A stretch of DNA of 64,000 nt. Origin: Patescibacteria group bacterium. GTDB taxonomy: Bacteria; Patescibacteriota; Minisyncoccia; Phycocordibacterales; UBA9973. The DNA lies in the NCBI GenBank assembly GCA_040390725.1, contig JAZJXT010000006.1, forward strand, positions 64,367 through 128,366, given 5' to 3'. The notes beneath the pieces were generated by a model that had not been told where the DNA came from, ran no database searches, and worked only from the letters and a program-made list of their open reading frames with translations. How positions within the stretch are numbered: the stretch's first letter is position 1; each line of letters begins with the position of its first letter. Below, piece by piece: positions 1 to 64,000 of the stretch. Made by a program: the position numbers and the translations under genes.

Positions 1-302
1 ACCGGCCTTCAATGCTTCTTCTGCTACTTCTGATTTATTAGTATCTACTGAAATTATTATTTTATTATTTTTTGCGCGCAGTTTTTTTATAACAGGCAAA
101 ATTCTTTTTATTTCTTCCTCAGCACTCACAGATAAAGACCCCGGCCGAGTAGACTCCCCTCCGACATCTACAATATCCGCTCCATTTTTTATCATCTCTT
201 CCGCTTGTTTTAAAGCATCTGAAACTTTTAAAAACTTTCCGCCATCAAAAAAAGAGTCTGGTGTAACATTTAATATGCCCATCACCAGACTCTTTTTCTT
301 TA
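1..302 (-). CDS. folP: dihydropteroate synthase, N-terminal part (gene runs off window start)
   Basis: Manual minus-strand translation from ATG at 302: MKIKKKSLVMGILNVTPDSFFDGGKF...DIVDVGGESTRPGS, the classic DHPS pterin-binding motifs; no stop before position 1. Confidence 0.7.
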
Positions 303-315
303 TTTTCATATTTTT

Positions 316-741
316 TTACTCAGTAACTGTTATACCAGCTGAACGTGCAGACCCTGCGATAATTCTGATCGCGCCTTCCATGTCTTTTGCATTCAAATCA
401 ACCATTTTCTTTTCCGCTATTTCTTGCGCTTGAGCTTTTGTGATTTTGCCAACTTTTGAAGAATTCGGCTTACCAGAACCTTTTTCCACACCCGCTGCTT
501 TTAATATCAAATCAGTAGCTGGAGGAGTTTTGACTACGAAATCATAAGAACGGTCTTCGTAAACAAAAACTTGCACGCCAACCTTTTCGCCCATCATTTT
601 AGAAGTCGCCGCGTTGAACTTGGTAACGAAATCACCAATGTTTATACCGGCTTGACCCAATGCAGGCCCAAGAGGAGGAGCTGGAGTCGCCCTTCCACCC
701 ATAATCTGAAGCTTTATTTTTTTTGTTATTTTCTTTGCCAT
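316..741 (-). CDS. rplK: 50S ribosomal protein L11
   Basis: 141 aa; [30 protein letters not shown] is the canonical L11 N-terminus; sits in a secE-nusG-rplK arrangement. Confidence 0.95.
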
Positions 742-768
742 ATATTTTTTGTATTTTTGTATACTATA

Positions 769-1314
769 TTAAATCTTTTTAACTTGCAAGAAGTCTAATT
801 CGACTGGTGTCTCGCGACCGAACATCGACACGAGCACTTTTATCTTTCCTCTTTCTTGATCAGTTGAGCTGACTTTACCTTCGAGGTCTTTAAATGGACC
901 ATCATTGATGCGAACTGTCTCGCCGATAGCCAGGTCAATATTGTGTTTTGCAGTACCGACATCCATTTTCTTGAATAAATAATCAACCTCTTCTTTTTTC
1001 AAAGGAACAGGGTTTACTCCTGCGCCGACGAAACCGGTTACTCGCGGAGTATTGCGGACAACATACCAAGAATCATCAGTCACAATCATATCCACCAACA
1101 CATAACCCGGATAAATCTTTTCTTCGACTTCCACTCTCTTGCCGGCTTTGATTTTTATCTTTTTCTCGACAGGTACTATGACATTAAAAATCTTGTCGTG
1201 CATTCCGAGTGAGTCAATACGCTGTTTCAAATTGCGAAGAACCGCATTTTCATATCCGGCATAAGTATGTATCGCGTACCAATTTCTAGCTCCTTGTGTT
1301 TCTTGTTTTGACAT
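769..1314 (-). CDS. nusG: transcription termination/antitermination factor NusG
   Basis: 181 aa; NGN domain start (WYAIHTYAGYENAV) and KOW-like C-terminus (GETVRINDGPFKDLEGKV); conserved position upstream of rplK. Confidence 0.9.
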   Translation of the reverse strand: MSKQETQGARNWYAIHTYAGYENAVLRNLKQRIDSLGMHDKIFNVIVPVEKKIKIKAGKRVEVEEKIYPGYVLVDMIVTDDSWYVVRNTPRVTGFVGAGVNPVPLKKEEVDYLFKKMDVGTAKHNIDLAIGETVRINDGPFKDLEGKVSSTDQERGKIKVLVSMFGRETPVELDFLQVKKI

Positions 1315-1324
1315 AATTTTTTAT

Positions 1325-1510
1325 TTAAAAAGAAATAATTTTTTCCAATCCCCTTGAGAAAAGAAAATCAAACAATCCTAAAAAGTAAGCAATTAAAACA
1401 GACACTGCCACGACGATAATAGTGTAAAAAATCGTCTGGCTCCTGGAAGGCCAAATAACATGCTTTAATTCTGCTTTCGTTTCTTTAAAATACTCGGTTA
1501 TTTTTGACAT
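1325..1510 (-). CDS. secE: preprotein translocase subunit SecE
   Basis: 61 aa single-TM protein immediately upstream of nusG; typical SecE size and position. Confidence 0.8.
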   Translation of the reverse strand: MSKITEYFKETKAELKHVIWPSRSQTIFYTIIVVAVSVLIAYFLGLFDFLFSRGLEKIISF

Positions 1511-1595
1511 AATCTTTTATATCCTTATTTTATAACATTTCTTCCCTAAATCCACTAGTGGATCGGGCGAACATTTGTATTTACAAATGTTTTAG

Positions 1596-1620
1596 CCTTA
1601 GAAAAAAGCCCCGCGAAGGG
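1596..1620 (-). terminator. rho-independent terminator downstream of the SIMPL gene
   Basis: On the minus strand a GC hairpin (GCCC-TTCGCG-GGGC) is followed by a T-run; located just 3' of the stop at 1658. Confidence 0.5.
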
Positions 1621-1657
1621 CTCCTTCCAATATACTCTTTTCGAGTCCAAAAGTCAA

Positions 1658-2476
1658 TTACCGTATCTCGTACGTGATAGTCACATCAGAAGTGATAGTA
1701 TTCTCCCCTTTTGGAATTTCAGATGGAACAGATGCACTGTCGGCAGACATCGTAGCTATGCCTTTCGCATACATAGGCATTGGGTAATTTCCATTTTCAT
1801 TGAATGAAGTTATTTTACCTAAACTGACACCGAGTTCTTTTGCGAGTTCTTCGGCTTTAGTTTTAGCATCACTAATTGCTTTTGTTCTTGCATCTATTTT
1901 TAAAGAATCTTCATCATCAATAGTAAAATTCGGCCCGGACATATTTGTCACACCAATTTTATTTATGCCATCTATAACCTTAGAAACATCATCGACTTTA
2001 CGGATTTTTACACTGACGCTTTGCGAAACTGTATATCCGATAATTTTTGATTCTGTATTCTGACAAGGAGGCATAATACCATTTGCAGGATAATACATCG
2101 GACAAGGAGCTGGATTGGAATATTTAGGATATGAATTATATCCTTCTGTTTTAATATCTTTTTGATCAACCCCGGAAGAAGCCAAGAAATCCAAAATATT
2201 TTTTGTCTTTGAATTTACTTCATCAGAAGATTCTTTTTGAGTACTCTTGCTGGATTCAATCGTAAAATAAATGCTTGCAATGTCAGGAACAGCTTTTACT
2301 TCACCATGACCGGAAAAAGACATCACTGTTGGTTCTTTATTTTCACCGAGCAAGCTAAAAGATTTTACTTCATAAAAAACTTTCACACCGAAATAAACAC
2401 AAAGTATCGCCATCAACACTAACCCTGCATTTTGTATCGCTTTATTTTCAAATATTTGCATATATTTTCCCGCCAA
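1658..2476 (-). CDS. SIMPL (DUF541) domain protein, membrane-anchored
   Basis: 272 aa; N-terminal TM helix; C-terminal region (GPNFTIDDEDSLKIDARTKAISDAKTKAEELAKELGVSLGKI) resembles the SIMPL/DUF541 family. Confidence 0.55.
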   Translation of the reverse strand: MAGKYMQIFENKAIQNAGLVLMAILCVYFGVKVFYEVKSFSLLGENKEPTVMSFSGHGEVKAVPDIASIYFTIESSKSTQKESSDEVNSKTKNILDFLASSGVDQKDIKTEGYNSYPKYSNPAPCPMYYPANGIMPPCQNTESKIIGYTVSQSVSVKIRKVDDVSKVIDGINKIGVTNMSGPNFTIDDEDSLKIDARTKAISDAKTKAEELAKELGVSLGKITSFNENGNYPMPMYAKGIATMSADSASVPSEIPKGENTITSDVTITYEIR

Positions 2477-2484
2477 GGCGGATA

Positions 2485-2970
2485 TTATTTAATTGCTAAA
2501 AGTTCAACTGTGAATGTCAAAGTTGCATTTGGAGGTATTACCGGAGGGTGTCCACTTGCTCCATAAGCAAAATCAGGTGCGATTTCTAATTTCCTCTGCT
2601 CACCGACTTTCATACCGACGATGCCTGTATCCCAACCTTTTATGACTTGCCCTGCACCGAGAATAAATGGAAATGGTTCTACGTGTTGGAATTTTGGATC
2701 AACGTTAGAATCAAAAGTCGAACCATCTGCCAATGTGCCTGTGTAATTCATAGCTACAGTATCACCGGATTTTGCTACCGCGCCTGTGCCTTCTTTTAGA
2801 ATTGTAATTTTTACTCCTTCGATTTGTTGTGTTTGCATGTTTGTATTTTGTTCAGCTTGGCTGACTACTTGCGCCGGAGCTGTTTGTTTTTTATTAATTG
2901 TAATATAAGCCAAAACTGCCACCACTAAAACTACTATCACTACTGAAACTATCGTCATATTATTTTTCAT
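2485..2970 (-). CDS. FKBP-type peptidyl-prolyl cis-trans isomerase, membrane-anchored
   Basis: 161 aa; N-terminal TM; FKBP signature GAGQVIKGWDTGIVGMKVGEQRKLEIAPDFAYG...ATLTFTVELL. Confidence 0.85.
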   Translation of the reverse strand: MKNNMTIVSVVIVVLVVAVLAYITINKKQTAPAQVVSQAEQNTNMQTQQIEGVKITILKEGTGAVAKSGDTVAMNYTGTLADGSTFDSNVDPKFQHVEPFPFILGAGQVIKGWDTGIVGMKVGEQRKLEIAPDFAYGASGHPPVIPPNATLTFTVELLAIK

Positions 2971-2979
2971 ATTATTTTC

Positions 2980-3007
2980 AGCCCTAAGCTGATCCGCCTT
3001 GGGCGGG
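2980..3007. repeat. palindromic intergenic element (copy 1 of 2), likely bidirectional terminator / REP-like
   Basis: agccctaagctgatccgccttgggcggg; a near-identical copy lies at 54822-54849; core ccgcc-NN-gggcgg is a perfect palindrome; sits between the murB stop and the FKBP start. Confidence 0.5.
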
Positions 3008-3024
3008 ATATTTATTTTTAATAC

Positions 3025-4080
3025 TTATATTATATTAACTTCCGGCACAATTTGCAAATTGAATTTTTCTTTAACAGAATCAATTATTTGATTTGCGAAA
3101 TTAATAATCTCCTCCCCCGTTGCTCCGCCGTAATTTATGAGGACAAGCGCTTGCTTTTCATGCACTCCGACATTGCCTACTTTTTTCCCTTTCCATCCGC
3201 ATTTTTCTACGAGCCAACCGGAATTTATTTTAATCTTTTCCCCTTCTTCAAAAAAAGATAAATCCGGATAAGTCGACAAAAGCTCAGCGAGCTTTTGTCG
3301 ACTAACATAAACATTCTTGAAAAAACTTCCGGCATTGCCAAGAACTTTTGTATTATAAGGCAACTTACTTCTACGTATTGCAGACACTGCAATACTCACA
3401 TCCTTGGAACTTTTCACTTCTATGTTATTTTCTTTTAAATAATTTTCCAGAATTTTGTAAGAAATATTTGGTTTTGAAATTTTACTTAATTTTATAGTTA
3501 TCGCCGTAATGAAATATTTTCCTTTAACTTTACTTTTGAAAATACTGTCTCGATAACCAAATTCACATTCCGCATTTTTAAAAACTTTTTTTTCTCCACT
3601 TTCTATGTCATAAGCTTCAATATCTTCTAAAGTATTTTTTAATTCCACTCCATAAGCGCCGATATTTTGCATCGGCGCTGCGCCAGCTGTGCCAGGAACC
3701 AATGCCAAATTCTCAATCCCCCACAAGCCTCGTTCCACCGTAAACTGTACAAGGTCATCCCATATTTCTCCGCCCATACATTTTATAAAAACACTTTCCG
3801 TATCCTCAGAAACAACTTCAATGCCTTTTAATTTATTTAAAATGACAATACCATCAAAATCTTTTGTAAAAAGTATATTACTACCTCCACCCAAAAATAA
3901 TTTTTGATTATTTTTAAATTCTGATAAATTAAAAAGCTCAGGCAAATCCTCCTCTCTCTCAAGAGTAACAAAATACTTTGCACGTGCATGCACGCCAAAA
4001 GTATTCAAATCTTTCAAGTCATAATCTTTAATTATTTCCATCCCGTTAGAAGTTATGCTAATTTTTTTATTATTTATCAT
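3025..4080 (-). CDS. murB: UDP-N-acetylenolpyruvoylglucosamine reductase MurB
   Basis: FAD-binding GGGSNILF motif and catalytic region GNAGSFFKN; the ORF extends to 4155 but MurB-like sequence starts near the internal Met, so start is placed at 4080 (4041 also possible). Confidence 0.85.
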   Translation of the reverse strand: MINNKKISITSNGMEIIKDYDLKDLNTFGVHARAKYFVTLEREEDLPELFNLSEFKNNQKLFLGGGSNILFTKDFDGIVILNKLKGIEVVSEDTESVFIKCMGGEIWDDLVQFTVERGLWGIENLALVPGTAGAAPMQNIGAYGVELKNTLEDIEAYDIESGEKKVFKNAECEFGYRDSIFKSKVKGKYFITAITIKLSKISKPNISYKILENYLKENNIEVKSSKDVSIAVSAIRRSKLPYNTKVLGNAGSFFKNVYVSRQKLAELLSTYPDLSFFEEGEKIKINSGWLVEKCGWKGKKVGNVGVHEKQALVLINYGGATGEEIINFANQIIDSVKEKFNLQIVPEVNII

Positions 4081-4211
4081 ATTATTTAACACCGTTAAAG
4101 AGACTTCTAACGGGATCCATATCTTCACTATACAAAAACTCCCCCATTTCCGCAATCATCAAAAATTGGCAAAAAATTAGCACAGCTTTTTATCGCTGTG
4201 CTTTTAATTAC

Positions 4212-4649
4212 TTAGGCTGTCTTTTCTGGCCTACCATCTGGGAAGAGGATGTTTTCTCTTCTAGTAACCATTTGATCGCTGGTAAACCCATGATACGGAT
4301 TTTCCTCCAGATGGAGAAAAAGTTCCTCAGCTAAAGTCTCTTCTCCGATTGTCATTTCCCTGGACTTAACCGGGGTAACTCCATCAGATTTTTTCCATGT
4401 GTGAATAGCATTTTCCCACTCTCCTTGATATGGCATTATACCACTGGGATGATTTGGGAATCTTGTTAATTCACCCTTAGTGACATGTCTTTCACCGCTA
4501 GGTTTCATGTAAAAAAAATCATTTTCTTGTTTACCATCCTTACCATTAAACACTGCGGTCCGACAAATAAACAAGTTGTTGCTTTGAGTGTCAATACACT
4601 TCCACGAAACTGTGGAGTTTTTTGATGAACTACTGCTAATTTCTGCCAT
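4212..4649 (-). CDS. hypothetical protein
   Basis: 145-aa ORF with compact coding look and no family recognised by eye. Confidence 0.4.
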   Translation of the reverse strand: MAEISSSSSKNSTVSWKCIDTQSNNLFICRTAVFNGKDGKQENDFFYMKPSGERHVTKGELTRFPNHPSGIMPYQGEWENAIHTWKKSDGVTPVKSREMTIGEETLAEELFLHLEENPYHGFTSDQMVTRRENILFPDGRPEKTA

Positions 4650-4734
4650 AATCTGAATATTTAAACGTGTTGAAATCCGTGTAAAGCATAGCAGTTACGT
4701 GCTTGTTTGTCAAGTATGTATACTAAGGCTTAAA

Positions 4735-5700
4735 ATGTATAATGTTTACATGCATATTTCAACCATTATCATCCCTGTCCGCCCACAACCAGATACTATT
4801 TTAGCTATCTACCTTTTGAAGCGTTTCGGCACAAAAAAATTCCCCGGAATAGAAAAAGCTATAATTACAATAGACAAATACGCTGGGTCTAAAGACAAAA
4901 CTTATGAAGAATACCTAAAAAATGGAGAACTTTTGGTAGATGTAGGCGGTGGCCCTTATAATCATCACCATACTAAAATCCATACTACAGCATCGATGCT
5001 CGTCGCGGAGGACTTGAGCATCAACAAGGATCCTTCTTTGAGCAAACTTTTAAAGTATGCGGAACGAGATGACAAATTCGGCCTCGGCACCATCTCCAAA
5101 GATCCACTCGATAAAACTTTCGGACTTTCAGGATTGATATATTCAATGAATAAACAATATCCGAATGACCCGAACAAAACTATAAATGCTACCATTGAAT
5201 TTTTTGAAGCACACTATTTAGAAGAAAAAAGTAGAATAGAAGAACTGCCAAAAATTTATAATGAATTAAAAAAAGAAGGAAAAGCAATAGAGGTAAAACT
5301 TACTTCATTAAAAGCTGTCCTCATAGAGTCCGACAATATCAGCATGCCAGGATATTTACGTGCCGGAGCCGGAGGCAGATACGACATAGTTGTGCAAAAA
5401 AGATCAACTGGCCATGTAAATATACTTTCTCGTTTGCAAAAAGATAAAAAAATTCCATTAGCACAACTCGCCGCAGTCCTGCGTGCAAATGAAATTTATG
5501 CGGAAACTGGAAAAGAAAGCAGTAAAAATTATGAAGAGCTTTCCGCTCCGGGCAGAATGAATGAAACGCCAAATTGGTATTATGACCCCGCTACTAACTC
5601 TATACAAAATGGCGGAGTAAACACCGACGCCACCGTCCCAACCAAAATCCCCTGGGAGCATTTCCCGGAAATTCTTCAAATGGCTTTTGGAGATAAATAA
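4735..5700 (+). CDS. hypothetical protein
   Basis: ORF 4699-5700 (333 aa); likely start at Met-13 (4735) or Met-18; divergent from the 4212-4649 gene; no family recognised. Confidence 0.45.
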   Translation: MYNVYMHISTIIIPVRPQPDTILAIYLLKRFGTKKFPGIEKAIITIDKYAGSKDKTYEEYLKNGELLVDVGGGPYNHHHTKIHTTASMLVAEDLSINKDPSLSKLLKYAERDDKFGLGTISKDPLDKTFGLSGLIYSMNKQYPNDPNKTINATIEFFEAHYLEEKSRIEELPKIYNELKKEGKAIEVKLTSLKAVLIESDNISMPGYLRAGAGGRYDIVVQKRSTGHVNILSRLQKDKKIPLAQLAAVLRANEIYAETGKESSKNYEELSAPGRMNETPNWYYDPATNSIQNGGVNTDATVPTKIPWEHFPEILQMAFGDK

Positions 5701-5741
5701 AACTATTTCTTTTCTTGATTTGGCATAGGATTCTAAAATTT

Positions 5742-7016
5742 TTATATCCAAAAAGAAACCATAGCAGAAATGCCGACTAGGGCCATGAGGAAAAAAGTTA
5801 TTTGGCCTATAATTTTAGTCAAAGGACGATTTTTATGTTCTCCCATTACTTTTTCATTTGAACTCAAGCCTAAAATAAGAAAAATAATAATAGGGGCAAC
5901 AAAGCCATTTAATACAGCTGAATAAATAAGTGCTTTGATAGGATCAAGGCCTATAAAATTCAGTAAAATACCTAAACCAACAGCAAGTATTATGACTCCA
6001 TAAAAAGCCATGGCTTCGCGCCATTTCCTGTAAAGACCTTCTCTCCAATCAAAATATTCCGATACAGCATACGACACTGAACCTGCGAGCACAGGTATGG
6101 CCAAAAGCCCGGTGCCTACTATGCCTATCGCAAAAAGAGTATAAGCGAAATTCCCGGCAAGAGGCTTTAATGCAAGTGCGGCATCGGATGCTGTAGTAAT
6201 ATTTGTAATACCATTTTTAAATAAAATAGCCCCGCAAGTGACAATAATAAAAAACATGACCGTATTTGAAAAAAACATCCCCGACCACACGTCGGTGCGC
6301 ATTTTTTTAATATCTTCTTTTATTTCAAGATCAGAAGAAATACCTTCGGTGATTTGCGGAGATAAATTATATTCTTCCACTTCTACAGAAGTCTGCCAGA
6401 AAAAAAGATATGGGGAAATAGTCGTTCCTAGAATAGCGCAAATTAAAATCAAATTATCTTTAGTAAAATGAAAACTCGGGATAACAGTATTTCTGAAAAC
6501 TTCCGCCCAATCCACAGACACTACAAGTGCGCAAAGAATATAAGCTAGGAGCACAAATGTTAAGTATTTTAAATATTTAGCATATGTTTTATAAGGAATA
6601 AAAATCTGCAAAGCGAGTGAAAGAATTGCAAAAAAAATCACGAGCAGGGCAAAATAAAATTTTGGAAAAAGCAATTGTGTGCCCTGAGCCATGGCACCCA
6701 AATCCGCACCGATATTAAAAACATTTGCAAAAAGTAAAAGTGCAGCACAAATAAAAAGAACCTTTTTGGAATAATATTTTTTTATATTAGTAGCGAGCCC
6801 GGTACCAGTGACGAGCCCGATACGCGCGCACATCTCCTGCACTACAGCCATCAAAGGGTATGTAAAAAGTGAAAGCCAAACAAATCCGAAACCAGTCGAT
6901 GCGCCCGCTTGCGAATATGTGGCGATGCCAGAAGGGTCATCGTCAGCAGCACCCGTGACTAGCCCGGGGCCTAAAACTTTCCAATAATTTTTTACTGTTT
7001 TAATTATTTTTTCCAT
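5742..7016 (-). CDS. NRAMP-family divalent metal (Mn2+/Fe2+) transporter, divergent
   Basis: 424 aa polytopic membrane protein; N-terminal GPGLVTGAADDDPSGIATYSQAGA resembles the NRAMP/MntH DPGN signature region. Confidence 0.55.
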   Translation of the reverse strand: MEKIIKTVKNYWKVLGPGLVTGAADDDPSGIATYSQAGASTGFGFVWLSLFTYPLMAVVQEMCARIGLVTGTGLATNIKKYYSKKVLFICAALLLFANVFNIGADLGAMAQGTQLLFPKFYFALLVIFFAILSLALQIFIPYKTYAKYLKYLTFVLLAYILCALVVSVDWAEVFRNTVIPSFHFTKDNLILICAILGTTISPYLFFWQTSVEVEEYNLSPQITEGISSDLEIKEDIKKMRTDVWSGMFFSNTVMFFIIVTCGAILFKNGITNITTASDAALALKPLAGNFAYTLFAIGIVGTGLLAIPVLAGSVSYAVSEYFDWREGLYRKWREAMAFYGVIILAVGLGILLNFIGLDPIKALIYSAVLNGFVAPIIIFLILGLSSNEKVMGEHKNRPLTKIIGQITFFLMALVGISAMVSFWI

Positions 7017-7799
7017 TTACTTCAAAGTTGCTGAGAAAATATTATACATTGGTATCACTTCTTTCGAAATAATTTTTGCTGAAAATGGCTCTGCCCAAGT
7101 AAAAGAAACATTTTGACTTTGATTTCTATCTAAAAGATCAATGGTGGTCGAACTAGCAGAAACAGCATTGCCGGAAACATCATATAAAATAACTACAACA
7201 TTCATATCAGGAATTCTAAATAAAGAATCATTTTTTATAACAGCGGACATCCCTGGACTAGTGTTTTCACCCTGAAGAGAGATCTGATCTACGGAAACTT
7301 TTACTTGATCTATTTTATCTTGCGAAACTTGCAACCAAGTCGGCATCTCAGTAAATTCAAAAGTAGTATAAACTGGAATAGAATTCCCTACATCTATGGC
7401 TGGCGCAAAAACAGCGAATTTGCCGGATGGTGGAACATAAGTATCCCCCTCGCGTGAGCCAATGTATAAATTGTCTTTATCCGCAAAACGAAATTTGTAA
7501 TGAAGTTTATTCACAACAGCATTTTGATTGTGATTTTCTAAATAAGCCACTGCATTGTAACGTCCGGGAACAACCCGAAAAGATTTACTCCAGAGAATAG
7601 AAATCTGATCTACCTGCAAAGTACAAGCTTTCAAGCAAGACCCCCCGCAATCTATCCCCGTCTCAGTGCCATTTTGTAAGCCATCCAAGCAAGTCGGCGC
7701 TTTGTTAAAATGCGGATAAATTATCAAAAAACCTAACATAGAAAAAAAGGCTATAACAATAACTAAATAAATAATCTGCCGTCTTAATGCCCAAGTCAT
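7017..7799 (-). CDS. membrane-anchored extracytoplasmic hypothetical protein
   Basis: 260 aa; N-terminal TM then a Cys-containing ectodomain (CLDGLQNGTETGIDCGGSC); stop abuts the NRAMP start. Confidence 0.45.
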   Translation of the reverse strand: MTWALRRQIIYLVIVIAFFSMLGFLIIYPHFNKAPTCLDGLQNGTETGIDCGGSCLKACTLQVDQISILWSKSFRVVPGRYNAVAYLENHNQNAVVNKLHYKFRFADKDNLYIGSREGDTYVPPSGKFAVFAPAIDVGNSIPVYTTFEFTEMPTWLQVSQDKIDQVKVSVDQISLQGENTSPGMSAVIKNDSLFRIPDMNVVVILYDVSGNAVSASSTTIDLLDRNQSQNVSFTWAEPFSAKIISKEVIPMYNIFSATLK

Positions 7800-7834
7800 A
7801 AGTTTATTATAACACTTTTTTTGATTAGTATTAT

Positions 7835-8629
7835 CTATGACAATAATACTCCCCCATCGACAACTATCTGCGAACCAGTCATATAACTGGAAAGATCAGA
7901 GGCGAGAAATAAAGCAACCTTGCCAATATCATCAGGGTCACCCATTCTTTTCATTGGAATTTTTTCAGAAAATTTTTTAACCATCTCTTCCATTTGCGAT
8001 GTCATCGTTTTGCCCGTGCCCGTACCAGGAGTAGCTATGCCACCCGGCGCGATAGTATTTACTTGTATATTATGCGGAGCGAGTTCCAAGGCTACATTTT
8101 TTGTAAAACCCCAAAGACCATGCTTTGATGCATCATAAACAGCAAGCCCGACAGAAGAAGGATGAACAGCATCTATCGAAGTGATGTTAATTATTTTTCC
8201 ACCCCTGCCTTGCTTTATCATTACTTCTGCCGTCATTTTAGTAAATAAAAATACACTTTCTAAATTTACTGCTAAAACTTTTTCAAATTGAGCAATATCC
8301 ATTTGCATTACTGGAATCATAGGATAAATACCCGCGTTATTTACCAATATGTCCACACCGCCATAAATTTTCATACTAAAATCAATAGCATTTTTTACAT
8401 CTACTTCTTTTGAAACATCAGCCTTTACAAAAGACGCTTTCCATCCATTCTTTTCCAGTTCTTTTGCTGAATTATTTCCAACTTCTTCATTTAAATCAAC
8501 AATGACTACATTTGCTCCGGCTTCAGCTAGACGATAAGCAATGCCAAAACCAATACCCATAGCACCACCAGTCACTATCGCTGTTTTTCCATTAAGGTAT
8601 ATAAGTTTTTCTAAAAGTATTTGTTTCAT
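7835..8629 (-). CDS. SDR-family NAD(P)-dependent oxidoreductase
   Basis: TGGAMGIGFGIAYRLAEAGANVVIVD Rossmann motif, NNAG, YDASKHG catalytic YxxxK. Confidence 0.85.
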   Translation of the reverse strand: MKQILLEKLIYLNGKTAIVTGGAMGIGFGIAYRLAEAGANVVIVDLNEEVGNNSAKELEKNGWKASFVKADVSKEVDVKNAIDFSMKIYGGVDILVNNAGIYPMIPVMQMDIAQFEKVLAVNLESVFLFTKMTAEVMIKQGRGGKIINITSIDAVHPSSVGLAVYDASKHGLWGFTKNVALELAPHNIQVNTIAPGGIATPGTGTGKTMTSQMEEMVKKFSEKIPMKRMGDPDDIGKVALFLASDLSSYMTGSQIVVDGGVLLS

Positions 8630-8655
8630 AAAATTATTTTTTTAAAATTTATAAT

Positions 8656-9930
8656 TTAATTCATTTTCATATTAATTTCTTTATTGTTATTATTTATTTG
8701 CGAGAAAATATCCGGATTTTTATCTCCTGAAACTTCAAGCGTTGCCCAAGCGCCTTTATTCATCCTCGCGAGAGCATGATCAACAAGTAAATATTTTCCA
8801 GGAACATTTACAGTAAATTCCACAATTGACGCTCCACCAGGCAAGACTTCTGTAGTCTGCACATTTTTCAAAATTGCCGAACCTGTACCTATCGCAGCTT
8901 CAGGATAAACTTTATCAAAAATTTCTCCTATGATATGAAAAGATGAAATAAGATTAACTCCCCCATTGCCGACATAAATGCGAATTTTGTCGCCGACTTT
9001 TGCTTGCAAACGAGGAACACTTTCTATCTTTCCATTAAAAACCACATAATTCGGATTACCAGCAAGCAATGCATCTGAATCAAAAGGTACAAGGCCTAGT
9101 TTGCCTATTTGCCCCGCAGTATAAAATTCTCCCTGCATTATATAAAATTCCTTATCGACTTTATCTAAAGCAATTTGTGAATCTTTCGGGTCTACCATTA
9201 TGAGTCCGTATTGCCCGTGAGAATTATGCGTGCTGACATTCGGCATTGCGCAATGATAAACATAAAGGCCAGAGTTCAATGCTTTCCATTTAAAAGTTTT
9301 TGTTTCTCCGGGAGCAACATCGGAAAGCATAGCGCCTCCACCTTGACCCGTCACCGCATGCAAATCAATATTATGGTGATGCAAACTCGACTTGTCATTT
9401 TCAAGAGTAATCTCCATTGTATCGCCTTCTCTGACTCGCAACATAGGACCGGGAACTTGTTTATTGTAAGTCCAATAATTCAAATAAATTCCAGGTGCAA
9501 TTTCGGAAATAACTTCTTGCGCTTTTAAATGTATTCTCACGATTCCGTCCGCATCAGGCTTTTGAGCTTCACTCGGCACAGAGTCAGGGCTTGCGGAAAT
9601 ATCAGCAACTTTTTCAAAATTATTTTTATGAATTAAAAAATCCAAAATTTTAGAAAATGGAATTGAAGGAGGAACCCCGCCCGGAGCGTCGGAATGCATA
9701 AATGCCGGCATTGCAAAATCCGGCGCATAAGTTCTGTTTGAAATAAGTCCGGCAAAAAACGCGATAACAAATAAAATTATCGGAACGTAAATACCTTTTT
9801 GTTTTACAACATTCCAAACTGCCGGCTTTTTTATTAAATAAATAAAAATTGACAAAACAGCTAAGGCACCGACTAGCGCCGAAATCATTTCAAAAATAAG
9901 ATATGTGAACATCTCTTTATTATACCTCAA
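8656..9930 (-). CDS. nirK: copper-containing nitrite reductase (NirK)-like, N-terminally membrane anchored
   Basis: HHHNIDLHAVTGQGGG and YVYHCAMPNVSTHNSHGQYGLIMV closely match the NirK type-1/type-2 Cu ligand motifs (HNxDFHAATGALGGG, YVYHCAPPGMVPWHVxSGMNGAIMV); about 110 aa of N-terminal TM segments. Confidence 0.75.
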   Translation of the reverse strand: MRYNKEMFTYLIFEMISALVGALAVLSIFIYLIKKPAVWNVVKQKGIYVPIILFVIAFFAGLISNRTYAPDFAMPAFMHSDAPGGVPPSIPFSKILDFLIHKNNFEKVADISASPDSVPSEAQKPDADGIVRIHLKAQEVISEIAPGIYLNYWTYNKQVPGPMLRVREGDTMEITLENDKSSLHHHNIDLHAVTGQGGGAMLSDVAPGETKTFKWKALNSGLYVYHCAMPNVSTHNSHGQYGLIMVDPKDSQIALDKVDKEFYIMQGEFYTAGQIGKLGLVPFDSDALLAGNPNYVVFNGKIESVPRLQAKVGDKIRIYVGNGGVNLISSFHIIGEIFDKVYPEAAIGTGSAILKNVQTTEVLPGGASIVEFTVNVPGKYLLVDHALARMNKGAWATLEVSGDKNPDIFSQINNNNKEINMKMN

Positions 9931-9940
9931 AAATTAGATT

Positions 9941-11530
9941 TTACTTAACACTATAAGTAAACATCATACCGTCTTCCATATGTTCAGCTATATGGCAATG
10001 CGCCATCCAATTCCCCGCATTTGATGCATCCAGTAAAATATCCACGTACTGCCCTGCCGGCACCAATACTGTATCTTTCCAAGCTAAGTTTTTTTCTTCG
10101 ATTCCATTTTTATCAATTACGAGAAACCTATTGCCGTGAAAATGCATAGGGTGTTGCATCGGGTGCGTAATATTTCCATCGTTTGAAATACGAATTTTTA
10201 CTTTATCATCTTTTTTGAAAACCCAATTTATATCCATATTTTCTTTTTTAGTTTCTTGGTCAATAATTTTCCAAGAAAAAAAATCAGTTCCTGTGTCGGA
10301 CATCATATTCATCATCTTGCTGTCATTGTCCCATTCAATACCATTATCCAAACCCATTACCTCGCCCATAGTTTCATTTTGCATCATTGTACCATCCGGC
10401 ATTTTATGTTGCCCGCTACTCATCATGTTGCCCATCGCCCCCCTCAGCCCTGATGTAAGCTCCAAATATTTATCCGGTGTTTTATTAAAGTAAAGTCGAA
10501 AAGAATCGATGCTGGAAATTGTTTCTGGATGTGAGCGGAGTTTTAGAAAAGTTTCTGAATAAGATTTATCAACATTTTTATCTGACACAATAATTTTCCC
10601 AAGACTATATATATTGTTCGGAGTTTTATTTTGCAATTCATAAGTGCCAGATTTATCAAAAAGAACTTCTACTATAGCGCGCTCTGAAGGGCCGAGAATT
10701 ACAGAGTCCACCCACGTATCATTTTCATAAGCACCATTATCAGCACCAACGAGTTTCATTTTTACTCCATTGATGCCGATATTAAAAGGACGCGCAGTGG
10801 AAGAATTAATAATATAAAAACGAGCGACACTGCCTTTATCAACATTCAAAGAATAATTTTCTTCACCATTCACAAGCATTACATTTCCATATCTACCCAT
10901 CATTATATGATCGGAAGATTTTTTATTAAATGGAACCACGCCATTTTTATCCATCAAAATATCATTCACAAACAAAGGCGCTTCCATATTAACTGAATCC
11001 CAGTAATTTATATTAGCTGGCTCTACAATATATGCTCCATATTGCCCGAGCGGTTGCGCATAATCCTCGCGAAAGTGCGGATGATACCAATATATTCCAA
11101 CATCTGGGAATTTTATTTTATAAACAAAACTTTCACCAGGCTTTATCGCATCTTGGTCAATACCTATCACGCCATCGTATTTATCTTCGAGGCGCACTCC
11201 GTGCGAATGTAGCGCAGTGTCTACATCAGTATTATTTTTAAAATTTATTGTAATCTCCGAACCTTGGGAAACTTTTATCGTCGGCCCAGGTATCATGCCA
11301 TTATATGCGAGCATTTTTGTCTCTTTGCCATTTACTATTTTTTTAACAATCTCCGCAGTCATATCATAGGTATCGCCATTCTTTAGCTCGACTGTCTGAC
11401 TAACCTTTGTGTCCGATAAATCATCCACATCTAGAGAAAAATATTCACTTTTTTTGTGAAATCCAAAATACAATAAAACACTAACAGCAACAATAATCAA
11501 AACTATAATTATTTTAAAATTTTTCTGCAT
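9941..11530 (-). CDS. multicopper oxidase
   Basis: Four Cu-binding motifs: HSHG, WYHPHF, HPMHFHG, HCHIAEHMEDGMM; N-terminal signal/TM. Confidence 0.8.
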   Translation of the reverse strand: MQKNFKIIIVLIIVAVSVLLYFGFHKKSEYFSLDVDDLSDTKVSQTVELKNGDTYDMTAEIVKKIVNGKETKMLAYNGMIPGPTIKVSQGSEITINFKNNTDVDTALHSHGVRLEDKYDGVIGIDQDAIKPGESFVYKIKFPDVGIYWYHPHFREDYAQPLGQYGAYIVEPANINYWDSVNMEAPLFVNDILMDKNGVVPFNKKSSDHIMMGRYGNVMLVNGEENYSLNVDKGSVARFYIINSSTARPFNIGINGVKMKLVGADNGAYENDTWVDSVILGPSERAIVEVLFDKSGTYELQNKTPNNIYSLGKIIVSDKNVDKSYSETFLKLRSHPETISSIDSFRLYFNKTPDKYLELTSGLRGAMGNMMSSGQHKMPDGTMMQNETMGEVMGLDNGIEWDNDSKMMNMMSDTGTDFFSWKIIDQETKKENMDINWVFKKDDKVKIRISNDGNITHPMQHPMHFHGNRFLVIDKNGIEEKNLAWKDTVLVPAGQYVDILLDASNAGNWMAHCHIAEHMEDGMMFTYSVK

Positions 11531-11550
11531 ATTTTTATTATACTACTAAA

Positions 11551-13587
11551 TTATAATTTAGCTCGTCGCAATAATATAGCATTAAATGCCACAATAATTG
11601 TAGAAAAAGACATAAATACCGCAGCGAGGACTGGTTGGAGTATTATTCCTTTCGATGCCAAGACTCCAGCTGCAAGAGGAATAGCCACGACGTTGTACCC
11701 TGTCGCCCAGAAAAGATTTTGAATCATTTTATTGTAGGTCAAACGAGATAAATTAAATATTTTTGGAATATCGCGCAAATCACTTTTTACTAAAATTATT
11801 CCCGCAGATTCTATCGCTACATTTGTACCAGCACCTATCGCTATACCTATGTCCGCTTGGGTAAGGGCCGGAGCGTCATTGATACCATCGCCCACCATAG
11901 CGACTTTCAAGCCACGACTCTGTAAATCTATTATTTTTTTAACTTTATCTTCCGGTAAAACTCGAGCAAAATATTCATCGAGGCCAATCTCATTCGCCAC
12001 GCGTTTTGCTGTCTCCTCACTGTCTCCGGTAATCATCGCGACACGCATGCCAAAAGTTTTTAGTTTTGCAATTACTTCTTTTGATTCCAAACGAACAGCG
12101 TCGGCTACTGCAATTTCTCCAATTTTTTCACCATTTTTCTCAACAACAATTTCATCCCCGCCATGAGTGCCGACAAAAATTATTTCACCATTAACTTTTG
12201 CTTCTGCTCCCCGACCGGGTATTCTTTTAAAATCAGTAGATGGTTTGACTTGAAGCATACGAATTTTTGCTTCTTCAACTATTGCCTTGGCTATCGGATG
12301 CTCAGAATTAACATTCACGGAAGCCGCAAGTATAAGTGCATCATCTGAAATTGCTGACGTAACTTTAAATTTCGCTTCAGTTAGCGTGCCTGTTTTATCA
12401 AATAAAACTATATTTATATTTCGCGCTGATTCGAGAGCTCGACGTTCTTTTACTAGTAAACCATTCCGCGCGGCGAGAGTCGTGGAAATAGATGCAACCA
12501 GTGGTACTGCGAGCCCGAGCGCATGAGGACAAGTGATGACAAGAACTGCGACGAGCCTTTCTGTCGCTGTCACTATTCCCCCACCGACAAAAATCCAAAT
12601 AGAAAATGTTAAAGCTCCTGCCACAATCGCAATGATAGTTAAATAAAAAGCTGCTCTATCGGAAAGCATTTGCAATCGTGATTTTGACGCTTGCGCATTA
12701 GCGACGAGCTTCATCACACCAGCAAGGAAAGTATCCTCACCTATTTTTTCAATTTCCACTTTCAAACTTCCATCACCATTTATAGAACCGGCGATAACAA
12801 ATGCGCCTACAGATTTTTCAACGGGACGGGATTCACCAGTGATCACTGATTCATTTAATTCTGATTGTCCTTCAATAATTTTTCCGTCAGCCGGTATTTT
12901 TGAACCTGGTTTTATTAAAACAATATCGCCGATTTTTAATTCACTTAATGAAATAATTTCGGTTTTATCACCACGAATAACTTCTGCTTGATCCGGCAAA
13001 AGTTTTGCAAGTTCTCGCAATGCACCTTGAGCGCCCTGCACAGACTTCATTTCAATATGATGCCCTAGAAGCATAATGGCTATCAATGATGCGAGCTCAA
13101 ATAAAAGATCATGACCCGTGCCGAATAAAATAGAAAAGAAACTATAAACATATGCCGAGGTTACGGCTATTGCGATAAGGGTCATCATGCCCGGCAGTTT
13201 CGCCCGCAATTCGCGATACGCACTGGTTAAAAAAATTAAACCGCAATAAAAAAATACAATACTACCTAAAATTAAAAGTAAATATTGCGAGCCGTAAAAA
13301 ACAGGTGCCTTTATATGAAAAAGCATATATGCCATTTCAGAATAAAAAAAGATTGGCACAGTCAAAACTAACGCAACCCAAAACTTCGTCAAAAATGACG
13401 AAGTTTTATGACCTGCATGCTTATCAAAATCCTGATTTTTCTCGTGTTCCTTGTGTCCTAAATCATTTTTTTTCTTCATCGGGACAAGATTCATCCCGCA
13501 TTCAGGGCACATCCCCGGCTTGTCAGATACAACCCTCGGATGCATTGGGCACGTGTATATTATGTTGTTTATATTATTTTGCATCAT
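11551..13587 (-). CDS. copA: heavy-metal (copper) translocating P1B-type ATPase, CopB-like with CPH motif
   Basis: DKTGTLT phosphorylation site, TGD, GDGINDAP, transmembrane CPH motif (ITCPHALGLAVP); N-terminal Cys-rich zinc-ribbon-like CPMHPRVVSDKPGMCPECGMNL. Confidence 0.9.
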   Translation of the reverse strand: MMQNNINNIIYTCPMHPRVVSDKPGMCPECGMNLVPMKKKNDLGHKEHEKNQDFDKHAGHKTSSFLTKFWVALVLTVPIFFYSEMAYMLFHIKAPVFYGSQYLLLILGSIVFFYCGLIFLTSAYRELRAKLPGMMTLIAIAVTSAYVYSFFSILFGTGHDLLFELASLIAIMLLGHHIEMKSVQGAQGALRELAKLLPDQAEVIRGDKTEIISLSELKIGDIVLIKPGSKIPADGKIIEGQSELNESVITGESRPVEKSVGAFVIAGSINGDGSLKVEIEKIGEDTFLAGVMKLVANAQASKSRLQMLSDRAAFYLTIIAIVAGALTFSIWIFVGGGIVTATERLVAVLVITCPHALGLAVPLVASISTTLAARNGLLVKERRALESARNINIVLFDKTGTLTEAKFKVTSAISDDALILAASVNVNSEHPIAKAIVEEAKIRMLQVKPSTDFKRIPGRGAEAKVNGEIIFVGTHGGDEIVVEKNGEKIGEIAVADAVRLESKEVIAKLKTFGMRVAMITGDSEETAKRVANEIGLDEYFARVLPEDKVKKIIDLQSRGLKVAMVGDGINDAPALTQADIGIAIGAGTNVAIESAGIILVKSDLRDIPKIFNLSRLTYNKMIQNLFWATGYNVVAIPLAAGVLASKGIILQPVLAAVFMSFSTIIVAFNAILLRRAKL

Positions 13588-13804
13588 GAGAACAAGAATT
13601 CATTTCTTCTTTCTTGTGAATTATACCATCAATGAAAAATCCTATACTAATTATTCCTGTTGCTATTGCATCGTTGAATAAATGCGCCTGATCCATACCT
13701 AGCAATGTTCCCTTTGTACTTTGTGTAATCCATGCACCGATTACGGAAAGCGTTGATAAAAGTAATGCGATGCGAGCGATTGTTATAGCGAATTTTGATT
13801 TCAT
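13574..13804 (-). CDS. small membrane/secreted hypothetical protein in the copper operon
   Basis: 76 aa with hydrophobic N-terminus, between csoR and the ATPase; overlaps the ATPase start by 14 nt (operon-style coupling). Confidence 0.3.
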   Translation of the reverse strand: MKSKFAITIARIALLLSTLSVIGAWITQSTKGTLLGMDQAHLFNDAIATGIISIGFFIDGIIHKKEEMNSCSHDAK

Positions 13805-13867
13805 ATATTTTATTTAAATGTTAATAATTAATAATAGAGAAAAAATTATTTATAAATTATTTATAAA

Positions 13868-14134
13868 TTATTTGCGTTTCAAGCGGTAAACTTTTAATAT
13901 TTCCTCTTTGGCTTTATTTTCTTTACCTTTTTTAATCTGGTCCACAGCGCAACAACTAAGATGATTCTCCATTAAAGCGTCTTCCACTCCAGAAAGAGCT
14001 TGTTTGACTGCCGAAGTTTGAGTAATGACATCTATGCAATATTTGTCATTTTCGACCATTTCCCGAATACCTCGAACTTGCCCCTCAATAATCTTGAGCC
14101 GTCTTTCCAACTTATTTTTAATATCTTTTCTCAT
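13868..14134 (-). CDS. csoR: CsoR/RcnR-family metal-sensing transcriptional repressor
   Basis: LERRLKIIEGQVRGIREMVENDKYCIDVITQTSAVKQALSGVEDALMENHLSCC carries the CsoR C-H-C metal-ligand pattern. The ORF caller extends to 14179, but that extension would cover the operator palindrome, so the start is placed at the Met at 14134. Confidence 0.8.
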   Translation of the reverse strand: MRKDIKNKLERRLKIIEGQVRGIREMVENDKYCIDVITQTSAVKQALSGVEDALMENHLSCCAVDQIKKGKENKAKEEILKVYRLKRK

Positions 14135-14146
14135 AATGGATAGTAT

Positions 14147-14163
14147 ATACCCCCAGGGGGTAT
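14147..14163. promoter_or_regulatory. candidate CsoR operator (perfect GC-rich inverted repeat)
   Basis: ATACCCCCAGGGGGTAT, a 17-bp perfect palindrome 13 bp upstream of the csoR start; resembles known CsoR boxes (TACCC...GGGTA type). Confidence 0.6.
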
Positions 14164-14243
14164 CTGTCAAGTAAAACAATAATGTCTACTATCCTTACAT
14201 ATGTAGACTTAGTAGACAAAAGAAATAATAATGATTAGTAATT

Positions 14244-14648
14244 TTAATTCACAACCCCTACCCCTTTCATCATAGGATGAATCTTGCAGTGATAACTATA
14301 CGTACCGGAATTTGCAAAAGTAAAACTAAAGGATTCACCCGGAGCGAGTGTCGGTGAATTTAAAAGATTATCAGAATCAGATGTGACTGTGTGTGGAACT
14401 GAATCATTATTCGTCCAAGTAACCTTTATGCCAGCTTTCACTGAAAGAGTAGCTGGATTAAATGCAAAATTTTTCATGCTTACTGATGCTGTTTTTGACT
14501 CTGGAACATTATTACTGACATTATTTACAGGAACGTTACTTTCCGGTGCAGGTGCCAAGGCTTTATTTGCATTATTTTTAAAAGCTAAATCATAAATTAC
14601 AAAACCAATTACTACTATTACCAAAACTATAATTATTTTTTTAGTCAT
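14244..14648 (-). CDS. cupredoxin (plastocyanin/pseudoazurin-like blue copper protein), membrane anchored
   Basis: 134 aa; N-terminal TM; type-1 Cu ligand pattern ...PHTV...YSYHCKIHPMMKG (H...C..H..M). Confidence 0.75.
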   Translation of the reverse strand: MTKKIIIVLVIVVIGFVIYDLAFKNNANKALAPAPESNVPVNNVSNNVPESKTASVSMKNFAFNPATLSVKAGIKVTWTNNDSVPHTVTSDSDNLLNSPTLAPGESFSFTFANSGTYSYHCKIHPMMKGVGVVN

Positions 14649-14671
14649 AAAATTTTAAATTATTAATAATT

Positions 14672-15073
14672 TTACTCGACACGAGCTAAACGCTCTTTTA
14701 TTTTTTCCAAAATATCTTTTAGGCTCCATTGAGACTTTACTAAATAGTATGCGGGCTCGTCTGTAGTAATTTGTTTCATTATTTTTTCTTCATCTGGCGT
14801 CAAATTAGTAAGCAATATAATGGGTACTTTTTTCCCATAATCATTAGATGCACGCAATTTATGCATCATCTCCATCCCATCCATTTTTGGCATTAAAATA
14901 TCCAGCAAAATAAGATCCGGCTTTTTTTCTATAGCCATCGCTAAACCCTGCTCCCCATCCATAGCTTCCAAAGCAATAAAACCTTCGTGCAATAAATTGT
15001 CGCGCAATGCCTCTAGTAGTATATGGTCATCCTCCACTATCAAAATTGTTTTTTGTTTTATATCATCTTCCAT
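14672..15073 (-). CDS. response regulator, receiver domain only
   Basis: 133 aa; LIVEDDHILLEALRDNL, DLILLDILMPKMDGMEM (phospho-acceptor Asp), no output domain. Confidence 0.85.
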   Translation of the reverse strand: MEDDIKQKTILIVEDDHILLEALRDNLLHEGFIALEAMDGEQGLAMAIEKKPDLILLDILMPKMDGMEMMHKLRASNDYGKKVPIILLTNLTPDEEKIMKQITTDEPAYYLVKSQWSLKDILEKIKERLARVE

Positions 15074-15080
15074 AAATTTA

Positions 15081-16763
15081 TTATAACATAGGTATTTTTA
15101 AATAAAATGTCGACCCTTTGCCTTCCTCAGAATCAAATGTTATTTCTGCGCCTATTTTTTTTGAAAGCATAAAAGAAACGTAAAGACCTATACCCATTCC
15201 CTCAGGCTTCACTTTCCCAGCATTTGATGCTCGATAGAATTTATCAAAAACATGTTTTGCTTCTTCTTTTGGTATACCTATACCATTATCTTTTACAAAA
15301 AACACGGCTGCACCTTTTTCTGTTTTAAAATCCAACACAACCTCCTGATCAGCCGGTGAATAAAAAATTGAATTTGATAAAAAATTAGTCAGAATACTTT
15401 TTACCACCTCCAAATCAGTTTTGACTGTAATTTTTTTACCGAAAACTGCATTATTTTTTAAAACAATATCATTTTTCTTAGCTACAGCCTCCACTAACAA
15501 AATAAGATCATCGTAAAAATTTAAAACATCAACCTCTTCTTCTTTGATGTTTGCAGTTGTACTATCTAAGCGAGTCACATTTAAAAGACTAACAACAAGC
15601 TTGATCATTTTTTCATTAGTCAAACTAATATTTTCCACATAAGATTTTTGTTTTTCATTTAGAGGCCCGAGCATGCCGTCTTGCAAAGTTTCAACTAGCC
15701 ATTTAGTACCGGAAAGCGGAGTGCGAAGCTCGTGTGAAGCCAATGATAAAAATTCCATCTGTGACTTTTTTAGCTCTTGTTCATATTTTAGTGATGCTTC
15801 GGAGGAGATCAGCCTTCTTGAAATATAAAAAGTAATAATGAGCAAAAGAGAAAATGCCACAAAAATAACACCGTAAACAACCAATATTGATTTGATAGTA
15901 TCTGCTTGCGCAACGAGAGACATGTTTGCCAAATTCCTTTTTATTTCAGAGATGCTAAAGATAGCCAAAAATACAAAAGGCGAAGCCAGAAGAAAAAAAA
16001 CAATAGCGCGAAGCGTCCCCTTTGGAGTAAATGAATAAAAAGGCTTTGAGGTTTCTGGAATTTTTTCAGAAATATTTTCCACATTTTTACTATTTTCTTT
16101 TTTAACATAAAAAGTAGCATAGAAAAATGGTAAGCCAAAAATACCAGCCGCAACTTTAAAAATAAAACCAAAAAGCATTGCTTGCGCTAATGCCGTGCCA
16201 GAAATAATGCCATAAAAAGCTATCGAAAAGAAAATTATACTATCAATGGCTTGACCTAATATGTTTGAAAAAATATCTCTTTGCCAAAGAGGAAGTTTTT
16301 CAGACTTTTGTGCCAACCGGCCATAAAACCAAATGTTAAACTTTTGAGCAAAAAAGTAAGCCGAGATGCTAGCTAGGAAAATTCTCGGGGCAAAAGTAAA
16401 AAGAGTATTAAGGGCTTGATTAACAGTAGCTGATGCCGACGAACCTATAAACTGCACAGTCAGCTGGCCCATCAATACGAAAAATACCGTAGCACCGAGT
16501 CCAACCCAAAAACTTTTCCTTCCCTCTTTTTCGCCATAATGCTCTATCAAGATATGCGCAGCTAAAAATACCGCAGCATAAAAAATATTACCCACGTTTG
16601 TGGTAATACCAAAAACAGAAACAAGCTTGGCGCCAAATACGCTTATCAAAATCAAGTTAATAGCAATAGAAGCATGGAGCCAACGCTTGCCTAAATTGAA
16701 ACAAATAAAAACGAAGCCAAAAGTAAGCAGGGCGGTAATCACAAAAATAAGCTCATTTATCAT
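15081..16763 (-). CDS. sensor histidine kinase with large polytopic N-terminal membrane domain
   Basis: H-box SLASHELRTPLSG, HATPase N/G boxes (VKDNGIGIP, GMGIGLYV); about 330 aa of N-terminal TM helices. Confidence 0.85.
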   Translation of the reverse strand: MINELIFVITALLTFGFVFICFNLGKRWLHASIAINLILISVFGAKLVSVFGITTNVGNIFYAAVFLAAHILIEHYGEKEGRKSFWVGLGATVFFVLMGQLTVQFIGSSASATVNQALNTLFTFAPRIFLASISAYFFAQKFNIWFYGRLAQKSEKLPLWQRDIFSNILGQAIDSIIFFSIAFYGIISGTALAQAMLFGFIFKVAAGIFGLPFFYATFYVKKENSKNVENISEKIPETSKPFYSFTPKGTLRAIVFFLLASPFVFLAIFSISEIKRNLANMSLVAQADTIKSILVVYGVIFVAFSLLLIITFYISRRLISSEASLKYEQELKKSQMEFLSLASHELRTPLSGTKWLVETLQDGMLGPLNEKQKSYVENISLTNEKMIKLVVSLLNVTRLDSTTANIKEEEVDVLNFYDDLILLVEAVAKKNDIVLKNNAVFGKKITVKTDLEVVKSILTNFLSNSIFYSPADQEVVLDFKTEKGAAVFFVKDNGIGIPKEEAKHVFDKFYRASNAGKVKPEGMGIGLYVSFMLSKKIGAEITFDSEEGKGSTFYLKIPML

Positions 16764-16943
16764 AAACTAATTATAGCAAATTTTAAGAAAAGACTATATT
16801 TTTTAAATTGGGGTCGCTTACTGGTCAAGTTCAGAACTGTTAATTGGTATAGTATATCACAAGACCTTCAGCTTAGTGGAATAAAAAACCTTGGAATATA
16901 CAAAAATAACTTAACCTATAAGTAACGCCCCCCCCCACCACCA

Positions 16944-18092
16944 CTATATTTGGGATATTTTATTTTCATAATGATAAATATCAACATCATACTTTCGTTT
17001 CTTAATAGTCTCATCCAAGCCTTTTGCTGTAGGATACAATAATCCACTAACATTTAAATATGGCGATATGTGCTCATTCATTACCCAACCTTTATTTCTA
17101 ATTCTTTTTAATTTTTTGGGCTGTAATTCGTGTACCATACCAATAAACCCCGCTACAAGTTCTGCATAGGCAGACATATGTTTTACCTCACCAAAGGATA
17201 TTAAATCCTTATTTGGAAGAAAAGTGTCAGTAGAATACTGACTTAAGTCTAAATCATTCAATATAGAAATATCACAACATATATTGGCACGGTATTTACT
17301 TTTTTCACTATATGATTTTGTAGCTACTCTTAACTGATGTCTTATTTGGCATTTTTTACCATCTTTTTCACAAATCACATAACTATATTTATTAGGTGCA
17401 CCTTTTGTTGTAAACTTCAGCTTAAAAATTTTCTTTTTCTTAAAAACTGGGCTAATGATTTGAATTACCCATCCTTTCTTTTCGTACCATTTTATAGTGG
17501 AAGCAAAAGTATAAGCTTCAAATACTTGATTAACTATATTCCCAAAAGAATTTAAGCGAGGTTTTTCACTTTCAAAAAACTTTCTTAGTTTTAATTTTGC
17601 TTCGGCTTGGTCAAATAAATAATTATATAAGCGTTCATCATTTCTTACTTCCTTATAATGGTCAATAATTTGAGAAAAATATTTAGTATTTGATAGTAAG
17701 GCTTTTACATCATCACTAAGTAAATGTAATAATTTTTCAGCAAGTTTATCTCCCAGAACAACATTTTTATTTCTCCCTGAAAATTCTGTTTTCCCTAACC
17801 TAAATTTATCAATATTAAGTTCTTTTAGAATATCTACTGTGTCCTTAGTGGCACTAGCCCCATCTGCTAACATTTTTCTTGTATAAAACAAAAAACATAA
17901 TACAGTAGCTTCTTCCGCTATAGTTTTCATCCTAGCAATCTTCTCTTTCTTCTCTTTTGAGCTATCAATTTTATTTAAAATCCTATTTATATACTCTGAA
18001 GGAAATAAATTTTGCCATACATACGAATACAAAGAACTATATCTCATAGATATATATCTGGGTGCACTTTTTATTACATCAGAAATATTCAT
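16944..18092 (-). CDS. hypothetical protein, possible PD-(D/E)xK-like nuclease C-terminal region
   Basis: 382 aa; C-terminal CCDISILNDLD...SFGEVKHMSAYAELVAGFIG resembles a D...E-x-K nuclease core; weak and by eye only. Confidence 0.4.
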   Translation of the reverse strand: MNISDVIKSAPRYISMRYSSLYSYVWQNLFPSEYINRILNKIDSSKEKKEKIARMKTIAEEATVLCFLFYTRKMLADGASATKDTVDILKELNIDKFRLGKTEFSGRNKNVVLGDKLAEKLLHLLSDDVKALLSNTKYFSQIIDHYKEVRNDERLYNYLFDQAEAKLKLRKFFESEKPRLNSFGNIVNQVFEAYTFASTIKWYEKKGWVIQIISPVFKKKKIFKLKFTTKGAPNKYSYVICEKDGKKCQIRHQLRVATKSYSEKSKYRANICCDISILNDLDLSQYSTDTFLPNKDLISFGEVKHMSAYAELVAGFIGMVHELQPKKLKRIRNKGWVMNEHISPYLNVSGLLYPTAKGLDETIKKRKYDVDIYHYENKISQI

Positions 18093-18107
18093 ATAAGTGA
18101 TAAATTT

Positions 18108-18974
18108 TTAAGCCCTTGGTGTTGTATGCCACATACTTTGTAATATTGGGTAACTTATTTTTACTTCTGCAACAAGTTTTTCATATTCTGATTGGAACTC
18201 ACCAACAAATACCTTTGTATTACAAAGCTCTACCATAAGCTGTGCCATTATGTACATAAACTGAACTATCCAAAAAACCTCATTGTTCGTAGCACCACTC
18301 ATTTGATTTGTAAAACTTGGATGTGTGTAATTTGAATGTGACCTGTAATATTTATTATAAAAAGTCGATGGGCTATCTTTTTTCCAAAGTGCCAAAGTTT
18401 TTGATGATTGTATCGTAAAATATGGTTGATTAAAGATTTGTTCGAATCTCGGAAATGAAAAACCGTTCCTTTCTAGAAAACCATTAGAAAAAGAATTTAT
18501 ATCAGAAGGAAATGAAATATCCTCAGAAGAAAGTACGCCTCCCATAAGTTTTAAAAATCTGTCATATTCGTCTTTTAACTCAGTGCTCTCTATTGCAACG
18601 AAACGGAACATGTCGCTAAAATATAAAAGGTATTTACCTATAAAAATACCTAATTGGGTCTTTTCATCTTGATTAACTAAATAGAGTAATTCACCATAAT
18701 TTTCCAAAAGAATCCTTGTAAGCGGTATATAAAATTGAAAGTTCTTTAAATCTTCTTCTGCTTCAACTTTTTTAATTAAAAATTCATATTGTTGCCAAAA
18801 ATTCTTTAAATACAAATAAATAGCCTCGTTTTTTAAAAACTGCTTTTGTTCGTCTAGGGTTGAAAGGTTTTCAAATTTTATTAAAAACCTTTCTTCAATT
18901 TTAGTAACTATTTTTTGACCAATAGATAAAGAAAATTTTAAAGCAACTAATTGTTCTTTTATTTGAATAACCAT
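18108..18974 (-). CDS. hypothetical protein, co-oriented partner of the 16944-18092 gene
   Basis: 288 aa; 15-bp spacing to the downstream gene suggests an operon; no recognisable family. Confidence 0.4.
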   Translation of the reverse strand: MVIQIKEQLVALKFSLSIGQKIVTKIEERFLIKFENLSTLDEQKQFLKNEAIYLYLKNFWQQYEFLIKKVEAEEDLKNFQFYIPLTRILLENYGELLYLVNQDEKTQLGIFIGKYLLYFSDMFRFVAIESTELKDEYDRFLKLMGGVLSSEDISFPSDINSFSNGFLERNGFSFPRFEQIFNQPYFTIQSSKTLALWKKDSPSTFYNKYYRSHSNYTHPSFTNQMSGATNNEVFWIVQFMYIMAQLMVELCNTKVFVGEFQSEYEKLVAEVKISYPILQSMWHTTPRA

Positions 18975-19496
18975 AATTATATTATTTATTTTGTAACTTC
19001 CTTATTATCTCATATACAAACCTGTTTTAGTTTATTTTTTCAGTATATAGCTTTAAGCTTACAGAATAAACATTAAAATGCAACATATTTCCTCTCCTAA
19101 AAATTAAAAAATCTTAATACCTACCTTACCATACCCCTAAAACACAAAACTCAATAAAATAAAGGTATTTTACGAACTAGCATGTTAAGAAAAGATAAGG
19201 TTGAAGGTTAGCATACCCAACAATTTTAGATGCTTATTAAATAAAGATTTGTAGAAAAAGGGATGCTAATATTTGCTAACCTTTTCATATTATTTTTAAT
19301 TTATCACTTACTTAGATTTTGTACAAGCAAAAGGGAAAATCCTAAAAATAAAAAAAGCACACTAAAAAACGACCAAATTTGAGCCTTATTTTACAAGGCT
19401 TATTTAGGACGATTTTCGACCTTTGGAGTTATAATGCGTTTTACGGCTCTTGGAATTTTAAAACTGAGAATCATGACCTAGCACTATAATTAGTGC

Positions 19497-19841
19497 TTAA
19501 AACCCATTATGTTTTAAACATTTATCGTATTGAATTTTTGTAGCTTCTTTCGTTTCTGTTTTTTCTGGTGATGGTGGTCTTACCGCTGTATCTTTTTCTA
19601 GCATATAACAACTAAATGAACTTAGGCGACCTTGGCTATCACTACATTCTCCATTACTTAGTTTTATTTTATTTATATCAGCTTGTTCTTTTGTTATACC
19701 AATATCAGCAGGGGTTACTTCTGTAAACCAAGAACAATTCTTTTTTATCATTACTGGACGTAATTGAAACCAATAAAAAAGGAATCCTAAAACCAATACT
19801 ACGATTATTACTATTTCTTTATTTTCTTTTATTTTTTTCAT
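19497..19841 (-). CDS. small secreted/membrane-anchored hypothetical protein
   Basis: 114 aa; N-terminal hydrophobic segment; a hairpin (agcactataattagtgct) lies immediately after the stop. Confidence 0.4.
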   Translation of the reverse strand: MKKIKENKEIVIIVVLVLGFLFYWFQLRPVMIKKNCSWFTEVTPADIGITKEQADINKIKLSNGECSDSQGRLSSFSCYMLEKDTAVRPPSPEKTETKEATKIQYDKCLKHNGF

Positions 19842-19847
19842 ATAATT

Positions 19848-20963
19848 TTATTTAAACCAATTAAAGATTTTTTGATACCATTTTATTTTTCTTACTGGTT
19901 CTGGGTTAACTGGAATTTCTAAAACAGGAGCTACTGAAGGCATATTAAGCGTCGTTATATCTTTTGGTGTAACAAGAAAGTTGCCTGTTGAATTTTTAGA
20001 TGGAATAGAAATCTTTTTAGGTGTGATTTGATTTTGTATTTTTAACTCTACAGGAGCTACTATTGGAATTTGTACGGGTGTTTTTACTTGTGTTGGGTCG
20101 TCAACTGTTAAATTAAATGAGGTACTTCCAATTTCAACATCCTTAACCACGACCCTAGCTTTTAAAATAAAGACACCAACCTTTTTAGGAGTTAGCTTTA
20201 AAGCAAAAGCACCATTGTTGCCGTTAAAGTTTAGAAAACTAAGTTCGATACTTTCTGGTAGGTCATAGAATCTAAGCACTGGGGTCTCCTCAATAGGAGT
20301 ATAATTTATGTTGGCAGAGTAAGAAGTATTTATCATCGCATTTGGTAAATAATAGGTAGAAATTTTTAATGGCTTAGTGCAAGGAGGATTATTATTATCT
20401 GAAGGTAGTGAACTATCCCAGACACTTCCCGAACCGTTATACTTAACACACAAAGCATTGAATCTTATTTGAATACTAGTCTCAGCTCTTTCTGTTTGCT
20501 GTCTAAGGGTATCTTCGTGTTCTTGTAAGCACTGGTTGCGAGAAGTTACCGTAGCATTAAAAAGTTCTATACTTCTACGACATGAATCTAATTTATCTTG
20601 TCCTAACGTTGAAGAAGTATCAAAAGAAGAACCGAGCAAGCCACTTCTAGCACTCATAGCTCTTTGTGTGGCTCTTTGAGCATCAACTTCTTGCTGAACT
20701 CTTGCATAGTCTGATTCAGTTGAGCAAGATAGACCATAAACAATTTGTGGGCAAGAATCGTAAGAGGTAGTACGACATTCGTCAGTATCAGAAAAATAAA
20801 CAGAACTATTTACCCATCCATCATTACATTGAACCTTACCAGTATATGTTGCCCCCACTGAACAGTTAACACCACCATGATATGAACAAGCCCCCGAAGT
20901 TGCGAACACTGAGATAGTTGGAATAATAAAACTAAACAAAACAAATAATATAATTTTTTTCAT
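19848..20963 (-). CDS. secreted Cys-containing hypothetical protein
   Basis: 371 aa; clear signal peptide (MKKIILFVLFSFIIPTISVFA); Cys-rich N-terminal part, Pro/Val-rich C-terminal part. Confidence 0.5.
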   Translation of the reverse strand: MKKIILFVLFSFIIPTISVFATSGACSYHGGVNCSVGATYTGKVQCNDGWVNSSVYFSDTDECRTTSYDSCPQIVYGLSCSTESDYARVQQEVDAQRATQRAMSARSGLLGSSFDTSSTLGQDKLDSCRRSIELFNATVTSRNQCLQEHEDTLRQQTERAETSIQIRFNALCVKYNGSGSVWDSSLPSDNNNPPCTKPLKISTYYLPNAMINTSYSANINYTPIEETPVLRFYDLPESIELSFLNFNGNNGAFALKLTPKKVGVFILKARVVVKDVEIGSTSFNLTVDDPTQVKTPVQIPIVAPVELKIQNQITPKKISIPSKNSTGNFLVTPKDITTLNMPSVAPVLEIPVNPEPVRKIKWYQKIFNWFK

Positions 20964-20988
20964 AAGATTTTTTTAATTGATAAACCTA

Positions 20989-21178
20989 GTGAGTGGGTAG
21001 CAAAAATCCCACTACCAGAGGTGAAGTCTTACGACTTCCATGCAAGTTTCCCTGCACGACGCACGATACGCACCCTGATAATGGGGTTTCTAGTATCGTG
21101 CAATTTTTTCACCATGCCTCTATTTCTAAAGGTTTAGGCTACTGATTAAGTTGTAAATAAAGGATAACATATTTGTAC
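20989..21178. ncRNA. structured GC-richer element 1 plus conserved 30-bp box (candidate ncRNA / replication-origin element)
   Basis: Nested hairpins (gaagtc-ttac-gacttc; gcacgatac-N23-gtatcgtgc followed by a T-run) at 20989-21110, then the box agttgtaaataaaGgataacatatttGtac at 21149-21178; a diverged second copy lies at 21440-21617. Confidence 0.35.
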
Positions 21179-21419
21179 TTTTCTTACTATGCTTACGTAT
21201 TTTTTCTTGAACTAAGAAGTGTAATTTTAATGCCGTAGAAAAGTAATATAAATATGGATTAGCGGTGACAAAATTGTATTCTGATTCAGTTATTTTTAAA
21301 ATTGTATTATCAACACAGTAAAAATATCTTTTCTTATGTTGAATAACTACTGCAACATATTGGAAAACTTCAACAACATTACTTTCAACAAGACTAATAT
21401 TTAATTTTGTTATTTCCAT
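21126..21419 (-). CDS. hypothetical small protein (doubtful ORF)
   Basis: 97-aa ORF that overlaps the repeat box; may be spurious. Confidence 0.2.
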   Translation of the reverse strand: MEITKLNISLVESNVVEVFQYVAVVIQHKKRYFYCVDNTILKITESEYNFVTANPYLYYFSTALKLHFLVQEKIRKHSKKSTNMLSFIYNLISSLNL

Positions 21420-21439
21420 AACTTTATTTAATTAATAAT

Positions 21440-21617
21440 AAAAAAACCCTTTCCGAATACGAAGAAAGAGTTTACGACTATATATCTTTCCCCGTATGGG
21501 GCTGAATTTAGCACCGTTGCCTTTTGGCTGGTTGCTGGTAGGTCATAGAGTCAGTACTCTCGCTACACTCTCGATAATTCCCTATTTAGTTGTAAATAAA
21601 TGATAACATATTTACAA
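21440..21617. ncRNA. structured element 2 plus conserved 30-bp box (second copy)
   Basis: Shares ttacgact and cc(c)gtatgggg hairpin features with element 1; box agttgtaaataaaTgataacatatttAcaa at 21588-21617, 439 bp from the first box. Confidence 0.3.
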
Positions 21618-21944
21618 TTCCCTAGCCACATTTGCCAATAGTTAAATATAAGTAAAATGTTGTTTAAATTGAGTTTTTTGTCCACATTTTAATAACATAT
21701 TTGCCCACTTTTTAATTTTGAGAGTTTTTTTAGTGTGCTATAATAAAAGCACAACTGACAAGAAATTGTCAAAAATATAGTAGATATAAATTATCTTTTT
21801 TCGTTATAGTTTTGAAGTAAGTTTTTTTCTGAAATAAAACCAAAAACGAATCACAAGAAACTTTCGCGGTCAGCGAAAAGGCTATTAAAAGTTGCAAATT
21901 TTACGAGAAGCACTGAAGCAAGATTTTTAAAATAAGAAAAATAA

Positions 21945-22505
21945 ATGAATGAATTAGAAAAAAAAGAAAAAGGAAAGGGTTGGTTTAGGGTAGAAAATAT
22001 CTTTATTGATAAGTACGCAGAAATAATTGGCTACACCGCTTCAATCATTTATATATGTATCAGAAGACACGAGTATTTAAACAAAAAAGTTGCTTTTCCG
22101 TCAGAAGAATTTATTGCAAAAAAACTTGGCATGAACACAAGGACAGTTATTAGACACCTAAAAATATTAAAAGCTCACAATTTAATAATCGTAAAAAAAT
22201 TAAAACACAATGGGAAGCACTATAATAATACATATTTATTGACTCCAGCAAATGAATGGTTGATTAAACCAGGAGAATTTACGCAATCCCCTTACGTGAC
22301 AAATAATACTCCTACACCTGACAAAAAAGACATAGACCAAGTGACAGAAAGTCACAGTAATAAGACTAATATAAAGAAGACTAATATAAAAAGTGATTCT
22401 TTAAAAGAATCAGGAGAAGATACAGAAAAAGTCTCTAGTAATTTCTTAAAAGCAATAAATGCACATAGAAAAAAACTTAATATTCAGCCTGCCATCCCCG
22501 CATGA
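21945..22505 (+). CDS. winged-helix DNA-binding protein, putative replication initiator/regulator of the integrated element
   Basis: 186 aa; N-terminal FPSEEFIAKKLGMNTRTVIRHLKILKAHNLI has a wHTH appearance similar to phage/plasmid replication initiator N-domains; Lys-rich tail. Confidence 0.45.
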   Translation: MNELEKKEKGKGWFRVENIFIDKYAEIIGYTASIIYICIRRHEYLNKKVAFPSEEFIAKKLGMNTRTVIRHLKILKAHNLIIVKKLKHNGKHYNNTYLLTPANEWLIKPGEFTQSPYVTNNTPTPDKKDIDQVTESHSNKTNIKKTNIKSDSLKESGEDTEKVSSNFLKAINAHRKKLNIQPAIPA

Positions 22506-22687
22506 GTACTTTAGCCGAAACATTACTAAACCTAAGTCCCGAAGAAAAACGCAACTTTGTTGGATTCTTTGAGCTACTTTTAAAGGTCGATAAAAGAGTG
22601 AACCCTCACCTGTACCCTATAAAATCTCTAGTGCTGAGTAACCCACTTTTGTGGCAAGATGCCGACTTGCAATGTAAAGTAGTGTAA
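22502..22687 (+). CDS. small hypothetical protein
   Basis: 61 aa; start overlaps the preceding stop (ATGA coupling). Confidence 0.3.
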   Translation: MSTLAETLLNLSPEEKRNFVGFFELLLKVDKRVNPHLYPIKSLVLSNPLLWQDADLQCKVV

Positions 22688-22705
22688 AGTATACTTAATT
22701 TATAT

Positions 22706-22882
22706 ATGAAAAATAAACCTTTCTACAAAGCAGAAGACCTCGCAAAAATGTTAGAAGTAAACATAATGACAATTTACCGTTACATAAAAGCAGGTCGCTT
22801 GAAAGCGTACAAAATCGGTCGTGATTTTAGAATTGATAAAAAAGAGTTTAATAAGTTTTTAGAAAAAGTTAAGACTAAATAA
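22706..22882 (+). CDS. excisionase-family HTH DNA-binding protein
   Basis: 58-aa ORF, below the track cutoff: MKNKPFYKAEDLAKMLEVNIMTIYRYIKAGRLKAYKIGRDFRIDKKEFNKFLEKVKTK, the typical excisionase/MerR-like HTH; ends 2 bp before the recombinase start. Confidence 0.65.
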   Translation: MKNKPFYKAEDLAKMLEVNIMTIYRYIKAGRLKAYKIGRDFRIDKKEFNKFLEKVKTK

Positions 22883-22884
22883 AT

Positions 22885-24399
22885 ATGAAAGCTATAATTC
22901 TTGCAAGAGTATCAACAGAAGAACAAAAAGAAGCGGGTAATTCCCTGCCTGCTCAAGTTGCTCGTATAGAAAGTTATTGTAAAAAAAATAACTTTACAGT
23001 TATTGACACCTATAGTTTCGATGAAAGTGCCTACAAAGAAAAACGAGACGAATTTGATAAAATTCTATCAAAGATAAACGAACAAAAGGAAAAAATTGCA
23101 ATTTGTTTTGATAAAGTTGATAGATTCTCTAGAAATGTTTTTGACCAGAGAGTATCAGCCCTATACGAATTAGCAATGAAAGATGAAGTAGAACTACACT
23201 TTGTCTCAGACAACTTAATTATCACTCCAAATATTTCCGCAACGGAGAAATTTCACTTTGGGATAAATTTAGGTCTTGCTAAATATTATTCTGATGCTAT
23301 TAGTGATAGCGTAAAGCGTACTTACGAAAAAATGAGAAGAAATGGTGTTTATCCAAGCAAGCCACCACTGGGATATGTTCGGTCAAAAGATGCTTATGGT
23401 AAAAGCACAATTATTCTCGACCTTGAACGCTCTCACATAGTTACTAAAATGTTTGAATTATATGCTACTGGAAACTACTCGATTGAAACTTTACGCCAAG
23501 AAGTAATAAAAATGGGATTAAAGAGTTACGGTGGTCTTCTTCCTCCAAAAAGTTGTATTGATAATATGATTAGAAATTCTTTTTATTATGGAATTGTTAC
23601 ATCAAAAAAATATCCTCCGTACGCACACAAATATCAAACTATAACCACTAAAGAAATTTTTGATAAATGCCAAGAAGTTAGAGAAAAAAAACGAACCAGC
23701 CGACCAAAATTTCTTTCGAAAGACTTTATTTTTAAAGGCTTACTTACTTGTAAAAATTGCAACTGCCTACTAACCCCAGAAATGCACCAGAAAAAAAGCG
23801 GGCTGGTTTTTATCTACTACTCTTGCAAAAACACAAAAGGAATATGTAAGCGTTTTTATATACCAGAAAAAAAATTACTAGAACCAATTATTAAAGACTT
23901 GGAACTTTTTGAAAAAATACCCGAAGAAGCACAAGAATATCTTGTAAAAGAATTAAGACAAGCAACAGAATCAGAAGTTGTCTTTCATAAAAACCAAGTC
24001 AGTCGCATAAGAGCCGAATACGACAGGGTTAAGCAGAGAGACGATAATCTGCTTGAAATCTTCTTAGACAAAAGTATTGATAAGGATACTTACGATAAAA
24101 AGCATCAAGAATATCAGGACAAACTCCAGCTTTTAGGTATTGAGAGCGAAGAACACACAAGAGCTGATTTTGATTATCAAACTACCGTTGCCACAATCTT
24201 TTCTATATCACGTAGAGCAAAAAGTATTTTTGAAAGTTCTGACGCTCACGAAAAAAGAGCATTTTTAAATTACTTAATTCAGAACCCGACTGTAAGTGAA
24301 AAAAACCTAGTATATACACTACGTTCTCCATATAATCTACTGCTAGAAATGACTGGTCGTCCTTCTTGGGGTGACTACTGGGAGTTGAACCCAGACTAA
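22885..24399 (+). CDS. large serine recombinase (integrase)
   Basis: 504 aa; resolvase/invertase N-terminal catalytic domain (AIILARVSTEEQKEAGNSLPAQ, catalytic Ser), recombinase domain and a zinc-ribbon (CKNCNC...CKNTKGIC); the 3' end overlaps tRNA-His. Confidence 0.9.
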   Translation: MKAIILARVSTEEQKEAGNSLPAQVARIESYCKKNNFTVIDTYSFDESAYKEKRDEFDKILSKINEQKEKIAICFDKVDRFSRNVFDQRVSALYELAMKDEVELHFVSDNLIITPNISATEKFHFGINLGLAKYYSDAISDSVKRTYEKMRRNGVYPSKPPLGYVRSKDAYGKSTIILDLERSHIVTKMFELYATGNYSIETLRQEVIKMGLKSYGGLLPPKSCIDNMIRNSFYYGIVTSKKYPPYAHKYQTITTKEIFDKCQEVREKKRTSRPKFLSKDFIFKGLLTCKNCNCLLTPEMHQKKSGLVFIYYSCKNTKGICKRFYIPEKKLLEPIIKDLELFEKIPEEAQEYLVKELRQATESEVVFHKNQVSRIRAEYDRVKQRDDNLLEIFLDKSIDKDTYDKKHQEYQDKLQLLGIESEEHTRADFDYQTTVATIFSISRRAKSIFESSDAHEKRAFLNYLIQNPTVSEKNLVYTLRSPYNLLLEMTGRPSWGDYWELNPD

Positions 24400-24441
24400 G
24401 AGCTCCACAAGCTCGTGTGCTACCGCTACACCATAGCCACC
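24367..24441 (-). tRNA. tRNA-His (GTG)
   Basis: Manual fold: G-1 paired with C73, acceptor GTGGCTA/TAGTCAC, D-arm with GG, anticodon loop TTGTGGA (anticodon GTG), T-arm CTGGG-TTCAACT-CCCAG, encoded CCA. Confidence 0.8.
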
Positions 24442-24488
24442 ATGTATATCTTACCTTTCAATAAGACTAGTTATTTATAGCATATAAG

Positions 24489-26795
24489 TTAACTTTTGAA
24501 AATATGTGCTGGGTGAACTGGTTTATTGTATAGATTTCTACGACGCATAAAATATTTTGCAATTTCATTGACACACATATAAATAACTAGAATTCCAAGC
24601 AGGGTCATGATTTCTGAAAACGAAAGTGGTTCAAATTTAAATACTTTTGCGAGTCCTCCCGTATAAACGAAAACAAAAGGCAAAATTGCTGAAACAAGAA
24701 TCCCTAATGCAAGAGGCACAGAAAGCGCAGGAGATTTAAATAATGAACGTGAAGAACGAATAGACAATACAAGGGCAAGCTCTGCTAAAACTGAAAGGAT
24801 AAACCAACCTGTTTGAAAACTCGCGACGTCATGACTTTTATATATTTGAAAATAAATAAAATCAAAGACACTCGATAACATTCCAAAAATAAAAACTCTT
24901 TTCATAATCTTGTTCGGCTCATAGTGTGGCACGTGTCGTAAAGCATAATCATCTATATTATCGGTAACGATGAGCATCAAAGGCAAATCTGTTAAAAGAT
25001 TATTTAAAAGAATTTGCACTGGTAACATTGGAAGTTCTTTATAAAAAAATGAAGCGACGAGAAGAGAGAAAAATGTGCCGGCATTACCGGAAAGCGTATA
25101 CATAATATATGTCAGGATATTCCTAAATGCTTTTCTTCCCATCGAAACACCGGTCAAAATCGGGCTCAAATCTTTTTCAAGTAAAATAACGTCAGCGGAT
25201 TCTTTGGCAATATCAGCTGCATTGTCCACTGCCATTCCTATGTCCGCGCGTTTTAATGCAAGCGCGTCATTTATGCCATCACCTAAAAATGCAACCGGAC
25301 CTAATTTAATATATCTATCTATTAATTCCAATTTATTTTCCGGCGTACATTTCGCAAACACAACAGCGCGACGAAGCTGTTTGTCGGAAAGATCTGCGAC
25401 TTTTACATCCTCAAAAGAAATAACATTATCTGAAGTTTTTATTAATCCCAATTCTTCAGCGACGTTTACGGCGACTGCCTTGGAATCCCCGGTTAAAATT
25501 TTCACACCTATACCACGCTCATGCGCGATGCGTAACGATTCTGAAGCGCTAGATTTGATAGGGTCATCAAAAGCAACATATCCGGAAAAATTCCATTCAC
25601 CTGCGCGCCCTTCAGCTATAGCAATAACTCTCATTCCCTTTTTTTCATATTCTAATGCGGACTTTTTTATTGATTCTTTTATGTTTTTACAAAGAGCAAA
25701 AACTTTTAAACTTTGTCCGCGGGCTACCTTGTCACCTCCTTCTAAAATATATGAAGAATAGCCGACACTACTTTTAAACGGTTCAAAACTTTTTATTTTT
25801 CTGGCGCTAGTTTTTATTTTCCCTATTGAAGAATTCAACGCATTATCAAATGCTTCATCCATCGGCGTCCTTTCGTATTCTCCTTCTGAAATAGCATTTG
25901 AGGCCTCCCAAAAATTATTTACATCATTCACAGTGGAAACTTTTAATTTATTTTCTGTTATTGTGCCTGTTTTATCTGTAAGTAAAAACTGTACAGAGCC
26001 AAGACCCTGGAGAGACGACAATCTTTTAACGATAACTTTATTTTTAGAAAGCAAAAGAGATTCACGAGTTAAAATCAAAGTAATAATGAGTGGAAGCATT
26101 TCCGGCACCACACCGACGAGCATCGCAATAGCAAAAATAAAAAATTGCACGAGCTCATATTTATGCATTACAAAAACAAGAAAGATCATCGCAATGAGCA
26201 ATGTGATAATAGAAATTATAAAAATATATTTCACGACTTTTTCCGTGAAGACTGCAAAACTACTATATTTTTTTACCGATTCCAATTTTGCTCTATATTT
26301 TGAAAGTGAAGATTGATCACCGAGAGCTATCACTCGCCCGACTATTTTCCCGCCCGCGACTATCGCTCCGGCGTAAAGTTTTTCACCCATATTTATTTCT
26401 TTCGGCTCTGTCTCACCTGTACGTACTGAATCATCAATAAAAGCACTTTCAGATTCTACAACTTCCACATCTACTGGTGCCACTGACCCTGCCACAAAAT
26501 GCACAATATCCCCGAGCACCAACTCACTCGCTAAAATTTGTACTAATTTTCCTTTTCGAAAAACATAAACTTTCGACTGCACAAGATGCAGTAATTTCTC
26601 TGATGCTTTTGATGCTTTGAATTCTTGGTAAAAACCCATCACAATATTTGCAAACATTATTGCGAAAATAATTATACCGTCATTTTTGTCTCCCAAATAA
26701 ATAGAAAGTATCCCGGAAATTGCAAGCAACACAAAAAACAACGAAGCCACCTGGCTCCACAAAACATTCAAAGCTAATTTAATATCTTCCTGCAC
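24489..26795 (-). CDS. cation-transporting P-type ATPase (MgtA-like PEMLP motif)
   Basis: 768 aa; DKTGTITEN, TGDSKAVA, GDGINDALALKRADIGMAV; M4 motif PEMLPLI. Confidence 0.85.
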   Translation of the reverse strand: MQEDIKLALNVLWSQVASLFFVLLAISGILSIYLGDKNDGIIIFAIMFANIVMGFYQEFKASKASEKLLHLVQSKVYVFRKGKLVQILASELVLGDIVHFVAGSVAPVDVEVVESESAFIDDSVRTGETEPKEINMGEKLYAGAIVAGGKIVGRVIALGDQSSLSKYRAKLESVKKYSSFAVFTEKVVKYIFIISIITLLIAMIFLVFVMHKYELVQFFIFAIAMLVGVVPEMLPLIITLILTRESLLLSKNKVIVKRLSSLQGLGSVQFLLTDKTGTITENKLKVSTVNDVNNFWEASNAISEGEYERTPMDEAFDNALNSSIGKIKTSARKIKSFEPFKSSVGYSSYILEGGDKVARGQSLKVFALCKNIKESIKKSALEYEKKGMRVIAIAEGRAGEWNFSGYVAFDDPIKSSASESLRIAHERGIGVKILTGDSKAVAVNVAEELGLIKTSDNVISFEDVKVADLSDKQLRRAVVFAKCTPENKLELIDRYIKLGPVAFLGDGINDALALKRADIGMAVDNAADIAKESADVILLEKDLSPILTGVSMGRKAFRNILTYIMYTLSGNAGTFFSLLVASFFYKELPMLPVQILLNNLLTDLPLMLIVTDNIDDYALRHVPHYEPNKIMKRVFIFGMLSSVFDFIYFQIYKSHDVASFQTGWFILSVLAELALVLSIRSSRSLFKSPALSVPLALGILVSAILPFVFVYTGGLAKVFKFEPLSFSEIMTLLGILVIYMCVNEIAKYFMRRRNLYNKPVHPAHIFKS

Positions 26796-26840
26796 ATATA
26801 TATGATAGCATATTAACTTTTAAAGTTTTATAATATAAAT

Positions 26841-28754
26841 ATGCCGAAACATCTAATACGCAAACTCCATAAGCATTTAAAGCATAAGTACCGCCAAAAA
26901 AGGATGCGCTGGATTCCTGAAACCAAACATGGAGAGCCTGTACCTATTTTTATTAGGATTGGTCTATTGATCTTTGGTTGGGGTCTTATATTATTACCTA
27001 TATTCTTAGGTATATGGCTTATCGGATCTTACGAAATAAAATACAGTTACAGATTTTACCCCGGTATTTTAGTAGGAGGTGAATCAGTCGGAGGCATGAC
27101 GTACGACGAAGCATTAAACCACTTCAAAGAAAAAGCCGATGAATTAAGAAAAGAAGGACTAAATCTAAGACTGGAAAGCTCAAAAGGAATACAGCAAATA
27201 AATATCCCTATGTTAGCTACTGGGCTCACCTCTGATAATTATACAGAATATTTTTCAATTGATAATTGGGAAGATAATTTACGACAAGCTTACCAATGGG
27301 GGCATGGAATCAATATACTCGATGACATAAGAGAGCAAAGCGTATTGATATTCGGAAACAAAAATTTCAACTTTCCAGCCACTACACAAAGAGAAGCTGT
27401 AAAATCCCTGCTCGACAATGAGATAAGTGGTTCCTTTGAGACAGGTATACCGGCAAAATTTTTATCAACAAAAAATGATATATCCATATCAGAAGAAAAA
27501 ACCGGAGAGATTATAAACAAAGAAGAAATAATAAATATTTTAGAAAATAAATTATCTTCATTTGATTCAGCTCCGGCTATTTTCAAAACAACCATAGATA
27601 TTCCAAAAGTTACAAAAGCTGACCTAGAACCATTTTTGGATTTTGCAAAAAGTTTTTCAAAAAATGGTAGTTTAGTATTTCAATATCAAAAACATGAATG
27701 GAAAATAAAGGGACCGAAAATTGCTAATTGGCTCACTATAAAAAAAGAAAATGGTAAAGAAAATAAAATAAATATAGAAAGAAGTATGGTGGAAAATTAT
27801 CTAGCAGATACCGTCGCTCAATTTATAGACAATCCCCCGCAAAATAGCCGTTTTGAAATGCGAAATGGAAAATTAGTCGAAATAACTGCGGGATTTTCAG
27901 GAAACATTATAAATGCAGATAAAGCTATGCAAGATATAGAAAATAAAATTTCCGAAGCAGAAATAAATATTAATAATACAAATAACACGATATATCTACC
28001 GATTGAGACAATACAAGTCGAACCGAAAGTCACAAAAGACACCATTGAAAAATATAAAATAAAAGATTTGGTCGGAAAAATACGCACCAATTTTACGGGT
28101 AGCACGGCCGGCCGTGAACATAATATAAAAATAGGAGTCTCTGCTGTGAATGGTGTACTCATCGCTCCGGGTGAAGAATTTTCAACTGTGTCCGCTATCG
28201 GCCCGGTAACTTCCAAAGAAGGTTATGTAAAAGAATTAGTAATCAAACAAGACAAAACAACTAAAGAGTATGGTGGAGGATTATGCCAAGTCGCCACTTC
28301 TATTTTTCGTTTGGCTCTAAATGCGGGACTGCCCGTCACCGAAAGGCAAAATCACCGTTTCGTCATCCATTACTATGAACCTGGACTCGATGCCACTATA
28401 TATGGACCCCATCCGGATTTTCGTTTTGTAAATGATACTGGGCACTATCTCCTATTGCAGGGCAGAGTGGAAAATAAAGAAGTCATAATGGAACTTTATG
28501 GACAAAAAGATGGGCGTTCTGTAAAAATCTCAAAACCGAATTTATATAATAAAATTCCGGCACCACCGACAAAATATATTCAAACAGCAGAGCTCCCTAT
28601 CGGTGAAACAAAGTGTTCCGAGACTCCGCATGACGGCGTCAGCGCCAGTGTTTTATATGATGTAAATTATCCAAATGGAATAACTAAAAGTAAAATTTTT
28701 AGAAGTGTGTATCAGCCTTGGCAAAAAGTCTGTCTTGTGGGTACGGCCTTATAA
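26841..28754 (+). CDS. VanW-family protein, membrane anchored
   Basis: 637 aa; N-terminal TM; C-terminal YGGGLCQVATSIFRLALNAGLPVTERQNHRF...YYEPGLDATIY matches the VanW domain. Confidence 0.6.
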   Translation: MPKHLIRKLHKHLKHKYRQKRMRWIPETKHGEPVPIFIRIGLLIFGWGLILLPIFLGIWLIGSYEIKYSYRFYPGILVGGESVGGMTYDEALNHFKEKADELRKEGLNLRLESSKGIQQINIPMLATGLTSDNYTEYFSIDNWEDNLRQAYQWGHGINILDDIREQSVLIFGNKNFNFPATTQREAVKSLLDNEISGSFETGIPAKFLSTKNDISISEEKTGEIINKEEIINILENKLSSFDSAPAIFKTTIDIPKVTKADLEPFLDFAKSFSKNGSLVFQYQKHEWKIKGPKIANWLTIKKENGKENKINIERSMVENYLADTVAQFIDNPPQNSRFEMRNGKLVEITAGFSGNIINADKAMQDIENKISEAEININNTNNTIYLPIETIQVEPKVTKDTIEKYKIKDLVGKIRTNFTGSTAGREHNIKIGVSAVNGVLIAPGEEFSTVSAIGPVTSKEGYVKELVIKQDKTTKEYGGGLCQVATSIFRLALNAGLPVTERQNHRFVIHYYEPGLDATIYGPHPDFRFVNDTGHYLLLQGRVENKEVIMELYGQKDGRSVKISKPNLYNKIPAPPTKYIQTAELPIGETKCSETPHDGVSASVLYDVNYPNGITKSKIFRSVYQPWQKVCLVGTAL

Positions 28755-29262
28755 CTATTATTTTTCTTTTCCAGCCGGACATAAATTGGGAGATGGAAAC
28801 TTTTCTAATGCCATCATGTTTACCAGGATCATTATAGTAAATTAAACTATCGTCAAAACCAGTAATGACAATGAGGTGCCCGAAGGAACTTTTCGGATCA
28901 AAACTTCTATGTATCGATGCTATGACCGGACCTTCTTTTACAATATTTTGAAATTGATTAAAGGCGTTTTCTTTGTTGTATTCTGATAAATCAAAAGTCA
29001 TACCTGTCATTCCATGCTTCACAGCCAGGCCAGCCAAGCCTTCATGGCTCCAGCCTACATTTTTTACATAAGCCCCGCTAGAAATTCCCTCCTTTAGCAC
29101 TTCATTTACCGAAGTTGTGTGCGGTTTATAATATTCCACTATCATTGCCACATCTGCCACTCCGCAACCTTTTTGCTTCCATTCCACAGACGAAATATCA
29201 GCGATTTGCGAATATAAAGGCACATTATATGGCATATTTGGCGGTGTCATTATTGGTATCAT
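28699..29262 (-). CDS. papain-like / C39-family cysteine peptidase domain protein
   Basis: 187 aa; KGCGVADVAMIVEYY (catalytic Cys) and GHLIVITGFDD (His) resemble C39-like peptidases. Confidence 0.5.
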   Translation of the reverse strand: MIPIMTPPNMPYNVPLYSQIADISSVEWKQKGCGVADVAMIVEYYKPHTTSVNEVLKEGISSGAYVKNVGWSHEGLAGLAVKHGMTGMTFDLSEYNKENAFNQFQNIVKEGPVIASIHRSFDPKSSFGHLIVITGFDDSLIYYNDPGKHDGIRKVSISQFMSGWKRKIIVIRPYPQDRLFAKADTHF

Positions 29263-29302
29263 ATACCCACAATGCTAACATATCTATGCTAAAAGTCAAT
29301 GT

Positions 29303-29385
29303 GCCCAGGACAGGACTCGAACCTGCACGCCCTTGCGGGCTTATCCACCTCAAGGATAAATGTCTACCAGTTTCAACACCTGGGC
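29303..29385 (-). tRNA. tRNA-Leu (GAG)
   Basis: Manual fold: acceptor GCCCAGG/CCTGGGC, anticodon stem TATCC/GGATA with loop TTGAGGT (anticodon GAG), long variable arm GCCCGCAAGGGCG, T-arm GCAGG-TTCGAGT-CCTGT. Confidence 0.8.
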
Positions 29386-29453
29386 ATTTTTTGAGTCTAG
29401 CACATTTTTACAAAATTAAAACCCCGTCTCCGGGGCTCTAACTTTTTTTGTTT

Positions 29454-29918
29454 TTATTCTTCTTTTTTAGTTTCTTCAACTTCTGCTTCCACTTCGTCTT
29501 GAGTAAGATTATTTGCAACAGAGCGGAGTTTTCGGCGGACGTCTTTGACGGCTTTTGTTCGCACATAATAGAGCTTGGACCTGCGAGCGCGAGCTTTCTT
29601 TGTAACTTCAATTTTATCAACTAATGGAGAAAATAATGGGAAAATTCTTTCTACTCCCACACCGGATGCTACTCTGCGGACAGTAAATGTCCCCCCGATT
29701 TCTGTACCGTGCTTCCTACCCAACACAATACCTTCAAAACCCTGCAAACGGTATTTCACAGTGCTCTTTTCACCCTTTTTAGTACCCTTTTTTTCTTCGG
29801 CGATTTTGGTCCAAACTCGCACTGTATCACCAGCGCTAAAATCTAGCTTCTTTCGAGCATCCATATCCACCGGACTAAGTTTTATATTGCCTATTTTGTT
29901 CCCTGTCATAATTAGCAC
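29454..29918 (-). CDS. rplS: 50S ribosomal protein L19 (with charged C-terminal extension)
   Basis: FSAGDTVRVWTKI...QGFEGIVLGRKHG...FTVRRVASGVGVERIFPLFSPLVDKIEVTKKA matches the L19 consensus. Confidence 0.9.
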   Translation of the reverse strand: MLIMTGNKIGNIKLSPVDMDARKKLDFSAGDTVRVWTKIAEEKKGTKKGEKSTVKYRLQGFEGIVLGRKHGTEIGGTFTVRRVASGVGVERIFPLFSPLVDKIEVTKKARARRSKLYYVRTKAVKDVRRKLRSVANNLTQDEVEAEVEETKKEE

Positions 29919-29956
29919 ACATTATCACAAAACTTTTTCAAAAGCAACTTACCTTT

Positions 29957-31705
29957 CTAATAAACCTCCTTTTGATAACACTGCTCACAGTAAATAATTT
30001 CTGGACGTTCTGGGGCATAACTTGTTTCAAATTCATTTGGGCAACTTGCCCCGCCTTGGCGTGGGATTCCGCTGTGGTCATGATTTTCTTTCTGACACAT
30101 ACACTGCCTGTGCCAGAGCTTAAATGGATTTCTGCGTTTTATTCTAGCAGCGTGGCGACAGTGAAAACATCTATGCGGAACTGGTATGTTCATTTTTTTA
30201 TAAAAAATTAATTCATTGGGAACAATTTTATAATTCCTCTCACAATCGATACACTTTAAAACTTGCTCTAAAATATCATCACCGACATCTGAAATAGCAT
30301 CCGGAATATTTTCCGGCAATAAAGTTTCTTTACCTGTCGTGCGCTGGGTATTGTCTTGCCACTTAAAACCTCTAGCTAATGCCTGTTCTTTCGTGAGTGG
30401 AAATTCTTCCATCGCTGATGTTTCATTATAACCAAACAAAGAAAGCTCAGCGGGATAAAATTCTCCGTAAGAATATTTGCATCCATTTTTATCAATATAT
30501 GGAATTTCTTCCATTTGTTTTTTTATCTTTTCAACCATTATAAAATAATCTTCTTTGGAGTATTGTTTATTTAAAATACAATAATTTCCTTTTTTCATTG
30601 AAACACAGCCAAATAAATTTTTAGAAGAATGACAATGTTGCGTATAATGCAACTCTTGGCTTTTCACAGAAAAAATTCCAAACAAATTTAACTGAGAATG
30701 ATCAACGGTCACACCGTCATAGCATTCCGTCATTTCACCGGCCGTTGATAAATCATAAGAATTGGTAGGTTTTGCGCAACCATCCATAAATCTGCAATTT
30801 TCAGGTTGTTGAGTGGAAAAAACATCTTTGGAATCTTTGCCATTAAAAATCAAATCCCCTGTGCAATTTTTACTTTGAATAATATAGGCATACCGACGAG
30901 GATAACTCAAAAGAAATTCTTTAAATTCTTTTTTAGCTCTTTCCGTGCCAGCATAAGTATCAAGTTTATATTCTGCTAAAATTTTTTCATAATCTTCTTT
31001 TGTGTATCTTTGATTTTTAAAACAATACTTTTCATTGCGAAGTCCTGTGCACATAAAACAATTCGTACAACCGCGACAATCATACATAAAAGATGAATCA
31101 ACACATGAAATACATAATTGCGCATATTTTAAACGATAAGAACTTTCACAATTAATACATTCATATAGCCATTCTGCTTTATCCATTATATACATGCAGT
31201 CCATCATGTCTTTTGCTCCATAAAGCATATAAGTGCTATACATTATGTTTTCAATTTGCCAAGAATAAAATACCATATAACAATTCTTTGCAAACCAGCA
31301 ATCGTGCGTCCATTGGCAATTTAAACTGGCAATGCCATCATCATTTACAGTGGCGACTTGAGGAACACGTTTTAGTAATTCAAGAAATTGTGTAAAAAAG
31401 GGTTTTGAAAAATCATAATCTTGCGCATAACTTTTTGGATCCCATTTATCTCCAAACCAACATTTATTGCAGTAAACAGTAATGCCTGAATCCGGAGAAT
31501 ATAAAGTAATGCCTGACTTATTACACAATGCACAAGGACGACTATAAAATGAAAGATTATTGCGCCAAGTAAAACGCCTTTGCATTCTGCATCTCGGACA
31601 AAAAGTCGGTGGAGGGACTTTTACCTTTTCATAAAAACCAAAATCATTCGGCTCGATAATAAAGTCGCTGTTACAGTTCTGACATGTTTTAGTTTCACTT
31701 TGCAT
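29957..31705 (-). CDS. large cytoplasmic Cys-rich protein with N- and C-terminal zinc-ribbon-like motifs (paralog 1 of 3); family not recognised
   Basis: 582 aa; N-term C-x2-C-x22-C-x2-C (CQNCNSDFIIEPNDFGFYEKVKVPPPTFCPRCR); C-term homologous ribbon (CIDCERNYKIVPNELIFYKKMNIPVPHRCFHCR); conserved core cluster C-x2-C-x7-DCRGC-x2-C-x2-C; tail NEFETSYAPERPEIIYCEQCYQKEVY identical in all three paralogs. Confidence 0.7.
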   Translation of the reverse strand: MQSETKTCQNCNSDFIIEPNDFGFYEKVKVPPPTFCPRCRMQRRFTWRNNLSFYSRPCALCNKSGITLYSPDSGITVYCNKCWFGDKWDPKSYAQDYDFSKPFFTQFLELLKRVPQVATVNDDGIASLNCQWTHDCWFAKNCYMVFYSWQIENIMYSTYMLYGAKDMMDCMYIMDKAEWLYECINCESSYRLKYAQLCISCVDSSFMYDCRGCTNCFMCTGLRNEKYCFKNQRYTKEDYEKILAEYKLDTYAGTERAKKEFKEFLLSYPRRYAYIIQSKNCTGDLIFNGKDSKDVFSTQQPENCRFMDGCAKPTNSYDLSTAGEMTECYDGVTVDHSQLNLFGIFSVKSQELHYTQHCHSSKNLFGCVSMKKGNYCILNKQYSKEDYFIMVEKIKKQMEEIPYIDKNGCKYSYGEFYPAELSLFGYNETSAMEEFPLTKEQALARGFKWQDNTQRTTGKETLLPENIPDAISDVGDDILEQVLKCIDCERNYKIVPNELIFYKKMNIPVPHRCFHCRHAARIKRRNPFKLWHRQCMCQKENHDHSGIPRQGGASCPNEFETSYAPERPEIIYCEQCYQKEVY

Positions 31706-31720
31706 AACCCCATTATATCA

Positions 31721-33415
31721 CTAATAAACCTCCTTCTGATAACACTGCTCGCAGTAAATAATCTCCGGGCGTTCGGGTGCATAACTTGTTTCAAATTCGT
31801 TTTTGCATCCATTATTCATACACTGCCTGTGCCAGAGTTCGCGTGGATTTCTTATCGCAAATCTTTCCTCCCTTCTGCAGGCCGGGCATTTTTGCGGAAT
31901 AGGCATTCCTGTTGCTCGATAAAAAGAAAGTTCGAGGTTTACTATACGAAAAGCGGTGGAACAATTCGGCGATATATTTACGGTACTATTATTTTGAGAA
32001 GAACACTTTATTATTTGTCCCAAAATATCGTCTGTTGTTTCATTTATGGTTTTAGGAATTTGCGCCGTTTCCATGGTAATTTGGTAATTTCTTTCAGGGC
32101 GGTCATACCAAGCATACCCCGCTTTTAATGCTTCGTCTTTTGAAAGTGGGAAGTAATCATAAGCCACAGACTCATTGTATGCAAATGGCGCTATTATTTT
32201 TGGATCAAAAAACTCTCCCCACTCGCCTGTTTTTTTCATATGCTCTATAATTTTTTCTTTGAGCACAAAATATTCTTCTTTTGAATATTTTTTATTTAAA
32301 ATACAATACTCCTTCTGACGCAAACCCATACAGCCAAAGCATTCCGACAAGGTATTGCACATATCACAATAATAAGAATCACTCATATGAAAAGAACTGC
32401 GAATTGAAATTGAATTTCTTATAAAGGCACACCCTTGAATTTGATATGATAGCTCATTGCTTAAAATTTCTGTTATATCACGGCAGTCTTCTGCTTCCCA
32501 TGCATCCTGCAAATAAGCAGTATCTTTATTTCTTCTGCAATTAAAACTTTCTTTTGTGTTGGCTGTATTCTCCAAATAATCTCCTGAAAAATTAACATTA
32601 TTTGACCCGTGATAATATTTTTTCGGCAAACTTAAAGAAAGTTTTTTTATTTCTTTTTTTGCCCACTCAATATTTTCATGATTCCATAAAAAACTTTTTA
32701 ATTTATTTTGATATTCTTCCGGGGAAAGCTGTTTATTAAACCAGCAATTACTTTTGTTTCGCAAATTTACGCACCCAAAACAATTATTGCATCCTCTACA
32801 ATCTTCGGAAAAATAACAAGAAACACAATTTGAGCAATCTTTTAAATAAGATGACTTGGAACATCTAGCGGAACTCATGCACTCATAAGAATATTCAAAT
32901 TTCTCAACCATATAACAATCGGAACAAAAATAACAATCCTCTTGATACCAATTTCCATACATGCATTTTTCACTACCGTTTGTAGCAGACACCATATAGC
33001 AATCTTTATTATTTTGTAGCTGATTTGAATATTCACAATTTTCATTATTTGATCCTACTAATGCCACATGTGGCACAACATCATGTAAGTCTTTAAATTG
33101 CTCAAAAAACGGACGGGAAAAATCAAAATCCCTGCCGAAAGTAGATGCTTCCCATTTATCGCTCCACCAGCATTCATGGCAATACACCGGAAAAATTACA
33201 TCATCTCGATATATTGAAATAATATTTTTTTTGCATAAATCGCAAGTCCTTTTATTTAAACTCCATTCATTTCTATTTAAAAGTCTTTTGATATAACGAC
33301 ACTCTGGGCAAAAAGTCGGTGGAGGGACTTTTACCTTTTCATAAAAACCAAAATCATTCGGCTCGATAACGAAATCTTTTTTACAGCTTTGGCAATTTCT
33401 GTTTTCACTTTGCAT
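31721..33415 (-). CDS. large cytoplasmic Cys-rich zinc-ribbon protein (paralog 2 of 3)
   Basis: 564 aa; same N-terminal and C-terminal motifs and identical 26-aa tail; divergent central region; 15-bp spacing to paralog 1. Confidence 0.7.
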   Translation of the reverse strand: MQSENRNCQSCKKDFVIEPNDFGFYEKVKVPPPTFCPECRYIKRLLNRNEWSLNKRTCDLCKKNIISIYRDDVIFPVYCHECWWSDKWEASTFGRDFDFSRPFFEQFKDLHDVVPHVALVGSNNENCEYSNQLQNNKDCYMVSATNGSEKCMYGNWYQEDCYFCSDCYMVEKFEYSYECMSSARCSKSSYLKDCSNCVSCYFSEDCRGCNNCFGCVNLRNKSNCWFNKQLSPEEYQNKLKSFLWNHENIEWAKKEIKKLSLSLPKKYYHGSNNVNFSGDYLENTANTKESFNCRRNKDTAYLQDAWEAEDCRDITEILSNELSYQIQGCAFIRNSISIRSSFHMSDSYYCDMCNTLSECFGCMGLRQKEYCILNKKYSKEEYFVLKEKIIEHMKKTGEWGEFFDPKIIAPFAYNESVAYDYFPLSKDEALKAGYAWYDRPERNYQITMETAQIPKTINETTDDILGQIIKCSSQNNSTVNISPNCSTAFRIVNLELSFYRATGMPIPQKCPACRREERFAIRNPRELWHRQCMNNGCKNEFETSYAPERPEIIYCEQCYQKEVY

Positions 33416-33430
33416 ATTTTTGTAAAAATT

Positions 33431-33646
33431 TTAAATATAAAAATCTCTATCGGAGATAGCGGATTGCCTGATAATTGAATGCATCGTTCCAACAGGAATT
33501 TCTTTTTTATTCGCCGGAACGATAACGGTCAGAACTTTTCTTTCATATTTTCTATATTTTATATGGCTTCCGTTTTGAGAAATAAAAATAAAACCGTTCT
33601 TTTCTAAAATTTTTACTACTTGCCTTGAAGAAAAAAGTTTAGGCAT
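33431..33646 (-). CDS. hicA: HicA-family mRNA interferase toxin
   Basis: 71 aa; SRQVVKILEKNGFIFISQNGSHIKYRK fits the HicA/YcfA pattern (KxxExxGxxxxRxxGSHxxY). Confidence 0.7.
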   Translation of the reverse strand: MPKLFSSRQVVKILEKNGFIFISQNGSHIKYRKYERKVLTVIVPANKKEIPVGTMHSIIRQSAISDRDFYI

Positions 33647-33857
33647 ATTTTAAATCCATAGAAAATATTTCCGGGCTTCTGACTTCTTGGAATTTTGGAG
33701 CTTTAACATCTTCAAAATAAAGATCAATGGCTTCGCTCAAGTTTTTCAATGCTTCTTTTTTAGTTTTTCCAAAACTTGAAACATCAACATTTAAACACTG
33801 AGAAACATAGTATTTTCCCTCTTTCCAAACTATATTTTTAAGATTAAAATTCTTCAT
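33639..33857 (-). CDS. hicB: HicB-family antitoxin
   Basis: 72 aa; overlaps hicA by 8 bp; EGKYYVSQCLNVDVSSFGKTKKEALKNLSEAIDLYFE matches the HicB N-domain consensus. Confidence 0.65.
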   Translation of the reverse strand: MKNFNLKNIVWKEGKYYVSQCLNVDVSSFGKTKKEALKNLSEAIDLYFEDVKAPKFQEVRSPEIFSMDLKYA

Positions 33858-33895
33858 ATATTAATAATACCAAAAATCTAAAAACAAGTAAATAT

Positions 33896-35596
33896 CTAAT
33901 AAACCTCTTTCTGATAACACTGCTCACAATATATAATTTCTGGTCTTTCGGGCGCATAACTGGTTTCAAATTCATTTTGACATTTGCTTTGATGTTCATG
34001 ATTTTCTTTTTCACACATACACTGCCTGTGCCAAAGTTTATTTGGTCCACGATTTTTTACTCGTCTTGTATGCCTGCATTCGGGACAATTCCTAGGAATT
34101 GGTATTTCCATTCTTTTATAAAAAGAAAGTTCATCCACAATGATACGATAATTTTTATTGCATTCTACGCAAATAAAAACTTCTTTACCAACATCAAAAT
34201 CCGCCGACAAATCTTTTATTCCATCTGGAAAATTTTTCCAATCCACCGTCTCTTTGCCATAAGTCCCCCGCGGAGTATCTTCCCATTTAAAACCTTTTTC
34301 CAAAGCTTGTTCTTTTGTTAATGGAAATTGTTCCATAACACAAGCTTCATTGTAACCAAAACACGAAAGACTAGCTGGGAAAAAATCTCCGTATTCTCCT
34401 TTTTCTTTCATCTGATTTACTATTTTTTCTTTTAAAATTTTATATTCCTCCGGAGAATATTGTTTATTTAAAATACAATATTTTTTCTGACGCATGCCAA
34501 TGCAACCGAAAAGTTCTTGCGAACCCAGACAGTGAAAAGAATATTCCGCAAATGAAGTCCCCCATGTGAGCAAAGTAACAATATTATTCGAAGCTTCTTG
34601 CCCTGAATTCACACATTGATAATTATTAGTAGAAACACGCCCGACTGTATCGCAATCCATATTGTCTTTTGCATTTCTCCAAGCATGCACGCAATATCTG
34701 CAATCTTCTGCTTCATAAGAGTGAAAACAGTGGTGATTATTTTTAACATTAGTCATATAATTTCCGGTAGAATTTACAACATTAAAAACTTCAGCGAATT
34801 TTCTAGGCTTGTCTTTTATAAAATTTTGAAATTCTTTTTTAAAATTTTCTACGCCGGAAAAAGTATCGAGACGAAAAGATTTTAATTTATTTTCATAATC
34901 TTCTTTGGAATATTTTACATTAAAAATACAATGTGATTGCTGGCGTAAATTGATACAACCTAGGCAACTCGTACATCCACGACAATCAAGTAAAAAAGAA
35001 CTATCTATGCAACTATGACATCCTTTTGAAAAACGAAGGTTGTTACAATCAAAACAATCATCAACTTCGTAAGACAATTCAACTTTATTTGTAAAAGCGC
35101 AATCCACTAATTCTTTTGAAAGCTGAATCCAATAACAATTTGTGCAATTTTCATTATTAGAACTTTCAACAATCATATAACAATTTTTATTGTCGGCAGA
35201 AATATTTATATATTCTGAATTTACGCTGCGCACGTGCATCAACCCGATTCTCGGCACAACATTCCAAAGTTCTTCAAATTGTTCTAAAAAAGTTCTATTC
35301 AAATCATATTCTTTTGCATAGTCCTCTCCTCCCCAGCCATCGGCATTCCAACAATCATTACACCATACAGTGTAAGGTTTGTTCGGACTATACATTGAGA
35401 CTTTATCTTTTTTGCATTTATCACAAGCTCTTTTATAAAAAGTTCTTTCATTTCTAAAAGACAATCGCAACTGCGCTCTGCATTCCGGACAAATTTTTGG
35501 CGGAAGCACACCCATTTTTTCATAAAATCCAAAATCATTCGGCTCGATGACAAAATCTTTTTTACAATTTTGGCATACCTTGTTTTCAGCTTGCAT
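33896..35596 (-). CDS. large cytoplasmic Cys-rich zinc-ribbon protein (paralog 3 of 3)
   Basis: 566 aa; same architecture and identical C-terminal tail; starts 5 bp after the rluA stop. Confidence 0.7.
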   Translation of the reverse strand: MQAENKVCQNCKKDFVIEPNDFGFYEKMGVLPPKICPECRAQLRLSFRNERTFYKRACDKCKKDKVSMYSPNKPYTVWCNDCWNADGWGGEDYAKEYDLNRTFLEQFEELWNVVPRIGLMHVRSVNSEYINISADNKNCYMIVESSNNENCTNCYWIQLSKELVDCAFTNKVELSYEVDDCFDCNNLRFSKGCHSCIDSSFLLDCRGCTSCLGCINLRQQSHCIFNVKYSKEDYENKLKSFRLDTFSGVENFKKEFQNFIKDKPRKFAEVFNVVNSTGNYMTNVKNNHHCFHSYEAEDCRYCVHAWRNAKDNMDCDTVGRVSTNNYQCVNSGQEASNNIVTLLTWGTSFAEYSFHCLGSQELFGCIGMRQKKYCILNKQYSPEEYKILKEKIVNQMKEKGEYGDFFPASLSCFGYNEACVMEQFPLTKEQALEKGFKWEDTPRGTYGKETVDWKNFPDGIKDLSADFDVGKEVFICVECNKNYRIIVDELSFYKRMEIPIPRNCPECRHTRRVKNRGPNKLWHRQCMCEKENHEHQSKCQNEFETSYAPERPEIIYCEQCYQKEVY

Positions 35597-35600
35597 AAAA

Positions 35601-36338
35601 TTATTTTATTAAACTTTTAAACTCCTTCGGCAAAGGTGATTCGATTTTTATTATTTTATTTTTTAGGTTTTTGAATTCTATAACGCGAGCATGAAGAGCT
35701 AAACGTGCAATGCCTTTCGGGCAAGGACCTTTCGGGTCATACAAAAAATCACAAGCGACAGGGTGATTTATAAATTTCATATGAACGCGTATCTGATGCG
35801 TGCGACCGGTTTTTGGATTTATTTCTAGGAAACTAAATTTTACCCCCTCTCCTTTATAAGGAGAGGGTTGGGGTGAGGTGAATCTTTTCAAAACTTTATA
35901 TTCTGTAACTGCCTCGCGAAGTTCCCCCCTAGCTCCACGCCCAGCGAGGCGTCGACGGAAATCAGATGGACTTCTCCCGATTGGTTTATTTATTATGTCA
36001 CGATCTTTTTTTACAAAACCGGAAACGATAGCATTGTAAGTTTTCTTCACTTCCCTTTTTTGAAATTGTTCTTTCAAGAATTCATGAGCTTTTTGGTTTT
36101 TTGCTAAAAGTAAAACTCCAGAAGTATCTTTGTCTAATCTATGCACCACACCCGAACGCTTTATTTCTACGCCTTCATATATTGCAGGCTCACCGACATC
36201 TTTCGATTTTGGATAATTTTTCGCAAACCAATCCGAAATAGTCTTTTCTTTGCTTCTACCGTCAGGGTGCACTGAAATACCTGAAGGCTTATCTATGGCC
36301 ACTATGTCTTTATCTTCATACAAGACCTTTATTTTCAT
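35601..36338 (-). CDS. RluA-family pseudouridine synthase
   Basis: HRLDKDTSGVLLLAKN catalytic Asp motif; 245 aa. Confidence 0.85.
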   Translation of the reverse strand: MKIKVLYEDKDIVAIDKPSGISVHPDGRSKEKTISDWFAKNYPKSKDVGEPAIYEGVEIKRSGVVHRLDKDTSGVLLLAKNQKAHEFLKEQFQKREVKKTYNAIVSGFVKKDRDIINKPIGRSPSDFRRRLAGRGARGELREAVTEYKVLKRFTSPQPSPYKGEGVKFSFLEINPKTGRTHQIRVHMKFINHPVACDFLYDPKGPCPKGIARLALHARVIEFKNLKNKIIKIESPLPKEFKSLIK

Positions 36339-36474
36339 AATTTTAGGATTATAACATAAATATTTATGAATATTTGACTATTTAATATGTATTTATGATA
36401 TAATAAATCTATTAAAAAGTTATTATTAAATTAATCTGCCCCGAAAAACTTTTTTAAGTTGGGGTAAAAAAATT

Positions 36475-37806
36475 ATGAAAAAAATATTTAGTTTTAGTTT
36501 GGGTTTTCTAGTAGTGTTAGGACTTTTAGTTTGTACTAATTTCGCATCAGCGCAAAATACTACAAACCAAGCTCCTTTCTTTGATCAATATACAGTACAA
36601 GATGTTTGGTTTGATTCTGCAGTCGCTGCAAATGTTGATTTCCAAATACCGTCTGCATACACTGGCGCGGACAAAGTCACTCCAGTGAATGTAACTTGTG
36701 ATCACACATCAGGTGCACTTTTTCAGCCAGGTAGAACTGTAGTTACTTGTACAGCAACAAACAATGACAAAACTGCAGAAGCATTCCTAAGAGTTTGGGT
36801 GCGAACAGGAACAACACCAATAATTAACCTTACTTATACTTCCCCTAGCCAAATAATAGACGGAAGAGGCGGACTTGAGGTGACAGAAACATCAAGCGGC
36901 TCAGGAATTGCTGTAAATTACACCTACGATCTTAATTTAAAAGATTACTCTGGAAACAACAGCGTAAAAGCTGACTCTATTTCTTGTACTCCAGCATCAG
37001 GAAGTGTCTTCTTTTCAGGTATTACCCCGATAACCTGTACTGCAAATAAATCAGCCCAATCTAGTGGTGCTCAAATAATCATTCAAGAACAATCCGGAGT
37101 CGTAGTAGTACATGCAGCATCAGGTGGAACTCCAAGTACAGGAAATTGTTCTGATGGGATAATGAATGGAGATGAAACTGGGGCTGATACTGGCGGTAGA
37201 TGTGGAAGCCCAAGCAGTAACACTTGCCCTTCAGGATACACAGGCACATACCCTAATTGTACAGCTCCTAGTAACAACAGTCATGTAGTTGTATATGGTG
37301 CAAGTGGTTATTCTGCAATACCACTTTACAATAACAACACAAATACTGTTTGCCCTGGACAATCAATGACCATAGCTCCAAATGGAACAGTTAGATGTGT
37401 AACTATTGTAGCAGTGGCAAAATCTTGCGCAGTTGGACAATTATTCAATACAACGAATGGTTTACCTTGTTCAGGTTTAACTAACACTTTAAATAATACT
37501 ACATTATCTTTAAAAGTATTCGTATTCCAGAAAAAAGTTGGCAAGCTTGCAATCGGTACTACTGCGAAGGCATATGCGCAAGAAGTTCTAGTATTACAAC
37601 AATGGTTAAATATTCACGGTTTCATTCTAGCAACAACAGGTGCTGGATCACCGGGCCACGAAACAACAGTTTACGCAGTCAGAACTAAAAATGCAGTGAT
37701 GGCATTCCAAAGGGCTAACCCACCACTCAACGTAGATGGAATATTCGGACCATTAACAATGGGAGTAATAAATAAAATTCTAGCAAAAGAAGGCGGACTT
37801 CAATAA
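36475..37806 (+). CDS. secreted protein with C-terminal peptidoglycan-binding domain
   Basis: Signal peptide; Thr/Ser/Cys-rich repeats; C-terminal QQWLNIHGF...AVMAFQRANPPLNVDGIFGPLT is PG_binding_1-like. Confidence 0.6.
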   Translation: MKKIFSFSLGFLVVLGLLVCTNFASAQNTTNQAPFFDQYTVQDVWFDSAVAANVDFQIPSAYTGADKVTPVNVTCDHTSGALFQPGRTVVTCTATNNDKTAEAFLRVWVRTGTTPIINLTYTSPSQIIDGRGGLEVTETSSGSGIAVNYTYDLNLKDYSGNNSVKADSISCTPASGSVFFSGITPITCTANKSAQSSGAQIIIQEQSGVVVVHAASGGTPSTGNCSDGIMNGDETGADTGGRCGSPSSNTCPSGYTGTYPNCTAPSNNSHVVVYGASGYSAIPLYNNNTNTVCPGQSMTIAPNGTVRCVTIVAVAKSCAVGQLFNTTNGLPCSGLTNTLNNTTLSLKVFVFQKKVGKLAIGTTAKAYAQEVLVLQQWLNIHGFILATTGAGSPGHETTVYAVRTKNAVMAFQRANPPLNVDGIFGPLTMGVINKILAKEGGLQ

Positions 37807-37812
37807 ATAATA

Positions 37813-39051
37813 ATGGCACTTTTTGACGATAAAAAAAAAGATAAAGACCCATTGAAAGACCTCGATGGAGCAGATGATCAGACTTCAATCATAAAATTGG
37901 TTGATGGGCTTATTGAAAGTGCCCAGAAAAATAATGCTTCAGATATTCACCTCGACCCGCAAGAAGATGGTATATTGGTGCGCATGCGCATAGACGGAAT
38001 TTTACAAGATCTTTATCATGTCCCAAAATCCATCCACTCAGAAGTAGTTTCACGTCTTAAAATCTTGACTGGCTTACGTACTGATGAACACCAGATGGCG
38101 CAAGATGGCAGATTTCGACATATTTTCAAAGATAATACTTTTGTGGATATACGTGTCTCTGTCTCGCCGACTTATCACGGAGAAAATGTAGTTCTTCGTT
38201 TACTTTCTGATAAATCACAAAATTACACACTCGATAGTTTGGGTTTTTCGGAAGCAGACCAAGAAAAAATAAAAACTGCTATCAAAAAACCAAACGGAAT
38301 GGTGCTGGCTACAGGTCCGACAGGATCAGGAAAAACAACTACGCTTTATACATTGATAAAAATGTTAAATTCTAAAGAAATTTCCGTACTAACTATCGAA
38401 GACCCTATCGAATACGCTATCGAAAACGTAGAACAAATACAGGTAAATCCTCACGCAGGACTCACCTTTGCAAACGGCCTCCGCACAATTTTGCGACAAG
38501 ACCCAAACATAATAATGGTAGGAGAAATCCGTGACCCGGAGACTGCAACTATCGCCGTCAACACCGCCCTTACCGGTACATTATTATTGTCTTCCCTTCA
38601 CACCAATGACGCTGCGACGACGATGCCGAGACTTTTGGAAATGGGTATCGAGCCATACCTCGTAGCCTCTACTATGAACATTGCTATCGCTCAACGTCTC
38701 GTACGAAAAATCTGTGAGCATTGTAAAAAAGAAAAAAAACTTACAAAAGCAATAGTGGAAAGCCTTTCTCATGTTCAGCTTTCCACCCCGCTCAAAGCCG
38801 GAGAAGTATTTTTTGCGGGAGCAGGTTGCACTAAATGCACCGGCAGTGGATACGCAGGCAGAATCGGCATCAATGAAGTGTTGGTGGTTGACCAAGAAGT
38901 CCGCGATGCTATCTTGGCCCGAGTGCCATCCGGAGAAATAAAAAAAATAGCTATGAAAAATGGCATGACTAGCATGATAGAAGACGGCTTCAATAAAGCT
39001 CGAGCAGGACAAACAACTATCGAAGAAGTCTTGCGAGTCGTTAACGAATAA
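37813..39051 (+). CDS. pilB: type IV pilus assembly ATPase, GspE/PilB family
   Basis: Walker A GPTGSGKTTTLYT, Asp/His boxes, tetra-Cys motif (CEHCKK...CTKCTGSGY) typical of PilB/GspE; short N-terminus. Confidence 0.85.
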   Translation: MALFDDKKKDKDPLKDLDGADDQTSIIKLVDGLIESAQKNNASDIHLDPQEDGILVRMRIDGILQDLYHVPKSIHSEVVSRLKILTGLRTDEHQMAQDGRFRHIFKDNTFVDIRVSVSPTYHGENVVLRLLSDKSQNYTLDSLGFSEADQEKIKTAIKKPNGMVLATGPTGSGKTTTLYTLIKMLNSKEISVLTIEDPIEYAIENVEQIQVNPHAGLTFANGLRTILRQDPNIIMVGEIRDPETATIAVNTALTGTLLLSSLHTNDAATTMPRLLEMGIEPYLVASTMNIAIAQRLVRKICEHCKKEKKLTKAIVESLSHVQLSTPLKAGEVFFAGAGCTKCTGSGYAGRIGINEVLVVDQEVRDAILARVPSGEIKKIAMKNGMTSMIEDGFNKARAGQTTIEEVLRVVNE

Positions 39052-39056
39052 AAATT

Positions 39057-40175
39057 ATGGAAAAAAAAGTAAAAAGTAAAATAATGCAAATTGCTGAAAG
39101 CATATCGAACTGGCTGGAAAATATTTCTTCGCCTTCATTTTCTACAGGCGACAGAGTATTTTTTGCCAAAAGACTTTCTTTTTTGGTTGGATCAGGTCTT
39201 CCTATCTTGGAAAGTTTGCGAATGCTCTCAGAGCAAACCAGATCACGCGGACAAAAGAAAGTTTTTGAAAACGTGATGAGAAACGTGGCAAACGGTGAAG
39301 AGCTTTCAAAAAGCTTAAACCGCTTCCCTAATATTTTCGGCAAATTTGCCATCAATATAATAAGAGTGGGAGAAACTGCCGGCACATTGAATCAAAATTT
39401 AGATTACCTCGCCGAAGAATTAAAAAAAAGACAATTACTTCGCAGAAAAATGGCCAGCACTTTGGTGTATCCTATATTTATCACCGGAGCGACTTTGGCC
39501 ATCACGGCTTTTTTAGTGCTTTATCTTTTCCCGAAAATCATGCCGGTATTTCTGAGTATGAAAATAGCATTACCCTTTTCGACTCGTGTCGTGATGGGTC
39601 TCTCAAACTTTTTACTTCATCACGGCATCAGCTTAATTGTCGGCATCATCGTCATAGTGACGGCTTTAATTGTCACACTTAAATCAAGTGAAAAACTTAA
39701 TTTTTTATTTGACCAATTTTTACTGCGCATGCCTGTCATCGGCAACATAATAAAAGAATACAATATCGCAAATGCCGGCAGAACTCTGGGCTTATTACTA
39801 AAAAGTGGAGTGCAGTTAAATGTTGCCCTTTCTATCACTGCTACAACCACCGAAAATCTAGTCTATAAAAAAGAATGGTACACAATGGAACAAGATACTA
39901 ATCGCGGAGAAAATATTTCCGAGCACTTAAAACATTCTCCAAAACTTTTCTCTGAAATTTTTGGACAAATGATTTCTGTTGGAGAAAAAAGTGGAAATTT
40001 ATCGGACTCATTGATTTACCTTTCTGAGTTTTATGAAAATGAAGTAGATGAATTCTCTAAAGAACTTTCTAGCTTGGTCGAACCAATCTTGATGGTGTTT
40101 ATGGGAGTCATCATCGGATTTATCGCTATCTCCATCATCACGCCGATTTATGATATCACTCAACACTTGCATTAA
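39057..40175 (+). CDS. pilC: type IV pilus inner-membrane platform protein, PilC/GspF family
   Basis: 372 aa; two GspF-like repeats and 3 TM segments; immediately downstream of pilB. Confidence 0.8.
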   Translation: MEKKVKSKIMQIAESISNWLENISSPSFSTGDRVFFAKRLSFLVGSGLPILESLRMLSEQTRSRGQKKVFENVMRNVANGEELSKSLNRFPNIFGKFAINIIRVGETAGTLNQNLDYLAEELKKRQLLRRKMASTLVYPIFITGATLAITAFLVLYLFPKIMPVFLSMKIALPFSTRVVMGLSNFLLHHGISLIVGIIVIVTALIVTLKSSEKLNFLFDQFLLRMPVIGNIIKEYNIANAGRTLGLLLKSGVQLNVALSITATTTENLVYKKEWYTMEQDTNRGENISEHLKHSPKLFSEIFGQMISVGEKSGNLSDSLIYLSEFYENEVDEFSKELSSLVEPILMVFMGVIIGFIAISIITPIYDITQHLH

Positions 40176-40244
40176 AAAAGAAGAGCCTTTTGTCGAAAAA
40201 AATATTCCAACAAAAGGCTCAACAGAGATCAAAATAACTAACTA

Positions 40245-40688
40245 CTAAATAAAATATGGATTTAAATGCCTGGCTAGGAATTCATTGCCTAGCCAGTGCC
40301 AAGCGAGTAGAAAATTTTTACAATTCTCTTCTTCGTCTTCTTGTACCCAAAGACAGGGTACGTAAAGGTTGCCATCGTCATGCATGGATACTGACTTCCA
40401 TGCATATAAAATTTTGTCTCCAAAGAGCTGTAGGAATATATCAGTTCCCTTTTCTTTGATAGCCAAAAGATCTTGTAAGTTTAAACATTTTTTTAGAGCA
40501 TCTATTTTTTTTAACTCTTTAAAAATTGTTTTTCCTTTTACGATCCTGTTTTTATTGTACCAAAAGCCCAGCAAAGACAAATCGTATGTTTCTGGCCCTG
40601 AACATTCCAGCTCTGGGTGTCTAAGCTCTCTTATAAAAAATATATAATCAGGCTTAGTGGAACGGTTAATACTTACGATAAAATTCAT
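40245..40688 (-). CDS. hypothetical protein
   Basis: 147-aa ORF; no recognisable family. Confidence 0.35.
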   Translation of the reverse strand: MNFIVSINRSTKPDYIFFIRELRHPELECSGPETYDLSLLGFWYNKNRIVKGKTIFKELKKIDALKKCLNLQDLLAIKEKGTDIFLQLFGDKILYAWKSVSMHDDGNLYVPCLWVQEDEEENCKNFLLAWHWLGNEFLARHLNPYFI

Positions 40689-40840
40689 AACTTTCGAGTT
40701 AAACTAGACCGAAATTGGTCATAGCTAGAAAATACCCTGTAAGCAAAAGAGGATCTTTTAGCTATAACCAAAATTTTGCAAGTTAAAAATCAAAGGACAA
40801 AAGGGTGCTTCTATAAAAAGACTAATATATATATAGCCGC

Positions 40841-40925
40841 TTGTCAAATTTTCTTGCGGCGCATTCACTAGCTTGGACGGAATGTAATTTAGTAAAAAAA
40901 AATAAAAAAGTGATATAATAAAAAG
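40841..40925 (+). promoter_or_regulatory. conserved promoter/5'UTR cassette, copy A (upstream of the MazF-like gene)
   Basis: ttgtcaaa-N23-cttggacg-gaatgtaatttagtaaaaaaaaataaaaaagTGaTATAATaaa; copy B at 44974-45061 is about 90% identical over the 3' 55 bp; contains an extended -10 (TGnTATAAT). Confidence 0.5.
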
Positions 40926-41339
40926 ATGGAAAAAGACTTTGACAATTGGAATACTCAAAAAAAATTAGTCGAGATAAATAACCGTGAGGTATTCGGCTAT
41001 CCGCGTGAAGTGTGGTGGTGTTCTTTTGGAGTTAATGTTGGCGCCGAAGTTGACGGAAAAAATGAAAATTTTGAACGACCTGTTATAATTATGAGAGTTT
41101 ACAATAAAGAAACTATGCTGGTGTTGCCGACAACAGGAAGAGAAAAGAGGGACAATTACCATATTTCAGTAGAAGTAAATAGTGTAAATGCAAGAACTGG
41201 AGAACATTTCAAGAAAACAGTGTATGTAAAATTAACTCAAGCACGAGTAATAAGCAACAAAAGATTATTAAGAAAAGTTGATGTTATTGGTGAAAAAGAA
41301 TTTGAAATTATTAAAAGTGCTTTTAGAAAATTTACCTAA
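40926..41339 (+). CDS. PemK/MazF-like endoribonuclease toxin (solitary)
   Basis: 137 aa; REVWWCSFGVNVGAEVDGKNENFERPVIIMRV...MLVLPTTGREKR parallels the Kid/MazF motif (GEIWWVDFGxxVGSEQxxRRPVLVVS...VVPLTS). Confidence 0.5.
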   Translation: MEKDFDNWNTQKKLVEINNREVFGYPREVWWCSFGVNVGAEVDGKNENFERPVIIMRVYNKETMLVLPTTGREKRDNYHISVEVNSVNARTGEHFKKTVYVKLTQARVISNKRLLRKVDVIGEKEFEIIKSAFRKFT

Positions 41340-41345
41340 AACATC

Positions 41346-41371
41346 GATACCCCGCATTTCTGCGGGGTATC
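41346..41371. promoter_or_regulatory. GC-rich inverted repeat, terminator hairpin or second CsoR-box-like site
   Basis: GATACCCCGCA-tttc-TGCGGGGTATC (11-bp arms) between the MazF-like stop and the pilin start; shares ATACCCC...GGGGTAT arms with the csoR operator at 14147-14163. Confidence 0.4.
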
Positions 41372-41418
41372 TCGGAGGCCGAAGCCCTAATACATTAAGT
41401 ATATCAAACCACAAACAT

Positions 41419-41895
41419 ATGTCAAATAAAAAAATAAAAAACAAAAAAGGAGGATTTACTTTGATTGAAACCGTAATAGTCCTGGGTGTCATTACAATCG
41501 CAGCGGGGACTTTGATGTTCGTTGATTTGACGAGTTATAATGCTAGCCAATTTCAATCTGCAACAAATAATTTAATTTCTGTTTTACAAACAGCTCGAGC
41601 AAGTTCATTAAACAATGTAGACCAATCCGCGCACGGCGTGGCTATATTCCCTATCGACCACCCGACGAGCTATGTTATTTTTGAAGGTTCAAGTTATTCC
41701 GCAAGATATGCGCCAAAAGACGAAATAATTGATTCCGGTTATGCTGTTGATCTAGGAAATGGTTCCTTAAAAGAAATTGTTTTTGACCAACTAAGCGGAG
41801 ACGTAGATGCAAATGGAAGTATTGTTCTGATAGACCACGTCAGAAAATTAAGTTTCACTATTTCAGTAAACTACGAAGGTAGAATTAGTTGGTAG
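41419..41895 (+). CDS. type IV pilin-like protein (prepilin N-terminus)
   Basis: MSNKKIKNKKGGFTLIETVIVLGVITIAAG carries a prepilin peptidase site (G/FTLIE); the ORF caller's 41278 start is upstream of the palindrome, so start is placed at the Met at 41419. Confidence 0.75.
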   Translation: MSNKKIKNKKGGFTLIETVIVLGVITIAAGTLMFVDLTSYNASQFQSATNNLISVLQTARASSLNNVDQSAHGVAIFPIDHPTSYVIFEGSSYSARYAPKDEIIDSGYAVDLGNGSLKEIVFDQLSGDVDANGSIVLIDHVRKLSFTISVNYEGRISW

Positions 41896-41899
41896 AAAG

Positions 41900-42853
41900 T
41901 TACTTACTTTTTCTGACTAAATTCATTTCATATCTTTGTACCGCGTCAAGTGAAGTTTTCCAATTTCTTCCCTCCTTTACACCTGCAATTTTCCCTGTAC
42001 GAACAAGAAGCCCTAAATACTCCGCATCATATTTTGTTTGTGGAGCAATTTTTGATAAAGATAATAAAGTATTTTCTTTGGTAGAATTTTTTATCGCCTT
42101 TATATATAAATCCAGAGAACGCTCCACTGCCTGAGAAATAAAAAATACAAGATCATCAATTTGACCATTATCCGCTTTTTGCAAAGCTTTGTAATATTTT
42201 ATTCTGTCATTTTTAAGTATGACAACAATCGGATAACCTTCTTTCATTAAAAGAATATTTAAAAGGAGCCTGCTTGCTCGCCCGTTGCCATCACCAAAAG
42301 GATGAATATGGACAAAACGATGTTTAAATTCTGTCGCCAAAGTAATAATATCCGAAGTATCTTTATTTTTTCTGTACCAATTCATTAAATCTCTCATTTG
42401 GTGCGGCACATCAAATGCGGGTGTTGGCATATGCTTGCTTCCGGCAATTCGCACATCATATGTTCGATAAGACCCGGCGTCTACACCGTCAATATTTTGC
42501 ACGATCAGATTATGTAAATTTCTTATAAGCATCTCAGAAAGTGGGATATTTTTTTTACTATCAACCACATCATATAAATAGTCTATGGCTTTTGCTTGAT
42601 TTTTAACCTCCAAATGATCTTTGAGCGGTTTGCCTTTTATGGTAATGCCTTGTTGTAATACGAGCATCGTTTCTCGCAATGTAAGAGTATTCCCCTCTAT
42701 TGCATTTGAATTATAATTCATTTCAATAGAAAATTGTTCACGAAGTTTTTTAACCAAATACGGCGGAAAAGGACGCGCTTTTTTTAGCACAGTTAATTTT
42801 TCAGCTATTCTTTTTAAAATAAGTGTATTTTTCATAAATACCATATTATCCAT
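41900..42853 (-). CDS. Fic/DOC-family protein (AMPylation/filamentation domain)
   Basis: Fic motif HPFGDGNGRASRLL; 317 aa. Confidence 0.85.
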   Translation of the reverse strand: MDNMVFMKNTLILKRIAEKLTVLKKARPFPPYLVKKLREQFSIEMNYNSNAIEGNTLTLRETMLVLQQGITIKGKPLKDHLEVKNQAKAIDYLYDVVDSKKNIPLSEMLIRNLHNLIVQNIDGVDAGSYRTYDVRIAGSKHMPTPAFDVPHQMRDLMNWYRKNKDTSDIITLATEFKHRFVHIHPFGDGNGRASRLLLNILLMKEGYPIVVILKNDRIKYYKALQKADNGQIDDLVFFISQAVERSLDLYIKAIKNSTKENTLLSLSKIAPQTKYDAEYLGLLVRTGKIAGVKEGRNWKTSLDAVQRYEMNLVRKSK

Positions 42854-42976
42854 TAATATCGGATAACTTCATTTAGTATACTATCCGATATTAAGAAAAG
42901 CAAGTAAAAAACTATAAAGCATACCCCCGAACTAAATTGTAATGAATTTTTAGCGCAGGGATGTTATAATAAATGT

Positions 42977-44506
42977 GTGAAAAAAGGTTTTGAAATAAAA
43001 AATAAAAACGTAGCTTGCCCCGCGAAGCTGAAGCGTAGTGGGGGTTTTAGCACTCTCGAGATTATGATTTCTTTTGCCGTGATGGCGGTGGTTTTAACCG
43101 GCGTGGTCTTGGCGAATTTCGGTGCGCAGTATTGGACTATCGCTTCGCAGACTTCCAATGAGGCACTTTATAAAGCAAAAATAAATTTAGAGACTTTAAA
43201 ATCAACTGCCAAACAAAACTTTTTTAATGCTGTCTCTTCTCCTTCTACTCCTGACAATGATACATCGTGTCAGAGCGGAGGGCTTTGTTATAATTTAGAA
43301 AATGCTATTACGGATATTTCTTCTTGCGTAAAATACGCGCAGGTCAATGTGGCCTGGCAAGTTCCCCGCTACCCGCAAATGAAAACTTCCCTTTTTACTT
43401 ATTTAACAAATCCTTCCGAGACAGTGGCACAAGGCGGAGATTGCTTGCTGGCTTGGTTTTCAGAAAATTGGTTGAATCCGAACTATATACATCAATACAG
43501 TATGACAGGAACTCCAACATCGCTCGATACATTAAATGGAACTTCATATATAGGAGAAAGTACTGCGCCGTATTTTGAGGCAACTGATTCAAACGGACCC
43601 ATTTCTTTTAATAATGGATTTACCGGAAGCGCACCTATCAATGCGATAGATGTCGCTCGCGATGAATCAACAGGTAGAACTTATGCGTACGCCGCAGCTT
43701 CCGACCCGACAGAATTGGAAACAATAGATATCACAGACCCGACAAATCCCGCTTTCGTTCCAGGAGGTTCTTATAGTCCACTCGACCCTATCACCAACCA
43801 ACCAATTTTTACAGATGCTGATTCCGGCTGGCGCATAGCATACTACGGACAAAAAATTTACATAGTAACTAAATCAACTTCTCCTCAACTTCATATTTTT
43901 GATGTGAGCAATCCTCTCAGCCCGCAAGAAATAGGCACTGGCACTGCTCTCACCGGGGCTCCAAAAGTTTACGGTATAATAGTGCGCGACCAACAATCAA
44001 GCAACAGCTCATGCCCAAACAATCTTTGTCGTTTTATTTATTTGGCTGAAGAAGGCGGAACAGTAGAGATATTAAATGCCAGTCCTGCAAACAATAGCGT
44101 CACAAGTGTTGCGACGATAAATTTGCCGAATGCTTGCGGAGACGCTCGCTCATTAGCATTACTAGGCAATGTTCTATATGTAGGAGGTATGGGCACTAGT
44201 TGCAATAATTTATTTGCGCTAAATATTGCTGATCCATACACAAGTGTGCCTATCTTGTCTTCCAAGATAGTCGGAAACAATATCGTAAATATAAAAGCCA
44301 CTGCGCCATTTCTATTTTTAGAAACTACTAATTCCATAACTCCGCCAGACTCCGGACTCGACCTAGACGGTGGTCAAGCATACCTCACCAATAACAATAA
44401 TTCTGATTTACAAATCTGGAATTCTGACACAACAAACATGACAAAACTTTCAAGTGTAAATATTTCCGGCGGAACTAATTTTCAAGTAATTTATAGTTCA
44501 AATTAA
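42977..44506 (+). CDS. large pilin-like / pseudopilin protein with beta-rich C-terminal domain
   Basis: N-terminal KRSGGFSTLEIMISFAVMAVVLTGVVLA prepilin-type motif followed by about 480 aa of Asn/Thr/Ser-rich sequence. Confidence 0.6.
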   Translation: MKKGFEIKNKNVACPAKLKRSGGFSTLEIMISFAVMAVVLTGVVLANFGAQYWTIASQTSNEALYKAKINLETLKSTAKQNFFNAVSSPSTPDNDTSCQSGGLCYNLENAITDISSCVKYAQVNVAWQVPRYPQMKTSLFTYLTNPSETVAQGGDCLLAWFSENWLNPNYIHQYSMTGTPTSLDTLNGTSYIGESTAPYFEATDSNGPISFNNGFTGSAPINAIDVARDESTGRTYAYAAASDPTELETIDITDPTNPAFVPGGSYSPLDPITNQPIFTDADSGWRIAYYGQKIYIVTKSTSPQLHIFDVSNPLSPQEIGTGTALTGAPKVYGIIVRDQQSSNSSCPNNLCRFIYLAEEGGTVEILNASPANNSVTSVATINLPNACGDARSLALLGNVLYVGGMGTSCNNLFALNIADPYTSVPILSSKIVGNNIVNIKATAPFLFLETTNSITPPDSGLDLDGGQAYLTNNNNSDLQIWNSDTTNMTKLSSVNISGGTNFQVIYSSN

Positions 44507-44564
44507 AATTGACAAAAATAAAAGCCAGAATAATTATCCTGGCTTTTTAAAATCTAATACTCCA

Positions 44565-44906
44565 CTACTCTGCCTTTTCAAAAAGATCAAAAGAAGTCAT
44601 AAAGGAGCAAGAAGAACCGTCCCCCTTAACATTCAAGCTAAAACCCAAATAATATTCTTCACTATCGGACCAAGGAGAAACCATAAGTATTTCTTTTCTT
44701 GAACTTTTTGTTTTTGGGTCAATAAGAGTTGCAACAAGATACTGGTCCTTATTAGGCTTTAAAACAGGTCGTTCTTTAAACTCAAGGAAAAGAACATCCT
44801 CTCCCTTAAAATCAATACAATGATAAAAAGAATCTGCTAAGCCTGGAACCAAAACATTTTGATTCATTGGAACACTAAAGCGTATTCCTATTATTTTTAC
44901 TTTCAT
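44565..44906 (-). CDS. hypothetical protein
   Basis: 113-aa ORF; no family recognised. Confidence 0.35.
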   Translation of the reverse strand: MKVKIIGIRFSVPMNQNVLVPGLADSFYHCIDFKGEDVLFLEFKERPVLKPNKDQYLVATLIDPKTKSSRKEILMVSPWSDSEEYYLGFSLNVKGDGSSCSFMTSFDLFEKAE

Positions 44907-44973
44907 AAACTTAAAATTTAATTACATGATTCAAACAACTTTTACTAAATTTAGTATATATACATATCGGTAT

Positions 44974-45061
44974 TTGTCAAACCCAACGTATTGGTTCAAT
45001 AACTTGGACGAAGTATAATTTAGTAAAGAAAAAAATAAAAAAATGATATAATAAATACCTT
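44974..45061 (+). promoter_or_regulatory. conserved promoter/5'UTR cassette, copy B (upstream of the NYN gene)
   Basis: ttgtcaaa-N21-cttggacg-aagtataatttagtaaagaaaaaaataaaaaaaTGaTATAATaaa; see copy A at 40841-40925. Confidence 0.5.
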
Positions 45062-45766
45062 ATGGAAATTTCTCAAGAAATTTTAAATAAATTTATAGTC
45101 AGGGAAGACTATTTGGAGTGGGTTAATAAAGAGACGTCCATAATTGTTTATTTAGATTTGACCAATATGTTTCATTGGCAAGATGTTTTAGGTTGGAAAT
45201 TTAGAATTGAGGATGTCATAGGACAGCTTTTTAGTTTCCGAAACATAAAGGAAGTAAAAGTTTATTACGGATTAAACGGAAGAGATATAAATAACTCCGA
45301 AGCGTTTCATAATCGAATAAAAAAGTCCGGTGCTATTCTTAAAACCAAGCCTATGAAATTTATTCAAAAGAATATAAATCAAGGTATGTTTTTTCAGCGT
45401 CGCACACTCACTTTGTTTGATGACGGGGTAAAGGGTAAAATTAACGAACTTATAAATGAATTAAATAAATCAGAAATAATTATTGAAGAACCAAAATGTA
45501 ATTTCGATGTTGAGATGGCAATGGATATGTTAGATGATGCGGATAAGGTGACGGCAGTTATTCTTTTTTCAGGAGATTCAGACATGCGAGAACCATTGGA
45601 AAGATTAAAAGTAAAAGGTAAAAATATCGGCATAGTGGGTGTGCGTGGAAAGGTCGCCAATGAATTACATGTCATTAAAAATAAATATCTTGATTTCGGT
45701 AAGTTTTATACCGGCAAAAGAGTCTATATAAAAAGCGAAAATCCCGCTTTTGGCGGGACCGCGTGA
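45062..45766 (+). CDS. NYN-domain (LabA-like PIN-related) protein
   Basis: IIVYLDLTNMFH...DVEMAMDMLDDADKVTAVILFSGDSDMREPLERLKVKGKNIGIVG matches the NYN/DUF88 pattern of acidic residues. Confidence 0.6.
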   Translation: MEISQEILNKFIVREDYLEWVNKETSIIVYLDLTNMFHWQDVLGWKFRIEDVIGQLFSFRNIKEVKVYYGLNGRDINNSEAFHNRIKKSGAILKTKPMKFIQKNINQGMFFQRRTLTLFDDGVKGKINELINELNKSEIIIEEPKCNFDVEMAMDMLDDADKVTAVILFSGDSDMREPLERLKVKGKNIGIVGVRGKVANELHVIKNKYLDFGKFYTGKRVYIKSENPAFGGTA

Positions 45767-45862
45767 TTAGTAGGATTACTCCTACATTTGGTAGTATAGC
45801 AAAAAAACGTAAAAAGTCAAAAGTTATCCACAAGTGATATAATAAAGGTATAAAAAATTAAA

Positions 45863-46327
45863 ATGAAAAAAAATAACAGACACAATAGAGGTTTTACATT
45901 AATGGAAACGATTATTTATATCGCGCTTTTTGGATTGTTGATGACTGGCACAGTTATCGCAGCTTATAATTTATTGGATAGCGGAGCACGAAATGAAAAA
46001 GCTGTTTCTGTCCAAGAAGAAGGCACATTTTTAAATAGAAAAATAAATTGGGCATTGTTAGGGGCGACAGCCATGGCTACTCCAGACGAAAGTACTCTTT
46101 CTATAACTCGACCAGACTTGGGTGCAAATAATCCTGTTGTTATCCATGAAAATGGTGCAGACATAACTATGACGCGAGGAACCGGTCCCACTACTACATT
46201 AAATAGCGGAGCTTACCCTGTCACCAATATGACATTTCTCATTGGACACTCCGGCAATGCGACTTCTGTCACTGTCACCTACAATGTAGAAAGCACACCA
46301 TTTATTTTTAAATCATATTTACGTTAA
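45863..46327 (+). CDS. type IV pilin-like protein
   Basis: NRHNRGFTLMETIIYIALFGLLMTG prepilin motif; 154 aa; preceded by the partial cassette -10 (agtgatataataaa). Confidence 0.75.
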   Translation: MKKNNRHNRGFTLMETIIYIALFGLLMTGTVIAAYNLLDSGARNEKAVSVQEEGTFLNRKINWALLGATAMATPDESTLSITRPDLGANNPVVIHENGADITMTRGTGPTTTLNSGAYPVTNMTFLIGHSGNATSVTVTYNVESTPFIFKSYLR

Positions 46328-46366
46328 AATGTAGTAAAATATACTAAAGCATTTTAAAAAAAATTA

Positions 46367-48532
46367 ATGCAAAATTTTAGAAAACAAAAGAATAAAAAAA
46401 ACCAGCAAGGATTCATCGCGCTCTTGGCCACAGTCATCATCGGACTTACTCTTTTATCTATGGTCGCGCGTGAAGGTTATGCCGGATGGCACGCGCGTTT
46501 TAATGTCTTGGGAACAGAATCAAAAGAACAAGCGACAGCCCTAGCAGACGGATGTATTGATGAAGCTTTGCTTTCACTCTTGGGTGGTTTCCCTTATCAA
46601 GCCGGCACGACTATTGCTTCACCGATTGGTGACTGTAAAATTTTCCCGATAGACACGGCTACTTCCGGCTATGCTACTTTAAAAGCGCAATCACAAGTAA
46701 ATGATTCATATTCAAATATCTCTGTGGCAATAAATACAAATGACGTTCACTTGGGCTCTATTCCTTCCAATCCAAACTCCGGTACTTTAATAATTCAAAC
46801 ATTGATGGGTAGCGGCGTCAGCACAAAAAATCCCAGCGATTTTACGATGCGCGTATCAGGAATTTCTCCTTCCAAAACTTCTTTTGCCGGATCGGCTGCA
46901 GGCATAGTGGTATATGTATCACCAGGATCCTATAGCATTACCGAAGATGCACTTTCCGGATACAAAGAAAATGGCACAATTGACTGTGCGGGCACAGTCA
47001 GCGGAGGAGACATAAAATCCTGCACTTTTACAAATACTCCCGTCACCACAACTTTCACTCTAGTCGCAAACGTTACAAATAAATATAATGGTTCCTTAAA
47101 ACCTTCCAACTTTCCTCTTTTAATTGATGGCACTCAAGTTGTTTTAGGAAAAGCAAACACTGTCACCACTGGCGCTCACACTGCAAGCATCAGCCAAAGT
47201 TTTCTTACTCAATACAAATACAATGCTTCGACTTGGGGGTATGATTGTGCCAAAACAACATATCCAGATGGGACAAAAGGAACAGTCACTTTAAATACCG
47301 GAGACAACCTGACTTGCGTAGTAAATATTTATGACAACCCCCCGCCGGCACCTGTCTGTGCCAACACAATGATAATGATAGACCGCACCGGCAGTATGGC
47401 TACTATTAATGGCAGTCTTGTGGACTTGCAAAATGCCGGAGTGGCTGCAAGTAGCCTAAAGGATCTTTATGCTTCAGTTAATCCAAACCTTCCAAGACCA
47501 TACCTGGGTATCGGTTCAAATGGTGGACTCGGAATAATAGATAGTTCAACAGCTTCTGTACCAAATAATTCCCCTGCAGGTATAAGAGGATTTTTAACCA
47601 CTACTTATGGCGACCTAGCCAACGCTATAAGTGAAATGGTAAAAGATACCAGCTGCAACAACTCCGGAGGCTCAGGAGGAGATGGTTGCACTAATCTTAG
47701 TTCGGCTATAAATGTGGCTGCAAGTGAACTAAATAATCCTGTATTGGGACCAGGTATCCTTTCCGCAAATGGCAAAGCCAAACAAAAAGTTTTAATTTTA
47801 CTTTCTGATGGTTACACCACGATACCTACCGGAAATTCTACAGAAGAAACTGTTTTTCTTTCTCCAACTAGTAATACAAATGATTCTACCGGTACCAACT
47901 TTGTTAATCCAACAAATGCTTATACAAATACTGATGCCGGAGCATCAGCTTCCGGTGTAATGGGTTCAGGAAATACCAGACAACGATATTCTAATTTTAA
48001 TTTATCTTATCCGACAGACGCTACAAGTCTTTCCGGGATAGAAGTGGATGTAGATGCGAGAGCAGTGAGTACGACTAGCTCTGTGACTACAAACCCGAAT
48101 GGCCTCGGCAATTTTACTACTTGGTCAGTGACCGGCACATCAAATAAAACTACAGCTGTCTCTGATGCTAGTAATGCAACTTTTGTAAATAAAACTTTCA
48201 GCGCGCAAACTTTCTCTGTGGCTGGTGCCGGTGTCCCATCAGATGCAAGTATTATTTCCGTCACTGTAAATGTAGTCGCTGCAGAAAATAATGGCGATGC
48301 GAGCATTCAAATGATGGAAGAAAATGGCTCAGCGCAAGCACTAGAAGGCACAGTTCATAATTTGGCAAATACATTTACGACTTATAGCTGGACCACTACG
48401 ACGAATGCATCCGGCGGAGCTTGGACAGCATCAGAAGTAAATAATTGGACGAATAAATTCGGAGTTTATCAATCCAGCGCCGGAGGTGTAGCATTGGTTT
48501 CAAAATTATACGTAACCGTCAACTACCATTAA
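46367..48532 (+). CDS. pilin-like protein with von Willebrand factor A domain (pilus-associated adhesin)
   Basis: N-terminal QQGFIALLATVIIGLTLL pilin-like hydrophobic segment; vWA MIDAS motif MIMIDRTGSM...LLSDG; C-terminal domain shared with the giant protein (EVNNWTNKFGVYQS). Confidence 0.65.
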   Translation: MQNFRKQKNKKNQQGFIALLATVIIGLTLLSMVAREGYAGWHARFNVLGTESKEQATALADGCIDEALLSLLGGFPYQAGTTIASPIGDCKIFPIDTATSGYATLKAQSQVNDSYSNISVAINTNDVHLGSIPSNPNSGTLIIQTLMGSGVSTKNPSDFTMRVSGISPSKTSFAGSAAGIVVYVSPGSYSITEDALSGYKENGTIDCAGTVSGGDIKSCTFTNTPVTTTFTLVANVTNKYNGSLKPSNFPLLIDGTQVVLGKANTVTTGAHTASISQSFLTQYKYNASTWGYDCAKTTYPDGTKGTVTLNTGDNLTCVVNIYDNPPPAPVCANTMIMIDRTGSMATINGSLVDLQNAGVAASSLKDLYASVNPNLPRPYLGIGSNGGLGIIDSSTASVPNNSPAGIRGFLTTTYGDLANAISEMVKDTSCNNSGGSGGDGCTNLSSAINVAASELNNPVLGPGILSANGKAKQKVLILLSDGYTTIPTGNSTEETVFLSPTSNTNDSTGTNFVNPTNAYTNTDAGASASGVMGSGNTRQRYSNFNLSYPTDATSLSGIEVDVDARAVSTTSSVTTNPNGLGNFTTWSVTGTSNKTTAVSDASNATFVNKTFSAQTFSVAGAGVPSDASIISVTVNVVAAENNGDASIQMMEENGSAQALEGTVHNLANTFTTYSWTTTTNASGGAWTASEVNNWTNKFGVYQSSAGGVALVSKLYVTVNYH

Positions 48533-48539
48533 AATTAAA

Positions 48540-51500
48540 ATGAAATTATTTAAAAAATTAAATTTAATATCACATATTACAATTCTAATAATATTAGGAT
48601 TTGGCTTAATTTCATTTTCTCAAAATGCTTTAGCATCAGCTACTGTGACTGCAGGATTAGGTGGGTCTACAATATCAGCTGATACTAATATCACAAACGG
48701 CACATCGGCAACTTGGACAAATATTTCTACTACTAATCCTACCATAACAGAAGGTTCTTTCGGTGATATTGGATTAGGCACAATTATTTTAAACGCTCCA
48801 AGCGGTTTTCAATTTAATACAACAAGCTCTGTAACGGCAACCGTAACAACAAATGGTAATTGTAGTTCCGGAACTTCAGTAAAATTAAATAGTTCTTTAT
48901 CTCAGACCGTTACTCCGGCAACAGGTACAATCACAATAAATGTGTCACAAGTTTCAAGTGGTTCTGGAAGTGCTTGTAAAAGTATTATTACTTACACAGG
49001 AATAAAAGTCCGCCCATCAACCGGCACTCCGCTCGCATCCGGCAACATTACTAAAAGTTCTTCTTCAACTTCTACAATATCCGGTGTCACAAACGGCTCG
49101 ACAAATTTTGGAACTCTTACTGAATCTGCCGGAGCAGTTTCCGCAGTTTCTGTTTCTCCTGCAAGCCCGACTGTTGCTTCCGGATCAACTCAACAATTCA
49201 CTGCGACTGCCACTGACACTTATGGAAATACATTATCAGGACAAACTTTTACTTGGTCTATAACTAGTGGCCCAGGCAGTATAAATTCAAGCGGACTTTT
49301 TTCTGCTACAACAGCAGGAACTTCTACGGTAAAAGCTTTGGACGGCGCAACTGTTTTCGGAACTGCTACCATTACAACGACTACTGCTCCTGATTTAACT
49401 GCTGGAGCAACCAGCCCGACGACTAGCACCGCAGGTGCAACACAAACTTTCAGTTCTACAATTTCAAACTCCGGTACAGCTTCTACCGGAGCTGGCTTTA
49501 CAACTCTCTTTCAAAAAGCAAATGACTCTATCGGTACTGGAGCAGTTGATGTCGGAACATATGCAAATACCACAATCACCGCAGGTGGAACACAGACTGC
49601 AACTCTTTCGTATGTTTTACCAAATACTGTAGGCACTATATATATGCGAGCTTGCGCTGACAAAAGCTCAATGGCGGACACTGGAACAATTACAGAATCA
49701 AATTCCGGAGGGACAGGAGAAAGTAATAACTGCGGAGCTTGGACGGCGGTCACTTTAACAGCCGGAACTTTAGATCACTTTGCTTTTTCAAATGTCGGCA
49801 CTCAAGTTGCCGGTACGCCTTTCAATGTTACTATAACAGCACAAGATGTAAACAATAATACAGTGACAAGTTATACAGGCTCTACTGCTAAAGTAAATTT
49901 CACGGTTACTAGTGGAACAATTTCACCGACGCAATCCAGCACGTTTACTTCCGGAGTACTTACCAATCAATCCATTACTTTAACCGGCACAAACTCTGCT
50001 ATGATCATAACTGCGACGGATAACGGAGGTACAGGAAAAACTGGAACTTCAAATTCGTTTACAGTAAATGCTGGAGCAGTTTCTGCCATCACAGTATCTC
50101 CCTCTTCAGCCTCATTCACAGCTGGCTCTTCATCTACTCAACAATTTACAGCAACAGCAAAAGATGCAAATAATAATACAAGATCAGGAGATAGTTTTAC
50201 TTGGTCAATAACTGCTGGTGGAGGAAGTATTACTTCGGGAGGAGTTTACACGTCAGGAAATACTGCAGGGAATTTTACTGTAACAGCTACTGACGGAGCA
50301 GTTTCTGGAACTGCTACTGTGACAATCACAGCCGGCGCAGTCGCAAACGTTACCGTCTCCCCCGCAAGTGCGACTGTTACTGCCGGTTCTACTCAACAAT
50401 TTACCGCGACAGCCAGAGACTCCGGTGGAAATACCGTCTCAGGACAAACTTTTACTTGGTCAGTCAGTGGAGGACTGGGCACAATAAGTTCAACTGGTTT
50501 ATACACAGCCAAAACTGCCGGAACATTTACAGTCACAGCTACAGATAATTCTATTTCCGGAAATGCTTCAGTAACTGTAAATGCTGGAACATTTACTAAA
50601 TTGCAAATACTTCTTCCTGGAGAGACAGCTTCCGCGGGAAGTTCTACGGGAAAAACTGGGACACCTTCTGCTCAAACTGCAGGCGTTTCATTTTCAGTCA
50701 TAGTAAATGGAGTTGATGCAAACTGGAATGTTGTAAGTTCTGCAATAGATACCGTAAGTATTACTTCTACAGATGGTAGTGCAACACTACCGGTAACGTC
50801 TGCATTAATAGGAGGCACAAAAACTTTTTCTGTAACACTAAATACAGTCGGAACAAAAACAATTACCGCGAGTGATACTGTATCCCACAGTGGTATCACT
50901 GCAAACACTTCACCATCAATAACTGTAAATGCCGGAGTAGTCGCTACAGTAACCGTCTCCCCTGCATCAACATCTGTCACACAGGGCTCAATAACAACAA
51001 CTCAATTCACCGCTACATCAAAAGATTCTGCAGGTAATACAATTTCTGGAGACACTATAAATTGGTCAGTGAGTACAAATGGAGGTTCGATTACTTCTGG
51101 AGGACTTTACACACCCAGCACCACTGCAGGCTCGTACACAATTACAGCTACTGACGGATCTGTTTCCGGAACTGCAACTGCGACAATAAATGCAGCACCT
51201 GATTTAACAATCGGCGCAATAAATCCAACTTCAGTAAATGCAGGGTCTGCTCAAACTTACACTGCAACAATCACAAACCTGGGAGGTGGTTCCACTGGAG
51301 CAACATTTACAACTCTCTTCCAAAGCGCAACTGATGCAAATGGAACAGGAGCTGTAGACTTAGGCACTGATGCCGATGCAATTTTATCCGGAGGCGGAAC
51401 ACAAGCAACAACATTTTCATATACAAATAATACTGCAGGAACTTTCTATATGCGTGCTTGCGCTGATAAAAGTTCCGCTGGAAATGCAGGTGTAATTTCA

Positions 51501-54149
51501 GAATGGAATTCCGGAGGAACAGGTGAATTAAATAACTGCGGGGCATGGACTGCTATCACAGTCAATGCTGGAGCATTTAGTAAACTACAATTACTAGTCC
51601 CAGGTGAAACTGCAAATCCTGGTAGTGCAACTGGAAAAACTGGAACCCCAACAACAGAAACTGCCGGCATACCTTTTAACGTGACAGTTAATGCAGTGGA
51701 TGCAAACTGGAATGTTGTCAGTTCAACACATACAATAAAAATAACTTCGAGCGATGGTGCAGCTACTCTGCCTGTAAACTCTGCATTAATTTCCGGAACA
51801 AAAAATTTCACTATTACTTTAAATACTTACACCAGTAAAACTTGGACAATCACTGCGACAGACGTGACTGATGGCACAAAAACTGCAAACACTTCCCCAG
51901 GCATAAGTATAAACCGCGGACTTGATCACTTTTCTTTCGCAACTATCGCAGACCAAACGACCGGCGTATCTTTCCCGATTACAATCACAGCAAAAGATTC
52001 TCAAAATAATACTGTCACTGGATTTGCCGGCAGTGTAAATTTAACCACCAATGATACTTCTATCACTCCGACTGTGTCTGGAATATTTTCAAGTGGAGTA
52101 GCTACTGTTTCTGCGGTGACATTAACAGGCACAGGAGCTTCAAAAACAATCACTGCCACAGATGCAGCCGGAACAGGCATAGTGGGAACTTCAAATACTT
52201 TCAGAGTTTACTATCCTGTCACTTCCACATCCCCTCTTTCACCGACGACAACAGGTAATTTAAATAGTTGGTATCTTTCCGGTTCAGCTCCGACAAAACA
52301 ATCCGCACTAGCAGACATTGACGATACGACTTTTATTTCTTTCGGACCGGACGCGCAAACTTTCACAATGACAAATAGCACAATACCACCAGGAGCAAAT
52401 ATCCTCGGTGTAACACTAAATGTCACCGCAGCAAAACCAACAGGAGGCGCGACTACAAGCATGCAAATGATCGCAGAAAATGGCACAGGCGCAAATCAAC
52501 AAATCATAGACGGCACAGTGCGAACACTTACAAAGACTTTCACCAATTACAGCTGGAACATACCGACGATGCCGGATGGATCACCTTGGACATTAGCGGA
52601 AGTAAATAATTGGACGACAAAATTCGGAATCCTAAAATCAAATTTCACCGGCACAGCAGAGGTCAGCAAAGTCTGGGTATCAGTCGCCTACTCTACTACT
52701 TCATCCACGCCGAGCTGTAAATTGGGAGTGGATCTTTCTGGAGATGGAGGATTGACTTGGGGAAATGAACAAACAACCGCGTCCCTTTCCACCACTAATC
52801 AGACTTATGTCTTAGGTGGAAGTGGAGATACTTGGGGCAATGGTTCTGGATGGAATGCCACAAACCTTGCAAATGGAAAATTTATAGCCAGAGTCCACGC
52901 GGTAAATTATGGAAATAGTTGTTCGAGCACTGATGTTGATTACTTAGATTGGATTCGACTAAAAGCAACTTTCAAAGTAGACATAGCGAGACAGCTAGCT
53001 TTACAGGCAGCCGATGCGGCAAAAAAAGCCACGACTACTCCGATAGATATATTTAGTATTTATTTTGATTCCAGTAAATTCGCAAATGGAAATGGACTGA
53101 CAAATGCAAATCTTTTAGCGTCTATCGCTTCCGGAAGTACTCCAAACGTTCCTTACCAAAATGGTTCAGCAAATAATATTGCAGGAGTAATATCCGACTC
53201 AGACATTGCTGTGCCCCTTGTCTCTGCTGTGTCTCCTAGTGAATGGACAAATCCGGACAATGCTCTCACCAGTGCCTCATATGCCACTAGTAGTACGGGT
53301 CAACAACAAGGTTATACAGGCTTTGGTTTTAATGTTCCGCCCGTAGCGACTATTACAGGAATAGAAGCAGATATGTCAGCATTCAATACAAATGGTGGTG
53401 ACATTAAAGCAGAAATTTCAACAGACGGGGGAACAACTTATACTAATACTTCTGCCTTGCCAGGATACGCAACTGCGACTCTGACCGGTACGGCAAAAAG
53501 TGTATCAATAGGAGGAACAGGAAAACTTTGGGGAAGAAATAATTGGATCTCAAGTGATTTCAATACAGGCAACGTAGTTCTTAAACTTATAAATGATGCA
53601 TCAGGTGGAACAATTTCAGTCAATCAAATAAAAATAAAAGTTTATTATACCGTTGACTCAGCAAATGCTGATGGTGACAATTTCTTCATTGCTCCAAATT
53701 CGAGTAACATTACAGATATTTTCAATTTCATAGGAGAACAAGTTTGCCCTGCCCTGCTTTACACAGCTCAAGCTCCCCCTCCAACCACTGCTACAATTAC
53801 TACAATAGTTCGCACTATTAATTCAAATTCCGGCACTAAACAATCCAGTAATTTTTCTGTAAATGTAAATCCAACTTCACAATCAACGACTACTTTCTCA
53901 GGGTCTGATACCCCGGGCACAAGTACTGTTATAAATCCAGACACTTATACTGTCTCAGAAAGCCCAATGACTGGGTACACCGAAAGCTTTGGCGCAGGTT
54001 GCATAGCTGATGGCACTACAGATTACCCTACCCTAATCGCCGGAGAAACTCGTGTATGTATTATTACCAATAACGACATTCCTGCCCCACCCCCTCCTCC
54101 AAACCTCAACATCATCCCATCTACCTGGCAGGAAATACCGACCCAATAG
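48540..54149 (+). CDS. giant secreted adhesin with many bacterial Ig-like (Big_2-type) repeats
   Basis: 1869 aa; signal/TM N-terminus; repeated V(S/T)VSPASxTVxAGSTQQFTATAxDxxGNTxSGQTFTWS modules; Ser/Thr/Gly-rich; C-terminal region homologous to the 46367 gene C-terminus. Confidence 0.75.
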   Translation: MKLFKKLNLISHITILIILGFGLISFSQNALASATVTAGLGGSTISADTNITNGTSATWTNISTTNPTITEGSFGDIGLGTIILNAPSGFQFNTTSSVTATVTTNGNCSSGTSVKLNSSLSQTVTPATGTITINVSQVSSGSGSACKSIITYTGIKVRPSTGTPLASGNITKSSSSTSTISGVTNGSTNFGTLTESAGAVSAVSVSPASPTVASGSTQQFTATATDTYGNTLSGQTFTWSITSGPGSINSSGLFSATTAGTSTVKALDGATVFGTATITTTTAPDLTAGATSPTTSTAGATQTFSSTISNSGTASTGAGFTTLFQKANDSIGTGAVDVGTYANTTITAGGTQTATLSYVLPNTVGTIYMRACADKSSMADTGTITESNSGGTGESNNCGAWTAVTLTAGTLDHFAFSNVGTQVAGTPFNVTITAQDVNNNTVTSYTGSTAKVNFTVTSGTISPTQSSTFTSGVLTNQSITLTGTNSAMIITATDNGGTGKTGTSNSFTVNAGAVSAITVSPSSASFTAGSSSTQQFTATAKDANNNTRSGDSFTWSITAGGGSITSGGVYTSGNTAGNFTVTATDGAVSGTATVTITAGAVANVTVSPASATVTAGSTQQFTATARDSGGNTVSGQTFTWSVSGGLGTISSTGLYTAKTAGTFTVTATDNSISGNASVTVNAGTFTKLQILLPGETASAGSSTGKTGTPSAQTAGVSFSVIVNGVDANWNVVSSAIDTVSITSTDGSATLPVTSALIGGTKTFSVTLNTVGTKTITASDTVSHSGITANTSPSITVNAGVVATVTVSPASTSVTQGSITTTQFTATSKDSAGNTISGDTINWSVSTNGGSITSGGLYTPSTTAGSYTITATDGSVSGTATATINAAPDLTIGAINPTSVNAGSAQTYTATITNLGGGSTGATFTTLFQSATDANGTGAVDLGTDADAILSGGGTQATTFSYTNNTAGTFYMRACADKSSAGNAGVISEWNSGGTGELNNCGAWTAITVNAGAFSKLQLLVPGETANPGSATGKTGTPTTETAGIPFNVTVNAVDANWNVVSSTHTIKITSSDGAATLPVNSALISGTKNFTITLNTYTSKTWTITATDVTDGTKTANTSPGISINRGLDHFSFATIADQTTGVSFPITITAKDSQNNTVTGFAGSVNLTTNDTSITPTVSGIFSSGVATVSAVTLTGTGASKTITATDAAGTGIVGTSNTFRVYYPVTSTSPLSPTTTGNLNSWYLSGSAPTKQSALADIDDTTFISFGPDAQTFTMTNSTIPPGANILGVTLNVTAAKPTGGATTSMQMIAENGTGANQQIIDGTVRTLTKTFTNYSWNIPTMPDGSPWTLAEVNNWTTKFGILKSNFTGTAEVSKVWVSVAYSTTSSTPSCKLGVDLSGDGGLTWGNEQTTASLSTTNQTYVLGGSGDTWGNGSGWNATNLANGKFIARVHAVNYGNSCSSTDVDYLDWIRLKATFKVDIARQLALQAADAAKKATTTPIDIFSIYFDSSKFANGNGLTNANLLASIASGSTPNVPYQNGSANNIAGVISDSDIAVPLVSAVSPSEWTNPDNALTSASYATSSTGQQQGYTGFGFNVPPVATITGIEADMSAFNTNGGDIKAEISTDGGTTYTNTSALPGYATATLTGTAKSVSIGGTGKLWGRNNWISSDFNTGNVVLKLINDASGGTISVNQIKIKVYYTVDSANADGDNFFIAPNSSNITDIFNFIGEQVCPALLYTAQAPPPTTATITTIVRTINSNSGTKQSSNFSVNVNPTSQSTTTFSGSDTPGTSTVINPDTYTVSESPMTGYTESFGAGCIADGTTDYPTLIAGETRVCIITNNDIPAPPPPPNLNIIPSTWQEIPTQ

Positions 54150-54229
54150 ACAAAAGTAAATAAAGAGTAATCCACAGCTTGCACTTATAAACTTGCATTA
54201 TAATTTACTTTGCGAGATAATATATAGAT

Positions 54230-54763
54230 ATGAAAAAAAGTAGAATCAATAGCACTCAAGGATTTACATTAATTGAAATCTTGATCGTCATCGGCATCAT
54301 CGCTGTTTTAGCATCGATAGTTATCGTAGCTATTAACCCTGCAAAACAATTTGCTCAAGCACGCAACACTCAAAGACAATCAAACGTCGAAACTATTTTA
54401 AATGCCATCGGTCAACGCATCGCCGACAACAAAGGAACATTTGATGGAGATTTTACTGTAGGCGCTACTCCCTATCACTGTCCGGTTCTTAGTTCTGGAA
54501 ATACTTACAATATCACTACTACAAACACCTCCACTGTTGTAGCAGAAAGTTTTAGTCCTACTGTTGTTTTAGGTACGGTAGGGTTAGGGTGTCTGACTCC
54601 TACATATGTTTCTACTTTCCCTGAAGATCCAGTAACTGCTTCTGGCATCAATACCGGCTATACCCTCGGAGTAGACAGCATCAATCGCATAACTATCTGC
54701 GCCCCTGCAGCCGCAAATGAAAATTCCGTCCCAAGCCCAGCAGCTATTTGTCTAACTAGATAA
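54230..54763 (+). CDS. type IV pilin (major pilin candidate)
   Basis: MKKSRINSTQGFTLIEILIVIGIIAVLASIVIVAINPAKQFAQARNTQRQSNVETI is the classical class III signal peptide and N-terminal alpha-helix. Confidence 0.85.
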   Translation: MKKSRINSTQGFTLIEILIVIGIIAVLASIVIVAINPAKQFAQARNTQRQSNVETILNAIGQRIADNKGTFDGDFTVGATPYHCPVLSSGNTYNITTTNTSTVVAESFSPTVVLGTVGLGCLTPTYVSTFPEDPVTASGINTGYTLGVDSINRITICAPAAANENSVPSPAAICLTR

Positions 54764-54821
54764 GATTGAAAAATTCTTAGAAATAATATATACTTCGCAA
54801 GTAGTTTTTTATGCGCGGTTT

Positions 54822-54849
54822 CAGCCCAAGGCTGATCCGCCTAGGGCGG
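54822..54849. repeat. palindromic intergenic element (copy 2 of 2)
   Basis: agcccaaggctgatccgcctagggcgga, 25/28 identical to 2980-3007; lies after the pilin stop and before tRNA-Val. Confidence 0.5.
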
Positions 54850-54870
54850 AAGCTCTTTTGTATATATAAT

Positions 54871-54946
54871 GCGCGGTTAGCTCAGTTGGTAGAGCAACCC
54901 GTTTACACCGGGAAGGTCGCAGGTTCGAGTCCTGCACCGCGCACCA
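54871..54946 (+). tRNA. tRNA-Val (TAC)
   Basis: GCGCGGTTAGCTCAGTTGGTAGAGCA...anticodon loop TTTACAC...GGTTCGAGTCC...ACCGCGCACCA; canonical cloverleaf with encoded CCA. Confidence 0.85.
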
Positions 54947-54957
54947 GCCAATAAAAT

Positions 54958-55029
54958 GCCCCTGTAGTTAAATGGATATAACTACGGACTTCTAAGCCGT
55001 TATTCGAGGTTCGATTCCTCGCGGGGGCA
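54958..55029 (+). tRNA. tRNA-Arg (TCT)
   Basis: GCCCCTGTAGTTAAATGGATATAACT...anticodon loop CTTCTAA...GGTTCGATTCC...CGGGGGCA; no encoded CCA. Confidence 0.75.
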
Positions 55030-55083
55030 CAAAACAATTCTTGTTGGCAACATGTTGGTAACTTTTTAGCTAAATTTTTACTC

Positions 55084-56244
55084 TTAATGACTATGATGAA
55101 AGTGACTCAAAGCATTTTCTTCCTTTTTTAATTCTTCTTTAGATAAATTTAATTTCTCTTTTTTGATAAGCATATAAACTGACAAAAGAGTAACAATAGG
55201 CACAGCCAAGACTAAGCCAATACTGCCTATCAAAGCTCGAATTATTTCCGTAGAAAATATTTCTCTATTTACAATCATCGATATATTTACCGGCGGAGTT
55301 GAAAAAAGTAAAAGTAAAGGCAATGATGCGCCAACATAAGCGATAGCCAAGGTATTTACCAAGGCGCCTATGTGCTCTCTGCCCATTCGCATCGCTCTTT
55401 TAAAAATTGTTATTCTTGGAATATGCGGAGCTATTTTATGAAGTTCTTCCACAGAAATAGCTTGCCCTATCGCCACATCATATAAAATACCTAAAAGACC
55501 AATCATAATCCCACCAATTAGTATGCCCACCAAATCAATACTTCCGCGAGAATTTAAATTTAAGTAAACAGCTTCTTCGCTAGCATAACCACTAAATTCC
55601 GAAACATGCACGGCGACATAAGCCATAATTCCAGTCACAATAACTGTGCCTATCATTCCAATAACGGCGGCAGAAGTAGTTTTATTAAATCCGTGAGTGA
55701 CATAAGAACCTAAAACAATAATTAATGAAGACACGCCTATGCTTACTAAAATCGGAGAATAGCCGTGCAAAATACTCGGCAAGAGAACATACATAATCAA
55801 CACAAAACTTCCCGCTAAACTAATAAGTCCGCGAACTCCTTGCACTCCTCCGACCAGTAAAACTAGTACGATAAATAATGCGACAAAAAAATAAATTACT
55901 GGCAATCTGTCCACATCTTCAACACTAAAAAAATCTTGTCCCGTATCGGCTGAAACAGTGTAATTGAGAAAAAACACATCACCTGTTTTGAGTTGAATAA
56001 AATCATTTTTAAAGGTAACCTCTTCTCCCTTTTTATCTCCCTCTAAAATAACAGCATCTACTGTTTGAGTTTTAGTCTTTACATCATAAATAGGAATATT
56101 ACTGACATCACTACCCTTTATATCTACAACCTTAGCTTTAATAATAGAAATTTGGTCAGGAACAATTTCCGCCGCGCGCGAAAAAGCTGGAACAAAAATA
56201 CCAAAAACAAGCACAATAACAAAAAAATATTTTACAAAACGCAT
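55084..56244 (-). CDS. YibE/F-like polytopic membrane protein
   Basis: 386 aa; signal/TM, a periplasmic domain of about 100 aa, then 6-8 TM helices; resembles the YibE/F family architecture; by eye only. Confidence 0.4.
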   Translation of the reverse strand: MRFVKYFFVIVLVFGIFVPAFSRAAEIVPDQISIIKAKVVDIKGSDVSNIPIYDVKTKTQTVDAVILEGDKKGEEVTFKNDFIQLKTGDVFFLNYTVSADTGQDFFSVEDVDRLPVIYFFVALFIVLVLLVGGVQGVRGLISLAGSFVLIMYVLLPSILHGYSPILVSIGVSSLIIVLGSYVTHGFNKTTSAAVIGMIGTVIVTGIMAYVAVHVSEFSGYASEEAVYLNLNSRGSIDLVGILIGGIMIGLLGILYDVAIGQAISVEELHKIAPHIPRITIFKRAMRMGREHIGALVNTLAIAYVGASLPLLLLFSTPPVNISMIVNREIFSTEIIRALIGSIGLVLAVPIVTLLSVYMLIKKEKLNLSKEELKKEENALSHFHHSH

Positions 56245-56322
56245 TACTTAATCTTACCATAGATTTAAAAGTTATTCACATTTCTAGTTGCAAATGATTT
56301 GCATTTAGTATAAAGTGAATTT

Positions 56323-57252
56323 ATGAATAAAAAAATAATAATTGGTTTTGTGTTGGGAATAATATTTATCGGAATTTTAACTTTAGTTATTAAAAATAAG
56401 CATTCTGCCCTCTCTGTTTCTTCAGATAAAATTCAAGTCAGTACAAGCTTTTATCCGCTTTACTTTTTCACCAGTGAAATAGGCGCAGATAAAGCTAATG
56501 TCTCAAACATCACCCCTGCCGGCGGAGAACCGCATGATTACGAGCCGACTCCGAATGACATTGCCTCTATTGAAAACAGCAATCTTTTGATATTAAACGG
56601 CGGAGGATTGGAAGCTTGGGGAGGAGATGTAAAGAAAAATTTAGAAACTGGAAATAACAAAACCGTCATCGTTACAGCCGGAGAAAACCTGACAAATCAA
56701 ACAGTTCTAGAAGACGGAAAGACAATTACCGACCCGCATGTCTGGCTCGCCCCTACCCTCGCTAGCATTATGGTAGATAAAATTTTAGCAGGATTCATAC
56801 AAGCCGACGCAGTAAATAAAAATTATTACGAAACAAATGCGGAAAAATTAAAAATGGAACTTTCTGCTCTTGATACGGAATACAAAAATGGCTTGGTAAA
56901 TTGTATTTCAAAAAATATAGTTACTTCACACTCAGCTTTTGGTTATCTTTCAACTGTTTACAATCTTCATCAAGTGCCAATTTCAGGACTTTCCCCTGAT
57001 TCTGAACCCTCCCCAAAGCAAATTGCAGATGTCGCAGACTTTGCAAAAAAGAACAATGTAAAGTATATTTTCTTTGAGAGTCTCGTCAGCCCGAAACTTT
57101 CTGAAACAGTCGCGCGTGAAATCGGAGCGCAAACCTTAGTGCTCGACCCCATTGAAGGCATCTCCCCTGAAAACATAAGTAAGGGAGAAAATTATTTCAC
57201 AGTTATGCGAGAGAATTTAAAAAATTTAGAAATAGCATTGGAATGTAAATAG
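56323..57252 (+). CDS. znuA: metal (zinc/manganese) ABC transporter substrate-binding protein, TroA/ZnuA family
   Basis: 309 aa; TM-anchored; DPHVWLAP motif; followed by ATPase and permease genes and zur. Confidence 0.8.
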   Translation: MNKKIIIGFVLGIIFIGILTLVIKNKHSALSVSSDKIQVSTSFYPLYFFTSEIGADKANVSNITPAGGEPHDYEPTPNDIASIENSNLLILNGGGLEAWGGDVKKNLETGNNKTVIVTAGENLTNQTVLEDGKTITDPHVWLAPTLASIMVDKILAGFIQADAVNKNYYETNAEKLKMELSALDTEYKNGLVNCISKNIVTSHSAFGYLSTVYNLHQVPISGLSPDSEPSPKQIADVADFAKKNNVKYIFFESLVSPKLSETVAREIGAQTLVLDPIEGISPENISKGENYFTVMRENLKNLEIALECK

Positions 57253-57261
57253 TTAAAATAA

Positions 57262-58047
57262 ATGCAAGTAAATCACGAAAAAAACATAATCGAAGTAAAA
57301 AATATTTCTTTCTCGTATGGAAAAGAAAAGGTTCTTGAGAATATCAGCTTCGATGTTCACCAAGGCGATTATCTCGGTGTTATCGGTCCAAATGGAGCGG
57401 GAAAAACTACTTTGTTAAAAATAATGCTCGGGCTATTAAAACCGGAAAACGGAGAAATAAATATTTTCGGTGTTCCCCTTTCAGAATTTAAAGACTGGCA
57501 TAAAATAGGTTACGTACCCCAAAAAGCTACAAGCTTCGATGTGAATTTCCCTGTGACTGTTTACGATGTAGCGATGATGGGACGATACGGTCGTTGTTTT
57601 TGCTGTAGAATAAATGCAAATGATAAAAAAATAGTCCGAGAGAAACTGGAACAAGTCGGAATGTGGGAACACCGCGATAAACTTATTGGTGACCTTTCCG
57701 GCGGACAACAACAAAGAGTATTTATCGCGCGCGCATTATCCACAGAACCTGAAATAATTTTCCTCGATGAACCTACAACTGGAGTCGACCAAAAAATGCA
57801 AGAAGAATTTTATACACTCCTACGCGAGCTCAACCGCGATAATGGACTCACTCTTGTTTTAATTTCCCACGATATAAAAACTGTCACCGAAGAGGCAATG
57901 CACATAGCCTGCATCGACCGCACATTAGTGTGCCATATGAGCCCGCAAGAGTATTTAAAAGAAAGCTTAAAAGATATTCAGCCGAAAGATATTTTTGGAC
58001 AGAAAGTAAAAATAATTACTCCTCACAAGCATAATCACGATCATTAA
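57262..58047 (+). CDS. znuC: metal ABC transporter ATP-binding protein
   Basis: Walker A GPNGAGKTTLLK, signature LSGGQQQRV, Walker B LDEPTTGVD. Confidence 0.85.
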   Translation: MQVNHEKNIIEVKNISFSYGKEKVLENISFDVHQGDYLGVIGPNGAGKTTLLKIMLGLLKPENGEINIFGVPLSEFKDWHKIGYVPQKATSFDVNFPVTVYDVAMMGRYGRCFCCRINANDKKIVREKLEQVGMWEHRDKLIGDLSGGQQQRVFIARALSTEPEIIFLDEPTTGVDQKMQEEFYTLLRELNRDNGLTLVLISHDIKTVTEEAMHIACIDRTLVCHMSPQEYLKESLKDIQPKDIFGQKVKIITPHKHNHDH

Positions 58048-58051
58048 ATTT

Positions 58052-58846
58052 ATGTCATTATTTCATTACACATTCATAATACACGGACTCGAGGCAGGAA
58101 TAATTGTCGCTATCATAGCACCATTGATAGGTATATTCTTAGTATTAAAAAGATATTCTTTGATTGCGGACACTCTATCTCATGTATCACTCGCGGGCAT
58201 AGCCATCGGGCTTTTAACAGGGATATCTCCAATAATAACTAGCCTAGGCGCGACAATCCTCGCATCGTTTGGAGTGGAAAAATTACGAAATTCCAAAAAA
58301 GTATATGGAGAATCTGCTTTGTCTCTTTTTCTTTCAGGCAGTTTGGCGCTTGCAATTGTTTTACTTTCCCTAGCTCACGGATTTAATACAAATTTATTTA
58401 ATTACCTTTTCGGCAGTATTGTCACAGTAACAACACAAGATGTATATGCTATTTTTGGATTAGCTCTCGTCGTCATAATCACCTTATCTTTATTTTACAA
58501 AGAATTGCTTTATGTCACTTTCGATGAAGACTCGGCGCAAGTTTCCGGCATCAACACTCGCCGAATGAATATCTTACTAATTATACTCTCTGCTCTTGTC
58601 GTGTCCCTGGCTATTCCCATAGTCGGAGTGCTGCTTATCAGCGCTTTGATAGTGGTGCCGGCAGTTTCCGCTCTACAATTCCGAACAAATTTTTTACAGA
58701 CTATTTTATACGCGGAAATAATTTCTATACTTTCGGTAATTGCCGGAATTATACTTTCATTTTATTTAAACATATCCGCCGGGGGTGCTATCGTGCTTTT
58801 AATGCTTGCAGTATTTTTTACAATTTACATTTTGAAAAATAAATAA
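58052..58846 (+). CDS. znuB: metal ABC transporter permease
   Basis: 264 aa polytopic membrane protein with ZnuB/TroC-like topology, in operon with znuAC. Confidence 0.8.
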   Translation: MSLFHYTFIIHGLEAGIIVAIIAPLIGIFLVLKRYSLIADTLSHVSLAGIAIGLLTGISPIITSLGATILASFGVEKLRNSKKVYGESALSLFLSGSLALAIVLLSLAHGFNTNLFNYLFGSIVTVTTQDVYAIFGLALVVIITLSLFYKELLYVTFDEDSAQVSGINTRRMNILLIILSALVVSLAIPIVGVLLISALIVVPAVSALQFRTNFLQTILYAEIISILSVIAGIILSFYLNISAGGAIVLLMLAVFFTIYILKNK

Positions 58847-58853
58847 TAAAAAT

Positions 58854-59285
58854 ATGAAAGAAAATAAAATACAAATAAATTTTAAAAAAATATTAAATAA
58901 TGCAGGACTAAAAAACACCCTGCCAAGACTCACCGTGCTGAAAATACTTTCAGAGACAAAACATCCAAAAACAACAAAAGATATATTTAATAAACTTAAG
59001 AAAAATGATATCGACTTAGTTACTTTATACAGAACACTATCTTCTTTTGAAGAAAAGAAAATTATAAAAAGAGTGGATTTACAAAAAGATGCTGTGTATT
59101 ACGAATTAAATACCGACCACCATCATCACATTATATGCACTAATTGCGATAAGGTGGCAGATTTTGTAGATGAAAACCACGAGAAACTTATCACTAAAGC
59201 CTTAGCGCAAGTTAAAAACTTCAAGTCAATAACCAGTCACTCTTTCGACCTATTCGGTATTTGCAATTCTTGCTCAGCAAAGTAA
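58854..59285 (+). CDS. zur: Fur-family transcriptional regulator (Zur-like)
   Basis: 143 aa; DNA-binding helix LPRLTVLKIL; metal sites HHHHIICTNCDKV and CNSC; downstream of znuABC. Confidence 0.8.
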   Translation: MKENKIQINFKKILNNAGLKNTLPRLTVLKILSETKHPKTTKDIFNKLKKNDIDLVTLYRTLSSFEEKKIIKRVDLQKDAVYYELNTDHHHHIICTNCDKVADFVDENHEKLITKALAQVKNFKSITSHSFDLFGICNSCSAK

Positions 59286-59545
59286 AAATATGTGAATTTA
59301 TTTTAATCCTAACTCGCTCGAAATCAATAAAGTGTGAGGCAAGACCTCGCACAAATCTTTTGGTGGGACTGGCAAATGACTGGAACAAATACCCATAAAA
59401 TGATAAAATCATTTTATGAATCGAGATTTGCCACAAAATTGAGAAATCTTATAACAAAATACCCAGACAAAATATTTTACTTAGATATAAATGACTGGAA
59501 AATGCGTATTAAGCAAATTGTTCTTTAAAAAATTAACAAAAGGAA

Positions 59546-59575
59546 AACGCCGTACAGGCCGGCGTTTTCTAAGGA
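59546..59575 (+). terminator. rho-independent terminator
   Basis: AACGCCG-tacaggc-CGGCGTT followed by TTCT. Confidence 0.55.
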
Positions 59576-59739
59576 CACTATTAGTATAGCAAGAGGGTAT
59601 TTTTTGTCAAATTTTTTAAATTCGGGAAAAGCTTATAAAATAAGGATTTTATAAGCTCATGACTTACCGAAAGTTGGTATACTTTATTTTAAAAAAACTA
59701 ATTTGCCCATATTTTGTATTTTTTATATAATTAAAATAT

Positions 59740-60762
59740 ATGGATTTACTTATAAACATATACGGTACGAAAGTTAGTTGCACAAAAGAACGCATTGTAT
59801 TATCTTTTCCAAAAACCAAAGGCATCTCAAGAAAAAAGGAAGAATATCCTATTAGACAAATTGAAAAAATAATTATTATTCGCGCTTCTTCTATCACAAT
59901 GCATGCCGTAAAGTTAGCGCTAGACAATGACGTTGATATATCTTTTTTGGGAAGATTCGGCAAACCGATAGGAAGATTTTTATCGAGCGAGCCGAAAGGT
60001 TTGGCTTCAATACGAAGAGCTCAACTTGAAGTTGCGATTTCTCCTGAACAATCCTTTGATTTCGCAAAATTATTCATAAAAATAAAATGTGAAAACCAAA
60101 TAGCTCAAATGTATAATTGGGCTGGAAAATATGGAAAAAATCTTACAAATGAAATAGGACAAGCAAAAGCGATGCTGGACAACATAGATGGCATTCCGGC
60201 GGGCAAAAAAGACAGAGACCAACTCCGAGGAATAGAAGGACGAATAGCCACACGTTATTTTTCAGCTTTAAGAAAATTTTTTATTTTCCCTGGAAGGAAA
60301 CCGCAAGGCAAAGACAAATTTAATAATGCCGTAAATTATGGATATGGATTTATATATAACGAAATAGAAAAAGCATGCTTTGATGCTGGACTTGATCCGA
60401 GTGTCGGACTTCTTCATGCTGAAGGATACAGTAAATCTTCTTTGGTATATGATCTAATTGAAGAATTTAGGGTGCCTGCTGTTGATTCTGTAATATTCCC
60501 TCTTTTTATGGAACTAAAAATTGACCGCCAAAAATGTTTTGAAAGAGTTAGTAAATATGAATACAGACTTTCCACTGAAGGAAAATCCGTGATAGCTTCT
60601 GCTGTGCTTACTCGGTTAAATGAAAAATTTTTATGGAAAGGTAAAAATTTATTTCTAAAAGATATCATCAAAGAACAATCTCGCTCCATTGCTCGCGCTT
60701 TTTTAGGAAAAGAAATATACACTCCTTTCAAATTTAAACCATTATATTCGCCACTAAGATGA
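59740..60762 (+). CDS. cas1: CRISPR-associated endonuclease Cas1
   Basis: 340 aa; catalytic E-H-E(D) triad in the canonical contexts LRGIEGRIATRYF, NAVNYGYGFIYNEI...GLDPSVGLLHAEGYSKSSLVYDLIEEFRVPAVD. Confidence 0.8.
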   Translation: MDLLINIYGTKVSCTKERIVLSFPKTKGISRKKEEYPIRQIEKIIIIRASSITMHAVKLALDNDVDISFLGRFGKPIGRFLSSEPKGLASIRRAQLEVAISPEQSFDFAKLFIKIKCENQIAQMYNWAGKYGKNLTNEIGQAKAMLDNIDGIPAGKKDRDQLRGIEGRIATRYFSALRKFFIFPGRKPQGKDKFNNAVNYGYGFIYNEIEKACFDAGLDPSVGLLHAEGYSKSSLVYDLIEEFRVPAVDSVIFPLFMELKIDRQKCFERVSKYEYRLSTEGKSVIASAVLTRLNEKFLWKGKNLFLKDIIKEQSRSIARAFLGKEIYTPFKFKPLYSPLR

Positions 60763-61055
60763 ACAATATTTCTTCTGCAACTCTTATAAGCTGGGAAACT
60801 CGCAACATGAAAAAACATATTAAGGCAATAAGCTATTGTAAAGATTATGGACTGCACCCAATTCTTGGCAATCTTTTTATTGGTAAACTATTAGTAAAAG
60901 AGAGGAAAACAATCCTTACTAATTTAAAAAAAATCTTTACTAAAAAAACTGATAAGGTCTTTTCAGGTGTATTTTGTGAATCATGTTTTAATAACCTTGA
61001 ACAACCCATAAAAAATACAGTTCCTATTTTACCGGCCTTTAAAATAATAAGCTAA
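60759..61055 (+). CDS. cas2: CRISPR-associated protein Cas2 (probable)
   Basis: 98 aa; overlaps cas1 by 4 bp (ATGA); Cas2-like spacing of hydrophobic residues and CxxYG (ISYCKDYG); weaker call than cas1. Confidence 0.55.
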   Translation: MNNISSATLISWETRNMKKHIKAISYCKDYGLHPILGNLFIGKLLVKERKTILTNLKKIFTKKTDKVFSGVFCESCFNNLEQPIKNTVPILPAFKIIS

Positions 61056-61242
61056 ATTAGAAAATTATTTTATTTGACAAAATCTACTAAAGTGGAAAAT
61101 AACCTATTATTTCCTGGCTCTTCACTAACCGTGTCGCAAAAAGGATATTGTGTAACCTTACGACGTCTCACCTTACAATATCCGAGACCACAAGGGGGCA
61201 CAAAACCATAAAAGCGGCGACGAGAAATTATTTGTGACTAAA

Positions 61243-61560
61243 TTAAATAGATGGATCTAAGATAGTCGAAGGGTTGCTTAAAATATTTGCTGAGTTTTTT
61301 TCACGCATAGAGAACATGTCCAGAATTTTTTGAATACGTTTTGAGTTGAGCATATCTTTTGAAGCTTGAGTATTTGCGACATCTGCATTTATATCTTTAT
61401 TATTTTGAATAAAAAGATAAAACCCAAAAGAAAATGATGCTATAAATATGGCTAGTAATATATACAAGGCCAAGCGCCAGTTTTGACTCGGGCTTATCTT
61501 GCTCCACCTGCTGTGAGAGAATTTATTTTTTGTTTTAAATAGTTTTATTTTTATATTCAT
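61243..61560 (-). CDS. membrane-anchored hypothetical protein at end of pilMNO operon (PilP-like position)
   Basis: 105 aa with single TM; immediately downstream of pilO. Confidence 0.35.
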   Translation of the reverse strand: MNIKIKLFKTKNKFSHSRWSKISPSQNWRLALYILLAIFIASFSFGFYLFIQNNKDINADVANTQASKDMLNSKRIQKILDMFSMREKNSANILSNPSTILDPSI

Positions 61561-61575
61561 ATATTTTTTATTATT

Positions 61576-62121
61576 TTATTTATTTAAAAAAGATATAAGG
61601 GTTACTTTTAAGTTCATAGACCATATTGTACCTCTGGACAATTTTGCTTCCGCATCTGACAAGACCTTTTTCTGCAAATCTAAAAAAGAAAAATCGAATT
61701 CATATGGGGAATTTTCTAAAAGAGCTATCAATTTATGCAAAGATATAAAACTCCCTTCTGCTTTGATTTGTACTTCTAGTCCGGTGCCGTCTTTGCTCAA
61801 ATCAACAGAAGAAAATTCTGCATTAGCGCCGGCTTTTTTGGCTAATGCTTGCAATGTATCTAAAAATGGCACAGGGTCTGAACTATCAGCAAAATGTCCC
61901 GCCAATAAATCTCGCTCATCTTTGATAGCTTTTGCTTCGGAATTCAAAGCACTGATCTTTGCGCGACTATTGTATTCATCTTGTGTTTGCTGATTTAATA
62001 AAATCAAATCTGCATTCTTTGCATTTAAATTGTTAAAAATATAAAAGAACGCTCCTAATGCAATAGCTATAAAAAATACTGCGAGAAATATTTGAAATAT
62101 AATGTTGTTTGGTTTTTTCAT
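61576..62121 (-). CDS. pilO: type IV pilus assembly protein PilO-like
   Basis: 181 aa; N-terminal TM plus coiled-coil; position after pilN. Confidence 0.55.
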   Translation of the reverse strand: MKKPNNIIFQIFLAVFFIAIALGAFFYIFNNLNAKNADLILLNQQTQDEYNSRAKISALNSEAKAIKDERDLLAGHFADSSDPVPFLDTLQALAKKAGANAEFSSVDLSKDGTGLEVQIKAEGSFISLHKLIALLENSPYEFDFSFLDLQKKVLSDAEAKLSRGTIWSMNLKVTLISFLNK

Positions 62122-62122
62122 A

Positions 62123-62662
62123 TTATTTGGCTGTTAAATTTAAATCAAAATTAATATTTTCACCTTTAACAAAATTAGAAATAGGCAGGTCAACACTAGA
62201 AAAATCAGGGTCAGCTTCGAGCATCTGCCTAAACAACAAGAGTCGCTCTCTATTGGGTGCTACGCCGTTTAATTTTATATTTTTTACTCCATCTTTTTTC
62301 TCATAATTAATATCTGTTATTTTTATATCGGGCATTTTTCTAGATATAATTTCATCCACAACTTTATCCAAAATTGAGAAATTATTTTTTTCCGCATTTT
62401 CAATCAAAGAGATTTTCATATTTATGTCTTTGATTGCGCCCATGGTCTCTTTGTCCGGCACCGATACCGGTAAATTTTTCAAACTTTCCAGTTTTGCAGA
62501 TGCGAAATTTTCACCCACAGAAGACATGAAATACGAAGGCAATAATGCAAATAAAGCCATCAAAAAACAAGCCCCTGCTATGTATAAATAAAACACAAAC
62601 ATCCGCACGTGATATTTCGATGCAATGTTTTTCTTTTCTTCAACTGGTAATAAATTAATCAT
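62123..62662 (-). CDS. pilN: type IV pilus assembly protein PilN
   Basis: 179 aa; MINLLPVEEKK...single TM, the typical PilN N-terminus; overlaps the pilM stop. Confidence 0.65.
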   Translation of the reverse strand: MINLLPVEEKKNIASKYHVRMFVFYLYIAGACFLMALFALLPSYFMSSVGENFASAKLESLKNLPVSVPDKETMGAIKDINMKISLIENAEKNNFSILDKVVDEIISRKMPDIKITDINYEKKDGVKNIKLNGVAPNRERLLLFRQMLEADPDFSSVDLPISNFVKGENINFDLNLTAK

Positions 62663-63737
62663 ATTTTAAATCCGCCAAAGCGAGCCCTATCGCCGTAGCA
62701 TAACCCATTGATTCTTCAAATGATATCTCGGGTATATAATCTGCTGGAAGAGCAACATTACTCCACACATCCGCCAATTCAACCTTTTGATGCATACCTA
62801 TGGAAAGATACTCAGAAAATCCAGCCAAATTCGCACCCCTTCCGCATAAAATTATTTTTTTAATAGGAGGCCTTTCTTTCCCGTCTTCCCCCCTGGTGGT
62901 GTGCCAATATATAAAGTGTTTATTTATTTCATCACGCAAAATAGAAACACCATTTAAAAGAGTTGAAAATACTTCTTGATTTTCAGTATTGCGTGTAAGC
63001 CCGTATTTTATTTTCATTTTTTCCGCCTCGGTAAAAGTAACTTTAAAATTCTTTTCAATTAATTTAGTCAACATTTCTCCACCGGTATCGAGAGTCGAAG
63101 TAAAAACAACTATCCCCCTACTTATTATGGCTATACCGGTACGATTATTACCACAATCCAAGATCATGTATGCATCCATGTCACCCTCCTTTACTACAGC
63201 ACGAGCCAGTGCCTGCGCTTCAAGCTCGAAAGACGGCACCACCAACCCGCAATCTTTAAAAATATATAAATAACTTTCTATGACTGATTTTTGAATCGCC
63301 GCGACTTCAACTTCAAAATTTTGTTCGTCTTCTTGCAATAACTCATAATCAAAAACAACTTCTGCTGGTGGTATAGGCACATACTCTTCCAGAGAGAGCT
63401 CGATCATCTCACGGATATTCCCCGCCCCCTCTCTTGGTACTTTTAATTTAAAAAGATATATTTGTTCTTCCGGCAAAGAAACCCTAACAGAGCTGATACC
63501 TTCTTCTTTGGAAAGCGACAAAAGAATATCTTTCAAATGTTTCGGTTCAGCTATTTTGCCTGATTCGATAATACCTGATGGAATACTTCTTTCCCCGAAA
63601 CGTCCCAAACGCACACCATCACGCGTCTCTAAAAATTCCAAAAATTTAATTGATACATCAGAAATATCAAGCCCGAAAGAAGGCTTGGAAAGATATTTCG
63701 GTGTAGGGAAAAATTTATTATGCATCTTATGCGACAT
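62655..63737 (-). CDS. pilM: type IV pilus assembly protein PilM (actin-like ATPase fold)
   Basis: FGLDISDVSIKFLEF start typical of PilM; about 360 aa; the ORF extends to 63779, but start is placed at an internal Met (63737) to avoid overlap with the upstream gene. Confidence 0.7.
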   Translation of the reverse strand: MSHKMHNKFFPTPKYLSKPSFGLDISDVSIKFLEFLETRDGVRLGRFGERSIPSGIIESGKIAEPKHLKDILLSLSKEEGISSVRVSLPEEQIYLFKLKVPREGAGNIREMIELSLEEYVPIPPAEVVFDYELLQEDEQNFEVEVAAIQKSVIESYLYIFKDCGLVVPSFELEAQALARAVVKEGDMDAYMILDCGNNRTGIAIISRGIVVFTSTLDTGGEMLTKLIEKNFKVTFTEAEKMKIKYGLTRNTENQEVFSTLLNGVSILRDEINKHFIYWHTTRGEDGKERPPIKKIILCGRGANLAGFSEYLSIGMHQKVELADVWSNVALPADYIPEISFEESMGYATAIGLALADLKYD

Positions 63738-63744
63738 GTATATA

Positions 63745-64000
63745 TTATACCTTATTTCTCCTAAAAAATGCCAGGACAAGCGGGGTAAAGGAAATAATTA
63801 TCATTAAAAGAATTATTGGCAAAATATATTGATCTATATTATTAAAACGAGTACCCAAAAAATACCCTGACAATGTCATTATGCCCGTCCAAAAAAATCC
63901 ACCAAAAATATTATAAAAAAAGAAAGTTTTATATTCCATATTGCCTGCTCCTGCAAAAATAGGTGCAAAAGTACGCACTATCGGCACGAAGCGCGCCAAG
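63745..64000 (-). CDS. DedA/SNARE-associated family membrane protein, C-terminal part (gene continues beyond window end)
   Basis: RFVPIVRTFAPIFAGAGNMEYKTFFFYNIFGGFFWTG matches the conserved DedA C-terminal region; no upstream boundary within the window. Confidence 0.5.
   Translation of the reverse strand, partial: LARFVPIVRTFAPIFAGAGNMEYKTFFFYNIFGGFFWTGIMTLSGYFLGTRFNNIDQYILPIILLMIIISFTPLVLAFFRRNKV

Follow-up and report, generated by a model that had tools for sequence, protein, structure and literature searches.

Gene layout

Within the 64-kb stretch of DNA analysed here (the window), which belongs to a Paceibacteria-type (Patescibacteria) genome, positions 5742-16763 hold eleven genes, all on the minus strand and with spacers of -14 to 110 nt. 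An integrase-bearing element adjoins the region. This CPR bacterium has, next to one another, a repressor that senses copper, a copper pump and three copper proteins tethered to the membrane, namely a multicopper oxidase (MCO), a copper nitrite reductase homologue (NirK) and a cupredoxin. From high to low coordinates, the features are as follows.

15081-16763, minus: histidine kinase (PF02592, 1e-33; PF00512; PF02518; TIGR00697)
14672-15073, minus: receiver-only response regulator, 133 aa (PF00072 alone)
14244-14648, minus: membrane-tethered amicyanin/plastocyanin-type cupredoxin (PF13473, PF00127)
14183-14218, minus: candidate terminator hairpin (fold and T-rich tract)
14142-14170, minus: sigma-70-type promoter with CsoR operator (TTGACA-17-TATACT)
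13868-14134, minus: CsoR-family repressor, 88 aa (PF02583, 1.9e-24)
13574-13804, minus: 76-aa membrane protein without a family match (TM helix 4-27)
11551-13587, minus: P1B-type copper ATPase with CopB (P1B-3) signature (TIGR01511, PF19335, motifs)
9941-11530, minus: three-domain MCO (PF07732, PF00394, PF07731)
8656-9912, minus: NirK, class II (AniA-like) two-domain CuNiR (TIGR02376, PDB, Foldseek, NJ tree)
7835-8629, minus: cytoplasmic SDR (PF13561, PF00106)
7017-7799, minus: 260-aa membrane-anchored core envelope protein (homologue survey)
5742-7016, minus: NRAMP-family divalent-metal transporter (PF01566, 1.2e-86)

The region is a one-strand neighbourhood assembled as a mosaic of four parts; it is neither a single operon nor a conserved 11-kb machine. 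The first part comprises the kinase, which is fused to a Vut_1 domain, its receiver-only regulator and the amicyanin-like cupredoxin. The second is csoR with the genes for the 76-aa protein and the CPH (CopB-type) ATPase, downstream of the region's best promoter and its CsoR operator. The third pairs the Met-rich MCO with NirK, each behind a separate TATAAT-N6-ATG promoter of leaderless type, and the fourth consists of the SDR, the core envelope gene and the NRAMP gene. An earlier sequence-only reading had placed all the genes it named correctly, on the minus strand and with short spacers, and its ATPase, MCO and CsoR identifications agree with motifs and profile matches. Its cluster title gave the right families but left out the three genes at 5742-8629 (NRAMP, 260-aa and SDR).

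NirK and its relatives

The public gene call gives NirK 418 residues, and the TTG start at 9930 is an over-extension. The closest solved structure is AniA of Neisseria gonorrhoeae, a class II two-domain CuNiR (PDB 1kbv, 5tb7; E 3e-92), to which the Cys...His...Gln loop aligns without gaps. Identity to AniA over the catalytic core is 48% by Foldseek and otherwise 55-60%, and tblastn gives 52-54% to Neisseria NirKs. The AF2 model (pLDDT 88.5) matches NirK cores with Foldseek TM-scores of 0.95 and 0.91, and the TIGR02376 score is 291.3 bits, 5 bits under the curated cutoff. In a neighbour-joining tree the protein falls among NirK proteins, outside the MCO-only clades.

The type-2 site is complete (H191, H226, H385), as is the catalytic set of Asp189, His332 and Ile334; these six residues are nearly invariant in the family. 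The type-1 site consists of H186, C227, H235 and Q240, with Gln in the axial position where Met is usual. The strong NirK ligand motifs seen by the sequence-only reading hold for the type-2 site but not for the axial type-1 ligand. All three type-2 His being present, the protein does not look like a non-catalytic cupredoxin-fold relative, and the suggestion that a detoxification island had borrowed a NirK fold is unsupported because the catalytic site is complete. Judged by homology and this intact site, the protein can be regarded as a genuine AniA-class copper nitrite reductase, and it would be expected to reduce nitrite. Its N-terminus is membrane-anchored, as had been proposed, by two TM helices (~residues 8-33 and 47-65), followed by a linker to ~residue 110; the juxtamembrane motif is DFAMPAFMHS (family form DFAMPxFMHS).

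AniA and the window NirK are identical in type-2 triad, catalytic Asp/His/Ile and Cys-to-His loop length. They differ in that AniA is an outer-membrane lipoprotein with an axial Met, whereas the window NirK has a two-TM hairpin, the DFAMPxFMHS linker and an axial Gln. The only natural NirK with a His2-Cys-Gln type-1 site that was found described comes from Thermus scotoductus (TsNirK, PDB 6hbe); its activity is weak, and it deviates in further ways besides the Gln (PMC6400189). The window NirK matches it with E 3e-34. Both combine the axial Gln with an amicyanin-like cupredoxin, which is fused in TsNirK but a separate tethered protein here; TsNirK has three domains, with Ser for the catalytic Asp and Val for the Ile, whereas the window NirK keeps Asp, His and Ile.

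The view that NirK is rare in CPR bacteria is outdated. Parcubacteria/CPR NirK was described by Danczak et al. in 2017 (PMC5581439), the enzyme is now known from >140 MAGs of >50 lineages (PMC12931201), and the window protein has at least 8000 homologues. Both papers state that the copper ligands of CPR NirK are conserved and propose a single-domain cupredoxin (a "plastocyanin" in PMC12931201) as the electron donor. Neither mentions an axial Gln, a two-TM anchor or a link to csoR/cop genes. The motif HNSHGQ[YF]G occurs in every one of the best 120 of the homologues. Over 160 nirK loci the axial residue is Met in 122, Gln in 32 and Leu in 6, and the Gln-type proteins are monophyletic in the neighbour-joining tree (built without bootstrap support). 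Axial Gln, two-helix anchor and DFAMPxFMHS are conserved across this CPR clade.

Multicopper oxidase and cupredoxin

The MCO retains all four copper motifs (HSHG, WYHPH, HPMHFH and HCHIAEHMEDGM), has an N-terminal TM anchor and carries a Met-rich insert with 12 Met in residues 356-420. Its best NCBIfam matches are the CueO and CopA models, both far under their cutoffs; PDB matches include bacterial laccases, McoC and CueO, with a weak match to 3g5w. The protein is predicted to be a cuprous oxidase. An MCO gene directly upstream of nirK, with a link to nitrite tolerance, was reportedly described by Beaumont et al. 2005 in the ncgABC-nirK operon of Nitrosomonas europaea, where the MCO is said to have two domains, the partners to be c-type cytochromes and control to lie with NsrR. 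In the window, by contrast, a three-domain Met-rich MCO is found together with a cupredoxin as partner, and CsoR is the regulator close by.

The cupredoxin consists of a TM helix (1-27), a linker of ~30 aa and a cupredoxin domain with ligands H86, C121, H124 and M127. In the PDB its top match is 9cck, a three-domain NirK whose fused C-terminal domain is a cupredoxin (E 6.5e-18); further matches are the NirK-fused domain of 6hbe, amicyanins and a blue copper protein from Nitrosopumilus (5fc9). The sequence-only reading had called it a small blue-copper protein and pointed to pseudoazurin as the classic NirK donor. An identity as pseudoazurin is rejected, as the amicyanin model TIGR02657 (E 1.6e-15) outscores TIGR02375 (E 1e-3), but a role as electron donor to NirK is plausible in view of the 9cck match. 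The 64-kb window encodes no quinol- or NADH-linked reductase that could serve the cupredoxin. The N-terminal anchors of MCO, NirK and cupredoxin all lack a twin-arginine motif.

The csoR unit

The csoR promoter matches at 11 of 12 positions and is the best promoter match in 12.5 kb. A palindromic CsoR operator, ATACCCCCTGGGGGTAT at 14147-14163, fills its spacer and touches the -10 box. This operator is a perfect fit to TAC-X9-GTA, the type-2 CsoR site (PMC3902906); it occurs once in the 64-kb window (0.02 expected), in which no second CsoR box was found. The csoR ATG follows 7 nt past the -10 box, and the mRNA is probably leaderless. A csoR of 66% identity at another locus (L034) has the same promoter-operator design upstream. 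CsoR itself has 88 aa in the public gene call too, a 103-aa ORF from a TTG being too long. Its Cu(I) ligand triad is C33, H58 and C62, spaced as in the C36/H61/C65 pattern, and RicR is the nearest NCBIfam model.

The 76-aa protein has no match in Pfam, NCBIfam or PHROGs, and the end of its gene runs 14 nt into the start of the ATPase gene. The ATPase shows CPH353, YN(x)4P at 631 and MSxST at 659, and its N-terminus has a zinc-ribbon-like HMBD motif (CPMHP...CPEC; PF19335, 2.6e-11) with a short His-rich stretch. It scores 575 bits against TIGR01511 (cutoff 397) and matches Legionella CopA (4e-123) and the nucleotide-binding domain of A. fulgidus CopB in the PDB. The unit shares with the csoR-copZA operons of Bacillus subtilis and Streptomyces lividans the repressor family, the C-H-C Cu(I) triad and a G-tract palindrome with TAC-X9-GTA over the promoter of a Cu(I) ATPase operon. 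It differs in lacking a CopZ chaperone, in its CPH/CopB ATPase with an HMBD N-terminus and no HMA domains, in its probably leaderless mRNA, and in having MCO and NirK directly downstream.

Internal promoters and flanking genes

An exact TATAAT lies 6 nt before the ATG of the kinase, MCO and nirK genes, and TGtTATAAT-N6-ATG precedes the response regulator and 260-aa genes. The nirK element recurs in 7 of 20 relatives. Since MCO and nirK each carry this element, CsoR-independent transcription of both is possible. The hairpin at 14183-14218 (9-bp stem, -11.7 kcal/mol, then a T-rich tract) escaped the consensus terminator scan owing to its overlong loop; it might conceivably be a terminator closing the kinase-regulator-cupredoxin unit. 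Between csoR and the NRAMP gene, terminator scan and folding found no intergenic terminators. The sequence-only reading did not notice the axial Gln, the CsoR operator or the leaderless-type promoters, which are the three conspicuous features.

In the kinase, a complete membrane domain of the Vut_1/YhhQ type (queuosine-precursor transporter; TIGR00697, 117 bits; cutoff 51) makes up the N-terminal half; two further TM helices, HisKA and HATPase_c come after it. Such a fusion is rare and elsewhere never lies beside copper genes; with a receiver-only partner it also occurs in three other genomes (L163-L165), where neither copper nor nitrite genes are found in the vicinity. Nothing was found that ties the SDR to copper or nitrite, and it is not adjacent to nirK in other CPR loci. 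The 260-aa protein contains one TM helix and a motif rich in Cys. Of its >1100 homologues, the 120 listed have 258-272 aa, mostly exactly 260, and are 61-76% identical; in relatives the gene is followed by ftsW/rodA-folD-PAP2. It is a core Paceibacteria envelope protein outside the copper system, and the displacement of its gene from the usual ftsW context points to local rearrangement. The NRAMP gene abuts its stop directly; the product exceeds NF037982 (66 bits, cutoff 50), and the MntH models stay under their cutoffs. The kinase-regulator pair, SDR, 260-aa protein and NRAMP are all taken to lie outside the copper/nitrite function.

Conservation of the neighbourhood

The csoR-ATPase-nirK layout is repeated in one of 31 related Gln-type loci (~29 independent) and absent from the other 30; any functional coupling is therefore optional. 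Among these loci nirK more often lies downstream of an ArsR-type regulator. Gene order near nirK is highly variable, and serine recombinases occur nearby in the window, L015 and L020. In three or more other lineages, copper-handling genes nevertheless immediately precede nirK in the same orientation: csoR, copA, HMA-DsbD_2 and cupredoxin_1 in L004; HMA-DsbD_2 and cupredoxin_1 in L002 and L080; and csoR and an ATPase in L042, where an MCO gene follows nirK. In L046 and L094, nirK is divergent from csoR and the ATPase. Three P1B ATPases occur in Gln-type nirK flanks versus ~0.37 expected (Poisson P ~0.007), assuming a density of one per Mb and with near-duplicate loci (L084/L085, L002/L080) included. 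Links between nirK and copper genes are thus recurrent but non-orthologous.

Proposed mode of action and alternatives

The favoured reading, with a probability of about 0.58, is that a copper export and metallation unit stands beside extracytoplasmic cuproenzymes, of which NirK and the cupredoxin would form a minimal nitrite-to-NO module. Apo-CsoR on the TAC-X9-GTA operator in the promoter spacer would block transcription; cytoplasmic Cu(I), bound by Cys33/His58/Cys62, would release CsoR and allow expression of the ATPase, which would move Cu(I) across the single membrane to its outer side. MCO and nirK, with their own leaderless-type -10 boxes, would each have a basal promoter, and copper-induced read-through from the csoR unit may boost both. 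Copper-dependent nirK expression has a precedent in Bradyrhizobium (PMC10457146). As MCO, NirK and cupredoxin are membrane-anchored without a twin-arginine motif, they would pick up their copper extracellularly, the neighbouring pump being the most plausible source, and the MCO would turn exported Cu(I) into Cu(II). NirK presumably forms a trimer, with six helices that would hold it on the membrane. The enzyme would reduce nitrite to NO at its canonical type-2 site, with electrons entering via the type-1 site, whose axial Gln should lower the potential in a stellacyanin-like manner; they would probably come directly from the tethered cupredoxin of amicyanin type.

The main competitor, which is possible but carries clearly less weight, sees a locus for copper detoxification that has gained passengers. 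Co-operation would be limited to csoR, the ATPase, the 76-aa gene and perhaps the MCO, while NirK and the cupredoxin landed in a variable, integrase-flanked region and are independently expressed and metallated. The lack of conservation in 30 of 31 loci fits this well, and it already speaks against the compact, dedicated nitrite-reducing module of the sequence-only reading. The passenger reading is also favoured by the nirK TATAAT-N6-ATG in the window and in relatives, the variable gene order with its serine recombinases, and the displaced 260-aa gene; together with the separate -10 boxes of MCO and nirK, this last also undermines the idea of one compact module. Passengers would not, however, readily account for the different copper genes directly upstream of nirK in L004, L002/L080 and L042 or divergent from it in L046 and L094, an adjacency that exceeds the ~0.4 expected by chance; nor does a terminator separate the ATPase from MCO and nirK.

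A main role of the NirK homologue other than nitrite reduction is improbable, for instance as an oxidase, in Cu(I) oxidation, in the chemistry of NO or hydroxylamine, or in host-directed NO production. The score just below the equivalog cutoff, the atypical type-1 site, the adjoining copper oxidase gene and the lack of an obvious respiratory chain within the 64-kb window are compatible with such a role, and the physiological role of CPR NirK has been openly questioned (PMC5581439). These points are outweighed by the presence of all residues needed for nitrite reduction, nearly invariant in the family, and by the high catalytic-core identity to AniA (55-60%). In cupredoxin chemistry, a lower type-1 potential favours electron flow toward nitrite and disfavours NO oxidation, which would likewise argue against this role. 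Least probable is one eleven-gene operon driven from upstream of the kinase, with two-component control by copper or nitrite, as the cluster title of the sequence-only reading would imply. The single strand, the short gaps and the promoter-like TATAAT-N6-ATG at the kinase start suggest it, but the regulator has no DNA-binding output domain, the pair recurs without copper or nitrite genes, a hairpin with T-tract and a strong CsoR-operated promoter intervene between cupredoxin and csoR, and separate -10 boxes precede several genes inside the block. The two-component pair, which had been counted in the copper cluster, is therefore placed outside its function.

The kinds of gene in this region are ordinary. 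The unusual part is the NirK group, a large Gln-type family that has apparently not been described so far.

Gene content of the copper cluster

The segment from 5742 to 16763 carries eleven consecutive genes, all on the minus strand, as confirmed by an ORF listing and profile searches. Neighbouring genes overlap by 14 nt at one extreme and lie about 110 nt apart at the other. A second, independent assembly of the locus has the same gene calls, CsoR being 88 aa and NirK 418 aa long (residue numbers for NirK follow a 424-aa numbering).

Genes of the copper cluster (window positions)
15081-16763, minus strand: histidine kinase
14672-15073, minus strand: response regulator, receiver-only, 133 aa
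14244-14648, minus strand: cupredoxin, 134 aa
13868-14134, minus strand: CsoR, 88 aa
13574-13804, minus strand: 76-aa membrane protein
11551-13587, minus strand: P1B ATPase
9941-11530, minus strand: multicopper oxidase (MCO), three-domain
8656-9912, minus strand: NirK
7835-8629, minus strand: SDR
7017-7799, minus strand: 260-aa membrane-anchored protein
5742-7016, minus strand: NRAMP transporter

The sequence-only reading had described a copper and redox cluster with a NirK-like protein, a small blue-copper protein and a two-component pair, and had named pseudoazurin as the classic NirK donor. The observation stands, apart from a title that omits three genes (5742-8629). The interpretation is borne out in part: this applies to the nitrite reductase, and not to the pseudoazurin.

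Identity and catalytic site of NirK

Among solved structures, the window NirK is closest to AniA, the class II NirK of Neisseria gonorrhoeae (E 3e-92), and the copper loops align without gaps. The type-2 site of a NirK comprises three histidines, of which domain I provides two and domain II of the adjacent subunit the third. Here, H191, H226 and H385 occupy the AniA ligand positions, and they are nearly invariant across a 75-sequence alignment. The catalytic residues D189 (in HNIDLH), H332 and I334 (both in FHIIG) are also present, the isoleucine being the substrate gate. With type-2 histidines and catalytic residues all in place, and no grouping among MCOs, the proposed identity as a NirK is upheld. 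The score against the NirK equivalog model TIGR02376 is a marginal miss (291.3 bits versus a curated cutoff of 296.3; E 1e-86, 319 of 326 model positions). The AF2 model (pLDDT 88.5) has the two-cupredoxin-domain NirK core, with Foldseek TM(target) values of 0.95 to 6the and 0.91 to AniA.

A clade with glutamine at the type-1 axial position

The type-1 copper site retains the ligands H186, C227 and H235; the axial methionine is replaced, in an ungapped alignment, by Gln240 (loop HCAMPNVSTHNSHGQYG in the window protein versus HCAVAPVGMHIANGMYG in AniA). This substitution corrects a published statement that all ligands are conserved in NirKs of the candidate phyla radiation (CPR). Glutamine is found in 120 of the 120 closest homologues listed. 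Across 160 fetched NirK loci on genome and metagenome contigs (labelled L001 onwards), the axial residue is glutamine in 32, methionine in 122 and leucine in 6, and only 5 of the best 150 representatives clustered at 50% identity carry glutamine. In a neighbour-joining tree of the catalytic core, calculated without bootstrap, the Gln-type sequences form one clade confined to CPR lineages. Its sister in the same tree is a Met/Leu-type clade from other CPR and Anaerolineae, and both lie within the AniA-like class. Leucine, a non-coordinating residue also known from high-potential laccases, is seen at the axial position in some homologues (L020, L035, L038); in L038, a Met-type and a Leu-type copy are adjacent.

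Judging from stellacyanin and from Met-to-Gln variants, an axial glutamine should bring the type-1 potential down by some 100 mV or more. Electrons would then pass more readily to the type-2 site, and the donor would itself need a lower potential. That a Gln-type site is compatible with NirK activity is known from Thermus scotoductus NirK (TsNirK), whose authors stated that such a type-1 site had never before been seen among NirKs (PMC6400189). TsNirK has three domains, a serine in place of the catalytic aspartate and low activity (PMC6400189), whereas the window protein keeps the aspartate. In the searchable literature, TsNirK is the only natural Gln-type NirK found, which is weak evidence for the absence of others, since most subscription journals lie outside it.

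The occurrence of NirK in CPR bacteria is already established knowledge. The Gln-type NirK of Patescibacteria is a large monophyletic variant within it, undescribed as far as the searchable literature shows. It has three traits: axial glutamine combined with a fully canonical catalytic pocket, a two-helix membrane anchor, and a conserved Met/His linker.

Membrane anchor and linker

The N-terminus of NirK contains two hydrophobic helices separated by a lysine-rich loop, KKPAVWNVVKQK. From this loop, the predicted topology is out-in-out, which would place the catalytic domain on the outer side. The two-helix anchor is common to the Gln clade and its Met/Leu-type sister clade; in contrast, the motif DFAMPxFMHS directly past helix 2 is nearly invariant in the former and absent from the latter. 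In the window NirK, it reads DFAMPAFMHS (residues 71-80) and may constitute a candidate Cu(I)-binding arm. The AF2 model gives no structural clue to the motif, pLDDT being below 50 at residues 59-74.

Cupredoxin and multicopper oxidase

The small cupredoxin consists of an N-terminal transmembrane helix, a linker of ~30 residues and an amicyanin-type domain with the ligands H86, C121, H124 and M127, in an amicyanin-like C-x2-H-x2-M loop. The pseudoazurin assignment fails (TIGR02375, 18.9 bits versus a cutoff of 109.85). Amicyanin and plastocyanin models score above the pseudoazurin model, yet below their own cutoffs. In the PDB, it is most similar to the C-terminal cupredoxin domain of the three-domain NirK 9cck (E 6.5e-18), and the equivalent domain of TsNirK also matches. 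These similarities to domains that are fused to NirK elsewhere are indirect but pertinent support for the cupredoxin as a probable NirK donor.

The MCO has all four copper motifs (HSHG108, WYHPH148, HPMHFH460 and HCHIAEHMEDGM511), which together provide the type-1 site and the trinuclear cluster. Ahead of domain 3 lies a Met-rich insert with 12 methionines in residues 356-420, which corresponds in position to the Met-rich region of CueO. The nearest solved relatives are bacterial laccases, McoC and CueO. The protein scores 141 bits against the CueO equivalog NF008205 (cutoff 525), and its N-terminus is a transmembrane anchor without a twin-arginine motif. It acts CueO-like at best and is no CueO orthologue.

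CsoR, its operator and the copper ATPase

CsoR matches the four-helix-bundle domain of its family (PF02583, 1.9e-24) and has the Cu(I) triad C33/H58/C62 with the canonical 25/4 spacing. Upstream of its gene, the DNA reads TTGACA gATACCCCCTGGGGGTATATACT atccatt ATG. The promoter (TTGACA-17-TATACT) is the top sigma-70-type match within 12.5 kb, with 11 of 12 positions in agreement. A perfect palindrome, ATACCCCCTGGGGGTAT (14147-14163), takes up its 17-nt spacer and is unique in the window (0.02 expected). Type-2 CsoR operators have the G-tract motif TAC-X9-GTA (PMC3902906), and the palindrome, as a candidate csoR operator, matches this motif. An identical TTGACA/operator/TATACT layout precedes a 66%-identical csoR in L034, a Paceibacterota contig, where MauE-like and DUF305 genes come next. 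A regular-expression search for the CsoR box across all loci returned only the window and L034, and no second box is found near the MCO gene or nirK at up to 3 mismatches.

P1B-3 ATPases are recognised by CPH in TM4, YN(x)4P in TM5 and MSxST in TM6. The window ATPase carries this CopB-type signature (CPH353 in TM4, YNVVAIP631 in TM5, MSFST659 in TM6) together with DKTGT397. Its N-terminus has an HMBD motif, CPMHP...CPEC (PF19335, 2.6e-11), followed by a short stretch with four histidines in 17 residues, GHKEHEKNQDFDKHAGH. With the start that leaves the HMBD complete (678 aa), the ATPase gene shares 14 nt with the end of the 76-aa gene; the public call (664 aa) begins 14 codons later, inside CPMHP, and so cuts the motif. 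The promoter with its operator, the CsoR triad and the ATPase signature make it a well-supported prediction that expression of the pump is CsoR-gated and Cu(I)-induced. A textbook CsoR operator heads a block that runs on into nirK.

Transcription units

Shine-Dalgarno motifs precede only one of 50 window genes. An exact TATAAT located exactly 6 nt 5' of the ATG occurs at nine genes across the window, versus 0.04-0.05 expected; their starts are 4750 (plus strand), 7799, 9912, 11530, 15073, 16763, 26841 (plus strand), 31705 and 40926 (plus strand). Within the block, these are the genes for the kinase, the regulator, the MCO, NirK and the 260-aa protein, and csoR has TATACT-N7-ATG. This geometry is as expected for leaderless mRNAs and points to their being widespread. 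In other loci, a −10-like box stands 6-7 nt ahead of 7 among 20 Gln-type nirK genes.

The cupredoxin gene is followed by a hairpin with a T-tract. No terminator-like site is present in the intergenic gaps from csoR to the NRAMP gene, and an intrinsic-terminator scan of the block gave intragenic matches only, at chance rate. On our reading, the kinase gene is a separate unit, as is the regulator gene, probably together with that of the cupredoxin, and csoR, the 76-aa gene and the ATPase gene form the CsoR-controlled unit. The MCO gene and nirK would have basal promoters of their own and may, in addition, receive copper-induced read-through. We infer this read-through into the MCO gene and nirK, and it is the weakest link of the model.

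Genes at the edges of the cluster

Control of the block by the two-component pair is rejected: the 133-aa regulator is a receiver without an output domain, and homologous pairs recur elsewhere without copper neighbours. The sensor half of the kinase is a complete Vut_1/YhhQ queuosine-precursor-transporter domain, joined to HisKA and HATPase_c; NCBI names the protein merely 'queuosine precursor transporter'. A search of a 5.8-billion-protein database gave about nine protein clusters with this fusion, the others among them also having PAS domains. In the three genomes checked, the Vut_1 kinase stands beside a receiver-only regulator, with no copper genes.

The 260-aa protein was likewise considered as a copper or nitrite protein and ruled out, as it is the product of a core envelope gene with ftsW as the usual neighbour. 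Its homologues number more than 1100, and the 120 listed range in length from 258 to 272 aa (mostly exactly 260) and are 61-76% identical. On the two long contigs examined for this homologue (L161, L162), the gene is followed by ftsW/rodA (0-3 nt gap), folD and PAP2. In the window, it instead abuts the NRAMP gene at zero gap, which indicates a local rearrangement.

Upstream of the kinase gene, a block of low GC content (0.28-0.33) extends from 16944 to 24399. It includes two recognisable genes:

21945-22505: DnaD-like replication initiator
22885-24399: large serine integrase (phrog_95, E 2e-63)

Four further ORFs of this block have no match in Pfam, PHROGs or PADLOC. This block probably represents a mobile element that has integrated next to the copper cluster; serine recombinases are also found near nirK in L015 and L020. 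Downstream of the cluster lie the core genes murB, FKBP, SIMPL and secE-nusG-L11. With the element on one side and core genes on the other, the cluster borders on a mobile or variable region, in keeping with its lineage-specific composition.

Past the integrase, a P2-type ATPase (Cation_ATPase_C; 24489-26795, minus strand) is unrelated to the copper pump. Three tandem Cys-rich paralogues of ~570 aa without a Pfam match follow on the minus strand (29957-31705, 31721-33415 and 33896-35596); the pair compared is 45% identical, and a homologue lies between nirK and csoR in L034 (11620-13275).

Recurrence of the arrangement

The eleven block proteins were compared by tblastn with 159 NirK loci (79 genome and 80 metagenome contigs). 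Among these, L160, the window's own contig copy, is the sole locus with the whole block, and L004 and L042 resemble it in part. L004 has csoR, an HMA-type ATPase, HMA-DsbD_2, a Cupredoxin_1 protein and nirK, and is the only one of 31 other Gln-type loci with the order csoR-ATPase-...-nirK. L042, a Met-type locus from Peribacteria, has csoR, ATPase, nirK and MCO genes. Looser associations include HMA-DsbD_2, a Cupredoxin_1 protein and nirK (L002, L080), csoR and ATPase genes divergent from nirK (L046, L094), an ATPase gene on the opposite strand (L026 and L084, Gln-type) and csoR 4 kb downstream (L034). Linkage of nirK to copper genes thus recurs, with differing partners. The flanks of Gln-type nirK genes (372 kb) contain 3 ATPase genes, whereas a density of one per Mb would predict about 0.37 (P about 0.007); this is a rough figure, as gene density was assumed and some loci are near-duplicates.

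No homologue of the window cupredoxin lies near other Gln-type nirK genes at E <1e-4, where only the unrelated Cupredoxin_1 proteins of L002 and L004 occur. An ArsR-type HTH gene is near Gln-type nirK in L001, L003, L011, L012 and L013, and directly upstream in L001, L003 and L012. In other CPR genomes, frequent nirK neighbours are PNPOx-like and class I ribonucleotide reductase genes. Taken together, the cluster is ordinary: standard families in a lineage-specific arrangement.

Proposed mechanism

In the proposed mechanism, cytoplasmic Cu(I) would release CsoR from the DNA, and the CPH ATPase would export Cu(I). The anchored MCO, NirK and cupredoxin have no Tat signals and so would fold and take up copper outside, with the nearby pump as the obvious source; CtaA/PacS- and CcoI-type P1B ATPases are the metallating analogues. 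The Met-rich oxidase would clear excess Cu(I), and the tethered cupredoxin would supply NirK with the electrons for reducing nitrite to NO.

Elsewhere, the window contains type IV pilus, ZnuABC, cell-wall and Cas1 genes; genes for respiration, for NO handling or for a reductant of the cupredoxin are absent from it. The Cas1 gene lies at 59740-60762 (plus strand), and a search of the whole window for tandem repeats gave no CRISPR array. The source of the cupredoxin's electrons is a gap noted in the literature on CPR NirK too (PMC5581439, PMC12931201). In Bradyrhizobium, nirK expression is copper-dependent, with CsoR acting only indirectly (PMC10457146); the physical arrangement in the window, in contrast, would allow direct coupling.

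Gln-type NirKs with a transmembrane hairpin from Patescibacteria may constitute a distinct functional class of copper nitrite reductase, a tentative reading to which a probability of roughly 0.3 is assigned. Such enzymes would combine a stellacyanin-like, low-potential type-1 site with the canonical Asp/His/Ile pocket and with the conserved juxtamembrane Met/His motif DFAMPxFMHS, which could either capture the exporter's Cu(I) or dock a membrane partner. They would be tuned to a short electron path via a tethered cupredoxin, without bc1 or cytochrome c; in the present case, copper supply and expression would both be tied to the CsoR-gated pump.

Implications

In many CPR genomes, NirK is the only recognisable nitrogen-cycle enzyme, and its role is openly debated. 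The altered electron-entry site, fixed anchor and Met/His linker of the dominant CPR clade provide a testable handle on donor and potential. The arrangement also bears on the question whether exporters of copper serve as metallation devices too. With a CsoR operator ahead of a block that extends into nirK, there is a simple way to find out if the availability of copper controls nitrite reduction in organisms that have a single membrane and no periplasm.

Follow-up and report, generated by a model that had tools for sequence, protein, structure and literature searches.

Where does the csoR gene of this Patescibacteria group bacterium begin, and is the DNA in front of its conserved methionine coding sequence or a binding site for the repressor that the gene encodes? 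In the window (the whole stretch of 64,000 nucleotides that was analysed), the mechanical open reading frame on the minus strand, 13868-14179, opens with a TTG codon and specifies 103 residues; its translation begins MFYLTDTPWGY. Within it, at 14147-14163, is a 17-bp perfect inverted repeat, which in this frame constitutes codons 6-11 (D-T-P-W-G-Y). The earlier note had pointed out both the repeat and its position inside the called gene, and on both counts it is confirmed; it had further proposed that the repeat is a CsoR operator and that the start was mis-called, the true one being the Met at 14134. We consider it highly probable that the palindrome is an operator lodged in the csoR promoter, between its -35 and -10 boxes, that the product is a Cu(I)-sensing CsoR translated from ATG 14134 on a leaderless mRNA, and that the 15 codons back to the TTG are promoter DNA. 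The features discussed are collected in Table 1.

Table 1. Features of the csoR region and the genes downstream of it, ordered by position in the window
Feature	Position	Strand	Basis or remark
Gene for NirK-like two-domain copper oxidoreductase	8656..9915	-	TIGR02376 at 291.3 bits, just under the cutoff of 296.3
Gene for multicopper oxidase, adjacent and co-directional	9941..11530	-	three Cu-oxidase domains
copA, copper-exporting P1B-type ATPase	11551..13587	-	TIGR01511 at 575 bits (cutoff 397); HMBD domain
Small ORF lying between copA and csoR, hydrophobic product of 76 aa	13574..13804	-	shares 14 nt with the start of copA
csoR coding sequence, 88 aa (MRKDIKNK...), predicted copper-sensing repressor of the CsoR/RcnR family	13868..14134	-	PF02583; solved relatives
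Predicted transcription start, at the A of the ATG or 1 nt before it	14134..14135	-	7-nt gap from the -10 box
Spurious, non-coding N-terminal extension from TTG 14179	14135..14179	-	TTG upstream of the -35 box; stops in relatives
-10 hexamer TATACT, sharing the palindrome's last base	14142..14147	-	promoter scan; commonest -10 box in relatives
Predicted type-2 CsoR operator, ATACCCCC-T-GGGGGTAT	14147..14163 (extended dyad 14145-14165)	both	uniqueness, consensus match, conservation
-35 hexamer TTGACA of the csoR promoter	14165..14170	-	promoter scan; translates as Leu-Thr in the false extension (codons 4-5)
AT-rich hairpin UGUCUACUA...UAGUAGACA with a U-rich stretch after it, weak terminator candidate	14183..14218	-	lies past the cupredoxin stop and ahead of the csoR -35 box

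The csoR product and its start

The Pfam model PF02583 (Trns_repr_metal) recognises the csoR product with 86.3 bits against a cutoff of 22.8, which places it in the family. Positions 2-75 of the 78 in the model align from residue 21 of the 103-residue ORF, equivalent to residue 6 of the 88-residue form; that is, the domain sets in 5 residues past Met 14134. This Met is nearly invariant among the aligned homologues, and most of the best 120 database matches (Patescibacteria wherever the source names the organism) have annotated lengths of 87-89 aa and begin with this same Met. The onset of the domain, the conserved Met and, as described below, an operator and promoter conserved upstream of it all bear out the proposal of a mis-called start. 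A protein of about 89 residues had been foreseen; the short form is supported, its exact length being 88 aa.

The closest solved structures are copper CsoRs, those of Geobacillus thermodenitrificans (4m1p), Streptomyces lividans (4adz) and Mycobacterium tuberculosis (2hh7). Cys33, His58 and Cys62 (88-aa numbering) align with the Cu(I) ligands of the solved proteins (4m1p, 4adz) and reproduce the x-C-H-C fingerprint of Cu(I) sensors (YC33ID and H58-L-S-C-C62). All three are invariant in an alignment of 20 sequences and invariant or at least 90% conserved in one of 36. An N-terminal His of the RcnR or InrS type is absent from the csoR product.

The residues expected to contact DNA give a mixed picture. 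Gln39 (ITQ39TSA) aligns with the DNA-contact Gln of the CsoR structures. The operator-binding residues of S. lividans CsoR are the RLXR motif on helix 1 and a Gln (R54, R57 and Q81), and the R57A mutant, altered in the second Arg of the motif, gave no binding profile in calorimetry (PMC3902906). Here the motif reads R-L-K-I, with Ile in place of the second Arg and an extra Arg in front (RRLKII), a form that is conserved across the clade. The presence of RLKI in place of RLXR counts against the predicted binding of the operator by this CsoR.

A palindrome in the promoter spacer

The palindrome reads ATACCCCCAGGGGGTAT on the plus strand and ATACCCCCTGGGGGTAT on the minus strand, the sense of the gene, and has the form ATACCCCC(A/T)GGGGGTAT, two 8-nt arms around 1 central base. 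With up to 3 mismatches allowed, the 64-kb window contains 1 copy, where dinucleotide shuffles lead one to expect 0.05. The dyad can be extended to 21 bp (14145-14165) with 1 mismatch. The 21-mer carrying the CsoR-type dyad is AGATACCCCCTGGGGGTATAT.

The type-2 operators of S. lividans CsoR (csoR, copZA1 and copZA2) are G-tract pseudopalindromes of the form TAC-X9-GTA, with the 21-nt consensus ATATACCCCTNAGGGGTATAT (PMC3902906). The sequence TAC-CCCCTGGGG-GTA at 14148-14162 is likewise a TAC-N9-GTA inverted repeat with C/G tracts, as the definition of type 2 has it, and the palindrome matches 12 of the 12 most conserved positions (3-8 and 14-19) of the streptomycete consensus (PMC3902906). It also has the location of a type-2 site, being in the -35/-10 spacer directly upstream of csoR, with copA downstream. 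We conclude from its form, its match to the consensus and its location that the palindrome is a canonical type-2 CsoR operator, to which binding is predicted, and the identity first proposed for it is thus supported. No credible second CsoR box (for the oxidases, the cupredoxin or the two-component genes) was found in the 64-kb window, either in the exact and 3-mismatch search or in a looser scan with the pattern TACCC-N3-8-GGGTA. The sole other match to the looser pattern, TACCCAAAGACAGGGTA at 40344-40360, is without a G tract and lies within the span of ORF 40248-40691 on the minus strand; we judged it to be a chance occurrence.

On the minus strand the order of elements is TTGACA, a 17-nt spacer, TATACT, 7 nt and the ATG at 14134. 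The TTGACA/TATACT pair is the top sigma-70-like site that the promoter scan returned between 8000 and 17500 (11 of 12 matches, 17-nt spacer), and the spacer is essentially the palindrome. The operator had been placed 13 bp upstream of the Met; it does lie upstream, at a distance of 12 nt (14135-14146) from the A of the ATG, and it is itself the promoter spacer. The earlier note mentioned neither this location, nor the -35 box in frame as codons 4-5, nor the leaderless layout.

The 7 nt between the -10 box and ATG 14134 lead us to predict a leaderless csoR mRNA. The arrangement is that of leaderless genes in general, in which the -10 hexamer lies about 6-8 nt before the AUG and there is no room for a ribosome-binding site. 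The gap is 7 nt here as against a mode of 6 nt in the relatives, and a leader of 1 nt is possible. The rest of the window has the same character. Shine-Dalgarno-like motifs accompany 5 of its 45 long ORFs, which is the chance level, and there is none that could serve a leadered csoR mRNA. Of 51 genes of the window, 12 have a -10-like hexamer whose end lies exactly 6 nt ahead of the first ATG, compared to 0.3% of 1010 control ATGs, and we take a TATAAT-type box 6 nt before the ATG to be the transcription-start signature of this genome, as judged by its sequence. The same spacing is known from GeneMarkS-2 group C, the genomes with frequent leaderless transcription, where, in operon-first genes, 6-8 nt separate the Pribnow box from the start codon; gene finders misplace starts in these genomes, and the group is reported mainly for Actinobacteria and Deinococcus-Thermus (PMC6028130). 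In the papers searched, those on group C included, we found nothing specific on CsoR or leaderless transcription in Patescibacteria.

Conservation of the site and the non-coding extension

Two sets of related loci were compared. The genome set comprises the best 80 of 581 relatives in species-representative genomes, ranked with the 103-aa query, a ranking that favours loci with an open, palindrome-containing upstream frame; alignment of the 70 nt upstream of the conserved ATG gave 69 usable loci. The metagenome set comprises the best 80 of 393 relatives, on contigs retrieved with an alignment of the 88 aa only, and yields 68 distinct upstream regions; it is free of the upstream-DNA bias and leads to the same conclusions as the genome set. 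Counts of ATG spacing were restricted to ATGs downstream of the -10 box.

An ATG stands at the homologous position in all 70 genome-set loci in which the csoR core was found (among the best 80). The TACCC...GGGTA palindrome is present in 65 of 69 genome loci and 62 of 68 metagenome loci (best 80 each); it takes the TAC-N9-GTA form in 51 of the 65 (N10 in the other 14) and in 59 of the 62 (the rest N10). In the genome set each column of TACCCC and GGGGTA has an information content of 2.0 bits, and the centre and the flanks are free. Wherever the palindrome occurs in that set it is inside the -35/-10 pair (65 of 65), and a TTGACA-like hexamer (at least 5 of 6 positions) is found 0-5 nt ahead of its TAC in 60 of 65. 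Promoter scores of at least 9 out of 12 were obtained for 60 of 65 genome loci and 56 of 62 metagenome loci, TATACT being the commonest -10 box (24 of 65 genome loci). The ATG follows the -10 box at 6-9 nt in 54 of 65 genome loci and 54 of 62 metagenome loci, 6 nt being the mode. In a minority of the relatives the two lie 15-40 nt apart or the palindrome is missing.

These counts bear on the nature of the transcript. One could accept ATG 14134 as the true start and suppose that the mRNA is leadered, coming from an upstream promoter or from cupredoxin read-through, in which case the match to TTGACA/TATACT would be a coincidence and CsoR a roadblock. Between the cupredoxin gene and csoR the scan for intrinsic terminators yielded none; the hairpin at 14183-14218 has a fold energy of -11.7 kcal/mol (z = -1.2 relative to shuffles) and is not significant alone. 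The absence of a strong upstream terminator favours such a leader, as do the few relatives with a long stretch between the -10 box and the ATG. We nevertheless regard it as quite unlikely, since the -35/-10 pair is conserved together with the operator at the frequencies given above whatever genes lie upstream, no Shine-Dalgarno motif is available, and the spacing from the -10 box to the ATG is the same as genome-wide. A leadered mRNA from an upstream promoter is possible as an additional transcript, and because there is no convincing terminator between the two genes, cupredoxin read-through transcripts that carry TTG 14179 are possible too.

The palindrome might also function as RNA, as a terminator of the cupredoxin gene or as an attenuator, instead of being a DNA site for a protein. 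Its GC-rich arms could form a 7-bp stem with a 3-nt loop, and the cupredoxin stop lies 80 nt ahead of it. Against this, the palindrome was not picked out by the terminator scan and lacks a U run after it. It stays with csoR even though a cupredoxin gene is upstream of csoR in 0 of 80 related loci, and its position relative to the -35 and -10 hexamers is fixed. The arms, moreover, are invariant, not covarying, and this includes the TAC/GTA bases that are known to contact CsoR (PMC3902906). An RNA hairpin is therefore very unlikely in our judgement, and we return to the operator in the spacer.

What, then, of the residues that the mechanical ORF adds to CsoR? The extension is translated promoter: the -35 box gives Leu-Thr, the operator Asp-Thr-Pro-Trp-Gly-Tyr and the -10 box onward Ile-Leu, the Tyr codon of the translated operator running into the -10 box. 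A transcript from the TTGACA/TATACT promoter cannot contain TTG 14179, because this codon sits upstream of the -35 box. Nevertheless, the extension can look like protein. More than 91 aa are annotated for 44 of the best 120 homologues, and in 22 of 22 aligned long homologues the block L-T-[D/Y/N]-T-P-x-G-Y-I-[I/L] stands at a fixed distance from the conserved Met, as it would if TTG 14179 or a nearby start were real, the palindrome were coding sequence and these CsoRs carried a conserved L-T-x-T-P-x-G-Y extension.

Several observations speak against that reading. The variable x of T-P-x-G-Y corresponds to the centre of the palindrome, and L-T is a translation of TTGACA; upstream of the block, the extensions of the long homologues diverge in sequence and in length. 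Some database calls start at the TTG of TTGACA itself, giving sequences that open with MTDTP or LTDTP. The palindrome falls in all 3 frames relative to the ATG (31, 25 and 9 loci in the genome set, 30, 18 and 14 in the metagenome set), which produces the pseudo-motifs TPxGY, YPxGV and IPxGGI. An in-frame stop separates the -35 box from the ATG in 39 of 65 genome loci and 47 of 62 metagenome loci (60% in the biased set and 76% in the unbiased one), and in related loci the centre of the palindrome is often itself a TAG stop. As the frames shift and stops interrupt them, the conservation is at the level of DNA, that of promoter and operator, and not of protein. Neither the Pfam domain nor the solved CsoR structures need the added residues, and the TTG is upstream of the -35 box. 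We give a coding extension almost no credence and conclude from these comparisons that the "conserved" L-T-x-T-P-x-G-Y stretch is an artefact that arises when the conserved DNA of promoter and operator is translated. The earlier note had allowed that homologues with conserved N-terminal extensions over this region would tell against its start; such extensions do exist (the 44 of 120 above), yet they are translated promoter and operator and so do not refute it.

The regulated unit and its meaning

A same-strand copA homologue lies downstream of csoR in 71 of 80 genome loci (best 80), and in most relatives the distance from the csoR stop to the copA start is a few nucleotides to a few tens of nucleotides, often 2-13 nt. 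This gene order identifies csoR-copA as a conserved unit, and copA is likely to be the main target of the predicted operator. The 76-aa ORF between the two is probably co-transcribed with them; it has no Pfam or NCBIfam match. It was considered as a conserved partner of csoR and rejected, with no tblastn match in the 80 loci; some relatives have an unrelated gene of about 187 or about 120 aa at this place. We identified no gene for a CopZ chaperone in the csoR-copA cluster.

The earlier note had described an autoregulatory arrangement in which the operator controls csoR, the small gene after it, the ATPase and the oxidases. The part concerning csoR and copA holds, with the site at the csoR promoter and copA linked to it across the related loci; control of the oxidases is unsupported. 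The multicopper oxidase gene and the NirK-like gene each have their own TATAAT ending 6 nt before the ATG, the window offers no second CsoR box, a multicopper oxidase homologue is near csoR in only 2 of 80 genome loci, and the oxidase pair is adjacent in at most 2 of 80. Read-through from copA into the oxidases is possible because the scan found no terminator after copA. At the NirK-like gene, GGTATAAT plus 6 nt precedes the ATG at 9915, and from this layout the gene probably starts there and not at TTG 9930.

The neighbourhood is also relevant to the identity of the effector. The CsoR/RcnR family is functionally diverse, and other members sense Ni/Co, persulfide or formaldehyde; start and operator could be as we describe and the signal still be one of these. 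The NCBIfam equivalogs, the only matches of their kind, all fall far below their cutoffs (RicR, 76.6 against 175; RcnR, 35.3 against 138; FrmR, 26.4 against 133), and the csoR product is not a member of the RicR, RcnR or FrmR orthologue groups. The diversity of the family and these low scores leave some room for a different effector. On the other side, the x-C-H-C pattern is present and nearly invariant in the clade, the N-terminal His of RcnR and InrS is missing, the best solved relatives are copper CsoRs, a copper P1B-type ATPase is linked to the gene in the loci counted above, and cuproprotein genes surround csoR here. We think an effector other than Cu(I) unlikely.

From what is known of the family, we infer CsoR binding, a response to copper and the exact 5' end of the transcript, and suggest the following mechanism. 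When copper is lacking, apo-CsoR tetramers would occupy the TAC-N9-GTA dyad in the spacer and block RNA polymerase. Binding of Cu(I) at Cys33, His58 and Cys62 would release the repressor, whereupon csoR, the small ORF and copA would be transcribed from the A of ATG 14134 or from 1 nt before it. The leaderless csoR-(small ORF)-copA mRNA would be translated from its 5'-terminal AUG, and CopA would export copper. In S. lividans, two CsoR tetramers bind per operator (PMC3902906).

Comparison with the S. lividans system shows the same TAC/GTA ends, C/G tracts and N9 spacing, conserved Cys-His-Cys ligands and DNA-contact Gln, and a repressor that controls its own gene and a copA-type ATPase, as is predicted here. 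The differences are the phylum, Patescibacteria; the length of the protein, 88 aa compared to the 136-residue solved chain (4adz); the RLKI sequence compared to RLXR; and the lack of a CopZ gene in the cluster. In the csoR-cueA divergon of Bradyrhizobium liaoningense, 5'-RACE placed the transcription start on the A of the csoR ATG, and the CsoR box TATACCCCTACCGGGTATA overlaps the promoter (PMC5057107). The leaderless csoR mRNA predicted here, with a CsoR box at the promoter, resembles that arrangement; in B. liaoningense, however, the genes are divergent and the box lies over shared -10 elements, whereas here csoR and copA run in the same direction and the box takes up the -35/-10 spacer. The nreAXY promoter of Mesorhizobium, regulated by the CsoR/RcnR family member NreA, carries a dyad operator between its -35 and -10 boxes and gives rise to a leaderless transcript with no Shine-Dalgarno motif (PMC12724321). 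With it the present locus shares the spacer dyad, a repressor gene that is first in its operon and, by prediction, the leaderless layout. NreA is nickel-responsive and belongs to another clade, with a 19-bp operator that we liken to ours by layout and not by sequence, and with different efflux genes. An operator in the spacer together with a leaderless transcript has thus already been documented for CsoR-family genes in rhizobia and is not a new mechanism; the mechanism itself is known from Actinobacteria and rhizobia.

For annotation, the analysis corrects the csoR start in the window and probably that of the NirK-like gene as well. The error is a recurring one: gene callers, including those behind the GenBank annotations of metagenome-assembled genomes, frequently extend csoR of Patescibacteria into its own promoter. 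Conservation of the operator DNA makes these false extensions line up as if they shared a protein motif (TPxGY, YPxGV or IPxGGI), which could be mistaken for a sign of a real N-terminal domain. For the organism, csoR adds to the evidence that this genome starts most of its transcription units directly at the start codon, and the copper-responsive, leaderless csoR-copA unit is a confident, testable regulatory prediction for an uncultivated lineage. Whether the combination of TTGACA, CsoR box, -10 box and an ATG 6-8 nt further on is a phylum-wide copper-inducible leaderless promoter of Patescibacteria, placed in genomes that have all but given up Shine-Dalgarno initiation, is a question on which we find ourselves evenly divided. 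If it is, the pair of CsoR and its box would provide the Candidate Phyla Radiation (CPR) with its first well-defined case of a transcription factor with its operator, would supply a ready inducible expression switch for bacteria that are hard to manipulate, and would serve as a marker with which to correct systematic start-codon errors in CPR annotations.

CsoR helix 1 and the upstream region of csoR

The helix-1 DNA-binding motif of CsoR (residues 11-16; gene 13868-14134, minus strand) reads RRLKII throughout the clade, whereas the CsoRs that have been studied carry RLXR; Ile replaces the second Arg. In S. lividans CsoR, mutation of this second Arg (R57A) gave no binding profile by calorimetry (PMC3902906).

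The sole other TACCC-N-GGGTA match in the window, TACCCAAAGACAGGGTA (40344-40360), was considered as a second CsoR box; it is probably a chance match, because the G tract is missing and a long ORF (40248-40691, minus strand) spans the site. Among the close csoR relatives, a minority of loci (L061, L067, L073, L095, L100, L125, L139, and L150) have no recognisable palindrome (the predicted operator) or promoter within 70 nt upstream of the gene, and in L061, L100, and L139, a CTAAC-rich repeat (ctcctaacctctaac) is found there instead. Judged from these upstream sequences, the regulation of csoR in such loci must be different. Other loci (L014, L024, L039, L062, L072, and L075) combine a Patescibacteria-type csoR promoter and gene with foreign record titles, including 'uncultured Gammaproteobacteria', 'Woesearchaeota archaeon', and 'Bacteroidales bacterium'; errors in MAG binning or labelling probably account for these contigs.

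Between csoR and copA

An AT-rich tandem repeat, two copies of TAATTTATAAA followed by TAATTTTT, begins at the csoR stop codon and lies within the 63-nt gap 5' of the small ORF that precedes copA, the copper ATPase gene. Some relatives have an extra gene between csoR and copA, and this is of two kinds (see the table). The longer product resembles, we presume, DUF305, and the shorter may be cupredoxin-like. These inserted genes suggest that accessory copper proteins, specific to certain lineages, are encoded in the same operon as csoR and copA.

Features of the window and of related loci
Feature	Position	Strand	Details
LOOT RNA	21023-21140	-	Rfam, 77 bits, above gathering score
SAM riboswitch	21479-21580	-	Rfam, 57 bits, above gathering score
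Histidine kinase	15081-16763	-	N-terminal Vut_1 (PF02592) fused to HisKA and HATPase_c
Response-regulator receiver gene	14672-15073		
AT-rich tandem repeat	13838-13870	-	
TATAAT-like box 6 nt before ATG (example regions)	11531-11550; 9916-9935; 15074-15095; 16764-16785		
Membrane-anchored protein, about 187 aa	csoR-copA gap		HHRGAMLLAE; L002, L011, L016, L020, L025, L041, L052, L069, L072
Protein, about 120 aa	csoR-copA gap		L034, L046, L063, L065, L067, L074

RNA elements and a sensor kinase

The LOOT RNA and the SAM riboswitch lie near each other on one strand. The fusion of Vut_1, a putative vitamin uptake transporter domain, to HisKA and HATPase_c gives the histidine kinase an unusual sensor architecture; its gene adjoins that of a lone response-regulator receiver.

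Start signals

The NirK-like gene (a two-domain copper oxidoreductase) was called as an ORF with a TTG start (8656-9930, minus strand). The ATG at 9915 on this strand is preceded by GGTATAAT and 6 nt, which would place the TTG in promoter DNA, and the start was probably mis-called in the same manner as that of csoR. Across the whole window, Shine-Dalgarno sites occur in just 5 of 45 long ORFs and seem to be missing from the genome. Of 51 genes, 12 have a TATAAT-like box exactly 6 nt 5' of their ATG, compared to 0.3% of control ATGs. Taken together, these start-site sequences imply that leaderless mRNAs would be widespread in this Patescibacterium.

Follow-up and report, generated by a model that had tools for sequence, protein, structure and literature searches.

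The window, by which we mean the whole 64-kb stretch of DNA that was analysed, contains a gene for a large serine recombinase (LSR, integrase) at 22885–24399 on the plus strand that ends inside a tRNA gene. The tRNA is an intact tRNA-His(GTG) on the minus strand (24367–24441), the probable integration target. ARAGORN calls it at 24367–24440; the G-1 at 24441 pairs with C73 to give an acceptor stem of 8 bp, and the tRNA folds as a cloverleaf. With the LSR stop codon counted, the two genes overlap by 33 nt (24367–24399). An earlier note on this DNA had the recombinase running 33 nt into the 3′ half of the tRNA, and its coordinates are confirmed by ARAGORN, the open reading frame and the domains.

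The 504-residue product carries the Resolvase, Recombinase and Zn_ribbon_recom domains. The catalytic domain matches PF00239 at 73 bits against a cut-off of 23, and PF07508 and PF13408 (recombinase and zinc ribbon) both exceed their cut-offs. In 30 homologues, R8 and the nucleophilic S10 of the RVST motif never vary. AlphaFold predicts a long coiled coil (helices 347–394 and 400–451), and with this model Foldseek returned full-length matches, at probability 1.0, to the solved Bxb1, PhiC31 and LI integrases. Identity to solved serine integrases in the structural alignments is about 12–17%, and by sequence alone only the catalytic domain finds matches in the PDB. By domains and structural match the protein is a large serine recombinase, with recombination activity predicted. 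The three-domain architecture with its coiled coil is that of Bxb1, PhiC31, Listeria A118/LI, TP901-1, CcrA/B of SCCmec and XisF, and to XisF and CcrA/B there is also weak NCBIfam similarity.

The LSR is the last gene of an operon that reads toward tRNA-His in the order winged-helix protein, F4, HTH_17 and LSR, and all four frames are intact. The winged-helix protein, rep186 (186 aa; 21945–22505, plus strand), resembles replication initiators. It matches Pfam HTH_36 at 1.5e-8, DnaD_N weakly, and PHROG replication-initiation families at 1e-10 to 1e-8, which bears out the earlier description of a replication-type gene upstream, and it is 35% identical to the HTH_36 protein of a related element, L164. 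F4 (61 aa; 22502–22687, plus strand) is a small conserved protein with homologues in the equivalent position in at least 24–27 loci. The HTH_17 protein (58 aa; 22706–22882, plus strand) is excisionase-like and a candidate directionality factor or regulator. It matches PF12728 at 1.3e-13 (51 bits against a cut-off of 27) as well as PHROG excisionase families, and its gene does end 2 bp ahead of the LSR start codon, as first reported. It recurs in 63 of 80 loci at 57–86% identity, always upstream of the LSR and on the same strand. F1, a 376-aa backbone protein present in 63 of the 80 loci, is absent from the window copy; among relatives, 2 of 32 members of F1 give weak Rep_trans matches (E about 1e-3).

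To the left of the operon lie two structured RNAs on the minus strand. A LOOT RNA (RF03000; 21023–21140) scores 77.1 bits in Rfam against a gathering score of 46.4, covers model positions 1–121, and forms the leader of a leftward cargo operon. A SAM-I riboswitch (RF00162) has its aptamer at 21479–21580, scoring 57.2 bits against a gathering score of 44.4; ligand binding is predicted from sequence. The aptamer is followed by a terminator-like hairpin (21473–21444) and then an open reading frame. A 30-nt repeat (family D14) lies directly upstream of each RNA on the same strand, one copy at 21145–21174 before LOOT and the other at 21584–21613 before the riboswitch. The copies are 93% identical to each other, and their place ahead of both RNAs suggests a promoter-like role. 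What had been called two structured repeat elements are members of named RNA families.

The leftward genes are all on the minus strand. A small frame downstream of the riboswitch, o97 (21126–21419), has no family match in Pfam or PHROG; over 75 aa it shares 41% identity with a gene from an island where an LSR overlaps tRNA-Glu (L193/L194). The first gene after LOOT, s371 (19848–20963), encodes a putatively secreted Cys-rich cargo protein, also unmatched in Pfam and PHROG, whose N-terminal 66 aa are 67% identical to the product of a leftward gene adjoining backbone gene F6 in L029. Next comes s114 (19497–19841), a putative small membrane or secreted protein, 47% identical over its full length to that of the 118-aa gene after LOOT in L164. 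These are the two secreted proteins noted previously, and by eye both have N-terminal hydrophobic segments. The last two, u288 (18108–18974) and u382 (16944–18092), have no match in Pfam, PHROG, PADLOC or NCBIfam. The C-terminal 225 aa of u382 are 50–67% identical to proteins from many phyla, and a 70% identical homologue (P0242) lies in another Patescibacteria island with its own LSR overlapping tRNA-Glu and with HEPN_AbiU2 as a neighbour. Membership of u288 in the element is suggested by its place between u382 and s114.

A family of islands in Patescibacteria

The LSR belongs to an abundant lineage. Scoring of 8000 candidates gave 1793 related proteins at E<1e-20, and GTDB species genomes contain 373 loci. 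We examined 80 loci, and in about 66 the LSR stop falls in a tRNA gene: ARAGORN places it inside a minus-strand tRNA in 46, another 13 involve an intron-split tRNA-Asn, and roughly 7 are cut by contig ends. An overlap found again in 46 of 80 homologous loci, and in 13 more with the split tRNA-Asn, is not due to chance in the window. The target is much more commonly tRNA-Asn than tRNA-His, -Gln or -Asp. The order of the backbone genes is kept from locus to locus, the cargo is variable, and the flanking genes are wholly different. Related elements are 6–10 kb long and mostly carry restriction-modification genes. LOOT was found in 19 of 87 sources with our own covariance model, and in at least 10 independent loci it occupies the divergent gap immediately to the left of the first backbone gene and precedes the leftward genes. 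Five independent relatives (L006, L007, L010, L050 and L164/L165) have attL/attR direct repeats of the last 15–24 nt of the tRNA, preceded by host terminators. For most relatives no attL was detectable within 10 kb.

A tRNA-His of the same kind also occurs unoccupied. In 13 other metagenome contigs the 43 nt searched are identical and the remainder of the tRNA is identical or nearly so, and the tRNA has neither an LSR nor HTH_17, a rep-like gene or cargo next to it. Because the contigs lack synteny with the window, they do not make a strict empty-site comparison. The earlier note had named, as the outcome that would count against an insertion, a gene order conserved as a core region with tRNA-His never empty. 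That was looked for, and the 13 contigs argue that the gene order is not such a core. Relatives with a similar ATPase showed no synteny with the window, and the search for an excised circle, an attP junction or a syntenic empty site returned none.

The reading that best accommodates these observations, and to which we give high though not full confidence, is the one first proposed: an integrative element with one end at tRNA-His, mobilised by the LSR that overlaps the tRNA. It would be about 7.6 kb long, integrated in the 3′ part of the tRNA, and a member of a large Patescibacteria family. No relaxase or type IV secretion gene was found in the window with Pfam or NCBIfam, which leaves it outside the definition of a conjugative or mobilisable element.

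Two other accounts of the locus can be weighed on the same evidence. One is that the element is a fixed, domesticated remnant whose LSR and partner genes stay beside the tRNA because they serve the host, or simply persist, without moving any longer; the locus would be ancestral and not a recent insertion. Several observations would fit: the abundance of the family throughout Patescibacteria, the degenerate or absent attL in the window and in most relatives, the lack of backbone gene F1, and a search of IMG/VR that gave no free form. Against it, the four operon frames are intact, five relatives have clean att repeats, cargo and target tRNAs vary between loci whose flanks are completely different, and tRNA-His sites occur unoccupied. 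We consider this account rather unlikely. It concerns current activity and not origin, and it may hold for the window copy while the family is mobile. The other account, a prophage remnant (as the earlier note had allowed) or a phage satellite that uses a serine integrase, draws on the PHROG matches and on distant homologues filed as ‘Bacteriophage sp.’ contigs. Those records are unverified scaffolds of 6–9 kb with a host-type tRNA next to the LSR, and no relative in IMG/VR exceeds 28% identity. Capsid, tail, terminase and lysis families are absent from the window and from the 6–10-kb relatives with their mostly restriction-modification cargo. We therefore rejected the prophage, which seems very improbable; the PHROG matches are confined to integrase, excisionase and replication-initiator families.

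Probable extent and candidate left junction of the element

The content of the region had been described as unlike that of its flanks, and the base composition agrees: GC dips across it, reaching the minimum of the window at 18–20 kb, a stretch that includes u288 (0.284, against about 0.36 overall). The region is flanked by a histidine kinase on one side and a P-type ATPase on the other. No clean attL was found in the 64-kb window. The best candidate for the left junction is a degenerate one, aaatTGGGGTCGCTTACTGGTC at 16806–16826 (plus strand), in the intergenic space that separates u382 from the host histidine-kinase gene, where GC begins to drop. A motif common to the P′ arms of L164 and L050, CGCTTNYYGGTC, has its sole match in the window at 16815–26, with 0.02 expected by chance; the motif was defined from other loci, and the match was noticed after that spot had been examined. 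The segment 16806–16826 has, in addition, a weak similarity to the 3′ end of tRNA-His, with the match at 16808 (score 18, p about 0.04–0.13 against shuffled intergenic sequence). The motif match and the tRNA-like match are alternative readings of the same bases. We hold the assignment of this segment as a degenerate attL with moderate confidence. The left boundary had previously been called undefined on the grounds that serine recombinases leave a 2-bp crossover. That reason does not carry over to the five relatives with attL repeats of 15–24 nt; what stands is that the window offers only a degenerate candidate.

The element probably spans about 16.81–24.39 kb, because s114, o97 and u382 each have a homologue within another LSR–tRNA island. 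Of the 3–7.6 kb suggested originally, the larger figure is favoured and the 3 kb is disfavoured on the same grounds. A smaller element would consist of a 3.3-kb core alone (about 21.1–24.39 kb: the winged-helix gene, F4, HTH_17 and the LSR), with s371, s114, u288, u382 and both RNAs being host DNA. In its favour, a Logan assembly from the same sample has one break exactly at position 21134 and another within the tRNA, leaving a 3291-bp contig that covers 21105–24395, and the position at 16.8 kb lacks a clean attL. The contig breaks, however, fall at tRNAs and at the 30-nt repeat and LOOT, so repeats account for them. Several features of the left part also belong with the LSR elsewhere. The interior of L164, delimited by a defined attL and attR, holds both the s114 homologue and LOOT; it also holds a SAM riboswitch, directly upstream of its own HTH_36 gene. 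Homologues of u382 and o97 co-occur in another LSR–tRNA island, LOOT heads leftward cargo in at least 10 related loci, and the lowest GC of the window, at 18–20 kb, lies outside the supposed core. On balance the core-only element is improbable, and the longer span is retained below.

Proposed integration mechanism and relation to known systems

By analogy with L006, L007, L010, L050 and L164, attR is placed at 24340–24389 (plus strand), as an element-derived P arm that takes in the last LSR codons and the 3′-terminal ~20 nt of the tRNA. In these five relatives attL and attR cease to be identical at the T-stem/T-loop. Their repeats point to a crossover in the T arm, so the element would supply the tRNA 3′ end, which also encodes the last residues of the LSR; the corresponding position in the window is predicted at about 24378–24386. 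Before integration, attP would span the end of the LSR gene and duplicate the final ~20 nt of the tRNA. Recombination at the T-stem/T-loop would replace the host's tRNA 3′ end with the element's, keep the tRNA functional and displace the old host 3′ end to attL. It follows from such a swap that the last 3–5 LSR codons and the stop in the window would come from the host side. An attP inside the frame is consistent with third-position conservation in codons 451–495, about twice the baseline across these last 45 codons, and with the disorder predicted in the AlphaFold model for the tail encoded by the tRNA. The HTH_17 protein would be the likely directionality factor or regulator for excision, and the winged-helix protein would support replication of the excised circle. 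The divergent leftward unit, led by the SAM riboswitch and LOOT RNA, would be variable cargo: here putatively secreted proteins and two unknown genes, in relatives often restriction-modification genes. Since attL is only degenerate, the window copy may be an old insertion that has lost the ability to excise.

SCCmec inserts at the 3′ end of rlmH, and the element here likewise targets the 3′ end of a conserved gene. For the characterised integrases named above, attB is protein-coding or intergenic, and attP and attB share little identity. The system here departs from them by targeting a tRNA gene, with an attP predicted to overlap the stop region of the LSR's own gene. Of 297 S-Int islands, Mageeney et al. 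place only 14 at t(m)RNA genes, and they call for experimental proof. Tyrosine-integrase tRNA islands resemble the present family in that the integrase gene lies by the tRNA 3′ end, the element carries a replacement 3′ segment and, as in the five relatives with att repeats, the displaced tRNA fragment forms a direct repeat at the far end; the difference is that the recombinase here is of the serine type. Such tyrosine-integrase islands were reportedly divided by Williams in 2002 into T-loop and anticodon-loop sublocation classes. As in SSV1, attP here would be inside the integrase coding sequence and the target is a tRNA. In the fusellovirus SSV1 and in mycobacteriophage integration-dependent immunity systems, which use tyrosine integrases, attP lies within a coding sequence and integration alters the product; in SSV1 that gene is the integrase, also a tyrosine integrase, and it is split in two. 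Unlike in SSV1, only the last few codons and the stop of the LSR would change, in a tail predicted to be disordered.

More distant LSR homologues (30–32% identity, full length) are found on Legionella adelaidensis plasmid 24, Neochlamydia pS13 and gut metagenome scaffolds. The C-terminal motif of the LSR (..KPFD..L..RPKWL..) is present in them too, and their stop codons fall within or next to a tRNA on the minus strand (Asn, Tyr, Leu or Glu). Their backbones differ, without the HTH_17, F4 and LOOT module, and the Legionella locus has a tyrosine recombinase and an AbiE pair. In the literature searched, they have apparently never been studied as tRNA-targeting LSRs. Since the Legionella and Neochlamydia homologues also overlap tRNAs, the principle of the tRNA overlap appears to be wider than Patescibacteria. 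Within Patescibacteria, the LSR–tRNA islands form a very large and apparently undescribed family in which the LSR gene ends inside the tRNA that is rebuilt.

The integrase operon at tRNA-His

The locus in the window is an island driven by a large serine recombinase (LSR) and seated in tRNA-His, with a probable size of about 7.6 kb. ARAGORN places the tRNA-His(GTG) on the minus strand at 24367-24440, in agreement with Rfam. Its cloverleaf has an acceptor stem of 8 bp when the G-1 residue at 24441 is counted in. The 504-aa LSR ORF (22885-24399, plus strand) encodes Resolvase, Recombinase and Zn_ribbon_recom domains and, stop codon counted, shares 33 nt with the tRNA. A 58-aa HTH_17 ORF ends 2 bp ahead of the LSR start. 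It is preceded by an ORF of 61 aa and by a winged-helix protein of 186 aa, which has matches to HTH_36, to the PHROG replication-initiator families and, weakly, to DnaD_N and RepC. An earlier note had described a recombinase gene entering tRNA-His, an excisionase-like HTH gene just before it and a wHTH replication-type gene upstream; the ARAGORN and Rfam calls, the ORF coordinates and the domain matches confirm all three. The two structured repeat elements it also described are present and are identified as a LOOT RNA (RF03000, 21023-21140, minus strand, 77 bits) and a SAM-I riboswitch (RF00162, 21479-21580, minus strand, 57 bits). The riboswitch and its terminator (21473-21444) together occupy 21444-21580, before the small ORF o97.

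One copy of a 30-nt repeat stands in front of each of the two RNAs, and the copies are 93% identical. The core of this repeat, AAATATGTTAT, recurs a third time, some 90 nt upstream of the copy at the riboswitch, so that the cores fall at 21700-21712, 21601-21613 and 21162-21174. The core could be a candidate binding site for the winged-helix protein, instead of or besides a promoter element. A scan for sigma-70 promoters was uninformative in this AT-rich DNA, returning 31 sites where 33 were expected.

In the recombinase itself, Ser10 of the RVST motif is invariant among its homologues. An AlphaFold model made with 30 homologues (mean pLDDT 79) has a long coiled coil spanning residues 347-451, besides the catalytic domain, the recombinase domain and the strands of a zinc ribbon. 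Confidence drops below a pLDDT of 50 for the 11 C-terminal residues, which we read as disordered. In a Foldseek search, the model aligns full-length with serine integrases of solved structure, among them Bxb1, PhiC31 and Listeria LI, with a probability of 1.0. By sequence only, the match to the PDB is confined to the catalytic domain, which makes this LSR a distant member of the family. As modelled, the window recombinase is a true large serine recombinase.

tRNA targets and attachment sites of the recombinase family

Relatives of this LSR are numerous. Among 8000 candidates scored, 1793 have E<1e-20. The best 120 are 56-73% identical to it and nearly all are named Patescibacteria, and a scan of one genome per GTDB species gave 373 LSR loci. 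In alignment, the C-terminal tails resemble reverse-complemented tRNA 3' ends (..SPNWLRGQDSNL, ..RGAYRESNSN), and their conserved W is encoded by TGG, the reverse complement of CCA. The LSR stop lies inside a minus-strand tRNA in 46 of the 80 loci fetched for comparison (tRNA-Asn in 37, Gln in 4, His in 3 and Asp in 2). At 13 further loci, tRNA-Asn comes right after the LSR and is missed by ARAGORN because an insertion of 200-570 nt splits the anticodon loop, and at about seven more the contig ends within tRNA-like sequence. Tails unlike tRNA were found in 7 of the 80 (L024, L027, L034, L046, L049, L056 and L072). We observed that these seven, and the proteins P0011 and P0052, leave the tRNA-like sequence right after TGGCTC; L027, L034 and L049 have in common a conserved C-terminal extension of about 35 aa (..DWAKEYPYPTISL.EIK..). 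The seven were considered as possible attP forms; given the shared extension, they look like a sub-family whose end differs. That sub-family may have another target, or the tail may be that of the free form. The LSRs nearest to that of the window (65-73% identity) have His-type tails and the more distant ones have Asn-type tails, so the target tracks phylogeny.

The commonest targets belong to the queuosine family of tRNAs, whose anticodons are GUN: Asn, His and Asp, plus Tyr in Neochlamydia. Gln, Leu and Glu are found as targets outside that group. The bias toward GUN anticodons may be a coincidence or may reflect common features of the T-arm and acceptor.

Attachment sites can be delimited in several relatives. 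L006, L007, L010 and L050 (tRNA-Asn) and L164/L165 (tRNA-His) each have, 6-10 kb leftward of the tRNA, a second copy of 15-24 nt of its 3' end. In L007, L010 and L164, this copy comes directly after a host terminator hairpin. attL and attR (the left and right junctions) are identical from the discriminator base onward, along the 3' strands of acceptor stem and T-stem, and cease to be so at the first bases of the T-loop. On this pattern attP, the element's own site, would contain the last ~20 nt of the tRNA, which are also the last codons of the LSR. Judging from where the identity ends, strand exchange would occur at the T-stem/T-loop, and the element would rebuild the tRNA by supplying its 3' end. 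A DNA-level constraint on the end of the LSR gene is visible in the codon statistics: information at third codon positions is about twice the gene-wide baseline over codons 451-495, while amino-acid identity is no higher there than elsewhere. By analogy with the relatives, the crossover in the window would lie near 24378-24386, and the final LSR codons (about L-N-P-D) and the TAA stop would be of host origin. The predicted disorder of the tail would explain how the protein tolerates a sequence dictated by a tRNA. The earlier note's proposal of an integrative element ending at tRNA-His is essentially right. Its other suggestion, a prophage remnant, does not hold; the island is not a prophage.

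We also considered a crossover at the anticodon loop, since the tRNA-like sequence breaks off at TTA/AC in 13 loci. This was rejected because the break is that of a group I intron, as evidenced by a conserved GATGATATAGTCC motif, an HNH ORF and the 5' half of the tRNA 200-570 nt further on. The split tRNA-Asn(GUU) genes are those of L001, L009, L019, L020, L028, L031, L044, L053, L058, L061, L071, L074 and L076. The GATGATATAGTCC motif is P7-like, and the HNH endonuclease ORF (family F21) occurs in several of these loci. Group I introns in tRNA of Patescibacteria have already been published (PMC13011429); that paper makes no mention of their adjacency to LSR elements. Another unusual arrangement is at L073 1500-1800, where an attP-like junction of TGGCTCCGGAGGTAGGGA with ATCTTTTCTT comes after the LSR tail. 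Beyond it are about 165 nt similar to an element's left end, followed by an intact tRNA-Asn that has a terminator of its own. L073 could be a tandem or rearranged copy, or a circle-chromosome join made in assembly.

Backbone, cargo and left end of the element

Clustering of all the ORFs from the LSR loci defined a conserved rightward backbone. Its order is an alternative first gene (family F3, F6 or F29), F4, F1, HTH_17, variable cargo, LSR and tRNA. F4 (~54 aa) corresponds to window 22502-22687. F1 (376 aa) is without a Pfam match and is missing from the window. As to its function, a PDB search found nothing, and weak Rep_trans matches appeared in only 2 of 32 members. Among the 80 loci, 63 have the HTH_17 protein at 57-86% identity. 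Most of the cargo lying between it and the LSR consists of restriction-modification genes, in which an N6/N4 methylase is paired with a type III Res helicase, or a C5 methylase with a partner. One sub-family has an HTH_36 protein in place of the first genes and F1, and its cargo is at the left and divergently transcribed. The window belongs here together with L164, with which it shares 67% identity in the LSR and 35% in the HTH_36 protein.

A covariance model built from seven LOOT hits found 19 copies in 87 sources. At no fewer than 10 independent loci, the LOOT RNA occupies the divergent gap immediately to the left of the first backbone gene and points away from it, as at 21023-21140 in the window, L164 7807-7927, L036 6672-6790 and L166 2349-2468, among others. 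The leftward genes behind it vary: L036 has type III restriction-modification, L166 a methylase, L164 Fic and the window secreted proteins. From this position ahead of locus-specific genes, the LOOT RNA would seem to head the cargo operon of the element as its leader. The literature searched gives no function or context for LOOT. In L164, a SAM-I riboswitch (8169-8269, plus strand) stands directly before the replication-initiator-like HTH_36 gene. We observed that relatives of the two riboswitch-bearing elements often carry SAM-dependent DNA methylases.

The left end of the window element was harder to place. Exact and near-exact searches of the window found no remnant of the tRNA-His 3' end, so there is no clean attL. 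When the 16764-16943 gap was aligned locally with the P' regions of five relatives, the result was not significant. Four other lines point to about 16.8 kb. First, the cargo protein s114 shares 47% identity with the gene that comes first behind LOOT in L164, an att-delimited element that also holds a LOOT RNA and a SAM riboswitch. Second, homologues of u382 (70% identical) and o97 (41% identical) occur together on the L193/L194 island, where there is a HEPN_AbiU2 neighbour and where a separate, unrelated LSR shares 39 nt with tRNA-Glu. Third, the GC minimum of the window spans 17-20 kb. Fourth, the P' arms of L164 and L050 define the motif CGCTTNYYGGTC, whose single match in the whole 64 kb is at 16815-16826 and on the right strand, against 0.02 occurrences expected by chance. 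This match is intergenic, with the host histidine kinase on one side and u382 on the other. The bases at 16815-16826 also weakly resemble the tRNA-His 3' end (p about 0.04-0.13). That score was first p = 0.0007 and was weakened when the G4.U69 acceptor-stem wobble, which we had considered as a scar of a chimeric tRNA, was found in unoccupied copies too and is therefore native. We consider 16.8 kb the probable left end; there is a smaller chance that it lies elsewhere, either in the 18975-19496 gap or so that the element is a core of only 3.3 kb. Its attL appears decayed, so this copy may be immobile.

By the earlier note's own criterion, its reading would fail if the gene order were a conserved core of related genomes with no empty tRNA-His site; the check went in favour of the reading. 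Scanning metagenomes with 43 nt of the host-derived part of tRNA-His recovered 13 contigs with the same tRNA, most with an identical 3' end too. None has an LSR, HTH_17, rep-like or cargo gene beside it, and all the flanks differ; the contigs are not syntenic with the window and do not make a strict empty-site comparison. Synteny sought through P-type ATPase homologues (~72% identity) led to differing neighbourhoods with tRNA-His absent. No free form of a close relative was found in IMG/VR or in phage or plasmid collections. Contig breaks in Logan assemblies were considered as a signal of excision and rejected, as they fall in tRNAs and at the repeat.

Several features of the left end and its flank deserve mention. 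A run of nine C followed by ACCACCAC is at 16928-16936, 8 nt past the u382 stop, and such homopolymers are unusual in this AT-rich genome. The C-terminal ~225 aa of u382 are without a Pfam family and are 50-67% identical to hypothetical proteins of about that length in Flavobacterium, Leptospira, Phycisphaerae, Ignavibacteriales and others. This conservation is very high for such a patchy spread across phyla and fits what a mobile nuclease or defence-type gene would show. The histidine kinase at 15081-16763 (minus strand), immediately to the left of the element, is an unusual sensor, with a Vut_1 N-terminal membrane domain (YhhQ-type queuosine-precursor transporter) fused to HisKA and HATPase_c. 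A copper/metal cluster at ~5000-14650 comprises, from the gene calls of L162, two multicopper oxidases, a CopA-like ATPase, a CsoR-type repressor, a cupredoxin and Nramp; it looks accessory and is a neighbour of the element.

Distribution and significance

Homologues of the LSR at 30-32% identity are found in a plasmid record of Legionella adelaidensis and on two gut metagenome scaffolds, and they too end in or beside a minus-strand tRNA. The Legionella protein (L191, NZ_LR134433.1; tail ..RPKWLPGQDLNL*) overlaps tRNA-Asn by 30 nt, and the gut proteins (L189 and L190) end in or beside tRNA-Leu and tRNA-Glu. A truncated homologue on Neochlamydia pS13 (L192) adjoins tRNA-Tyr. The overlap of LSR and tRNA is therefore not confined to Patescibacteria. 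Within Patescibacteria, a second LSR family, 25% identical (L194 4327-6049), has a 39-nt overlap with tRNA-Glu. Serine integrases are hardly documented at tRNA genes (PMC7192596). Mageeney et al. (2020) stated that they had not been known there, found 14 of 297 and requested experimental proof. We found no description of a Patescibacteria LSR-tRNA element family in the literature on serine recombinases and integrative elements of Patescibacteria/CPR. Judged by its sequences, this is an apparently undescribed and very common tRNA-targeting family, whose attP would overlap the integrase stop region and with which an orphan RNA and a riboswitch are associated.

A more inclusive reading, which we hold to be less likely than not, is that of an undescribed phylum-wide class of mini-islands. 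In it, attP would lie inside the integrase 3' end, and on integration the host tRNA would rewrite the C-terminus and stop codon of the integrase. The orphan LOOT RNA would be the element's own regulatory leader for the cargo operon, often of restriction-modification genes, and the SAM riboswitch would couple expression of element genes to the supply of methyl donor. If true, the rewritten tail would be a built-in readout of the integrated versus the free state, and the family would supply ready-made tRNA-specific serine integrases for engineering Patescibacteria. Serine integrases are prized tools of genome engineering, Patescibacteria are only beginning to be genetically tractable, and the attB sites of the family, tRNA-Asn, His, Gln and Asp, are present in every genome. 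LOOT, an orphan structured RNA, gains a mobile-element context, and a SAM riboswitch is found to be carried by a mobile element. The overlap of integrase ORF, att site and tRNA is a compact case of a single stretch of DNA serving as protein-coding sequence, tRNA and recombination site. The findings also suggest a main route of gene flow in Patescibacteria, namely small islands laden with restriction-modification genes.
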